Part shown: one piece after another, positions 1 through 64,000 of the stretch
How the letters are laid out: each line of letters starts with the position of its first letter
Position numbering within the stretch: the stretch's first letter is position 1
NCBI GenBank assembly: GCA_033442325.1
Contig: JAWQFM010000022.1
Span: forward strand, 446,025-510,024
Direction of reading: 5' to 3'
DNA: 64,000 bases
From: Salpingoeca rosetta
Taxonomy: Eukaryota > Protista > Choanoflagellata
The notes under the pieces: generated by a model
The model's database searches: none
The model's input: the letters and a program-made list of their open reading frames with translations, nothing else
Told to the model about the DNA's origin: nothing
Position numbers and translations under genes: made by a program

Positions 1-40
1 TTTTTTTTTTTATTTTTTTTTTTTTTTTTTTTATTATTTT
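1..40. repeat. poly(T) tract, probably intronic to the MEGF8-like gene
   Basis: Nearly pure T run at the window start. Confidence 0.8.
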
Positions 41-108
41 TCTAAAAACAGAGATCTTTTTTCCTGCTTAGTCGCGCGCGCACACACACACAAACACGCA
101 GACCCGGC

Positions 109-142
<34 letters not shown>

Positions 143-144
<2 letters not shown>

Positions 145-3100
145 GCGCGGGCGCGTGGGCGCTGCGTGCGAACAAGAGGTTGAGGACGACCGCTGGTACA
201 CTGCCATCACGGACGATGCGTTATTTCCCGCCCGTACCCGCCACGCCGCTGCCGTGGACCAGGTGCCACGCGAACTCACCCTCCTTGCCTCGCGCGTGTG
301 TGTATGCAGAACTTGTGTGGTGTTCTTCCCCCCCTCCCCCCCCCACCATCTCTGCCTCACAATATCTTCCTCACAATATCTTCCTCTCAATGTCTTCCTC
401 TCTTCCTCGCTATCTTTCCCTCCCCCTCTCCCCCTCTCCCCCCTCTCTCTCTGTCTCTCTCTCCCCTCCTCCCCCTCTATGCCCCCCCCCCTCTCTCGCG
501 GTGCTCCACGCTCACCCTTCATTCAACCAACCATTTTGTGCACCCCACCAGGCGTCGGGGACCGTGTATGTGTTTGGCGGCCACAGCTTTGGAGAATTCT
601 TCGGCGACCTCCTCGCCCTCAACCTGGACGTGCGTTCCGCTTGTTGCTTGAGTCACAACACAACACAACACAACACAACACAACACAACACAACACAACA
701 CAACACAACACAACACAACACAACACAACACAACACAACACAACACAACACAACACAACACAACACAACATCAACACCAACACAACACAACACAGCACAA
801 CATCAACACCAACACCAACACCAACATCAACACAACACACAGAGCACAGCCAAACAACACCACCAACAACTAAGACAACAACAACACCCACACAACATTA
901 CGCAACACGACGCGCGCAAAATCTCACACCCCCATCCATGTCGCACCGCACAGACGATGGTATGGACGAGCGTGTGGCAGCCGCCGTCACCGCAATTGTC
1001 ATCAGGAGCAGTGGATGCCTTCCCGTCTCCACGCCACTCTGCCACCCTGTCGCTGTATGCGGGGGTGCTGGTGCTGGTGGGCGGTGTGACGGAGCACGGC
1101 ATCAGCAGCGACATCTGGCTGTTCAACACCACCGCCCCCAGTGCCGGGTGGATGCAGGTGGTGCCAACGGAGGTGTGCGTGAGCACATGTCCTCTTGGCG
1201 CCGTTTACCGCAACGCGCGCTGCGTTGTTGATCCAGATGCACCCACGAATGGCGATGGTGATGGCGATGACGGGTCGCCATCGGCCACAACAACTGCACC
1301 AGCACCGGCAACGTCACTGGAACCTGGCACGGGCAATGCCACCGCATCGGCCACAATGACAGCCGCCACATCAGCAGCAACAGCAATGACACCCGCCGCG
1401 CCATCGCCCACGGCAACAACAGCAGCGCCCGGCCCCTCCTCCACCAGCACCGCGCCACGGATGGTGTGTGAGCGAGGCACGCTGCCGCCGCTGGCAGACC
1501 ACACGGCGACGGTGGTTGGCGACTTCATCTTCCTGATTGGCGGGCGTGCTCCGGACGATGAGTTCAGTGGTGTGATGCACCGCCTCAACATGCAGGCGCC
1601 GCCGCCGCCAACACACACGCACGCATCAACCAGCCACGACAGCACGAACACCACGAACAGCACCAGCATTGCCAACCATACTACAACCACCATCACCACC
1701 ACCATTACAACAACCACGACCACAACCACGACCACCACCGGTCCTGCTTCGTCTTCGGCATTTGCCGGGCTGCATGTTGGTGTGGAGCGCATCCCTGTGG
1801 CAAAACCGCTGTTTCTGGAGGTTGTTGGCCACACGAGCGTGTACCATCCGCCCACCGACAGCATATACGTGTTTGGCGGGTTTAAGCCGTATCACGCCCG
1901 CTACGCAGACGAGCGTGATGCCCTGTACATCTTCCACGTCGCCGAGCTGGCCTGGTCAACGGTGTGTACATGTGTACATGTGTGCACGTGCGTGTGCATG
2001 TTTACATATGTGGCGCCACTGTGTGTTCGTGTGCATGCAGTGATGTCGTCCGAACTGGTTGCTGTTGTATTCGTGGCGTCTGACAAGGCATCTCCAATTC
2101 TACCTCCTCACACACACTCTCACTCACACTCACACACACTCACTCACACACACACACATACTCACACTCACTCACTCACACTCACGCACCTTTGCTTGCA
2201 TCACGGTGCAGCCGCGCACGCCTCGCGGGAATGCCCCACCCGGCCTGGCCTTCCACACAGCAACACTGTTGGACGACACGATGGTGCTGTATGGTGGCAC
2301 ACACCACGTCCATTACGAAGAGGAGATTTGCTACAGCAACCACATGCACGTGTACCACTTTCGCTGCAACGCCTGGTCGCTCGAGACAGACGTCACTGAC
2401 CAAGGTCCTGCTCAGTGCCCTGGCCGTGCGTTGCTGCAGTTGCCAAATTGCCCTTGCCAATGTTGCACACGCACACACGTTCACTCACCCGACCCCCCTC
2501 ACACCACCTCACACTACCTCACACCGTGCTTGCAGGCATCACGCGAGGACGACAGGGCCACGCCGCTGTTGCTGCCGACAGCAACACGCTGGTGGTGGTG
2601 GGCGGCTTCGACGGGCGCACGCGTGGGGACGTGCTGCTGGTGCGGGGATCGCCTGGCTGGTGCTCTGCCCACGCGGACGAGGACAGCTGCATTGCCACGA
2701 CTGCTTGCGGTGCATGCGTGCAGCCCGCGGGCACTGGCGGTGATGACAGCGGCGCTGTCATGCGCGCGTTTGTTGAGCTGCACAACTCCACGCTTGCGCC
2801 GTCGCCATGGCTGGTGCGTGCGAGTGAGGCTGCAGCAGCAACAGCGCCTGCAACAGCACTTGCCGTTGCCAGTCACTACGCTGCGAGCGTCACAGCAGCG
2901 CACGTGATGACAGCAGCCAACGTCGTCGCCTGTCTCAAAGCGTGCGCTGACCTCGGCGATGCATGTGTCGGTGTCAGCGTTGAGCAGCTCAGCGATGGCA
3001 CTGTCAACTGCACGCTGGCATCTGTTTCCACCAAGTGCGCCCCGTTTGCCGGTGCCAGTGTGCTGTTTCGCCCCTCCACGCCACAGGCGGACGCCTTTGT

Positions 3101-3252
3101 TGTCTACGAGAAGCGCACGCTAGCTGCTGCACCCTGCGCTCTCCATCAGCCCATTCTCCAGGTGTGACACACACACACTCACACACACTCACACACACAC
3201 ACACACTCACACACACACACGCAACACACGCACACACACATACACACACACG

Positions 3253-3321
<69 letters not shown>

Positions 3322-6300
3322 GCACACACACACACACACACGCACACACACACACACACACACACGCGCACACACACACACACACGCACACACACACACA
3401 CACTCACTCACACTCAATCACACACGCACACATGTGTGTGAACGTCGACATTTGTGCATGACAACACCCCTGCTTCTCTTTTTGCCTTCTCAACACCTCC
3501 TCTCCAACGTCTCCTCTCCTCCCCCCGCTTCCCGCTCACGCGTCCACCCTGCCCCTCTTTCAATTCCGTCCTTCCTCTCTCCTGTTTCCTCGACAGGCCC
3601 TCGAGGACCACCTTCGCGATGCGCAGCAGCACCAACTCCTGTACCAGCGCTGCCTGTCGGTGTCTGCCACAGGACCACACTGCACGTGTGCGCCAAACGC
3701 GGCTCGCAACACGTCCCTGTCGTCCCTGCAGTGTTACCCCACGACCAACTGCTCGTCCACAGACCCAGCGCCGTCTTCGCCTGTGCCTTGTCCTCCCACA
3801 AGCAACGCCACCAGCCAGCAGCAAGAGCAGCAACAACAACCACGGTGCTTTGGTGCAGACGCCCCGTATCTGCTGCACATCACCCCAGGCAACAGCAGCG
3901 CCGCGTTTGCATGTGTCTCTGCTCGCGACTGCATTGCACTACGCGGCGTTCCAACACCAGCAGCACAACCAGCAGATGCGAGAACACAGCCCGACTTGTG
4001 CGCGTTTGACAGCATCTCCCCATACCCAGCGCTCATCGGGTCATCGTCGTCACCATCGTCGTCACCATCGTCGTCACCATCTCCAGCATCAACCCTCACG
4101 TCATCAGCCGCCCCGCCCACCACGACAGCAGCGGGTACCAGCATGGGCATGATCGACGACAACACCATGCTTCCTTTCTGTTTCGCTGACCCAACAACAG
4201 CCGGCCAGCTCTTCCGCAACCAGTCTGACTTCCACACCACCCTGCTCACCGCCGATGACCCTCCCACCCTCTCCGCCACAGTTGCGTTTGTGCCAGCGTT
4301 TGACCCCCTGCTTGCCATCGCCGACACGCCTGCTGCTGTAGCTGGTGCTGTGCCGGACGCGCGCCACGGCGACTGCTACGTGAGCGCCATGGCCACGCAG
4401 CCGCTGTGGTCGGCAACGCTCGCTGCGCCAACACCCATCGCAACGGTGGTTGTGCAGGGCAGCACGCCTTCGTGCTTTGACGCACCAGGAGCAGGGCCCG
4501 CAGCGCAGCAGCTGTGCATCCCTGAAACGCAGGATGTGCGCGTGGTGGTTGGCACCGATCCCACACACGTGCTTGCAGGCAAGACCTGCGGCTCTGTTCG
4601 CCTGAACGGTGGCCAGCCGGCAACAGTGTCGTGCGGCGGCGAGGTGGCCAGCGTCATCATCGTCCTCGCTCAGGCCGGCCCCACCATGCTCACGCTGTGC
4701 TCCGTACGCGCGTTTGCTGCATCAGACGCCGCCGCTGTTGAGGATGGGGTTGCATGCGGCAGCCGTGGCGATGGCGTGTGGATGTCGGGTGCCTGCACGT
4801 CGCACTGCAACGCCCACCGACAGTGCTCGGAGTGCGCTGCTGATGACCTCTGCGTGTGGTGTCACGGCACGAGCACGTGCGTGTCGCTCTTTGCGGACTC
4901 TGGCGCCGCGTTGGACGAGGAGGATGCGTGCCCGACCGCCATGGATGTGCCCGTCACGTCCACATCGCAGTGCCACCTGCACCGCCCGACCACGGGCATC
5001 ACGCGGGAGCAGTTCTTTGATCTGCGCGGGTCCTGGACCCTGCACGGCTTCCGAACGTCGTTTGAGTTCCAGCACAGCTTCCCCTCCACGTCCCAAATTA
5101 TCACCTCCTCCTTTGCCGTCAGCGACACGGATGAGAACTTTGGCGAGCGCATCCACGGCTACTTTGTGCCTGCAGCAACAGACACCTACCGCTTCTACAT
5201 CCGCAGTCGGCAGGGCTACTATGCTGAGCTGTTTCTCAACACCAACGCCTCCGCGGTGGATCCCGCGTCAACTGCAGTCATCGTCGCCCGCCAGTCACCA
5301 ACATCCTCGCGGCCACAACAGTCGTTTACAGACAGCAGCGTGCAGTCGCTTGCGGCAGTGCACCTCAGCAAGGGCGCCCGCTACTACATTGCCTCGCACG
5401 TGTTTGTGTACAGCCGCAGCTCGTTTGGCCGGCACGAGGTTGCCGTTGCTGCCAAACGCGCGAGCGATCCAACGGGCGTGAGCGACGCAGACATCATCCC
5501 AGGCGCACGCCTGCGCCCCTTTGAGGCGGATGTGTGCAGCAGCATCGACAACTGCTTTGGTTGCACGGCCGCTGCCAACTGCGGGTGGTGTGGGAACACG
5601 TGCATGCCCCTGGATCGCGTGTCCCCCAGCACCTGCACCTCGTTTGCGTACACGGACGACCAGTGCGCACAGTGCAATGAGTTTACGGACTGTGACGAGT
5701 GCATCGCCACAGCGCACTGCGAGTGGATCCTGTACGCGTGCCGCCGCGTCTCTGGACATTCGCTGGCGGTCACCGCCACAAACGACCTGTCGTGTCCGGT
5801 GCCATGCACGGAGCGCACGTCATGCGCAACGTGCACGGACAGCCAGAGCTGTGGGTGGTGCGCCTCCACCAACACGTGCTTTGACTTCAATGGCTACCTC
5901 ACCCGCTTTGCAGATGGCGAGTGCGAGTCTTGGCACACGTCGGCGTCCACCTGCCCAGATTGTAGCGCACACACCACGTGCACGTCCTGTGTTGCTGACT
6001 TTCAGTGCGGCTGGCTGTACGCCCACGACAACGCGGCCGTCGGCGCGTGTATTTCCGGCGACTTTGCTGGCCCCTTCAATCGCAGCGCTGCCGCCGTGCC
6101 GGAGTCGCTGCTTGAGGCCATTGCCAACACATCCCAGCTCTTCAGCCCCCACAACACCTCCTCATCTTCGACAGTAATTAGTCCTGCCAACAGCACCAAC
6201 AGCACCAGCGACACCACGAGGGCAGCGGCAGACATGTACCCGCTGGCATATGTGTACGACACGTGCCCCGATGTGGACGAGTGCCGATTTGAGTACGACG

Positions 6301-8917
6301 ACTGCCCGGGCAACGCCACGTGCGTTGATGAGCCGAGTGGGGAGCACCTGCGCAGCTACCGGTGCGAGTGCAACCCCGGGTATGCAGCAACAACGGCGGG
6401 CACGGGCGAAGGAGGTGGCGGACAGGGCCTGATGTGCACGCCCATGTGCCCTGGCTGTGTGCAGGGCGACTGCATTGCGCCCAACACGTGTCAGTGCCAC
6501 CGCTTCTTTTCCGGTGCAAACTGCACAGAGTGCACACCCATTGGCTCGCTGCTGCCTTCGGCAACCACCACGACAACGCAACCAACGACCAACACCACCG
6601 CTCACAACACCACCGCCAGCGTGAACGGCACGACCACCTCCCCCGCGACTACCATGCTGCGTGTCAACGTGTGCGGGGCCAATGCCGTGTGCGCACCACC
6701 GGGCTGGAACACATCGTTGCCCTTCAACGTGAGCGAGCACATCAGCGGGTACCCATCATCGCCATCCTCCCCGTCGTCGTCGTCATCATCGCCTGCGTTT
6801 GAGTGCCAGTGCGCGCCCGACTACGCTGCACCCGTACATGCCAGTGCCGGCTGTGAGCCGCAGTGCACCACGCACGGATGCGTGCACGGCACATGCGTCG
6901 CTCCAGACACGTGCGCGTGCGATGAGGGCTGGGAAGGCGCAAACTGCACGACGTGCGTGCAAGGTGCGCATGACGAGTGCCACGAGGACGCCGTGTGCTA
7001 TGACGCCAACGGCGACCTTGGGTGCCGATGCAAGGACGGATATGCAGGCAACGGCCGCACCGCGTGCTTTCCCGTGTGTGTGCCGGCGTGCTCCGACTTT
7101 GGCACATGCGTTGCACCCAACCAATGCGAGTGCCAGACGGGCTTCACGGGTCTTGTGTGCGACAAGTGCAATGCATCGCAAGCGCAGACGGTGCACGGGT
7201 GTGACGAGCACGCCACCTGCCGTGTTGACCTGGACCCGCTCACGCTCGTGTGGACGCAGTCGTGCGAGTGCAACCGCGGCTACCACGGGTCTGGCAAGGT
7301 GTGCGATGCCACCTGCGCCGCGTGCGAGTTTGGGCAGTGCACAGAGCCCGAAGTGTGCACATGCGCGCCCTTTGCCAGCGGGGCGGCGTGTGACGCGTGT
7401 GCAAATGCCACCATGTGCAGCAGCGTGGCCTTTTGCGCCAAGTCTCTACCGGATCTCACCGCCATCCTCACCAACGGCAGCAGCAGCAGCAACAGCACTG
7501 CTCCGGGTGGCGGTGGTGGGTCGGCTGCGCTCATCCCTCATCGACGCCACATTCCGCTTGAAGGCGAAACCACACGTTACGTGGTGGCTGTGGAGCAGGG
7601 AACAAGGGCGCCGTCGTCAGCAGAGACGGCAGCATCCGTCATGATCAACACCACCTTTATCGAGCACTCGCATGAGTTTTGCGCGTGTCCGCCTGGGTTT
7701 GAAGGCGACGGGCTGACATGCACGCCCGTGTGCTCGCAGGGGTGTGTCAATGGCCAGTGTTCGTATGCTGCTCGCGTTGATGGCACCTTTGGCAACTGCA
7801 CGTGCGCTGTGGGCTTTGTGGGAGACGACTGCAGCGTGTGTGTACCTGGAGTGGCGGAGTGTGCTGCCAACGCCACATGCAAGGCCTCCACCAACGGGCA
7901 CATGATGTGCCAATGCGATGATGGGTTCGCAGGGGACGGCAACGTGGCCTGTGCCCCGGTGTGTACACAGGGGTGTGTGCACGGCACCTGTGTTGCGCCC
8001 AACACGTGCGCGTGTCAGGTTGGCTTTGCAGGCAACAACTGCACCATGTGCGACATGACCGCTGCGGACTATCCGTGTGCACCCGAGGCCCTGTGCACAA
8101 TGGAGCCAGCACCCAGCACGGCAACAGGGTTTGCACCACGCTGCACTTGCCCTCCTGGCTATGCCGGTGACGGCAGCGTGTGCGAGCCCGTGTGCTCTGC
8201 ATGCATGTTTGGCACGTGCACCGCCCCTGAGACGTGCACCTGCGATGAAGGGTTTGTGGGTGATGCTTGCGCATTCTGCGATCCACAACACCCGCCGTGT
8301 GGCCTGCACGCGTCCTGCGTTCCAGTGCACAACAACAACAACAGCAGCAGCAACAACAGCAACAACAACAACCACAACAACAACAACAACAGCAGCAGCA
8401 GCACTACCACCACCGCCACTGCCACCATCAGTAATGCAACTGCAATGACCAACAGCAGCAGCACCACAAACAGCACGATGCGTGGCGTGTGCCAGTGTGA
8501 TGACGGCTACGCTGGCGACGCGCTTCTGGGCTGTGCACCCGTCTGCGCACACGCGTGCCAGAACGGCAACTGCACGGCACCTGACACTTGCACCTGTAAC
8601 CCCGGCTTTATGGGTCCCTTGTGCGAGCAGTGCGTGCCTGATGATCACAGATGCACAGCGCACGCATCGTGCGTGTTTCTCAATGCCACCACAACTACCA
8701 CCACCAGCAGCACCACCAGCAGCAGCACCAGCAGCGAAAAGAGTGCAGGGTTCTACTGCATATGTGATGAAGGGTATGTGAGGCGCGGAAGTGCTTGCGA
8801 GCCAGTGTGCCTGCAGGGATGCGTGCACGGCTCGTGCATTGCGCCCGGCATGTGTGCGTGCGATGACGGATGGCTTAACGTGGATGCTGCAAACTGCACA
8901 GAATGCAACCCCGACGG

Positions 8918-8951
<34 letters not shown>

Positions 8952-11852
8952 GACAATGGTGCAACTTCCGTGTGCACGGAGCACGCCACGTGCAATGCCG
9001 CGTCGCGGGCGTGCGAGTGCGATGTCGGTTACGCACCGCAAGGGCAGGTTGCTGGCGGCTATGGCTCGTGCAGCCCCGTGTGTGCGCCTGCGTGTGTTCA
9101 CGGCACGTGTGTGGCACCGAACGCGTGCAACTGCCAGGACGACTGGGGCGGCCCCACGTGCGAGGCATGTCCACCCAACACCATCTGCAGTGCTCGCGGG
9201 TCCGTGTGCGACAAGCTCAGCGACGCACAGGTGCTGGCGTTCTCCAGCAAGTACCCTGGCTTCCGCTTTGTGTTTGAGACCAACACGACCGCAGATCTGC
9301 TGCGGCAGTATCAGTGCACGTGTGCACACGGGTGGGCGGGCGACGGCGCCACATGCCAGCCCGTGTGCGATGAGCCCTGTGTGCACGGCGAGTGCACGGG
9401 GCACAACACATGCACGTGTGACACATCGGAGAACAGCGGTAACCCTGCATGGGCTGGCCCGCTCTGCACGGATTGCATCGCCATCGAGCATGGCTGTCAC
9501 CCCAATGCCACCTGCGCCTCGTCATCGTCATCCTCCTCGGGAGATGTGACGTGCCAGTGCAAGCCTGGGTTTGAGGGCGACGGAAGAACATGTTCCCCCG
9601 TGTGTGAGGACGGGTGTGTGCACGGCACATGCGTCGCCCCAAACACGTGCGTGTGCGACGCTTCCACTTTTGACGACAGCGACAGCGGCGTTCCTGCTTG
9701 GGCTGGGGCTGATTGCTCCATCTGCCTGCCAGAACAGCACGGATGCCACCCCAACGCGTCGTGCACGGCCAAGACCGCCCCGCTTGGCGCCGACCCACCA
9801 ATCGCGTGTGTGTGCAACGACGGCTATGAGGGAGACGGCATGGCGTGCGCGCCCATCTGCACGGACCCCTGTGTGAACGGTACGTGCACGGCGCCGGACG
9901 TGTGCTCGTGTCACCTCGGGTTCACTGGCGAAAACTGCGACGTGAACTGCATGTGCAGCTTCTCCAGCTCCTGCGAGGACCAGGGCCCTGGCGTGTGCGA
10001 CGCGTGCCAGCTGCACACCACGGGAACCTTTTGCGAGCGGTGTGAGGAAGGCTTCTACGGTGACCCTGGCAGTGGGGTGCCGTGCCAGCCGTGCCCGTGC
10101 AACGGACATGGCACGTGCCACCACCGCACAGGCGAGTGCACCTGCGATGAGACCACGCAGGGCACGCACTGCAATTCGTGTGCGTCGGGATACCACGGCA
10201 ACCCAAGCAATGGCGGGCCCTGCTACCGCTATTGCACACAGGACGTGAACCGCATTGTGCTGACGGCGGGCGAGGGCTGGATCTCGTCTGGGCCTTCAAC
10301 GTCGTGCTCTTACAGCAGCAGCAAGCGCTGCCACGCCCTGGAGCGCGCGTGCGTGTTTGTGATTGCGGCCAACGACAGCACAAGTTCCATTCGCCTGGAG
10401 ACGGAGGAGCTTGAGGTGGAGTGTGTCTACGACTCGCTGCGTGTGCTTGAAGGTGCATCGCAGTTCTCGCCCGAGATTGCAGTGCTGACGGGCTTCACGC
10501 CTCCGCCGCCCATTGTCTCGCGTGGCGCTGTCACGCTGCAGTGGTTCTCTGACTTCACGTGGGCTGAGAAGGGCTTCAAGATGCACTACGTGATTGAGCG
10601 CTGCCCGTTCATGTGCAACGGTCGCGGGACGTGCGATGAGGCCACGGGCGTTTGCCACTGCAGCGCAGGGTGGCAGGGCGAGGCGTGCGACGTTGAGGTG
10701 TGCCCCAATAACTGCAGCGTTGCTCTTGGCCAGGGCGTGTGCGTGGAAGACGACACGGGCGGTGATGGTGCTGGTGGCGGCGGCGGGTACAAGCGGTGCG
10801 TTTGCATGCACGGCTTCACGGGCCGCGACTGCGGTGACCCGCCCCACCACGGTGGGTGGAACGAGTACTTGGAGCGCATGCCAGAGCCGCTTGCCGGCGC
10901 TTCTGCGGTGTATGATCCCGTGACCAGCGCCGTGCTGCTGTTTGGCGGACGACCTCCACAGGTCATCCGCGACCCCGCGCTCAGCAACGCCCTTGTGGCG
11001 TTTGACGTGTCCACACGCACCTTCACCACCATTCATGGCAGCACGGAAGGCGATGGCAGTGCCGCTGGTGCTGCCGACAACAGTGGTGATGCAAGCAGTT
11101 CAGACGGCGACGGCCTTCGTGGCGGCGTACCCACCGCACGCTACGGCCACACCGCTGTGCTGAGCGTTGAGCGACGGCAGATGTTCGTGTTTGGTGGGAG
11201 GCTGCAGAGCACACGCGTGTCCAACAGCTTGTTCGTGTACGATGTGGATGCAGACGTATGGGAGCACGTGAAACCGCTTGGAGATGAGCTGGAGCCGCGA
11301 TTTGCACACACAGCAACGCTGGTGGACGGCCGCATGTATGTGATTGGCGGCGTGAGCAACGATGATGGCCTTGTCTTCAGGGCACAAGTGTTTGACCTGG
11401 ACACCCTCAACGTTGAGGTGGGCACTACTCAACATTGAAGGGGGGGGGAGGGGTGGGAGGAAAGAAGGGTGGGGTCGTGCGCATTAGTCGTGTGTGTATT
11501 GTGTGTGTATATAGTGTGTGTGTGTTGATTGTGTGTGTGTGTGTGTGTTGATTGTATGTGTATTGTGTGTGTGTGCGTGTGTGTTGATTGTGTGTATTAT
11601 GAGTGTGTGCTTGCGAGTATGCTCTCGTCACAACTCACCATCTCTCTGCCTCTCCCCTTCGAACCTCATGTCTCCAGACGCTGCCGCCATCTGGTGCGCA
11701 CCCTGCTGGTTTGCTCGGGGCGACTGCCGTGTTCTCGCCTGCCGCCAACCGCATTCTCCTCGTTGGCGGCGTTGGCCTTGAGCGCCAGATCAACGGCATC
11801 TACAACAGCAGGAAGCGATTCGCCTACCGCGCGGTGTGTGTGTGTGTGTGCG

Positions 11853-11897
<45 letters not shown>

Positions 11898-13938
11898 GTG
11901 TGTGTGCGTGTGTGTGCGTGTGTGTGCGTGTGTGTGTGTGCAAGTGTTTGCTCGTGGTTGTAGGGCTGATGTGTTATTTGCATTTGTAACACGTGTGGTT
12001 GTGTGAGTGTGCGCAGTCATATCCTTCACGAAGCACCAAGAGTCTGAAGACTTATACCTGCCATACCTGCCAACCGTGCTCTCTATTTGCTTTTCTCGTT
12101 TGCACACGCCGTTGTGGAAATGCTGCAGGTGCGACTTCAAGATGACGTGTATGCCTTTGACGTGCGGAATGCGACGTGGGCGAGTGTCGCGCCGTTGCCG
12201 CGTGCCCGCGCGTTCCACGCGTCGTTTCTTCTTGACCGTTTCCTGGTACGCAGCAGTCTCGGCATCACGGTGCAGGCATCATTCAATACACAATGCTCAT
12301 GCACACGCACATGCTCATGCTCACATATGCACGTGCTCACATATGCACGTGCTCACATATGCACGCCTCCCCTCCCACGCACACACACACACACATACAC
12401 ACGCACACACACACACACATACACACGCACACACACACACACACATACACACACACACACACACACGCATGTACATCTGCAGGTGACTTTTGCCGGCAAC
12501 AGTTTCCAGCACGGGTCTGGTGGCGACTGTCCAGACTCGAGTGTGTACGTGTACGACACGCAGTGCGACGAGTGGCTCTCTGCTGACAGTGCGCTCGTGC
12601 AGCTTTTCAGCCAGGAGGAAGTGCCGTTTGGTCGCTCTTTTGCTGCCACCGCACACATCATTCACGGCGACACACACATGCACGACGCTGCTGCCCCCTC
12701 CCTGGCGACGAACGGCAGCAGCAGTACAAGTGGCGGTGGCCGCGCCGGCGGCACAAGTGGCGGTGATGCGAGTGGTGCCGATGGTGTGGTGCTCACGCAG
12801 CCACCGGAATCTGCTTGGATGTTTGGCGGCTTTGGACGCACCATGCTGGATGACGTGTATGAGATTCGATTGCCCAACTGCAGCGCCGCGCACGCCAATG
12901 CAACGCAGTGCACGCAAACCTCCGGCTGTGTGTGGTGTGGCGATGATGATGGTGGTGGCGGCAGCTGCGTGCTTGGGGTTGGAGCCACGGCCGAGGACAC
13001 ATGCGCACGTGAGAGCACGTGTGCGGCACCCCCGTCCTGCTCCACAATTCGCACATGCGGCCAGTGCGCCTCCCGCGACGACTGCTACTGGGTGATCACA
13101 ACAACAGGACAATTTGCTGGTGAGTGTGCACATGCGCATGCTATTGCTTGCGTGATTTGTGTTGATGCGTGCCTGGTTTTGTGTTGATGCGTGCGTTGTA
13201 GTGTTGTCTTCGCGATTGCTTCAGGTTTCGTTTGCCTCGTTTTTGTTTTTGTTGCTGTACCGCCTGTCTCCGACCTATGCCTAACGTTCCTTGCCATCGC
13301 TGACCGTGCGCAGGCCTTGCTGGCACATGCCACAGCGCTGCCGGCACGGCAGCCACCGGCATTCAGGCGAATTACTGTGACCAATGCGGAATCCGCTCAT
13401 CCTGCAAGGCTTGCACAGACCCAGGTATATGTGTGTATGTGTGTGTGTGTGTGTGTGCATGCGTGCGTATGTCTGCACGTGTTCTGTTCTGACGCGACCT
13501 CACAATGGACGTTTTTGTGTTTTGCTGCAGAATTCTTGTACGAGTGCGGCTGGTTTGAACAGTCCACCTTCAAGTGAGTAAATTGGTGCTCGAATGCTGC
13601 TGTGCTTTGCCATGTTGATGCCATTCTTCATTAGGCTTTGGTTTGCGTTGTTCCTCACACAAATTGTGATTGACGAATTGTGTGTTGTATGTATGTGTGT
13701 GCTTGCGTGTGTGTGTGCAGCGAGCACTTCTGCTTTGACAAGGAATCGCCTATCAACGCCATCCCAGATACAATGTAAGGCCGAGATGTTTGTGTTTGCT
13801 GTGTTGCCTTCTTATTGTTTTGGTTGGTTTCTCCGTACACAACACGCTGGCGTCCACCTCTCGCCTCTAAATTCCTTCACCCACCCGGCTCACATACACA
13901 TTGTCGCATCCCACAACACACACTCACACACGTACACA

Positions 13939-14020
<82 letters not shown>

Positions 14021-29289: not shown

Positions 29290-30771
29290 GCTTGACCCTA
29301 CCAGGGCGACGAGGGCGGACATGGCCTTGATGTGGTCCTGCTCTGCTGCGCGCTTCAGCCACACCATGCCCTGTGACACCTGCTTCTGCCCACCACCACC
29401 GCCGCCGCCGCCACCGCCGCTGTTGCTGTTGCTGTTGCCGTGTACACCATCTGACAATGCGTGTGTGCGTGTGCCGTGGAAGGGGGGGGGAACGGAACGT
29501 TAGCTGCTGACAGATGCAACTGTGTGCACGCACACCAAAACACACACACACACACACACACACCCCTCCTTGCCCCCTCGCCCTTCCCCAAACAACCACA
29601 ACCAAAACACCTGTGAGCACACCTGTGAGGAGGATGCCGAGTTCGTATTGGGAGGCAGCGTGGCCTCCCTCTGCGCCGCGCGTCAGCCACTTGATCGTCT
29701 TGCTTGTCGACCGCTTCACACCGCGACCGTGGCGGTAACACATGGCCAGGTTGAACGCACCCGCGGCGTGCCCGCGCTGCGCCGCCTGCCGATAGCACTC
29801 CACCGCCTTGCTGGCGTTGGGCGCTGTGCCCGTGCCCGTTGCGTGGCAGTTGCCAAGGTTCACCAGGGCCTGTGGGAGGTGCCTGTCTGCCGCCTGTCTG
29901 TACCACGCAAAGGCGTAGGCCGCGCTGCGTGTGCTGCCACCGAGAAGGCCGTTGCTCGCCACCACGCCCAGCTGGAACTGGCTGCTTGCGTCGCCCATCA
30001 TCGCTGCACGGAGTGCAAGTTCGCACGCCTTGCTGTTGTTGGCGGGGAAGCCATACAGCCCGTGTGCGGCTGCCTTTGCCAGGGTGCTCAGCGCCAGCAC
30101 GTTGCACCCCTTGTGGTCCTGTGAGCTCGAGCCTTTGCCTTCGAGGCAGCGCCGCATGTCCGCTGGGTTTGAAAATGCCGGCACAAGCGCTGTCACCTCA
30201 CCCGCACCGTCATTGGCAGTGCTGTTGCTGCTGTTACTAGCATTCGTGGCGTCACGGTTGTTGGCAGTGGCAGTGGTGGCTCTGTTGCAGTTGTTCTCCT
30301 GGTTCGCCGCCGCAGCTGTCACGGCGCGCGCCTTGCCGCTGTTCTTGCTGTCTTTGCTGCTGCTGCTCTTGCTCTTGCTCTTTAGCAGCGTGATCTTCAG
30401 GCGTGACTTCTTCTTTGTCTTCTTCTCCTTCTTGTCCGTCGACGCCGTTGCTGCGTTTGCTTCTGCCGCTTCGTGATTGATGTTCTTCGCCTCTGCCTTG
30501 TCCTTCCTTGTCCTCTTTCTCTTCTCCTTCTTTGTCTTCTCTTCCTTCCTTGTCTTCTTGTCCTTCTTTGACTTCTTGTCCTTCTGTGGCTTCTCTTCCT
30601 TGTCTTCTTCCTCTTGCATCACCGCCGTCGTGTCTGCCCCATCTCCCGTCTCCTCGCTTCTGCTGCGCTTACAGATGTTGTTGTCGTAGTGGACACCGGG
30701 GGCGTCGTCGTATTCATCCCCATCATCACTGTCACCACCATGAAAACCATCACCATCGCGGCTACCAACAG

Positions 30772-30831
<60 letters not shown>

Positions 30832-32276
30832 GGCCGTCTCCGTCGCTTTCAGCGCCAATGGCAGCAAGAATCGCGTCCACAGCTTCTTCTTCATCCTCTG
30901 CCAGGCCATCCCCACCACCACCACCATGTGTGGGCTGGTGAGTCCAAAGTGTGCCACCCGGCTCCTGCTGCTCCTGCTCCTGCTCTTCCTCGTTTCCATC
31001 GCCACCTTCGCCACCACCACTGTGGCGACCCTTTCCTTCCCTCTTCCCTCCCTCTTCTTCCACCTCCTCTTCTGTTTCTCCTTCAGTTCCTTGTTCTTCT
31101 CCTCCTTGTTCTTCTTGTTCTTGTTCTTCTTGTTCTTGCTCTTCCCCGCCCACGTCTTCCTCCTCCCATTCATCTTCTTGCTCTTCCTCCTCCTCCGCCT
31201 CCCACATGTCCACCTGTGCTGCCTTGAGCAGGTGGTGCCGTGCTGCGGCAAGGTTCATGTTGCACACCGCGTGCACCAGGCCAAGTGCCGCCTGCACAAA
31301 CCGCCGATCCGCGCCCCGCACGTGCGGCTGGTTCAGCTCTTGCATCAGGCGACGCACGCACACCTCCTTCGACACGTTGGGCGCCTGCTGCGCTTGCACG
31401 TGATAGCGTGCGGTGACAAGCGTGCTGGAGACAACGGGCCCGAGGTCCGGGTGTGTGTCCAGAAGCGCAGACAGACACACGAGCGCAATGACGTCGTCAG
31501 GCGCACAGGAGACGGAAAACTCAAAGCACGCCTTTGCCGTTCGCAGGTGGCCGCCGCTCCAGCGATGGATCCCAGTCGTGCTCATCTGTTGGTGGTGGTG
31601 GCGTTGTAAGTGGTGTTGTTGTAGATGAGCATGTGTACCGTGTGAAAAAAGGCAAATCAGCAGGGTGGAGTGGACAAGGAGATTGTGATGCATCCGGCAA
31701 GCTACAGCAATGTGTGAGATATTTCACGCACAGCCGTGTACGACATACACCCTCATTCAAGTAATACACACAGGTTCACATACACGCACGCACGCACGCA
31801 TGCGCGCGCGCCCCTTGCACACGTACATTGACAGCGGCTGCAAGGTTTTCCATCTGCGTGCGCTTGGTCAGCTCTGCACGAAGCAGGTCGTGCGTGACCC
31901 GGGATTCTTGGAGCTGGCGACGGAGGACGCTGATCTGCTTGTTGGTGTCGCAGTCGCAGGAGAGGTGATGGCGATGCCGGTGACGCTGCGGGTGCCGCTG
32001 CTGCGCCGTCTTCAGGCCAACTTTGCACTCCTTGCCGCCGGTGGGCGACTTGGCACAACCCATGTCATCGGCGAGCATGCGACGCCCCTGGCGTTTCGCT
32101 TCCGCCTTTTTCTCCTTGTATTCAGCGCACCACGGGTCCAGCGCAACCTCCCCTGCCGGTTTACTGTTCTTGGGCACTTGCGGGTATTCGTCCAATGCGC
32201 CTGGCGTGCGCTGGCCACCACCACTGCGGGCTCCAGCGTCGCCCGCTCTTCTTCGTGCAGCATGGGCTGCCTGCAT
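28636..32276 (-). CDS. Sel1-like repeat protein with long acidic (poly-E/poly-D) and Lys-rich low-complexity region; 5' end uncertain
   Basis: Sel1 repeats AFAWYRQAADRHLPQALVNLGNCHATGTG, AVECYRQAAQRGHAAGAFNLAMCYRHGRG, TIKWLTRGAEGGHAASQYELG, GMVWLKRAAEQDHIKA (~29300-30110). Upstream exon 32276-31827 splices in phase 0 to 31585. Confidence 0.75.
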
Positions 32277-32343
32277 CTTTGTCGGGCTGCTGCTCGTCGT
32301 TGCTCGTCCTGTGACCGTGCGAACAGCCCCCAAAGCTGGTGAC

Positions 32344-32376
<33 letters not shown>

Positions 32377-32868
32377 CTGTATGTGTGTGTGTATGTGTGA
32401 CTGTATGTGTGACTGTATGTGTGTGTGCGTGGAGTGTTGAAGCGAGGCGGTCCAACCACAAGGATACAACCACACCACAACTCTTGTGTTGGTGTGTGTG
32501 CACCGATGTGAGCTGCTCGCTTGGCTCGTTTGCTTTTCTTCTCCCTTGCTTCAACAGGCTCACGGGCGCGCGTGTGTGTGTGTATCTGGTGCAGAAATGA
32601 AAAGAAAACACACACGAACACGTACACAGGTGTTCATGCACACACGGAGAACGTGTCACATCACATCACTGGCTGCAGCCAGCGACCCTTGCTGGTGCCG
32701 CTGTCATGCCATGCCATCATGCATGCGCTGCATGCCAGCGCACCAGCCAAAGTCGTCTGTTGTCATTGCTGAAAATTGTTAAATATCATTCATAAACACC
32801 GTCGGTTATGAACTCGGGCGTGTGACGATGGAAACGTGAGTTCGACATCAAGACAAGAGTCCGCGACG

Positions 32869-32962
<94 letters not shown>

Positions 32963-32976
32963 CCGACGACACACAC

Positions 32977-33076
32977 NNNNNNNNNNNNNNNNNNNNNNNN
33001 NNNNNNNNNNNNNNNNNNNNNNNNNNNNNNNNNNNNNNNNNNNNNNNNNNNNNNNNNNNNNNNNNNNNNNNNNNNN
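32977..33076. other. assembly gap (100 N) flanked by (CA)n
   Basis: N run. Confidence 1.
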
Positions 33077-33153
<77 letters not shown>

Positions 33154-33249
33154 GCACACACACACACGCGCACACACACGCACACGCGCACACACACGCA
33201 CACGCACACACACGCAGGTTCTCAGCCATCCAAAACGACCCTTGTCGGC

Positions 33250-33730
33250 TCAGCAGATTGGGGAGATGGAGAGTGTTTTGGCAAGCCAGGAAAGCGCATT
33301 GGGGACGCCATCGCCGGTGGTGATGCACGTTTCGTGAATGTAGTGCGGGCGGGACGCGGCAACGGCCGAGAGGTTGAGGGCGGTCGAGACCTCCTGTTTC
33401 GTCGCTGCATCGGGGAGGTCGCTCTTGTTGGCAAGAACAAGCAGCCCCGCTTTTGGTGGCAGGATGCCGAGCACGTACTCCAGCTCCCGCTTTGCCTCGT
33501 CCAATCGGTATTGATCCGAAGCGTCAACCACATACACCAGCGCCTGCGCCCCCTCCGCAAACACCTTCCACAACGGCCGAATCTGTTTCGTGTGTGTTGT
33601 GTGCATGTGTGTGATGTGTGTGTGTGTGTGTGTGTGATATGTGTGAAGAACAAAGCCCCGAGCGAGAGTGAGTGTTGCGATGATCGTTCAAGTAGAAACT
33701 GCGGGTGTGAGTGCGTGACTCGGTCGCTCA

Positions 33731-33813
<83 letters not shown>

Positions 33814-34158
33814 TCACGCGCACAAAAAAACATACATCGCACACAACAAAACACGGAATGACACGCGTGGGTTCAGCCAGGATTGTCAGAGCGCGGGTAC
33901 ACAAGCACTGGCCCAAATTCTCACCGGAGAACGGCCGCCGACGTCAAAGGAGACAAATGTTGTACGATTTACATTGAGCTGTTCGCAGTTGAAGCCAATG
34001 GTGGGGATGAACGCCTCAACTTCGCCTGCCTTGCCGCCACTGCTCTCCTTCAATTTGTACAGCAGCGTTGTCTTGCCACTCGCATCCAAGCCAAGCAACA
34101 GCACCCGCACCTTGCTCTCAAAGTACGGCACAAACTTTTGCTTCCACGCATTCCCCAT
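33250..34158 (-). CDS. ARF/ARL-family small GTPase with atypical switch II
   Basis: MG start (myristoylation-compatible), GLDASGKT, PTIGFN, FDVGGRSP|IRPLW, VYVVDASD, NKSD, TCITTGDG. 2 exons. Confidence 0.92.
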
Positions 34159-34772
34159 GGCTCTGGCTGCTGCTGGTTGTAGGGTTCTGGTTCGCCTCGC
34201 TGCTGGTTCACCTCGCTGTTGTGGTGCGTTGTTCCTTTGGTGTTGTTGGGTGTCTTCGTTCGTTTGCTCGTTCTTTCTTTCTGTGATGCTGTCAGTGCAC
34301 ACGCGCATGCACGCACTTGCTGCTATCGCTTCTCGGGAAACGTAAATGATGCACAATCTGCCTCTGCAGATCTCTGGCGCTCGCACACAGTGCCAGCACA
34401 GCAAACTGCTGGCTTCTTGTGCTGCGTTGGCGGTTTTGTTCTTTTTGGCAAAAGGCACTTTGCCACCAAAGGGAGGACAGCAACGATGATGTCATGCCAG
34501 GTCACGAAGACGCCCGCCTTCTCCGCTCTGCCTTCATGTACATTCGAGAGTCGAACTTTGCGTCATTCTTGCCTCCTTTGTGCTCGTCTTCCCGTTCGGT
34601 GGATGAGTAGGTTTATTGCGGCGCCGTTTCACCTGTTTCCGCTTGTTGTTCCCCACGTAGCCAAACGAGCAGCAATGCAGCAATGTCACATCACACATCT
34701 CACACCTCGCATTCCGCATGAGCACAGCTTGGCCAGCTTCTGAAGCTTCTTCTCTGTTCTCCGAGGAAGAGG

Positions 34773-36437
34773 ATGACCACAACAAGCGCGTGCACCAGGC
34801 TGCTGCTTTGCCTTGTGCTTCTGGTAGCCACCATCCTTCCCGCACACGCCGAGCCGATATCGCTCGGCTGCCTCCAAGCCGGCACTCACGCCAGTAAGTC
34901 GACTACAAGGTTCTTTCTTGACTCGCTGCTTGCACTGCCACACACGAAAACAGTGTCGTGTGGTTCTTGTTTGTCACCAGGGATGGGACAGGGGGAATAT
35001 TGGAGAACTTGGAGAAGGACCTGAGGCGGCAAGGGCGGTGAAGAGCAAGAGCGAGAAAACACACGTTCACACGCACGCACACCACAGATAGCGAACAACT
35101 ACACTAGCAGCAGCAGCAACAACAACAACAACAACAACACTCGTAACAACGACGAGACGACGCAGACGACGTCGTCCGATTGTTGCCTGTTCGCGTCATC
35201 GAACAACGCATCGCACGTATGCAAGCTCACGAGCTGTTGTGTTTTGTTTCTCACCTGACTGTCAGGCATCTGTGACGACCTTCAAAGGCTTGTGCAAGCA
35301 GCAAGCCAAGTCCAGCCGCGAGATGTAAAGGTTCATGTGTTGACGAAAGAAAACATCTTGGACGCCGCCGCTGACGCCCTCATCGACTATGCAATCGTGG
35401 ATCCAACCTCTGCTGCCTGCCTCCAGGCTGAACACAGCGCTGCACCCATCGCCACACTCGCAGACCCTCTCCTTGAAGGTGTGTTCCATGTACAGTGCCC
35501 GTGTAGGTGTATACTGCACGTCACTCGCACTCGCACCTGCGCTTAGACTTCTACACGTTTGTTCCAACTCCTCCACGCCCTAGCGTGCGTTTGCTTCCAC
35601 TCCTCAACCTCTTCTCCGCCCTCTGTAGCGTTTCGGTGCCCTTCCCACAGACCCATGACTCAAGTATCAAATCACCTTGGTGCCATCCCTTTGCGTGTCA
35701 TCTGTGCAACTTCCGTTCAGGCGATGGGTACCTGCATGAAGTTGGCGGCGTCATCTTTGCCAAGGCGGACAGCGGCATTGACTCGTTTAACGACTTGGTG
35801 GACCGTGTTGTTGCGGCTCCGACAGCCACAGCGTTCAGCGGCATCCAAGCACAGTTCTTTGAGTACCGCCAGCGAACGGGACGAGACCTGATTGACGACG
35901 CCGTCATGGTGCGTGTACGTGCATGTGTGCGCATATGCGCGTGTGTGTATTGTTGAAGCGGCAAGGAAGGGGGAAAGGCACCGCTCTGCTCTTTGCTTCA
36001 TGCTGTTGGGGCAGAGGTTATGAATGGCGCGTGTAGATTTATTATGTGGGTGGCAGTCGCCACCCCACTCATTCACGCACCCTCTGCGCGCCCACTCTGT
36101 ACGACCTTTCCCTTTCCTGTACTTCACGTTTACGTCCATTGCCGTCACATTGCCTTGATTTCACACCACACCGCACATGACAACCAGATGCAATTCTACA
36201 ACACATCGAGGCAAGTTGTGGACGCCGTGTTGGAGGGCAAGGCAGAGGCCGGCGCCGTGCCATCTGGAACACTGGAAGAGCTGTTTCTCGAGGGCACCAT
36301 TGCCCTTGACGGCCTGCATGTGCTGTCGGAGAAGCTCGTTGTTCGCGAAGGTCGCCAATATCCGTACTTCACATCGACGCCCGTCTACCCAAACTGGGCC
36401 CTCATCGCCATGCCCTCAACGTCCATCGAGGTGACGC

Positions 36438-36511
<74 letters not shown>

Positions 36512-39500
36512 CGTTCGTCACTCACAAGCGCACTCCTGCAATCCCTCACACACACACTCTCTCTCTCTCGCTCATGTGCGCGCGAATGTAGGAGCGAAAC
36601 GACTTTGAATCCTGGCTGCTGCTGCCTTCGTACAACTCAACTGAGCACCTCCACTTTGCACCACCGCTCAGCTACACCGCTGCCAGCACAGTACTGGTGA
36701 GAGAAGACTGGATGCTTTGCAATATGTCGTGCGATGCAAAACTCTTTCTCACACGCTTGCCGAACGTCAGCGTGAACTCTAGCCCAAGCAACCAGCACTG
36801 GCTCGCATGTGTATGCACACATACGCACACGTGTCCTCTCGTGCACTCACTCGCTCGCTCACACACACACACACACGCACACACACGCGCGCACACACGC
36901 ACACACACACACACAAATGCATGCAGACCATGTTTGGGGTGATTATTCCTGATGCAACGAGGCCAGGCCTTGGCTATTGCCAACGATTCGAGACCGCCTA
37001 CGACGCAATTCTCTGTCCTGCTGACCACTACAAACTCCCACCGTACGCTGTTGACGGCACGTGTGACCTGTACACACAGCACCCCTGTCCACCGGGCGTC
37101 CTCTGTGTCTGTCGACCTTGCAAGAAGGCACTGCCAGTTGAGGTGTGTTGTCGTTTGTGCTTGTGTGCATGCGTGCTCTGATGCGCCATTGTCATGGCTC
37201 TCCTTGAAACTACACATGTGTGCACATCGCCCCGCCATCATGTGTGTTCACTGGTTTCCTTGCCCGCACTTGCGTACGCTCGCTGCCGCGCTCTCTTGTC
37301 ACAACGCTGAACATCGCACGCACACACATGTGCACGCGTGGATGATCGCAGGTGCATCCTGTTGACCACCACATCTCCGAGTTGCAGCTTGACAGCGACA
37401 CGAGAGACGTGCTAGAGGCGCTGTCAAAGACATGCTCTCGCATGGAAATCTGCCTGGAGAAGATCCAGAACGAGGACCAATACTTTCTCATGGAAGACAA
37501 CGAGTACCGCACGCGGCCCAACAAGGACACCTACTACTTCCTGGTGCGAACGCTGCGGGAGGATGGCAGTGTTGTGGAAGTCAAGGCTGAGCACGCCGAA
37601 ACGCACCCAGAGCTCTCTTGGATGGAGGTCAGCGAGACGCGCTTTGGCATCCACACCGTGCAGGTATTGCCTCTCGCTCGTGCGCCTGTGGGCTCGTGCG
37701 TGTGCGCATGTGCCTTATTCGTACGCGTAGGTGTGTGAAACTGATTGTTTGCGTTGAGGTGTGCGTGTGTGTGTACGTACGTGCGTATGCGTACGTGCGA
37801 ACACGCGTTTATATGTGCACCTCATTGAGCATGGAACGCAAGAGAAACGGCGCTGGTCCGCCACACACCAAGGATTATGTAACCTTAATCAATTCCACCC
37901 CGTGTTTCTGTTGCGAGCATCAAACCCCTTCCACGTCTCATCCCCTCCCCTCCCCTCCCCCTTGTGCAGATCCTGCTCGCAGATGACAACATCCCCGAAG
38001 ACCAGTGGGAGCACCTTGAGGCCTCGCCCTTTCTCATGCGCGTGCTGCCACGCGAATGCCCGCCAGACAAAGAGGCCACACAGTTGGGCACGTGCGGCTG
38101 TCCTGCGCAGACCCTCAACATGGGTGGAAAATGCCTGCGCGCACGGGAGTTTGTGCCCATTTTCCTCGTCATCGCGCTCGTGTTCATCGCCATCCTGTCC
38201 TACGTCATCATTGTGATCATGCGCAAGCGTGCGGATGCGCTGTGGCATATTGACAGCGAGGACATTGTTGTGAGCGACCCGCCCGACATGCTTGGCCGAG
38301 GAGCGTTTGGAGTTGTGATCAAGGGGGAGCTGAACGGCACCGCCATCGCCATCAAGCGGGCAATCCCACGACCGCCCTCGTCCAAGAGTGGCAGCTCCAC
38401 CGGCAAACGCAGCAGCTCCTCCCTCGCCAGCGATGCAAGCGGGTCAACCAAGCACTCCCGGATCGGTCGCAAGCGCATCAACTCCGTGGCCAGGTCCACC
38501 GTGAATGGCCAGAAAAGCCTCAGCCCTTGCACGACATTTGTGGAGGTGGACAACAGCACTAAGGAACAACGCCTGCTTCGTGCCCTCACCGCATTCACAG
38601 ACGCCGCCAGTATCGCCAGCGTCAGCAGCGGCAAGCGCTACAGATACTTCTCATCGGCAAAGTGCGTGGCCATGCAATGACCGAGAGCGTGTTGTGGCAC
38701 GAGAGCGTTATGACATGAACACTTGGTGGTGATTGATTGGCTGATGGCAAGGGGCGACATGGGAGAGAAGTGAGGCACTCCCCGTCGTTGGTGTTTGCGT
38801 TTTGTTTTCTCAGAACTGATGCATGTTGTATGTGTGCGCATGTGTGCGTGAACATTTGCATCCGTATCTGTGTATGTGTGTGTGTGTGTGTGTGCTTTGA
38901 CTGGGGTTGCAGGGCTGACTTTATGGCCGAGATTCGCCTGCTTTCGCGCCTGCGCCATCCATGCGTCGCCACCATGCTTGGTGCCATCTTCACAAAGTCA
39001 AGCGAAGTTCTCCTCGTCATGGAATACCTCGAGCACGGGTTAGCGCGCGAGGTGTGGGTGGGTGGATGAGCAGATGGATCGGTGAACTTGGTTCGCGGAA
39101 GTCTTCGTTTGCGCCTGCGGTCGGACATCGCTGTCTCCTTTCACTCACATCCAACACATGCGCGCGCACATATTTATCCGCACACACACATACGCACACC
39201 GCTCATAATTGCACGTACGTTCGAAGGTCACTGTATGACTTCCTGCGCAACGACAAGCTGCCGACGCCAGACATGTTCCTGCTGCCCATTGTCAAGGACA
39301 TTGTGTCTGGCATGCGCTACATCCACAACCTCAAGCCGCCGGTTGTGCACGGCGACCTCAAGGCAAAGAACGTGCTTGTGGATGGCAACTTCAAGGCCAA
39401 GATTGCCGACTTTGGGCTCTCGCAGAAACGTCGCTTTGGCTGTGGCACACCATACTGGATGGCGCCAGGTGTGTGTGTGTGTGTGTGTGGTGTATGCGTG

Positions 39501-41542
39501 TGTGCATATGTGCATGTGCACACGTGTGTGTGTGCGTGTGTGTGCCAGGATGCGTTGTGCATGTGTGTGTTGCACAGTTGCGTCCTTTCCCCCTACCTCA
39601 ACACATACACAACCTTCCAACCACTGCCACTCACAGCCACTGCAACTCATAACCACCACCACCACAACCACCCATTGCCACCAATCATCCAAACCATGCA
39701 GAGGTGCTGCGCGGAGGAGAGGTGACGCGGGAGGCGGACGTGTACAGCTTCGCCATCACCGTGTACGAGATCTACAGCCGGCAGGACCCGTTCGCAGAGG
39801 AGGACGCATCGGAGGTGCTCCGCCAGATCGCCGCGCGCCAGGTGCCGGCAAAGCGACCCGACATCCCAGACTCGTGCCCCGTCATGCTGGCTGAGCTTGC
39901 GCGGCGGTGCTGGTCCGAGGAGCCCAAGTTCCGGCCAACGTTCGACCAGGTGGACGCGCAGCTGAGCGAGCTCAACATCAGCAAGGTGGGCGCAAGCCTC
40001 ATCCAGCAGAAGCAGGACGCGCTGAAGAAGGCCACGGTGCTGCACGACGTGTTCCCGCCGCACATTGCCAAGATGCTGGAGGAGGGCAAGAAGGTGCACC
40101 CGGAGCACAAGGACGACGTGACCATCTTCTTCTCCGACATTGTGGGCTTCACCAACATCAGCGCGCAGCTGACGCCGGCGGCGGTGTCGGACATGCTGGA
40201 CCGACTGTACTCTGCCTTTGACGAGCTGACGGAGAAGCACGGCGTGTTCAAGGTGGAGACCATTGGCGACGCGTACATGGCGGCAACAAACCTTGTTGAG
40301 CCGCAGCACGACCACGCGCTCCGCATTGCGCAGTTTGCGGAGGACGCCATCAAGGCGGCGCAGTCGACGTTCATTGACATGGAGCGGCCGGAGCTCGGGT
40401 GCGTGAACATCCGCGTTGGGTTCCACTGCGGCCCTGTTGTGGCCAACGTTGTTGGGCGGCGCAACCCGCGGTACTGCCTGTTTGGGGACACGGTGAACAC
40501 GGCGTCGCGCATGGAGAGCTCGAGCGAGCGCAACAAGATCCACGTGTCGACGTCTGCGGGGGACCGCGTGCGGAGCCAGGCGCCGTGGGTGAAGCTTGAG
40601 TCGCGCGGGGTGCAGAACATCAAGGGCAAGGGCGAGATGCTGACATACTGGCTGGTGAGCACGAAGAAGGAAGCAAGCGGCCCCAGCGAGCTGACGACGG
40701 TGCAAGAGGCCGAGGAACCAGAGCTCGAAGTTGCAGAGCAGCCGCCCATGACATCACCCCGCTCCCTCACTTGGGCTGATCAGCAATCTGCGCCATCAGG
40801 CAACGCGGGCTCAAACCAAGATATTTCAACTGTTGGAAAACTTGTGCGGACCATCAGCGGCACCCTCTCCGGCAAGCGGCGAAACAGCGGCGACAAACCA
40901 AAACGCAACAACAGCCTGACGAGGCTCTTCGGGCACCGCAGCACCCCCGTGCAGCCGGCCGAATCCGACACAGATACGGACGTGGAATCGCAGACAGCGC
41001 GGTCGTCTATTGACTTTCGCCCACACCTCAGCGCCAGCAGCGGCAGCAGCACCTCTCAAGCGCAACAAATGACCACACCCGCTGTCCCTGGCACGGTCCA
41101 GCTTGAGGGTGGCATTGTCAGTGCCACCGACGTTGACCAGTATAACGGCGACGACGACGACGACGATGACGACCGTGATGATTATTGGGGTAGCGGAGGC
41201 GAGCTGCTGCAACAGGATGCACGGCTGCTGGGCGATTCACCATCACCAGTGGTCCTCAGCAACATGTCATCACCACAGCCTGTCCGGCGCAGCAACCTAC
41301 GCAACGAGGAGCCACCAACACACAAGACGCCCACCAAGTTGAACCAGGCCGCAAACCCCACGCCCACCTCAGCCACGGCCACCACTCGGCGCAAGAAGCT
41401 GCCAATCGCTGCTGGCTTGTCCTCGCGCCACCAGGGTGCGACGGCCAACAACAGCATGTCTGCAGTGAGCAGCACGGCCAACACAAGCCGTCAAAGTAAC
41501 GATGACACGCCGAACTCGCTTGCCTCACCGCTGCTCGTGTGA
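34773..41542 (+). CDS. Receptor guanylate cyclase with signal peptide, periplasmic-binding-protein (Phosphonate-bd/PBP2-like) ectodomain, Cys-rich linker, TM, kinase domain and class III cyclase
   Basis: Signal peptide LLLCLVLLVATILPAHA. GGVIFAKADSGIDSFNDL...VVDAVLEGKAEAG...STPVYPNW. TM FVPIFLVIALVFIAILSYVIIVIM. Kinase GRGAFG/AIK/HGDLKAKN/DFG/GTPYWMAPE. Cyclase TIFFSDIVGFT, KVETIGDAYM, PRYCLFGDTVNTASRMES (Glu and Cys specify GTP). Confidence 0.9.
36439..36511. repeat. (GAT)n trinucleotide microsatellite just inside an intron donor
   Basis: Follows GAG|GTGACGCT donor at ~36431. Confidence 0.9.
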
Positions 41543-42068
41543 TACCATGAAATGTAGGCTTTGTTGAGGAGTAGCTCCTGCATCACGCTTCTCATTGTGC
41601 CTCGCCCCCCCCCCCAAAACAAAACACTCAAACAAACAGAACGAATGAGTGTGCTGGGTGTGATCGTACAGCCCACCATGGCTGGCTTGTGCATTGGTTT
41701 CAATCAAAACACTGGGTATCACCACTTGGGTCATGTGTCACTTGATGCTTTTCAATACCAACTGTTCAATTCATGTCGAGTTACATTATACCAGAACAAG
41801 CAAAGATAAAGCAAAGAAGGGGCGAGGCAGCCGAAAGAAGAGAAAGCCAAGCAACAGTCGGCCGGCAGCCAAACGCGCGTATGGGTCAGAACCAAAGCTG
41901 ATCCCACGTCCGAAGCATGGCAGACACATCGATTGGGATGTGAGCCGACGACATGAATGTAACACAACACCTGTAACAACATAACATAATATGCACTACA
42001 GAGAATACGAAAATACGAAAATACAAATATCTCCCGCTCGCAGCTAAACACCTGCGCATTGCCCGTCT

Positions 42069-42150
<82 letters not shown>

Positions 42151-42197
42151 GCGTGCGCGCGCGCGCACCACTTCGATTTGCGTTTGAGCAGTTCGTA

Positions 42198-45100
42198 TCA
42201 CAATTCATCCTCGGGAAGCACGTTGAGGTAGCCTTCTGCAATCGTGTCGGAGTCAGCAGCGTCGCTGTCACCATCATCATCATCATCGTCGCCGGGAAGG
42301 CCAGGTTGCGTGACCCACGCCAGGCTGGACCCGAAGAGGTCCTCGATTGTCTCGTACACCTCGTCATCAGGCATGCCCACCGTGGGGTCAACCGACTCTG
42401 TATCGGCGTAGAGCGGGTTCTCCAGCGCACGCGAGCTGGCGCTGTTTGCGGTGGCGCTGACACTGCTGCTCGCGTTGGTCGCTGCTTTGCGGGCGTTGCT
42501 GCTGCGTCGACCGGTTTTGGGGTCTGACCCGGCAACGACCGCGGCGTCCACGTCCGAAGCAGCGGAGAAACGGCGCGTGAACCCGGGCACAAGTGAGCCA
42601 CGATGTGACACAACAACGTCACGTGGCGGGCCAGCCCTGTTGGTGTCCGCGCTGGATGGCCGGCGGCGGCGTAGCTCCTCCAGATCATAGTGCATGCTGG
42701 GCGCAATGGAGGGCGTGCTTGGATGCCGTGAGCGGCGGCCTTTCATCATGCCCACATCCAGGCTCGTGTCACTGTTGTTGCTCGACAGGCGCGACCCGCG
42801 TCGAAAGTTGAGCAGCGAGAAGCCAGAGCTGCGCCGGCGCTTCTCTTGCTTCCCGCCCGTCTCGCTGTCGTGCGCAGGCGAAGAAGGGCGCCGTGGCGGT
42901 GCAACGGAGGACGATGATGCTCGCGATGGCCGCTCCCCGCTGTCGCGACTGGCTGGGCGGGAGGCATCGAACATGCCAGCAAAGCCTGCTGGTGTGGACA
43001 TCCCTCCCAAGCTGCTCGTGCTGGTGTGTGTGGTGCCCATGGCGTTCTTGTCCGGCATATCTTTGGTTGAAGCCACCTTCCACCCCGCTTGCTGATTGCC
43101 ATCTTCCTCCGCATCGCCGACGCTTCTCGCCCTTTTTTTCTGCTTCTTCTTCTTCTTCAGCTTCTTCGTCTTGGTGGTGTTCTTTGAAGGTGGCAAGGCG
43201 TCGAGCTGCTGCGTGTCCTGTGGTTGCTGCTGCTGGCGGTGGTTCTTCTTCGCTTGCGGTTTCTTGTGTGTTGATGCTGTTCGAGGCTTGCGTTTCCGTC
43301 TTGCCCGCCGGCGCAGCGCAGCCAGCGCAATGAGGAGAATCACGATCAGAACAGAGTTGACAAGCGACACGAGCAGCCACACGTTGGCTGTGAGGTCAGC
43401 AGCGATACCCGCGCTGGCATCGCTGTTGCCGCCACCGCCCATGCTGCTGGTGGTTGTGGTTGTGGTCGTGGTAGACGAAGAGGTTGTCGGTGGCTCGGTT
43501 GTCGTGGTCGTCGTTGTGGTTGTCGGTGGGCGCGTGGTGTATGTGTTCTGCAAAAGCGCCGTCAAGTTGCGCACGCGCAGCTGTTGCTGGCCCAGCTTGC
43601 TCTGCACCTGCTGCAGATCCAGCGTGAGGTGCTCGTTCTCCCGCACCAGGTCATCCAGTGCGAGCACGGCTTGGTCAACCTTCATCCTCAGCGATTCGCT
43701 GCGCTGCACCGTGATGGGCGGAGCAAACTCAGCAGGGTCAGCAAAAGTGACAGCTGTCTCAGCCAGCTCAGCCACCATTGCCAGTACCGCAGTTGCGTTG
43801 ATGGCTGAGCTGTTGTTCCCACTCCTGCTGTGTGGACCGTCAGCACCGGGCACCCAAACACTGCGACGCGTGCGATGGCGCCAGCCTGGTATCGAGTCAC
43901 GATCTCCCATGTCAAGTGCGCGACGCCTGCGTGCTGGCGGCGGCAGAGACGATGGCATGGCCGAAGACACCATCGTCGTTGTGGCTGTGGCTGTGGCTGT
44001 GGCTGTAGGGGTATGATGCGTGCCATTTGCAGACATGTGCGTGCCATTTGCAGGCATGTGCGTGCTGTTGCCATGTGCTGTTGTTGTCGTTGGTGTTGTT
44101 GGCGGTGGCGGCACATCCACGTGGAAGCGCGAGAGCAAGTGCAAGCACGATGGCTGCAGCGGTGCACCGGAGAAGGACGCGTCAATGAGCGTGACGTTGG
44201 CTGCACGGTCGTGAGCCAAGAGGCTGGAGCCATTGCTGACGTGCGCCAGAGTTGTGCTGTCGTCAAAGCGCTGCCACTGGTCTGGGTGCTGGAGAAAGTT
44301 TGCCACCTTTGTCACGAGCGCGTCCGTGTGCGTGTGGGCGTCGGTGGGCGCACCCGCTTCGCCACTTGCACAGTAGAGCCACGCCACCGTCTCGCATGCC
44401 CCGGCTGTGCAGGGCACGTTGGGTGTGACGGCGAGTACAAACTCTGCCCCAAACACCTGGTTTTCCAAGTATGCAAGCGAGGTCTCGAGTTGCTGGTGCT
44501 CTGCTGCGGCCCGGACCTCCTCCGTCGCCAGCGCGTGTGTCAGGTTGGCCGCCTCTGCCTCGAGTGACACGCCCAGAGCTGCGTCGCTCGCGTTCAGGTG
44601 CCGCTCCAACGCCAACACGCGCCCATGAAGGTGCGCGTCCGATGCGCTCAGGGTGCTCACACTCGCGTTCCACGCTTCCGTGAGGAGTGCATCTTGGCTG
44701 GTGAGGCTGGCCCGGGCACCGGCCAAGTGCGAAGCCAGGCTCGCTTCCGCATCCACAGCACGCGTGTGCTCTGCTGCAGCTTGACTGGACGCAACCGAGA
44801 GCTGCTGGTGCGCGCGCGTGTCCTCTGCTGTCACAGCGGCCGCCAGGCTTGACTCCGCGCTCTGCGCTGACGCGTGCTGCTGCGAACCAACCGCACTCAG
44901 CTCGCCCTCATCCGCAACTGCAGAGGACACAACTGATGACAGCTGTGATGACAGCGCTGCCGTGTCCTGCTCAGCTTGCCGCACGTGCTGGCTAATGGCG
45001 GCGCTGTGAGTCGATTCCGTCTCCACTGTGGACACATCTACTGCATGCAGGCTTTGGCTCAGCTCACTGGCCGTTGACAAGGCACGCGCACGCTCCGAAG

Positions 45101-48100
45101 AGAGCGAAGACGCGAGTCCGGCACTGGCATCCACGCCGCGGCTGTGCTCAGAGGCGATGGCAGCGTCCATCGTGTTATGGTTCTGCTGTGCCGTCGACGC
45201 TTCAGCCGAAATGTCACGCTGCAGATCCTGTGCGGTGGCGGTGCGGGCATTGCCGATGCTGCTGGTCTCTTGGCTGAGCTCACTCGTGCGCCGGGAGCGG
45301 CGGGCTGTCTCGGCAGACAACGATGATTTCACGTCTGCGCGTGCGTTGGCGCTGCGTGACTGCTCGCTGGCAATTCGCGTTTGCAGAGAAGTTTCAGCTG
45401 CCGCTGCCTGCTGCTGCTGCGTGGCCACGGACGTTGACAGCACCGTGACCTTCTCGTGTGCTCTGCTCTGCTCCTTCCTGACAAGGGACGACAGGACAGC
45501 CTCCGCCGCACGGTTTGAAGCGCCAACACCGCTCACGCGTGCCTCCAGCGACTGCTCCGACGACAAGGCTGCAAGTCTGTCCGCGGCAATGGCACGGCTG
45601 ACACTTTTCTCACGCTCAATGGCAGCAGATTCTGCAGAGGACAGGGACGTGACAAGCCCAAAGTTTGCCACGACCTTGCCTTGTTGGATGTCGGAGATGG
45701 TTTGCTGCATCTGGTGCGCCTGTGCTGCGTCCCTCTGCGCCTCTGCAGATATGGCAGAGGCCAGGCTGCCCTCCGCTGCCATGGCGGTGGCGGTGTTCTG
45801 TGACAGGTGCGACAGAAGCGACGAGGAGGTGCTGGTGACCCGCTGCTCCTGCTGTGACATGCTGGCTGCAAGGCTGGCGTGATGGGCGAGCGTGCTCGTC
45901 TCCAGTCCAGACAGGGAGGTGCTTAGGTCGCTGCGTGCGTCCGCAGCTCGTGTTGCTTCACTGGTAATCGCCTGTGACAGCCCGCTGTGCACATCGATGG
46001 CGCGGGAATGCTCAGCACCGACTGCCTGCAACAGGCTGGCTGCAGCCACCTGCTGTCTTGCTGCTTCCGTGCTGATTGTTTCCGCGAGCTCGTCCTCCTC
46101 ACGCGTTGTGTTGGAGACAAGCACCGCCTGCTTCTGGGACAGCTGGGCAATGACAGAGGCAATCGACGCATGCGCGCGGCGGCCGGTCGACACAGCAGCA
46201 CTCAGCTCACTGCCAATGCTCGCTGCAGCTTGTGCTGCACGATCTTCCTCTGAGAGCATGCTTGCAAGCAAGTTCGCGCGCGTGGCGTGTGCCCTTGCCG
46301 CTTCGCTGCTCAGCTGCACCCCAATGGCTGCTTGACTGGCGTTGGCTGCGCTTGCGTGGGAGCGAATGGCATCTGCGAGCGACGACGACGATGAACGAAG
46401 GCCTGCCTCAGCTGCCACTGCGCGTGACGTCTCCGACTGCATGGAGGCTTCCAGCACGCTGACGGCGGACGCTTCTCGTGCCGTCTCCTGCGACAGGAGC
46501 GATGCGAGGGCGGCGCGCCTCTGCGTCGCTGTTGAGGAGATTGTGTCGATAACCTGTTCCAGCGAAGCCTCACGCGACTGCGCAACAGTCACCCGGTTGC
46601 GTGCACGGCGCTGCTGCGTGCTCGCCTGCGAACTGAGTTTGGACTCTGCGTCGAGAGCCAATGAGGTCTCCACGTCCAGTTCCATCGACAGCACCAGGCG
46701 CTGCTGGCGTATGCGGTTGCTGCCCGTCTGCACGGCGGCATCGAGCGCCGATTCAGCGGCAGCTAGTTCCGCTTGTGCGTCTGTCAGCAGTGTTTCCAGC
46801 GACTGGATGACAAACAGCTCCACATCGTCGCCTTTGGGGCCCACGGGACCAACATCGCCCTGTGCTCCTTTGTTGCCGGTTTCGCCCTTGATGCCCTGTG
46901 CCCCTTGCACGCCTTGCGGCCCAGGATCGCCCACAGGACCTGGCACAGTGCAGCGTGTACGTATACGTATGTGTGTGTGTATTTGTGAGTGTGAGTGTGA
47001 GTGTGTGTGTGTGAGTGTGAGTGTTTGTGTGTGTGTGTGTGTGTGAGTGTGAGAGAGAGAGTGTGTGTGGAAAAGTGAGATGGAAGCAATTGTCCTGACC
47101 ACGATGATGAAGGTTGTTTTGGTGTGGATGCGACCATGTGTGTGTAAGTGCGATACATGTGTGGTATCTCTCATTCACGCACACACACAAACACACACAC
47201 ACGCACACATACACACACGCACACACACACACACACACACACTCTCTCTCTCTGCGCATGGTACCTCGAATTCCCTGTGGTCCTGGGTCGCCCTGTGGCC
47301 CCTGTTCGCCCTGTGGGCCTTGAGGCCCCTGCGGCCCCTGCGGCCCTTGAGGACCAGGATCGCCTGTCAAACAAGCCGCGTTGTGATCGTTGTTGTGAAT
47401 ATGGAGCCATGAAGGACAGCAGCAGTGATGGCATGTGTATCACACATACTCATGTGCAAATGAAGGAAAATGCGCGCCGATGTGTCAATCACACATACAT
47501 ACACCTGACACACACACATACATACACCTGAGACACACATATACATACACCTGACATACACACACACACACACACACAAGCACACACATACACACACCTG
47601 ACACACACACACACCTGACATACACACACCTTGTTCACCCTGCGGCCCCTGTGGTCCGGCATCGCCTTGGTCACCCTGGGCGCCCTGTGGCCCCTGTTCT
47701 CCCTGTGGCCCTTGATCCCCCTGCTCACCCTTGATCCCCTGAGGCCCCTGGGGTCCGGGTGCACCAGCGGGGCCCTGGTCACCCTGTACGCCTTGATCGC
47801 CCTTGGGGCCCTGCGGCCCTGGGTCGCCTGCAACCCCCTGTTGCCCCTGTGGTCCCTGTTCTCCCTGTGGCCCCTGCGGCCCTGGTGCGCCCACCTCCCC
47901 CTTTGCACCAGGTGCGCCTTGCTCGCCCACGTCGCCTTTGTCGCCCTGCGGTCCCGGTGCACCGTCATCGCCGTTCACTCCAGGCAGCCCTTGTGGCCCC
48001 TGTGGCCCCTGTGCACCCGCATCCCCCGTTGGGCCCTTTGCTCCTCTATTTCCTTGTGGGCCTTGAGGCGCTGTTGACATTTTTGGTTGCATCAGGGGCA

Positions 48101-49105
48101 TGGTTGAAGGGAGGCAAGGGGACAGGCAGGACATGTTGCAAGTTGTGAGGTGGTGATGGAGGTGGGGTTGTTTGTTGTCACAGCAGTGCGTGGGGCCCTT
48201 ACACGCGTGTGTGAGAGCGCACAGGTGGCAAGCATACGAACAATTGCATCCAAGCAATGAATCGAAGGCCACAAACCTGCAACGCATTGCCCGCCGTCCC
48301 AATAGTAGTTTGTCGAGCAGCCTGATAATGGAATGACAGTTGTGAATGTGTGCGTGTGCGTGTGTGTGTGCGCGTGCGTGTGTGTGTGTGTGTGTGTGTG
48401 CGTGTGCGTAAGTCCGTGTGCTTGTATTTACAGGACGAGGCAGAAAAGATAAAAAACGAAGCAGGCAAACGTGAAAATGTGCAGGCTCGTGCTGAAAGAC
48501 ATGGCGACGTGCAGACAGGCGCATGCATGTACATGTAAAATTAACGATCACTTACGGCACACGCGCCCGAATGAGTACTCGGAGTTGCCTTGGCACTCGA
48601 CGTCGCACACAAAGAACGCAAACCTGGTTGTGCGTGTGCGTTCGTGCATGCGTGTGTGCGCGTGTGCGTGCGTGTGTGTGTGTGTGTGTGAGTGTGCGTC
48701 ATGGGAGTTGACTCAAGTGTTAGTCTTGGCCGGAAGTTGGCATGCAAAGCCACAGATGAAGCAGGCATGCAAAGCCACACACAGTCACACAGAGTCACAC
48801 ACACACACACACGCACACACGCACACGCACGCACGCACGCACACACACACACACAGAGCCACACAGTCAGCCCAGATGATGGCCAGACCTGCGGTCAGTG
48901 GAGCTGCTGTCGTATGCGGAGGAGATGCCGCGAATGGCCTTGCGGATGCCGGGGTCATAGTTGAGCGTGCCTTTCAGACTATTGATGTATGACGTCCAGC
49001 TGCAAGGTATTTTGGAGAGAGGAAAGCGAATGTGAGAGGAGGCAGTGGAGTAGGGCGCAGTGAAATGCTCATGTGAAATAAGCACGTTTGATGAACAAGA
49101 ACGTG

Positions 49106-49142
<37 letters not shown>

Positions 49143-50148
49143 GTGCACAAAAGTACAAACACATACACACAAAAGTACAAACACAGAAAACATGTCCGCA
49201 CCTGCAGCTACTTTGGTACGTGATGCCAGAGTTGAGCTTTCCGCAGGAAATGGACCAGACTCGATCCTGTCAGCGACAAGTAGGAAGAATGGGAACGTGA
49301 GGGAGGCAGTGCGGGTGGTCTTGGTTGTGCAACGCATTCCTTGAGATCAGTATGTTATATGACAAGACCTTCCAGTCAAAAGGCACCTCGTTTGTGTTGC
49401 TGTGGACGCTTGCAAGTCCCGTCACAAAGGAGTCAACTGGCATAAAAGCAACGCAAGCAAGCAGAAGCAAACACATGATGAGGTTCGGTGAGGCATGATC
49501 CGGAGGACACACACGTGAGGGGGGGGGGGGAGTTGGAGAGAGGGACTGTCATGCAAATGTAGTGCAAACAAATGACGCAGCTGCGACTGTACGTGTGCAT
49601 GACTATGGCATAATAACTGAGCCACGCCCACAACATCGCACCCTTCTTCCCAGACCCACACAGAACGCCACCCCCTTTTCACACTAACCTGGGCATGTGT
49701 ATGAGAAGGCTTGCTTGTAGTTGTTGAGAGAAGCCTCTGCTGTGTGCTTGAAGGACAAGCTTGCAGCTTCGCAGTGGAAGGCCCATTGTCGGTCGTGATT
49801 ACTGTTGCTGTACACGGAGTAGACGCCTGTCAAAATGGTGTCCCCACCACACTCGAACGCCAGGTCGTTGTCAAAGTCGTTGAGATACCCCGTGAAGTCG
49901 GAGGGTTGTGCCGTTATTCGATGGATGCCGCAAGCAAGTACCAGAGCCATTAGCAGCCACACGATGCTGCGTCTGCTGCAGCATGTTCTGCAGCCTCGTG
50001 TTGTTGCTTGTAATCGTGTGTGCTGCTGATGTTGTTGTTGTTGTTGCTGTTGATGATGTGAGCGTGTTTTGTCTTCGTCCCGCACCACCGTCACCACAAC
50101 GCACGGCGCCTCTGGGTGCCGGTGCGCGTGTTTGTGTTGCACTGCCAT
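42198..50148 (-). CDS. Dermatopontin-domain / collagen / Ser-Ala coiled-coil type I membrane protein, paralogue A
   Basis: Signal-like [23 protein letters not shown] repeats [13 protein letters not shown]...HDRQWAFHC, ...[16 protein letters not shown]...DRRFAFFVC. Collagen exons 48070-47630, 47363-47265, 46939-. 804-aa Ala/Ser stalk; RRRR/RTRR; Thr run; [25 protein letters not shown]; tail NPLY. Start codon uncertain. Confidence 0.85.
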
Positions 50149-50587
50149 CACTGGCGCAACATGGGCAGAGCCGTGTACTTGAAGGAAGCAAGACCGGGCG
50201 GATGTAGGGAAGAAGGACAACGCGTGTGTGATTGTTCTGGGGCCGTGGAGTGCAGGCATCGAACCAAACACCACCACCACACACAAACCAAACACGCAAA
50301 CAAACAAACAAGAACACAGAAGACAGTCGGAGAAGAAGCGACGCGAAATGGCATGTTTGCGGAATATTCACAAATATCTTCAACCAAAAATCCGCAATTC
50401 AGGCGTTCGAGGCTGCAGCGAGTGTTTGGTGGCGAGCGAGTGTTTGAAATGGTGTGAGACGCTGCGAGCGCAGAGACAACAACCAACAGTGGTGGTGGTT
50501 GGTGGTGTTGTTGTCGATGGTGTTGGTGATGATGAAGCATAAGCCATGCCATGGCAAGAAACGAGCGAGAGGATCAATACATAAGCG

Positions 50588-51992
50588 CTACGCACTGAGG
50601 CTGCTGGTGTCATCCGTGACTTCAAGAGACAGCTTGGTGTTGCTTGGACTGGACACCTCGTCTGCATGGCCTTCGTCCTCTTGTTGCTCTGTTGATGACA
50701 ACACCAGCAGGTGAGGGAGGGGGGAGAGGAAGGGAGTACATGTACGAACCCATGCTCGCACGCAGGCACACAGATAGACAGACACACATACACACACGCA
50801 CGCACACCCGAACACACACACGAACACACATACACACGCACACACACAACACACACGCACACACACACACGCGCGCAGAGCTTGCATCGCTGTCCCTACC
50901 TGCGCCCTCGTCGCCGGCTTCTTCTGTAGTCTCTGCTGGCGTTGCCTCTGGCTCTTGTTTACCCTCCTCCTCCTCCTCCTCCTCCTCCTCCTTGTTCACT
51001 TCATCTCCTGCAGCCTGTGTATCAGCTTCCTTGCCAGCATCAGCCTCCTCCCGTGGTGTGGGCGTCTTTGCCGTGGCTTCTTCCTCCCCACCTTGCTCGC
51101 CAACTTCCCCCTCTTTGTCCTCCTTGTCCTTCTTTACCTCCTTGTCCTCCGCCTTTTCATCCTTTGCTTCCGTCTGCCCTTCCTGCTCGCCTTTGTCTGG
51201 TGTCGGTGTCACATCACCATCACGCTCGCCATGACGCTCAGCATCGCCATCTTCGTCATCGGCCACCTCTGCGTCGCCGCTTTCGCCCTGTTGTGTGTCC
51301 GGCACCTCCGGTGTGGTGGTGGTCACCGTCGACACTGCGCTGTCAGCGACTGCATCATCAGGCGAGGGCGCTTCCTCTGACTGCTGCTGCTGCTCGGCAG
51401 CACGTTCTTCTTCGTCCTTGACTGCATTGGTTTCTTCTTCTTCTCCTTGGTGTTCTGCTGCCGCCGCTGGTCCTTCGGTTGTGTCGTCACCCGTGTCTGC
51501 TGCTGTCGCTGCGTCGTCTTCTGTCGTCTGTTGCTGTTGCTGCTCCTCCTCCGCAGCCTTCACGTCTTCCTGGTCGTGGCCCTCGGGCAGAGGGCACAGC
51601 GGGCACTGTGCAAACAGGGAGACAGTGCTTGGGAACTGCTGTGTGACACTGGAGTACGTGAACACGGCCGTGGCCAACGGCAGGCCCTCGTAGGCCTTGA
51701 GCGCCTCGCGTCTGGCTGCATCGTCGGCCTCGCGCTGCTGTTGGATACGCTGCCGCTCTGCTTCGGCCTCCTGCGCCCTGCGCCTTTGCGCTTCTGCTTC
51801 CTCCGCCTGCTTCTTGGCGATGTAGCTGTTGATCTCGTCCTGCTTGGCCTGCTCCCTGTCACGCGCGTCGCATGCCTGGCGCAGCAGCGAGCTGATGTGG
51901 CGGATTGGGTCCTCGGGCTGGTACTTGGCGACGTCGGCCATGGCACGCACCAGCATGTCGCCGACCGTCTCTCGGATAAACGCGGCTTCCAT
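50588..51992 (-). CDS. Dpy-30 motif (dimerisation/docking) protein with coiled coil and long acidic tail; DYDC/radial-spoke-like
   Basis: MEAAFIRETVGDMLVRAMADVAKYQPEDPIRHISSLL matches the Dpy-30 consensus (YL..tV...L..GL..l...rP.DPi.yLa..L). E-rich C-terminus; last exon ends at 50588. Confidence 0.75.
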
Positions 51993-52333
51993 CCCTGCAG
52001 TTGCCAAATCAAATCTGGCCAAGAGGTGGGCACGAGGCAAGACAAATAGACAGCACGTGGGATGCAGCCGAGAAAGATGACGCAACGAGCAAGCATGCAT
52101 GCATGGAAACGGGCGGTGACATGAGCCAAAGTGAACAACAAAACAAGAGTATGCCAAAGCATGTATGCAAACAAAACAAACAAGAAGGGCAAACTTGCCA
52201 AGCAAGAGTCAACTCAAACAAAGCGCACTTGTTTGTCGTCAATGTCACGCACACATACACGTGCACACGAGTCGGCTGGTGTGCGGGAGACAAAACAGGG
52301 ACGAACACCACCACCACCACCACCACCACCACC

Positions 52334-52364
<31 letters not shown>

Positions 52365-52526
52365 CCAACACCAACACCAAGCGCACCTTGTTGTTGTTCC
52401 GTCTTTGAAGAAGAAGGGGAGGGCGCGTTTGGCGTTGTGAAGATGGAAAATTGAGGCAAAACGTTCGTCAATTGTCGGCTGTGCCAGCAGCCAGACGGGA
52501 GGACAAGCAAGCAAGAAGCAAGCGAG

Positions 52527-53224
52527 ATGCTGCTGGTGGGTGTGTGCTCTTGTGTGTGTGTGCGTGTGTGTATGCTTTTGTATGTGTATGCTCTTGTGTG
52601 TGTGTGTGTATGCTCTTGTGTGTGTGTGCTTGTGCGGGTGTGTGTATGAGACTCAAGTGTGCATTGTGCCTCATTACCCACTGATGATGTATGTCCTGCA
52701 CCTTGCCCTGTTTCGTCGTGCCAATTGTGCAGGCAAGACTTGTACTGGTGCTGGTCGCCAGTCACTGCTTGTGCCCTGCTGTGGCGCAACCATCGCCCCC
52801 GAGTGGCTGGACAGACTACATCAACGAATACGACGAGGAACTGGACTTTACTTGCGCTCCAGGCAACGTCCTCTCTGGTCTCCTCAGCTACCACGAGTAA
52901 GCGCAGACAGAGGAGGCGTGTGTCTGTGTCTGTGTCTGTGTTGTGTTGTGTTTGTGTTGTGTTGTGTTGTGTTATTGCTGTGGTTGATGTTACCCACTTT
53001 TTGACTGCCAAACGAACACAACACACACACATGCACACACGCACATACACACACACACACGCACCCACGCGCGCACTTTCACACCCATCCACAGCAACAA
53101 TAAAGAGGATCGGCGGTGGGCATTCACGTGCAAAGAGGCGGAGCTGTTTGAGCATTGGGAGAGCGGATGGATCAACAACTTTGACGCGCCTGCAAGCATC
53201 ACCTGCCCAAGTGCGTGCTCGCGC

Positions 53225-53256
<32 letters not shown>

Positions 53257-53838
53257 GAGCGCGCGCGCCTGTGAAATCCGCGCTGAATTGTCATGAACTT
53301 CGCCTGTCTTTGCCTGCGAATGTTTCAGCCAAACTTGTCTCTCATTGTTGCTCACTCGTTGCTTACTTCTTGTGCCACAGGCGGCTTTGCACTCACCGGC
53401 CTACGAAGCTACCACGACTCAAACAATGAGGTGAGCCTATGGAAGTCCAAGCCGTTCACCTTACACGCGTGTACCCATAGGATCCACGCACACATACACA
53501 CACAGTGCATACATATACATACAGTGTACACATACAGATGCATGCACAGACAGAGTGTGCGTACGCCTTGTTTTGCTTGCAAGCAGCCGCTCACTGTCTC
53601 ACCCTGATGCGTGTGCTTGTTTGCGCTTACAGGACCGGAGATCGCAGGCCCGTTGCCAGCGGTTCACCAGCCCGCTCGCATATGAGACATCGTGCGCGTG
53701 GACGAACTACATCAACACCTTTGATGACCCCCTCTCTTGGTCCGTTTCTTCCACCCGCGTCATTCGTGGGTTTGGCTCCTACCACAGCAACAACAAGTAT
53801 GTCACATGCGCTTGCGCTGTGTGTGTGTATGTGTGTGT

Positions 53839-53929
<91 letters not shown>

Positions 53930-54712
53930 CTGCATATTCATGTGCAAGTTTGCACCGTACCGCCTCACTCCACCCCGCCACTGCCGTCACACCACCACCC
54001 CGCCACTGCCGTCACACCACCACCCCGCCACTGCCGTCACACCACCACCCCGCCACTGCCGTCACACCACCACCCCGCCACTGCCGTCACACCACCACCC
54101 CGCCACTGCCGTCACACCACCACCCCGCCACTGCCGTCACACCACCACCCCGCCACTGCCGTCACACCACCACCCCGCCACTGCCGTCACAATGCAGCGA
54201 GGATCGACGGTTCAAATTCCTGCACTGCGGCGTTTCCTGCTTCCAACCGGCCGTGCAGTCCGATGCACAATGCGGTGAGTACCCATCCATCCCCCTCATA
54301 TCCTCTTCTTCGGCACCTTGCCATCCAAACACTCATGTTGTCGTTGTTGTTGTTGTTGTTGTTGTCGTCGTTGTTGTTGTTGTTGTCGTTGTTGTCGTTG
54401 TTATCGTGCAACACGAGTGTTTGGTGTGGTGATACGCTGACTCAAGTCCCCTCGCTGCGTGCATTGCTGCTGTGCTTTTGTGTCGCGCTCATGCCTTCTT
54501 CCCGTCTCCTGCCGTCTTGATCACTCACTGCCTGTAATCAGAATGCACCTCCGACTACTTCAAGAACCACGGAACGTGCCAGCAAAGTGAGTGAATGTGT
54601 GAGTGAGAGTGTGAGTATGTGAGGTTGGACATGTTATGTGCTTGTGTGTGATATGATAACTTGTACGTCGCACTTGTGTCACTATGCATCCTGTCACTGC
54701 GTTCCCCCCACC

Positions 54713-54790
<78 letters not shown>

Positions 54791-57700
54791 ACACACAGTT
54801 CCAATTGGTGCACCCGGTCCAAAGGGGTTCACGGGCGATACCGGCGCGAAGGGTCCACAGGGTCCACAGGGAGCACGCGGCCCGCAAGGCGCTCCAGGTA
54901 CTTGCATGCACACATGCACGCACACATGTGTTGAGCTTTTGATGTGTGTGTGTGTATTCATGTGTTTGTACGTACAAGCATGTGGAAAACCTGTACACGT
55001 GTGTTTCCAAGTGTGTTGGGGGGGGGGAATCTCGCTTGCTAGCTCGCTTGCTTGCTTGTTTGGTGTTTGGAGTCTGCCACTCCTACCTTATGCATATCCG
55101 ACATCTTTTAACATCCTTCACGCCATTGCCACAACCATCTTCCCCTGCTCCCTGCACGCGGCACGCTGTCACCGTCCAAAGGCCAGGACGGTGCTGTTGG
55201 CGCCAAAGGGATCAAGGGCGACATGGGCGCACCAGGACCAGCCGGTCCGCAGGGCGATCAAGGTGCACGCGGTGACGCGCCATGTCGCACCTGCACACTG
55301 ACTGCATGCTTTGTCTGTTTGCATTTGACAGGGAGGGCGGACGGGGTTGCAAGGTTTCTGTTGTGACATGACTATTGGTGTTCATGCACGACCTCTGCCC
55401 AACATGAGCTTGCATACATACACACTCACTCACTCACTCACTCACTCACTCACTCACTCACTCACTCACTCACTCACTCACTCACTCACTCACACAATCG
55501 TCCATGTCTGTTCACAGGTTCTCCTGGCCCCATTGGACCTCAGGGGCCTGTGGGGGTGCCTGGCCTTCAAGGCGTCAAGGGACCACAGGGGCTGCCGGGG
55601 CCACAGGGCGACCAGGGCATCAAAGGTGCGGCGCCATCGTGCTCTCGTGTGCACGTGCTCATTCTGTTTGCTTTCCGTTTTTTTTTTTCTTTGTTCATTC
55701 TGACCAAAACAGTGACGGCTACAGTGCCAGCATGTTCGTGTCCGCAGTTGCTCGATGCCTTTCCTTGCTGCACGTGGCGTTTCACCCTTTTGCATATCGC
55801 CCCTCTCCCTCTCTATTGTTCTCTTTCTTTCTCTCCCGTTCTCTTTCCCTGCTGTCTTCAAGCTCTTCACGCCCTTTGCTGCCTCTTTGCGTTGTGTGTT
55901 GTCCTTTCTCATGACCGTTTATCGTTTGACCAATTTACTCAGGTGTTCAAGGTGATCCCGGCCCACAGGGCAGCCCAGGTCCCAGTGGCATCCAGGGAGA
56001 TAAGGGTGCGTGAATGTGTATGTGCGTGCATGAGTGTGATTGTGTGTATTTGTGGGCGTGAAGATGAACATGTGCTTGTGTGCGCGTGCGTACGCAGCAG
56101 CTTCACTTTGCTCCCATATGCTGAACATCACTTCGCTGAAGCACAACCCAAGCGTCCAATCTCTTGTTCTCATCATGCCCTCTCCCCACCTTCCACTGTC
56201 CCTCTCCACCCAGGCCCTGTGGGCGATATTGGGTTGCCCGGGCCACAAGGAATTCCCGGCCCAAAAGGACCAACAGGTGAATGCTCCCGCTGAATTTGCA
56301 ACTGGATGCAAGGAACCCTTACACACACACACGCACACACACACACACGCACACACACACACACACGCACACACACACACACACGCACTCACTCACTCAC
56401 ACACACACACACACACACTCACAAACTCACTCACACACACTCACTCACTCACTCACTCACTCACGCACACATACACATACACTCACTCACACACACACAC
56501 ATACACATACACTCACTCACACACACACACATACACACACATACACATACACTCACTCACACACACACACACACACACACATACACTCACTCACACTCAC
56601 TCACACAACACGTGGCACCGCCAACGACAGGCCCTGTTGGCGTGCGTGGATTGAAAGGGCCAATGGGCGACCCTGGGCCCATTGGCGTACAAGGCGATGT
56701 TGGTGCACAAGGCCCCCAGGGAATCAAAGGGCTGCAAGGGTCACAGGGGCCACAGGGCCTAAAAGGAGCGCAGGGCCCACAAGGCGATCCCGGCCTGCAG
56801 GGTGTCCAGGGCGACAAAGGCACAACAGGTGACCAAGGTCCTGTGGGTCCAAAGGGCCCTCGTGGCGAAGATATCAACCCAGCGCTGATCCAGCACCTGC
56901 AGAGCAACATCTCAATCGAAGCGTCACAGACCAGCGACGCTGCCGAATCCTTGAATGCGGACATATCCTCGCGCATCGTCAACACGTCGCTCACCACAGA
57001 CGAGCTCATGCGCAGCGCCATCTCGCACGAGACGCAGCGCCAGGCCGCCGCCCGCTCCATGCTGAGTCTGCAGATTTCAACAGACCAGGCCGCCCTGTCC
57101 AGTGAAGTGCAGCGCGCCACGCAGGCGGAGTCCTCCCTCTCCGTGTCCGTGGCCGGGCTGAGCGGCGCCGTGGTGGGCGGTGTCTCCTCTGTATCGCAGA
57201 TGATCAGCGCAATGGACAGCGGTGCCGTCGCGCGCGAGGCGTCCCTGCACGTGCGCGCCAGCAACGAGCGCATCAGGGCAGACAGCGCGCACGCCTCGCT
57301 AGAATCGCAACTCCAACAGCAGGCCAGCGCGGTGGCGGCTGCAGACGCACGTGCGCGCAGCACAGAGGACATGCTTGCAAGCAGCCTGTCGTTGCAGGTG
57401 ACATCGAGCATCAGCGGTGAGGCCACCACTGCCCAGAACGTGTCATCCCTTGCAGCCCTGGCCCATGCCCGCCAGCTGTCACTGCAATCGGACATTTCCT
57501 CCGCTACACAGGAGGCCGGGCACCAGGAGTCATCCCTGCAGCGCCAGGCAGAGTCGCTCGTGTCCGCACTCAGCACGGAGGAGACACGGCGTGTGCAGGC
57601 CTCGTCCTCCCTGGCATCCAGCATACTCGCACGACGATCAGGTGCCATGGCGACAGAGTCATCGCTAGCAGCAGCCATCAGCGCACAGCGCACGTCCACG

Positions 57701-60700
57701 GGCACCAGCATCTCCTCCCTCACCACTGCCCTCTCCTCTGCCGCATCCCTTGGACAGCAGGCAGACGACAGCCTGGCGTCGCTGCTGTCTGCAACAGCAA
57801 ACGCCGCCGTGTCCCGGGAAACGAGTCTGCAGCACACGCTCGACAGCGCCGTGTCCCTTGCCTCGTCTGCAGAGGCGACACTTGATCGCGAGCTCAGCAT
57901 CGACGTGTCGCGTGCCGTGTCTGCAGAGGCGTCCATATCCACGGCCGTGCAGGACCGCATCTCCACTGCAAAGGCGGAAGAGGCTGCGCTCGACAGCGCG
58001 CTGCAGTCACTGCATGATGTTGTGCGCGTGTCCAACGCGAACGTCTCCCTGCAGCTGCAGGCGGCCCAGTCCCGTGCTGTGCGCGAGGAAAGTCGCCTGT
58101 CCGCTGCCGTTGTCAGCGAAGCCAATCGGGCCGAGCACGCCCGTGCGGACGTGGCATCCTCCCTCTCCAGCGAGCACGTCCGCGCGCTGTCGGCCGTATC
58201 GTCGCTCAACGCTGCCGGGCATGACGCAATGACCTCTGCGCAGTCATCTGAAGCGCACGTGAGCAGTGCCATCACAGCAGAGGCCGGCCGGGCGCAATCG
58301 CGAGAGGAAATCGTGAGCGCAGCCATCAGCGCGCACACTGTCTCCCGCCTCTCTGCACAGGGCGTGCTGTCATCGTCCATTACCGCTGCTAGCAGCGCGG
58401 CAAGGGTAAATGCTTCGCAGTTGCGCGCAAACGTTGCAGCGCTCTCCTCCACACTGCACCAGCAGCACAGCCAGCTTGAGACCTCGTTTGCGATCGTTGC
58501 CTCTGACACGTCAACCGCCCTCAGCAGCCTGGAGGTGTTTCGCACTGCAGTCGACACCAGCGCGGTGTCCAGGGCGACGAGCATTGCTGCCGACATCTCA
58601 GCAGAGCAGAGCAGGTCGTCAGCGCAGCACGCGTCGCTCAACTCGCAGCTGTTAACAGCCATCGCTCGGGCAGACAGTGCGCAGGCAGCGTTGAGGGTCG
58701 AGGAGCAGGGTGCGGCTTCCAGTGCCAGCACCGCCGCTTCGTCGCTGGCGGTGGCAGCAGAGCAGGAGCGGGCGCGCGCGGTAAACCGGACACTGGAGCT
58801 GAACAGCCAAGTGTTGCAGGAGCAGAGCCGCGTGCAAGTTGCGCATGCGAGTGTTGCTGTCTCGCTGGCGCAGGTGTCATCGGAAGCAAGCGCGCTCGCC
58901 GCCACGCACGGCAACTTTGTGTCCTCTGAACAGAGCAGAGGCGCCGACACCCGCGCGTCCATCGCCACAGCGCTGTCTCGCGACACACAAACGCTACACG
59001 CCGTGGACGCGTCGCTGGAGACATTCATCTCGGACGCGTCGCAGCAGCTCATCACAGCGGATCAGCAGCTGTCCACTGAGCTCTCCGGTGTGCAGCAGAC
59101 GCGGTTGGCGGCCGACGCTGCGCTGCGTGAGCACCTAACGTTCACGCACAGCACGCTGTCGACCATGGTGGCGGTTGAAGCGGACAAGGCGGTTTCGCGG
59201 GAGCAGCGGGTGCTGGGGCGTCACGCCGCTGTCGCACAGGAGCTCAAGACAACGACGGTGAAGGCAATCATCGCCAACGATGTTGCCTGCACGCTCGAGA
59301 CGTGCAATTCACAGAAGATTGTCATGTGTCCCAGCGCGGCCCACCCAAACGCTGGTGCAACGACAGGCCTGGTGCAGGATCTGCTACTGGCGTTTCAGGC
59401 CAACCCGGAACGCTGGGTGCTCGACACATCGCGACAGCCAAAGCCGTCCACAATCGGCTTACAGGACCTTCGCATTCCGCGCGCATACATTCGCACGTCG
59501 CGGCAGGATGACGCATGCCTGGAGTTTGACGTGGATGTGGGCAGCGAGGCGGCGTACACGGCCGACTACACCGCGCCGGCACAGCAGCAGCAGCAGCAGC
59601 AAAGACGGCGGCGGAGGCGGAGTGTTGGAGATGTGCGGGCGCCTGGCACTGACAGCACTGGTGGTGCTGATGGCGCTGGTGGTGCTGATGGCGCTTCATC
59701 TAGTGGCATGGAATACAAGAACTCGAACCACCAGCAACAGTTGCGGGACCAACTATCACAGCAGGAGCAGCAACAGTCTGTCGCGCGTTCGCGCCGGGTT
59801 GCCTTTGTGTCTGACGATGACTTGGCAGAGTGGACGCGCCAGCTCATGATCACGGCTGGTGCGTCGCCCACTGTCGATGCCACTGGCAGGAAGTTGGTTG
59901 TTTTTGTACCTGCAGCCGTGGACGACGCCTTGCAACAGGGCGGAACCAGCAACGGCGACGATGATGTGCTTTCCGTGTCTGCACAACTGAGTTCGCTTGA
60001 CAAGCAGGTGGCTGCGGTGCGTCAGCACACGCACACGCTGCTTGCGGACACCATGCGCGCAATGGCCGACTTCAACACGACGTGGCAGGCGCTGCGTGAA
60101 GCGGAGGCCACGATTGAGTCGCGGCTCACCACCACAGCCACCACGACCACGACCACGACAACGACCACCACAACCGCAACCACGACGACGACAACAACAA
60201 CGACAACAACGAGCAGTGCACCGGACAGAGCGGGCGCGAGCACGTCCGTATTTGGCTCTGCGCCGCCGCTGCTGGTTTATGTTGCGATTGGCAATGCTGG
60301 CGCCATCATCATCGCCGTCATCGTCCTGATTGTTGTGCGGCGGCGGTACGCCAGCCAGCCCAAGGTGCACGTGGCCAAGAAGCGCCAACCCCCCAACAAG
60401 CACTTGTCCACCTCGTCCCTTCCTGCAACAGCAACAACATCCCCGTGGCGCCATTCGTTTGTTGGTGCCGGCGCTGGCGTCCGCAATTCCTTCAGCGGGG
60501 ACATGCCTGCTCTCCGCCGCCACTCCTCCTCGTCCACGACCATCATCGACGAGATGTTGGGGGCGCGCACGGTGACGAACCCGCTGTTCCACACGGCGAT
60601 TGAGGAAGCAGACGAGGCGGAGGGTGCGAGTCAGTACTACCAGCAGGTGGAGCCTGTGAAGGAAGATACAGACTCCGACGTGTTTGATCTCGACGCCATC

Positions 60701-60712
60701 GCCGGAGAGTGA
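52527..60712 (+). CDS. Dermatopontin-domain / collagen / Ser-Ala coiled-coil type I membrane protein, paralogue B
   Basis: MLL|[18 protein letters not shown] signal. DERM repeats [16 protein letters not shown]...[16 protein letters not shown]...[18 protein letters not shown]...[10 protein letters not shown]. Collagen exons 54799-54897, 55182-55262, 55518-55625, 55943-56005, 56214-56276, 56631-. 805-aa stalk; RRRRRR/RSRR; Thr run; [25 protein letters not shown]; tail NPLF. Confidence 0.87.
53971..54190. repeat. 25-bp minisatellite (CACCCCGCCACTGCCGTCACACCAC) x ~8.8, intronic
   Basis: Perfect tandem copies ending 7 nt before the exon start (AATGCAG acceptor). Confidence 0.95.
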
Positions 60713-60714
60713 TC

Positions 60715-60945
60715 GTGTGTGTGTGTGTGTGTGTTGTGTTGTGTTGTGTTGTGTTGTATTGTGTTGTATTGTGTTGTGTTGTGTGGTGCTGTGTGTTGTG
60801 TTTGTGTTGTGTTTGTGTGTGTGTTGTGTTGTTTGCTTGTGTGTGTTGTGTTTGTGTGTGTGTTATGTTTGTGTGTGTGTTGTGTTGTGTTGTGTTTGTG
60901 TGTGTGTCGTGTTGTGTGTTGTCGCGTGTGGTCGCGTGTGTCCTG
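60715..60945. repeat. (GT)n/(GTGTT)n degenerate microsatellite in the 3' region of paralogue B
   Basis: Visible. Confidence 0.9.
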
Positions 60946-61616
60946 TCTTTTCTGCTTTGATCTTTATCATTACTTTTGTGCTATTCTCCATGTTTAGACG
61001 AGCATTTATCTCTTCCTGTCGTTCCCCTTCTGCTTCTTTGATTTTACGGTCAAGCGCAGCGCAGCTTGATGAATGCCTGTTGTTATTTCACTTTCTTCCT
61101 TCAGTTGGGGTTTGTATGTTTTCTGCAGTTGTCAGGTGCACATGGTCGCTTGATGGCTGTGGTTGCTCGGTGGTGTTGGGGGAGAGGGTTGTTGTGTGTC
61201 GTGTTGTTTCGTTTGGTGAGTTGTGGTAACGCAGGAACCGCAGTAATTGAACGAGTTTTATGCAATTGGCTGACACTGATTGAATGAAGCAAGTACGAAT
61301 GAGGAGCACAAAACAAAACAAAGCACACACATGGAGCACCAACAGCAAGCTAGGAGGTCGTTGAAACTGACAGCATGCATGGACGAACAAGAACGAATGG
61401 ACAGGCAAGCGTGGGGCAAGGCACAAGCACAAGAAAGCAACAACACTGCGCAGGGGCAATCACACACACACACACACACTCTCTCTCTCTCTCACGCACA
61501 CACACATGCACAATGCACGCGTGCACAATGAACACACGTTCACACACACACATTTTCTTTCTCACGCGCGCGCACACACGTTCACACACATGCACAAAGT
61601 TCACGCATGCACATAC

Positions 61617-62128
61617 TCAGCGCGAAAAGACAATGTCTGTAAACTGCTGGTAATCCAGGGAGTTGTCCTTGGCTGCAGAGGGCACAGTCTCCTTCACAAA
61701 GTCAAGGTGCTCTTGCTTGAGCCGCTGCAACTTGTCCAGACCAACACGCTCCTCGTCCCGCGCAATGAAGGAGAAGGAGCCGAGAATGTGCTCGCGCGTA
61801 TGGATGACGCCAATGAGGTGGATCATGAGTTCCTTGAACTGCTGCAAGTTGAGGCGACCGCCAGACCCGAACGTGCGCATGTGGTTCTCCACCTCGGCCG
61901 ACGTCAACTCTTCACCAAGCGAGAACAGACACGCCTTGAGCTCCTTCTTCTCGATGGATCCAGACCCGTCCCGGTCAAACTTCTTGAAGAAGCTCTCAAT
62001 CTCCTGCAAGCACAGAGGCGTGCGGAAGTGAGTGGGGAGGTGTTGGTGGAGCTTGATAATACCGGGGTTGCTTGCCAGAGATGAGTGGGCACTTACACAA
62101 AAGGGCACACAAAAGGGCACACACAAGG

Positions 62129-62190
<62 letters not shown>

Positions 62191-62798
62191 CACACACGCA
62201 CACCTCAAGCTGCGCCTTGGAGACGCCGCGGGACTTTTTGAATTCAATCTCGCGCTCCAGAAGCGGTTTCTTGTACGTGAGGAGCTTATGGTAGTCGTCA
62301 AACTGGCTCGTCAGGTCTTGCAGTGTCACAGAGCTGTGCGGGTTGTATTCGATGCCCAGTTCCTGACAACATTCGTTAAATTAGTGACGAAATGGGTTCC
62401 AGGGTTGATGGCACAATGAGGAGACTTGATGAGGGAAGAAGCAACACGTGTGTGCTTGCGAAAGGATCCACAAATACAGGTGTTCAGGTTTGCAGTGCAC
62501 ATGCAAGCACACATGCGCACATACGCAAACACAAACAACACAAACGCACATATGCGCATGCACACACACACACCTTCATCCTGTGCGAGAGCGCCTCAAT
62601 CTCGACCAGCTTTTCGCGTTCTTGCGTCATGTTGGCGAGCTCAGAGTCAATCTTTTCCAATTGCTCTGTCAGGGTTCCCTGACAGGTACGGCAATGCAGC
62701 ATTCCAAACCATCTCGTCAGTACACATATGTGCAAAACGTTTACGCGCACACACGCACACACGCACACACACACACGCACACACACACACACACATGT

Positions 62799-62870
<72 letters not shown>

Positions 62871-63181
62871 CCCGCGAGGCGAGAGAACTATTCTATCAGT
62901 GGATACGCTAGCCACTACAAGTTTTTTAACTGATCACTCAATGCTTAACAATTTGGTCGTTCCTCGTGGCGGAATAATACTAAGTGCGATCTCGGGCCAT
63001 GGCTTATTTTAGTAAGGCCGCGCGCTAGCACTGGGCGCACAATTATGTCTCGCTAGGAATACTGTCACTAGTCCTCCCAGAGACCAATAATAGGGCTGTG
63101 TCGATCCAGGGGAGTCGTAACACGACGACACACACGACACACACACACGACACGACACACACACACACACACTACGACGAC

Positions 63182-63255
<74 letters not shown>

Positions 63256-63822
63256 CATTAACACACACATGTGCGCGCACACATGCACGCATTACCCCCC
63301 TCCCAAAATACACACCTGGGGCTTGGCCATGGCGTCGATGCTCTGACGAAGGGAGGTCATGAGCGGGTTGACCTTGGCCGCAAACTCCCTGCACAGCTCA
63401 TCGTTCGCCTTCTGCAGTGCAAGGGCCTTCTCGTACTGCTCGTCCCGGAACTTGAGTGCCGCTGCCATGGAGGCATGGACAGACATAGTGCACGTATTGA
63501 TGGTGAGGTGGGGAAGAATAGGTGGGAGAGGTGGTGGTGGTGGTCGTCGTCGTCGTGGCAATGACCGCTCGTATGGACTGCTGTCAAGCGTCAATTGTGA
63601 TGCAATCAACACAAACTACGCAAATGATCCACATGTCACACTCGATACAAACGACGCACAATCACAGTGACAGGCAACAAACGAACAAACAAACAAAATA
63701 AACACACAGAAAGGCCATTGCGCGCACCCTTGAGGTCGGATTGAAGGCCGTTCAGGCCAGCCTCATCCAGGGAGGTGTATGGGTTGCTCACAGGGCCATA
63801 ACCCGACAGTTTCGAGTACACT
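61617..63822 (-). CDS. Alpha-actinin-like protein, C-terminal part (spectrin-like repeats + EF-hands); gene continues beyond the window
   Basis: Spliced: ...NPYTSL...|...[14 protein letters not shown]...|[10 protein letters not shown]...|[17 protein letters not shown]...GVSKAQLE|[30 protein letters not shown]...[13 protein letters not shown]. Confidence 0.85.
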
Positions 63823-64000
63823 TGCATGCAAGTCGCCTGTTTTCCATTCAAAGCACATCAGATGAAAGGGTGAGTGCAAGACACACATGGTTTCCCAAAC
63901 ACGCACGCAGTATGCACACGTGCAAATAAAACTTGCAGCGCAAGCAAGTGCACCCCTTCCCCGCGGCATCTCGTGCATAAAAACAATAGTAAAGACAATC

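Follow-up and report, generated by a model that had tools for sequence, protein, structure and literature searches.

What kind of proteins are encoded by two oppositely oriented genes of Salpingoeca rosetta that combine a dermatopontin (DERM) domain with collagen and a long helical segment, and do these parts belong to single polypeptides? An earlier note on the 64,000-nucleotide stretch analysed here (the window, whose numbering is used throughout) had described these genes, A and B, as a divergent pair; with paralogue C, found 23 kb outside the window, the pair becomes a trio. Surface and matrix proteins built on collagen play a central part in the origin of animal multicellularity, and animals have their nearest living relatives in the choanoflagellates. 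We consider it probable, as an explanation of the whole, that A, B and C are type I membrane proteins in which a DERM head is carried on collagen and a long helical rod.

The gene models of A and B were built by hand and place both genes at the coordinates and in the orientations first proposed (42198-50148 minus and 52527-60712 plus), save for the start of B discussed below. Gene A (42198..50148, minus strand) has nine exons (50148-49689, 49436-49387, 49266-49202, 48999-48889, 48623-48556, 48321-48277, 48070-47630, 47363-47265 and 46939-42198) and encodes 2026 aa when read from its first ATG in frame. Gene B (52691..60712, plus strand) has 12 exons (52691-52896, 53095-53210, 53381-53430, 53633-53796, 54198-54274, 54542-54586, 54799-54897, 55182-55262, 55518-55625, 55943-56005, 56214-56276 and 56631-60712) and encodes 1717 aa from the ATG at 52691. 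Introns are GT-AG throughout and both reading frames close. Raw RNA-seq reads cross five junctions of A (49387/49266, 49202/48999, 48556/48321, 48277/48070 and 47630/47363) and one of B (52896/53095), and the strand of the reads agrees with the orientation of each gene. The 48277/48070 junction of A connects the Cys-module exon to collagen, so that reads join the DERM/Cys-module exons to the collagen exons; in C, the DERM domain, the EGF-like module and the collagen lie in one uninterrupted open reading frame (ORF). These data demonstrate that A, B and C are real genes, transcribed and spliced as modelled. They are probably PTSG_08167, PTSG_08172 and PTSG_08174 of S. rosetta. A gene-prediction artefact, or DERM exons taken from another gene, was rejected on the RNA junctions and the single ORF of C, and a bacterial or viral origin of the stretch on its spliceosomal introns, poly(A) and eukaryotic neighbours.

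Two start codons call for caution. That of A at 50148 is doubtful, since the poly(A) site of the neighbouring gene lies at ~50163, and an alternative Met is found at 49950. For B, the start originally given at 52527, which requires a 9-nt first exon, and the one at 52691 are both possible; the core of the signal peptide is identical in either case. The neighbour separating A from B encodes, as had been suggested, an acidic Dpy-30-motif protein (50163..52437, minus strand; PF05186, 26 bits against a cut-off of 22), with RNA-seq read ends marking its poly(A) site at ~50163 and its 5' end at ~52433-52437, and with high expression judged by RNA-seq depth. A and B share exons of 50 and 45 nt and align collinearly (26% identity over 975 aa, E 1e-24), which points to their common descent.

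The N-terminus of A and of B is a hydrophobic signal ending ...A|QPS; no signal peptide was found in the model of C built here. The DERM head follows in three repeats spread over exons 1-5 of A (48556..49905, minus strand) and over exons 1-5 of B (52790..54274, plus strand). Against a PF14704 cut-off of 28.3 bits, exon 1 of A alone scored 54.1 bits, exons 1, 2 and 4 of B scored 19.5, 31.7 and 48.1 bits, and C scored 132.6 bits over profile positions 1-152; a profile scan of the genome also gave matches for A, at C22:495711-495905 and C22:494912-495034, and for B. The DERM assignment, which a missing profile match would have overturned, is thus above the Pfam cut-off in A and B, and the family's three DR-x-W/F-x-F repeats and conserved cysteines are present. 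Next comes a small EGF-like Cys module on a 45-nt exon, at 48277..48321 (minus strand) in A, where it reads CxC..Y.W.GG.C and has RNA junctions on both sides, and at 54542..54586 (plus strand, exon 6) in B, the two sharing the pattern CxC...G[YF]...C. The three-repeat DERM domain is common to these heads, to dermatopontin and to the Limulus hemagglutinin/amebocyte aggregation factor, but the latter two are secreted proteins of ~20 kDa with no other domain, whereas here DERM caps a membrane protein of 1717-2556 aa and is followed by the EGF-like module, collagen, rod, transmembrane segment and tail, which sets A, B and C apart from dermatopontin proper, a small single-domain secreted matrix protein of ~22 kDa.

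An AF2 model of the C head (pLDDT 94.5) is all-beta with a three-fold repeat, and in it the EGF-like module folds into small hairpins that match EGF weakly. The best match among solved structures was the beta-prism domain of Vip3 (Z 7.0 over 124 residues), jacalin-type lectins gave Z 2-3, and a Foldseek comparison of the head with the PDB returned nothing at E <= 0.001. The modelled head therefore weakly resembles beta-prism lectin-like folds, and lectin activity is only suggested, since a match with Z below 8 falls in the range that the tool calls common. Neither an SRCR nor a C-type lectin head gave a Pfam match in A, B or C.

The collagen that follows is uninterrupted in all three paralogues, with 72 Gly-X-Y triplets in A (46824..48070, minus strand; exons 7, 8 and the start of 9, including introns 7 and 8), 72 in B (54799..56872, plus strand; exons 7-12, including introns) and 73 in C, so that the 216 residues counted in the earlier note are exact. 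The Gly-X-Y register is unbroken across every collagen intron in A and B. With PF01391 matches in A and scores of 48 bits in B and 84.8 bits in the C ORF (cut-off 27.2 bits), these long unbroken runs belong to the collagen family. The net charge of the collagen is −15 in A, +1 in B and −17 in C. All are GPQ-rich, with proline at the Y position in only 9-12 of 72 triplets, which speaks against taking a thermally stable triple helix for granted. Between 46858 and 48035 (minus strand) A and C are 96-98% identical in exons and ~93% identical in introns, while both flanks are 38-49% identical, demonstrating a 1.18-kb gene conversion that spans collagen exons and introns alike. RNA reads with C-type bases map onto this tract of A.

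C-terminal to the collagen lies a rod of 804 aa in A (44412..46823, minus strand), 805 aa in B (56873..59287, plus strand) and 806 aa in C, so that the ~805 helical residues anticipated are likewise exact. The A rod is rich in Ala, Ser and Leu and consists of ~44.7 copies of an 18-residue repeat (period 3.60, two prolines); that of B has the same repeat and stays in phase with A over its full length at a constant offset of 1, even though the two are only 26% identical. In all three rods the hydrophobicity spectrum peaks at 3.60 residues (18/5) with harmonics of 18, and the best ungapped shifts between paralogues always take the same value modulo 18 over the whole rod, with a weak positional signal on the repeat diagonal (z 2-4). 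There are 1-3 prolines and 18-27 glycines per rod, and Glu is frequent at would-be core positions of the repeat. What had been called a coiled coil of ~800 aa keeps its length but is no canonical heptad coil: the 3.5-residue (7/2) periodicity of canonical coiled coils is missing from the rod, and a heptad-like pattern was discerned by eye only in a short membrane-proximal segment. No relative of the rod was found in Pfam, NCBIfam, PDB sequences or the ESM-Atlas (all Atlas scores < 0.9), and a word-indexed protein search with the A rod and C-terminal part gave 8000 low-complexity candidates, none significant. A search of the S. rosetta genome with the A rod returned A alone, the paralogues being too divergent for the search filter. 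The 18-residue-repeat rod is previously undescribed. That 72 triplets and ~805 rod residues are kept almost exactly at about one-quarter identity is a testable sign that fibre length matters.

Between rod and membrane, each protein has a domain with four cysteines (A, 44109..44411, minus strand, C-x4-C-x7-C ... C, ending F.VDV; B, 59288..59542, plus strand). This domain likewise has no relative in Pfam, NCBIfam, PDB sequences or the ESM-Atlas (Atlas scores < 0.9), an own-genome search with the A copy found A alone through the same filter limit, and an AF2 model from three sequences (pLDDT 47) was too low for use; we have considered it as a possible SEA-like cleavage module. It is followed in A by a Thr/Pro/His-rich linker (43704..44108, minus strand), which is multibasic at residue 1450 (RRRR) and at 1469 (RTRR), by a short membrane-proximal heptad coil and poly-Thr stalk (43389..43703, minus strand), and by a single transmembrane (TM) helix (residues 1633-1655; 43314..43382, minus strand; Kyte-Doolittle 2.92), after which comes RRRARRKRK. 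In B, linker, short coil and poly-Thr run occupy 59543..60238 (plus strand), with RRRRRR at residue 1349 and RSRR at 1410, and the TM helix (60266..60337, plus strand; Kyte-Doolittle 2.88) precedes RRR. The multibasic sites are at an equivalent position in A, B and C.

The cytoplasmic tails differ. That of A has 371 aa (42201..43313, minus strand) with NPLY, YETI and YLNV motifs, an acidic end and no Pfam match; that of B has 124 aa (60338..60709, plus strand) with NPLF and an acidic end; and that of C has ~570 aa with nine 30-aa Tyr repeats. C also has an extra N-terminal region, in which no Fic domain was matched in Pfam at E <= 0.1; a figure legend of the Linden & King 2021 preprint lists FIDO. 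The domain order first read from A and B, from signal peptide to NPxY/F tail, is found in both, as is the type I layout, with an N-terminal signal-like segment, a sole TM helix near the C-terminus and a basic cluster behind it. The N-terminal cytoplasmic tail and signal anchor that mark type II proteins (MACIT, class A scavenger receptors) are absent, while several MACIT-like sequence features are present, namely a putative helical rod beside collagen, a membrane anchor and a predicted furin-type site in the linker. Domain content and order are established by these data, and length and phase are conserved among A, B and C.

From tip to membrane, the ectodomain would comprise a dermatopontin beta-prism head with its EGF-like module, a 72-triplet collagen helix, an alpha-helical rod of ~805 residues built from an 18-residue (7+11) repeat, the 4-Cys domain, a mucin-like linker whose multibasic sites are of predicted furin type, and finally a short coil plus poly-Thr stalk; past the membrane anchor, the cytoplasmic tail would present its tyrosine motifs. 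Since three-chain helices are the only fold open to long Gly-X-Y runs, three chains would be expected to associate; the rod, C-terminal to collagen, occupies the place of the trimerisation nucleus in collectins. For residues 462-711 of A in three copies, complex prediction returned an ipSAE of 0.03, evidence neither way. The assembly would be a stiff fibril of ~180 nm (72 x 3 x 0.29 nm + 805 x 0.15 nm) that may keep a head able to bind glycans or matrix well away from the cell surface; from this architecture we infer the trimeric state, the length and an agglutinin/adhesin or lectin role. A proprotein convertase may cut the linker, and the cut fibre would then be shed into extracellular matrix or theca, or be retained on the membrane stub, which would signal, or be sorted, through its NPxY and phosphotyrosine motifs.

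Which chains would combine can be read in more than one way. A, B and C might each homotrimerise separately and differ in head specificity and tail signalling, in which case the equal lengths would reflect a common spatial requirement, such as a gap or coat of set thickness for which they serve as a ruler, rather than co-assembly. This we regard as a strong contender without favouring it. The highly divergent heads, 4-Cys domains and tails, with own-genome searches by the A rod or 4-Cys domain that find A alone, fit it well, as do the unequal lengths of the tails and the extra N-terminal region of C; lengths and repeat phases that agree within two residues, the clustering of the genes, the homogenised A/C collagen and the strongly acidic A and C collagens, which should favour mixing with neutral B, pull the other way, none of them decisively. 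Trimers that mix A, B and C are a real if somewhat doubtful prospect, given chains of exactly matching length, clustered genes and collagens that are acidic in A and C but neutral in B. An obligatory heterotrimer encoded by a gene cluster in the manner of C1q and collagen IV, length-matched by selection and gene conversion, forming a ~180-nm collar/microvillar, vane or theca-tether fibril with a three-headed glycan-binding DERM tip and signalling through phosphotyrosine tails, seems unlikely; were it true, the trio would represent a 'defence collagen' receptor that predates animals and has its topology reversed.

Alternatively, the three proteins could be matrix precursors rather than receptors: the anchor would merely deliver them, a convertase would free the DERM-collagen-rod fibre for use in the theca, the stalk or the matrix of colonies, and sorting or endocytosis of the stub would be all that the NPxY tail serves. 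We find this tenable but would not presume it. Among animal membrane collagens, collagens XIII, XXIII and XXV, ectodysplasin and gliomedin are furin-shed at the juxtamembrane linker, the matrix protein dermatopontin binds both collagen and proteoglycans, and the multibasic linker sites are conserved throughout the trio. Furthermore PTSG_08172, probably one of its members, belongs to the gene cluster with raised expression in attached (thecate) cells in Additional file 7 of Fairclough 2013. However, its thecate bias is less than two-fold, and the long, motif-rich tails, especially that of C, look like more than sorting signals.

It is quite improbable that the rod doubles back to form antiparallel helical bundles or lacks order in part, leaving a molecule far below 180 nm, since its low-complexity, Ala/Ser-rich composition, the Glu at some core positions, the lack of a match to any known family, structure or profile and a trimer prediction without an answer are outweighed by an 18-residue phase that runs over ~800 residues without loop-like breaks, by the scarcity of Pro and Gly, by the absence of the regular turn segments that such a fold needs and by length conservation at residue level, which suits a rod better than a coil.

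Taken as membrane-anchored DERM-collagen-rod proteins, A, B and C would share with class A scavenger receptors and collectin-12 (SR-AI, MARCO, SCARA5 and CL-P1) the succession of anchor, alpha-helical coiled coil, collagen and ligand-binding head at the tip. Those trimeric 'defence collagens', however, are type II with an intracellular N-terminus and a C-terminal head, whereas A, B and C are type I with reversed polarity; they carry an SRCR or C-type lectin head in place of DERM; and their coiled coil has ~100-160 aa in heptads, in contrast to ~805 aa in 18-residue repeats. No sequence relation between the two groups was detected beyond collagen. Collagens XIII, XVII, XXIII and XXV, ectodysplasin-A and gliomedin are single-pass proteins in which a coiled coil lies next to the membrane and a furin-type site allows release, as predicted here, but are type II, have interrupted collagen and lack both the DERM head and the long rod. 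C1q A/B/C and head-to-head collagen IV pairs are clustered or divergent paralogues encoding length-matched heterotrimer chains and offer an analogy only, their heads and trimerisation domains being unrelated to those of A, B and C. The trio would thus represent the physical design of animal scavenger receptors and membrane collagens with opposite polarity, a dermatopontin head and an 18-residue-repeat rod, which implies that this design arose at least twice or was re-engineered. As S. rosetta can be edited and its proteins tagged, A, B and C are concrete candidates for collar, vane, glycocalyx or theca fibrils.

The closest choanoflagellate parallel is ChCL (Linden & King 2021 preprint), a transmembrane collagen with a lectin-like head. 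In contrast to the type I trio, ChCL is type II; its collagen spans ~50 aa, its non-collagenous region ~700 aa, and a ConA-like domain sits at the C-terminus. It occurs widely among choanoflagellates, whereas searches detected the trio in this genome and one marine-metagenome fragment only. No other gene of this genome combines DERM with collagen, the marine-metagenome fragment is the one instance outside it and the only hit of a word search with the head, and a JGI metagenome scan with a head alignment of C and this fragment gave no confirmed locus. The earlier note knew of no described type I DERM-collagen-coiled-coil receptor. We likewise found no paper on the architecture or the genes, and PTSG_08167, PTSG_08172 and PTSG_08174 are absent from the supplements of Matriano 2021, but the proteins have probably been annotated, and the legend to supplementary Fig. 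S1 of Linden & King 2021 names 'Dermatopontin' among the domains of holozoan collagens, although the main text of that preprint never mentions dermatopontin. None of the three outcomes that the note had named as refuting its reading (DERM exons unspliced to collagen, no DERM profile match, an architecture characterised before) turned up. Expression of A and B in the RNA-seq data is low (read depth 1-17), as is that of PTSG_08172 (2-12 FPKM in every cell type), and over only three RNA samples their read depths co-vary, while that of the Dpy-30-motif neighbour does not follow.

The structures of the two paralogous genes within the window, A (42198-50148, minus strand) and B (52691-60712, plus strand), were built from their terminal large open frames (42198-47174 for A and 56306-60712 for B) and from upstream exons found by reading the DNA base by base by hand. 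The resulting models have nine exons in A and twelve in B, with GT-AG introns throughout, coding sequences in frame to the end and a Gly-X-Y repeat uninterrupted over all collagen introns; they encode 2026 aa (from the first in-frame ATG of A) and 1717 aa (from the ATG at 52691). Pfam matched the dermatopontin domain (DERM; cut-off 28.3 bits) within single exons, in exon 1 of A (54.1 bits) and exons 2 and 4 of B (31.7 and 48.1 bits), and also matched Collagen in exons of both genes. Both proteins have a 4-Cys domain, multibasic sites, a short coil, a poly-Thr run and a single transmembrane helix followed by Arg residues, with the tail motif NPLY in A and NPLF in B. Models, Pfam and sequence inspection together recovered every element in the order proposed by the earlier note, and the gene it had placed between the two (50163-52437, minus strand) carries the Dpy-30 motif (26 bits against a cut-off of 22). 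Nearly all introns of A and B hold long (CA)n/(TG)n or CACT-type microsatellites (for example at 47030-47260, 47500-47625, 53800-53930, 54715-54795 and 56320-56600), and one B intron contains a tandem repeat of ~30 nt (53960-54190), another a (GTT)n run (54330-54400).

The earlier note had described a pair; A and B are indeed present, but a third gene, C, also belongs. Paralogue C lies at C22:532623-540773 (C22 being contig JAWQFM010000022.1), within DNA taken from C22:530025-548024. Its first part is a single uninterrupted 691-aa open reading frame (2599-4671 of the fetched stretch L002) containing a poly-Q region, a complete DERM domain (132.6 bits, profile positions 1-152), an EGF-like module and collagen (84.8 bits), so that all three genes match DERM above the Pfam cut-off. 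Since DERM and collagen share one exon in C, their union does not depend on splicing, which answers independently the main objection that the DERM exons might not be joined to the collagen exons in transcripts. Two short introns lead into an open frame of 1931 codons (1861 in the model; 5162-10749 of the joined stretches L002 and L003), which encodes the rod, 4-Cys domain, an RRRR site, coil, Thr run, transmembrane helix and a long Tyr-rich tail with nine tandem 30-aa units, each containing YAKP and YDKA. The head of C (DERM, EGF-like module and most of the collagen) lacks introns, whereas the heads of A and B have them. As modelled, C comprises 2556 aa, with ~330 extra N-terminal residues that include the poly-Q run, and this model yielded no signal peptide. 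A run of N at C22:~541225-542775 lies just downstream.

Splicing was examined by mapping three 2026 raw-read RNA-seq runs from the same species on window 47200-53199. Spliced reads supported five A junctions as modelled (49387/49266, 49202/48999, 48556/48321, 48277/48070 and 47630/47363), of which 48277/48070 connects the exon of the EGF-like Cys module with the first of the collagen exons, and one B junction (52896/53095) in the stretch of B up to 53199; all skipped pieces had GT..AG ends on the gene's strand, and read strand agreed for each gene. Two further A junctions (49689/49436 and 48889/48623) were under the reporting threshold because read depth was only 1-17. Depth of A and B covaried over the three samples (low, high, middle), a hint at co-regulation from n=3 only, and the Dpy-30 gene, expressed ~100 times more highly, did not follow. 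The poly(A) site of that gene, marked by oligo-T loose ends at ~50163, is 15 nt from the first in-frame ATG of A, which places the promoter and true start of A inside or downstream of 50148-50170; the start of A may thus be the Met at 49950, which would leave the signal-like segment intact. An out-of-frame ATG at ~49984 precedes this Met. B could start at 52527 (with a 9-nt exon) or 52691, the hydrophobic core being the same and ending ...AVA|QPS. At the 5' end of the Dpy-30 gene, reads stop at 52433-52437 and the first B-strand reads begin within ~150 bp (window 52433-52600), which suggests a common bidirectional promoter. At 52612, within a GT microsatellite, many reads break off and continue in unplaced sequence. 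In the Dpy-30 transcript, many reads step back 24 nt at 50289-50312, with differences at 50295 and 50296, a pattern that looks like a 24-nt tandem/microsatellite in which the assembly and the sequenced strain differ in length; at 51077, ~19% of reads have G for C.

The collagens of A, B and C have 72, 72 and 73 triplets, and 804, 805 and 806 aa, respectively, separate the last triplet from the first Cys. This rod is rich in Ala, Ser, Leu, Glu, Gln and Arg, with only 1-3 Pro, and has diverged to 16-18% identity between paralogues without gaps (the A and B proteins give 26% in a gapped alignment, E 1e-24). Its hydrophobicity spectrum has a 3.60-residue peak, the highest in A and C and the third in B, with further strong peaks at 18/8, 18/3 and 18/4, which together define an 18-residue unit present in ~44.7 copies (rough consensus E-a-a-R-A-x-s-A-E-A-S-L-s-s-a-L-S-A, apolar spacing 4-3-4-3-4). 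Eighteen residues in five turns equal one heptad plus one hendecad, a combination for which coiled-coil theory predicts helices that are almost straight and do not supercoil. In ungapped comparisons over every 90-residue window, the best paralogue offsets had one value modulo 18, the sole exception being a single one-residue slip near the middle of the C rod, and same-index repeats were slightly more similar than other pairs (z 2-4), so the three rods are collinear, in phase and essentially without net indels. Tandem repeats usually drift in copy number; their constancy here points to selection on rod length and register.

DNA-level alignment of A with C was confined to window 46858-48035, where exons are 96-98% and introns about 93% identical outside microsatellite indels, falling to 38-49% within a few bases beyond either edge. 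This gene-conversion tract spans nearly all the collagen and does not include B. RNA reads with C-type bases map to A in the tract, so C is expressed too. The collagens are GPQ-rich, with Pro at X in 26-29 of 72 triplets and Gln at Y in 25-40; Pro occurs at Y only 9-12 times, which leaves little room for a contribution of hydroxyproline. The collagens of A, C and B carry net charges of -15, -17 and +1.

Because long Gly-X-Y runs can fold only when three chains join in a helix, the molecule is almost certainly trimeric. In collectins and other collagens a nucleating coiled coil lies C-terminal to the collagen; the rod, similarly placed, could act as the nucleus, folding then zipping toward the N-terminal head. 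Fully extended, the fibre would measure about 62 + 121 = 183 nm, the figure of the earlier note, and would hold the head far beyond the cell coat. Mixed A/B/C trimers rather than homotrimers are possible, if somewhat doubtful: the genes are clustered, two of them head to head, length and phase agree to within two residues, the collagens of A and C are identical, two acidic chains would join one neutral chain and expression covariation gives a hint, but the heads, 4-Cys domains and tails are very different and C has its additional N-terminal region. All three proteins carry, between their 4-Cys domain and membrane-proximal coil, multibasic sites similar to those where furin releases animal membrane collagens; the fibre may therefore be shed into the matrix or retained non-covalently on its stub. 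Besides NPxY/F, the tails have several acidic motifs with Tyr, namely YETI and YLNV in A and, in C, YENG and the nine YAKP/YDKA repeats; in this tyrosine-kinase-rich organism they are plausible sites of sorting or phosphotyrosine signalling. The proposed structure is well supported, and the proposed function, though putative, is reasonable.

An AF2 model of the C head, built from 17 aligned DERM domains (pLDDT 94.5), was all-beta with three similar units, the EGF-like part forming small hairpins. Foldseek found no significant match to this model in the PDB. An exhaustive structural aligner ranked first the Vip3 toxin beta-prism domain (Z 7.0, rmsd 4.0 Å, 124 residues), followed by jacalin-type lectins (Z 2-3) and factor Xa EGF (Z 2). 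Z values of this size are common by the aligner's own caution; the matches are compatible with a carbohydrate-binding head without establishing it. The 4-Cys domain gave no confident predicted fold.

A profile scan of the genome (55.4 Mb, 68 contigs) returned 89 exon-level DERM matches in about 20 loci, with tandem clusters at C24:600-610k, C19:933-938k, C1:519-531k, C4:144-155k and 2293-2303k, C12:359-364k and C23:1166-1170k, and five main collagen loci plus a few weak isolated matches. The two domains are combined only in A, B and C; outside this trio every DERM locus is separated from any collagen match by at least about 19 kb. When the C head with the first 60 collagen residues was searched by HMMER against 1.84 billion representative proteins, both domains occurred together, among the best 150 matches, only in P0002, a 230-aa fragment from Tara Oceans marine metagenome contigs with 51% identity to C. 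The family is thus not confined to this genome and is present in at least one uncultured relative; it looks narrow in the data reached, which hold no choanoflagellate transcriptomes. The P0002 contig is genomic (59% GC), with a CA-rich intron of the same kind as those of A and B.

The earlier note had proposed an undescribed system. The genes and the bare DERM-collagen pairing have been seen before; the literature searched describes neither the architecture as a whole nor the 18-residue rod, the length match or the conversion tract, and reports no function. Choanoflagellate collagens were surveyed by Linden & King (bioRxiv 10.1101/2021.10.08.463732), whose main text gives VWFA, SRCR and fibrinogen partners and a type II ChCL, dermatopontin appearing nowhere, and whose Fig. 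S1 legend includes 'Dermatopontin', 'FIDO' and 'Tropomyosin' among partner domains. Although that legend names FIDO, C has no Pfam match to a Fic domain at E <= 0.1. Their Fig. S2B lists five S. rosetta collagens (PTSG_00277, 08167, 08172, 08174 and 11817), the same number as the genome loci; this count and the adjacent ids identify the trio, most probably, as PTSG_08167, 08172 and 08174, none of which is mentioned in the text of the literature searched. Fairclough et al. 2013 (Additional file 7) give PTSG_08172 no annotation beyond collagen and place it in a cluster 'up in attached cells'; its FPKM is 6-12 in thecate cells, 5-7 in rosettes, 7.9 in swimmers and 1.8 in chain colonies. S. rosetta DERM/EGF genes have been reported as candidate horizontal transfers with thecate-cell expression (Matriano et al. 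2021).

At the domain level the trio belongs to Pfam Collagen and DERM. The known systems that it would work most like are class A scavenger receptors and collectin-12, and the membrane collagens; its sequence features follow theirs, with an anchor, a predicted coiled coil, collagen and a head in that order and a putative furin-type site in the linker. It is not a member of these families: they are type II and the trio, when tested, type I; their head is SRCR or a C-type lectin rather than DERM; and the trio rod is five times longer, with a periodicity of 18/5 against 7/2. Nor is the trio dermatopontin proper, which is small, single-domain and secreted. We propose that it represents a membrane-anchored 'defence-collagen'-type fibre. 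Neither prolyl hydroxylase nor lysyl oxidase was found among the genes neighbouring A and B. These neighbours include a giant attractin-like EGF/CUB/Kelch/PA14 protein (3660-11438, plus strand), a tyrosine-phosphatase-family protein (24559-25875, minus), a Sel1-repeat protein (28853-31693, minus) and, convergent on the 3' end of A, a receptor-type guanylate cyclase with a kinase-homology domain (39704-41542, plus).

Follow-up and report, generated by a model that had tools for sequence, protein, structure and literature searches.

Three neighbouring genes of Salpingoeca rosetta encode length-matched collagen and coiled-coil rods with register-specific charge complementarity, suggesting a heterotrimeric membrane-anchored fibre

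The window analysed here, a 64,000-nucleotide stretch of Salpingoeca rosetta DNA, carries two genes lying head-to-head, gene A on the minus strand and gene B on the plus strand, which encode collagen and coiled-coil rods of nearly the same length. The question raised by this locus is why the rods of these chains match. A third neighbouring paralogue, gene C, is located 23 kb beyond the window end, and the three genes encode membrane-anchored fibre proteins. Gene A has candidate start codons at 49950 or 50148, and the ATG of gene B is at 52691. The features of the window are listed in Table 1.

Table 1. Coordinates of gene A, gene B and their shared upstream region within the window
Feature	Position	Strand	Basis
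Gene A last exon	42198..46940	-	open frame, translation
Gene A C-x4-C-x7-C knot closing the stalk	44370..44411	-	translation
Gene A stalk, 804 aa, Ala/Ser-rich coiled coil	44412..46823	-	translation, autocorrelation at 18/36/54
Gene A collagen exon 2, 11 triplets	47265..47363	-	boundaries predicted
Gene A collagen exon 1, 48 triplets, 8-nt leader, split Gly at donor	47630..48070	-	boundaries predicted
Gene A DERM head exons	48888..49881	-	PF14704 matches at 49687-49881 and 48888-49010
Head-to-head intergenic region A/B	50149..52690	.	between start codons
Gene B 5' exons: signal peptide, DERM domain, EGF-like Cys motif	52691..54586	+	RNA junctions, spliced translation, DERM matches
Gene B 5' exon list	52691-52896, 53095-53210, 53381-53430, 53633-53796, 54198-54274, 54542-54586	+	
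Gene B collagen, 72 triplets	54799..56872	+	RNA junctions, splice contexts, translation
Gene B collagen exons	54799-54897, 55182-55262, 55518-55625, 55943-56005, 56214-56276, 56631-56872 (start of last exon)	+	
Gene B stalk, 805 aa, 18-residue-periodic coiled coil	56873..59287	+	translation
Gene B C-x4-C-x7-C knot	59288..59329	+	translation
Gene B post-stalk domain to tail	59330..60712	+	translation

From the outside inwards, the chains consist of a dermatopontin head, an EGF-like Cys motif, a 72-triplet collagen segment, a coiled coil of approximately 805 aa, a C-x4-C-x7-C knot, a mucin-like spacer, a transmembrane (TM) segment and a cytoplasmic tail. The topology is type-I, with an N-terminal signal-peptide-like segment seen in B and a C-terminal TM segment in A and B. 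A genome profile search revealed PF14704 (DERM) matches above the cut-off at 49687-49881 (-), 53042-53212 (+) and 53630-53797 (+), while a further gene A match at 48888-49010 (-) scored 27.4 bits, slightly below the cut-off; gene C contained a full DERM match (C22:533643-534086). The Pfam Collagen family (PF01391) matched B with an E value of 5e-13, and the 13-triplet piece of A fell under the cut-off. The last exon of A contains the final 13 triplets of the collagen, then the stalk with its Cys knot, basic (furin-type) sites and a juxtamembrane coiled coil; a Thr-rich spacer leads from there to the TM segment, and the tail bears an NPLY motif. The post-stalk part of B is built likewise, with basic sites, a coiled coil next to the membrane, a spacer rich in Thr and a TM segment, and its tail bears an NPLF motif. 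Between 46000 and 57000, an Rfam scan returned sub-threshold microsatellite-type matches only.

The Gly-X-Y runs were recovered by a six-frame scan at the places given in the first-pass annotation, which had counted 72 triplets in each gene (73 in B with the donor after 55271) and stalks of 804 (A) and 805 (B) codons up to the first conserved Cys; these counts were reproduced throughout. For gene A, where the donor was taken as the last in-frame GGT of each Gly-X-Y run, the predicted junctions give 48+11+13 = 72 perfect triplets over three exons; its exon layout is identical to that of paralogue C, which backs the predicted model. The collagen of A also contains a run of five GPQ triplets. For gene B, RNA contigs from two studies together with raw RNA reads demonstrated the junctions 54897>55182, 55262>55518, 55625>55943, 56005>56214 and 56276>56631, which yield 10+9+12+7+7+27 = 72 triplets without interruption. 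Both RNA contig sets use the donor after 55262, the raw reads having no coverage of that junction, and no junction from the rival donor at 55271 was reported in the contigs of the two studies. Gene C has 73 triplets (junctions predicted) and a stalk of 806 aa. The stalks of A and B both end directly before the C-x4-C-x7-C motif. Between the Cys that last precedes the collagen and the first one beyond the stalk, the rods of A, B and C span 1025, 1026 and 1027 aa, and from the former Cys to the collagen end the distance is 221 aa in all three chains (A junction predicted). The flanks vary up to 4.5-fold, with 343/327/427 aa from Cys1 to the TM segment and tails of 371/124/566 aa from the TM segment to the C-terminus. 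Judged from these sequences, with a third paralogue of equal rod length beside variable flanks, the match exceeds chance. A coincidence or a gene-model artefact is highly improbable: the splice sites of A and C are predicted and B offers a choice of donors, but the B junctions are seen in RNA, the third gene has matching lengths, and the predicted A model gives the maximal register complementarity with B described below, alternative A models reducing it from 19 pairs to 7 to 12.

The stalks of A, B and C are coiled coils with an 18-residue period, and the repeats inside one stalk are only approximately 19% identical. Cyclic-HMM decoding revealed +7 phase shifts after residues 80/72/69, 145/150/148 and 225/222/214 of A/B/C, and after the third shift the phase is unbroken for 579 aa in A and 583 aa in B; the stalk of C has an extra residue near position 413, which is absent from A and B. 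Since the three extra-heptad shifts lie at matching positions in all stalks, the stalks are collinear despite an identity at the repeat background. Core-residue sizes correlated only in the unshifted register (r = 0.33, 0.26 and 0.22; 0/30 repeat shifts reached these values), a correlation that comes mainly from the last five repeats and supports collinearity of the central 26 repeats weakly. In-register charge complementarity of the stalks reached a best z of -2.8 among many offsets, which is suggestive only, and a hand count of repeat rows gave no clear pattern of ExxR motif co-occurrence between chains. Compensating 72-aa indels between the A and B stalks, which a gapped BLASTP alignment (26% identity, 18% gaps) implied, were rejected because the strongest local matches are spread over many diagonals, all congruent modulo 18, and thus follow the repeat consensus and not position.

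When the own genome was searched with the A stalk as a single protein, A alone was found, and a repeat profile was needed for B, C and a related gene, D, on another contig, whose stalk is much longer and homogenised. A run of N lies upstream of gene D. A protein homologue search with the A stalk, the B Cys domain and the B tail returned nothing, not even the genes themselves. Among protein representatives, the B stalk had no eukaryotic relatives, and only phage and bacterial fibre proteins were matched. The library fibre protein P0001 was matched by the B stalk with an E value of 9e-33 and in turn matched the trimeric P22-type tail needle gp26 (4lin) with an E value of 1.7e-4, an indirect relation; the B stalk had no significant match against the PDB directly. 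Peptidase_S74-capped tail fibres and P22-type gp26 share the 18-residue repeat motif ETxRAxxAExxLxxxI with the stalks; unlike A, B and C, these are soluble virion or bacterial surface fibres lacking collagen, DERM and TM parts.

The collagen introns all split a Gly codon in phase 1 (G/GT...AG/GN), and their positions are entirely different between A/C and B. The in-register non-Gly identity of the collagens is 0.25, equal to that of shifted registers. Both observations indicate that the duplication is old. A and C share a 1.18 kb block of 87% identity limited to the collagen exons and their introns, by which both stay complementary to B. No DNA similarity was found between or within the stalks. 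These data bear on a frozen ancestral architecture, in which total length would not be selected and short indels would be purged for breaking the coiled-coil phase or the Gly-X-Y frame, leaving the ancestral length to persist passively. Such purging would suit repeats too diverged for unequal crossing-over, stalks devoid of mutual or internal DNA similarity and a phase strictly held over approximately 580 aa. However, the gain or loss of a triplet in a homotrimeric collagen is structurally neutral and mutationally easy, as in the five-GPQ run of A, and 72/72 triplets were retained across lineages old enough to have acquired entirely different introns. As it also leaves the charge complementarity unexplained, this explanation is quite unlikely.

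In the published geometry (PMC12533406), an axial pair couples Yaa in triplet n of one strand to Xaa in triplet n+1 of the neighbouring one. Pairs of Lys/Arg (Y, n) with Asp/Glu (X, n+1) are the axial geometry used in collagen heterotrimer design, and their presence between chains favours co-assembly. In exact register, such pairs were formed by 8/10 residues from A to B (hypergeometric p 4.7e-6), 11/16 from B to A (p 8e-4), 12/16 from B to C and 7/9 from C to B, whereas self-pairing of B was 2/16. The A/B charge cross-correlation peaked at n+1 only, and triplet shuffles of B produced 6.9 +/- 2.0 pairs compared to the 19 observed, a number reached in 0/200,000 shuffles. Lys positions shared between A and B numbered 3 against 2.2 expected; as these positions are unconserved, the charge fit is not plain homology. 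When summed by trimer under a trailing-to-leading contact rule of n+2, which is our own geometric derivation and not taken from a paper, the pairs amounted to 26 for BAB and BCB, 25 for ABC and 24 for ABA, compared to 17 for AAA, 15 for CCC and 11 for BBB.

Equal rods could also be produced by separate homotrimers of A, B and C that share a ruler function, holding the dermatopontin head at a fixed distance of approximately 180 nm from the membrane without co-assembly. Three equal rods beside very different heads, juxtamembrane parts and tails would fit such a ruler, as would gene D, whose much longer stalk indicates that length in the family can change when unconstrained. A and C are also fairly self-complementary (6/10 and 6/9 self-pairs), enough for a homotrimer, so that homotrimers of A or C are possible as well. 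What separate homotrimers leave unexplained is the behaviour of B: eight of its 13 acidic X residues follow lysines of A and two follow its own, nine of its 16 basic Y residues have an acidic partner solely in A (or C) and none has one in B only, and a B homotrimer satisfies just 11/48 possible axial pairs. Purely homotrimeric assembly is accordingly unlikely. Because the lysines of B face acidic residues of A and C and not those of B, co-assembly is specifically supported, and B probably forms mixed trimers with A and/or C. The first-pass annotation had proposed that the chains co-assemble or span a fixed distance; the inter-chain charge pairs would favour the former, and both readings can hold together.

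A complex prediction of A+B+C gave a median score of 0.34 compared to 0.06 for the best control; the partner pLDDT was 61 or higher, and 25% or more of the contacts agreed between runs. This is weak support. In calibration, the mark was reached by 51/78 solved complexes and 2/108 mismatched pairs, and scores of 0.60 or below contained only 5 of the 78 solved complexes and all 4 mismatches that passed; the prediction cannot separate mixed trimers from pure ones.

Selection on register, another earlier proposal, is supported by the equal rod of the third paralogue, the matched +7 discontinuities in three stalks and complementarity in exact register only. On balance, A, B and C are likely to be the chains of a single type of trimeric fibre, anchored in the membrane with type-I topology, and to be length-matched through in-register mixed assembly, the trimeric state and the physical contact of the chains being inferred from sequence. 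The stoichiometry may be A.B.C, A/C.B2 or A2B, and the rod would measure approximately 180 nm if the standard rises per residue, 0.286 nm and 0.15 nm, are applied. The chains would assemble parallel and in register, the three-stranded coiled coil C-terminal to the collagen nucleating and aligning the collagen helix, and Lys/Arg(Y,n)-Asp/Glu(X,n+1) contacts from one chain to another would then make this helix stable. An indel in one chain would upset the alignment both of the charge pairs and of the two Cys motifs, and in-register parallel assembly with pairing of B to A and/or C could thus account for the matched rods.

A more specific version, which is put forward tentatively, is an obligate heterotrimeric membrane collagen of pre-metazoan origin. 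A homotrimer gene may have been duplicated and its ancestral Lys-Gly-Asp/Glu pairs then broken up by reciprocal loss, Lys disappearing from A/C and the acid from B, so that B would fold only with A or C. This dependence of B would lock 72 triplets and an 805-aa coiled coil across three genes, while local gene conversion would maintain A and C as exchangeable partners. One three-gene cluster could in this manner supply dermatopontin-tipped fibres of approximately 180 nm with different cytoplasmic tails.

C1q A/B/C and collagen IV alpha1/alpha2 are also paralogous chains from neighbouring genes (head-to-head in A/B) with collagen helices of equal length, a non-collagenous trimerising part C-terminal to the helix and different chains that appear to fit in register. 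The comparison with COL4A1/COL4A2 made earlier stands as an analogy of gene layout but does not extend to domains: a Pfam scan of the last exons of A and B detected Collagen only, without NC1 (collagen IV) or C1q domains. Further differences are the uninterrupted helix, trimerisation by the 805-aa coiled coil, and the type-I membrane anchor with a dermatopontin head. Membrane collagens, class A scavenger receptors and the collectin CL-P1 are similarly single-pass membrane proteins in which collagen adjoins an alpha-helical coiled coil. These are type-II proteins, mostly homotrimers, with SRCR or lectin heads, whereas A and B have type-I topology and a far longer stalk. Laminin and fibrinogen offer a general analogy, being long three-chain rods whose paralogous chains match in length and which are closed off by short Cys motifs; they differ in having no sequence relation, a heptad instead of an 18-residue period and no attached collagen helix.

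Both heterotrimeric collagens and the selection of chains count as hallmarks of the extracellular matrix in animals. If the proposed assembly is true, S. rosetta would provide a clear case of a heterotrimeric collagen in the closest unicellular relatives of animals, with a membrane anchor and with trimerisation by a different kind of module, a coiled coil of 18-residue period whose type is otherwise found in phage fibres. Register-specific mixed collagen assembly would then have arisen, or arisen again, outside Metazoa, and the locus would show how axial charge pairs encode chain specificity in a natural system. The system is tractable, as S. rosetta is amenable to culture and editing, and the prediction at the chain level is that B alone would not fold while B with A or C would. 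The basic (furin-type) sites in the post-stalk parts of A and B suggest that the fibres may be shed.

The length match between the collagen and coiled-coil rods of the two head-to-head paralogues, gene A and gene B, is real and maintained. A six-frame scan of the window (C22:446025-510024) located the Gly-X-Y runs at exactly the places reported by the first-pass annotation, and all collagen-internal introns interrupt a Gly codon (G/GT...AG/GN). Splicing of gene B was assessed by comparing RNA over 52000-57900, using a 4,444-nt spliced contig (X4), the contigs of a second study (X5) and two stranded raw read runs (X21 and X22); the RNA gave the five collagen junctions and likewise those 5' of the collagen. 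The spliced product of 1,717 aa was translated, in order, as a signal peptide, a dermatopontin domain, an EGF-like Cys motif, 72 unbroken triplets and the stalk. The annotated count of 72, with the donor after 55262, agrees with these junctions, and the alternative donor after 55271 was not seen in the RNA compared over 52000-57900. Gene A gave the annotated 48 + 11 + 13 = 72 triplets when the final GGT in every run was taken as the predicted donor; this model was adopted because of its splice consensus and the identical layout in paralogue C, a third gene 23 kb past the window, and other exon models for gene A lower the charge fit described below. Translation also returned the annotated stalk lengths, with a C-x4-C-x7-C knot directly after the stalk end in both A and B.

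Coordinates of the features in genes A to D (bare numbers, window; prefixed numbers, contigs C22 and C2)
Feature	Coordinates	Strand	Basis or remark
Large open frame, gene A	42198-47174	-	open-frame scan of window
Large open frame, gene B	56306-60712	+	open-frame scan of window
Stalk, gene A	46823-44412	-	translation, 804 aa
Stalk, gene B	56873-59287	+	translation, 805 aa
Collagen junction, gene B	54897>55182	+	RNA contigs and reads
Collagen junction, gene B	55262>55518	+	RNA
Collagen junction, gene B	55625>55943	+	RNA contigs and reads
Collagen junction, gene B	56005>56214	+	RNA contigs and reads
Collagen junction, gene B	56276>56631	+	RNA contigs and reads
Block shared by A and C, A copy	48038-46858	-	DNA alignment
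Block shared by A and C, C copy	C22:534198-535267		DNA alignment
Paralogue C	C22:532623-540770		beyond window
Gene D	C2:~2490819-2496000	-	found by repeat profile

Paralogue C consists of a dermatopontin domain, an EGF-like motif, 49 + 11 + 13 = 73 triplets and a stalk that reaches the first Cys after 806 aa, followed by a Ser/Thr-rich insert, the other two Cys of the knot, a TM segment and a repetitive, Tyr-rich tail. Its extra triplet stands in place of three linker residues, and A (with its predicted junction), B and C alike span 221 aa between the final Cys of the EGF-like motif and the collagen end. From Cys to Cys, the rod measures 1025, 1026 and 1027 aa in A, B and C, respectively; the first Cys lies 343, 327 and 427 aa from the TM segment, and the cytoplasmic tails are 371, 124 and 566 aa long. 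Searches of the whole genome (55.4 Mb, 68 contigs) revealed co-occurring dermatopontin and collagen matches only at these three genes, none of which had an entry in the protein collections searched. A relative on another contig, gene D, resembles them in the C-x4-C-x7-C knot, a basic site (RRRR), the TM segment and an acidic tail. Its frame is broken near 2494372-2494400, with about 11 kb of N upstream, and its stalk of near-identical repeats exceeds 1,300 aa before it enters a run of N. The wider family thus has no set stalk length.

Autocorrelation of the stalks revealed maxima at 18, 36 and 54 residues. The consensus, E-x-S-R-A-x-S-A-E-A-S-L-S-S-A-L-S-A, has hydrophobic or small residues at positions 5, 8/9, 12 and 16, a 7+11 pattern with 3.6 residues per turn. 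Since in-register identity among the three stalks (18-21%) was not above that of alignments shifted by whole repeats, and the best local matches spread over many diagonals, the gaps of the A/B BLASTP alignment are uninformative. A cyclic 18-state HMM resolved each stalk into three short blocks parted by +7 shifts (after residues 80, 145 and 225 in A; 72, 150 and 222 in B; 69, 148 and 214 in C) and then about 580 aa of unbroken period, with one additional residue near position 413 in C. Core-residue volumes were correlated between chains in the unshifted register only (r = 0.33, 0.26 and 0.22; 0 of 30 shifts reached these values), mostly through the last five repeats, the central 26 giving a weak A-B signal only. 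Thus, the shift positions and this correlation indicate stalks that are collinear at both ends with an equal number of repeats between. A frozen architecture persisting passively is regarded as a quite unlikely account of the matched rod lengths, and an artefact or chance as a highly improbable one.

The collagen helices of A, B and C are uninterrupted and GPQ-rich, with net charges of -15, +1 and -17, respectively. Their intron positions are entirely unlike (48/11/13 in A/C versus 10/9/12/7/7/27 in B), and the in-register identity of non-Gly residues, 0.25, equals the value for shifted registers. With the helices anchored at the stalk junction, a charge pair was defined as a basic residue at Y(n) opposite an acidic residue at X(n+1); published heterotrimer designs use this Yaa(n)-Xaa(n+1) contact between adjacent strands as the "axial" pair (PMC12533406; bioRxiv 10.1101/2024.05.21.595195). 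Pairing amounted to 8/10 from A to B (hypergeometric p = 4.7e-6), 11/16 from B to A (p = 8e-4), 12/16 from B to C and 7/9 from C to B, with 6/10 from A to A (p = 0.05) and 2/16 from B to B (not significant). The charge cross-correlation has one sharp peak, at n+1. The 19 A/B pairs compare with 6.9 +/- 2.0 when the triplet order of B was shuffled, and none of 200,000 shuffles reached 19. A and B do not share their basic positions (3 in common vs 2.2 expected). Among the 13 acidic X residues of B, eight are preceded by a lysine of A but just two by a lysine of B, and nine of its 16 basic residues have an acidic partner in A only, none in B only. B also makes seven pairs with itself at n+2, a trailing-to-leading contact derived geometrically from the one-residue stagger. 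With this rule included, the summed pairs were 26 for the registers BAB and BCB, 25 for ABC, 24 for ABA, 17 for AAA, 15 for CCC and 11 for BBB. Separate homotrimers that share a spacer requirement appear unlikely beside these sums. Assembly of B with A, with C or with both in a single triple helix is rather likely on statistical evidence from sequence, as the simplest account of a charge fit that is specific to one register. The coiled coil would then be the C-terminal module that nucleates and aligns the collagen, and the two Cys motifs would clamp the rod ends; with such in-register co-assembly, single-chain indels would not be tolerated. The selection on length and register proposed earlier gains from the equal rod of the third gene and from the charge fit, which argue for it at the level of sequence. 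A ruler function and co-assembly are compatible, not mutually exclusive.

DNA comparison of A and C revealed a single 1.18-kb block with 87% identity, which covers only the collagen exons and their introns; no other DNA alignment was found among the heads, stalks and remainder of A, B and C. The block is probably a local gene conversion tract, and such conversion looks as if it would keep the B-fitting part alike in A and C.

The best library matches of the B stalk were phage and bacterial fibre proteins carrying Peptidase_S74 (a chaperone, at the end of some) or YadA_stalk domains, with an 18-residue motif in common, E-x-x-R-A-x-x-A-E-x-x-L-x-x-x-I. The repeat region of the top match has in turn a match to gp26, the trimeric P22-type tail needle, an indirect link that would favour a three-stranded state. 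A complex prediction was weakly favourable: junction segments of A+B+C scored a median of 0.34 against 0.06 for the best control (partner pLDDT at least 61; runs agreeing in at least 25% of contacts), a weak pass that cannot separate mixed from pure trimers. Calibration showed 51 of 78 solved complexes reaching the mark, as against 2 of 108 mismatched pairs; a pass with a score of 0.60 or lower counts as weak.

Functional likeness could be seen to C1q and collagen IV (matched chains from clustered genes), to membrane collagens and class A scavenger receptors (membrane-anchored collagen plus coiled coil), and to laminin and fibrinogen (Cys motifs bounding a heterotrimeric rod). However, A, B and C are not members of those families, because Pfam analysis of the last exons of A and B found no NC1, C1q, SRCR or lectin domain, and they are set apart by type I topology and a dermatopontin head. 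Earlier work has discussed dermatopontin-domain genes of Salpingoeca rosetta (PMC7971027); a literature search turned up no account of the present collagen/coiled-coil trio.

Just upstream of the ATG of B, at 52000-52590, X21 and X22 reads are oriented as minus-strand RNA and may represent a 5' exon of gene A under a shared bidirectional promoter. Many reads at three low-complexity spots (52594-52612, 53485-53504 and 55042-55062) have their remainder elsewhere and loose ends on both sides, with an odd joint 55062>52594; an Rfam scan of 46000-57000 gave nothing above threshold, and the reads look like cross-mapping from other loci rather than gene B. Basic runs that may serve as furin-type shedding sites follow the Cys domain and precede the juxtamembrane coiled coil (RRRRRRS in B, 59600-59760, plus strand; RRRRAL and RHRTRRS in A, 43700-43990, minus strand). 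The cytoplasmic tails end in an NPxY-like motif followed by an acidic stretch (NPLY in A, 42198-42400, minus strand; NPLF in B, 60600-60712, plus strand; DPVY in C), and the tail of C contains a tandem array of YAKPKDPKYDKA-type repeats.
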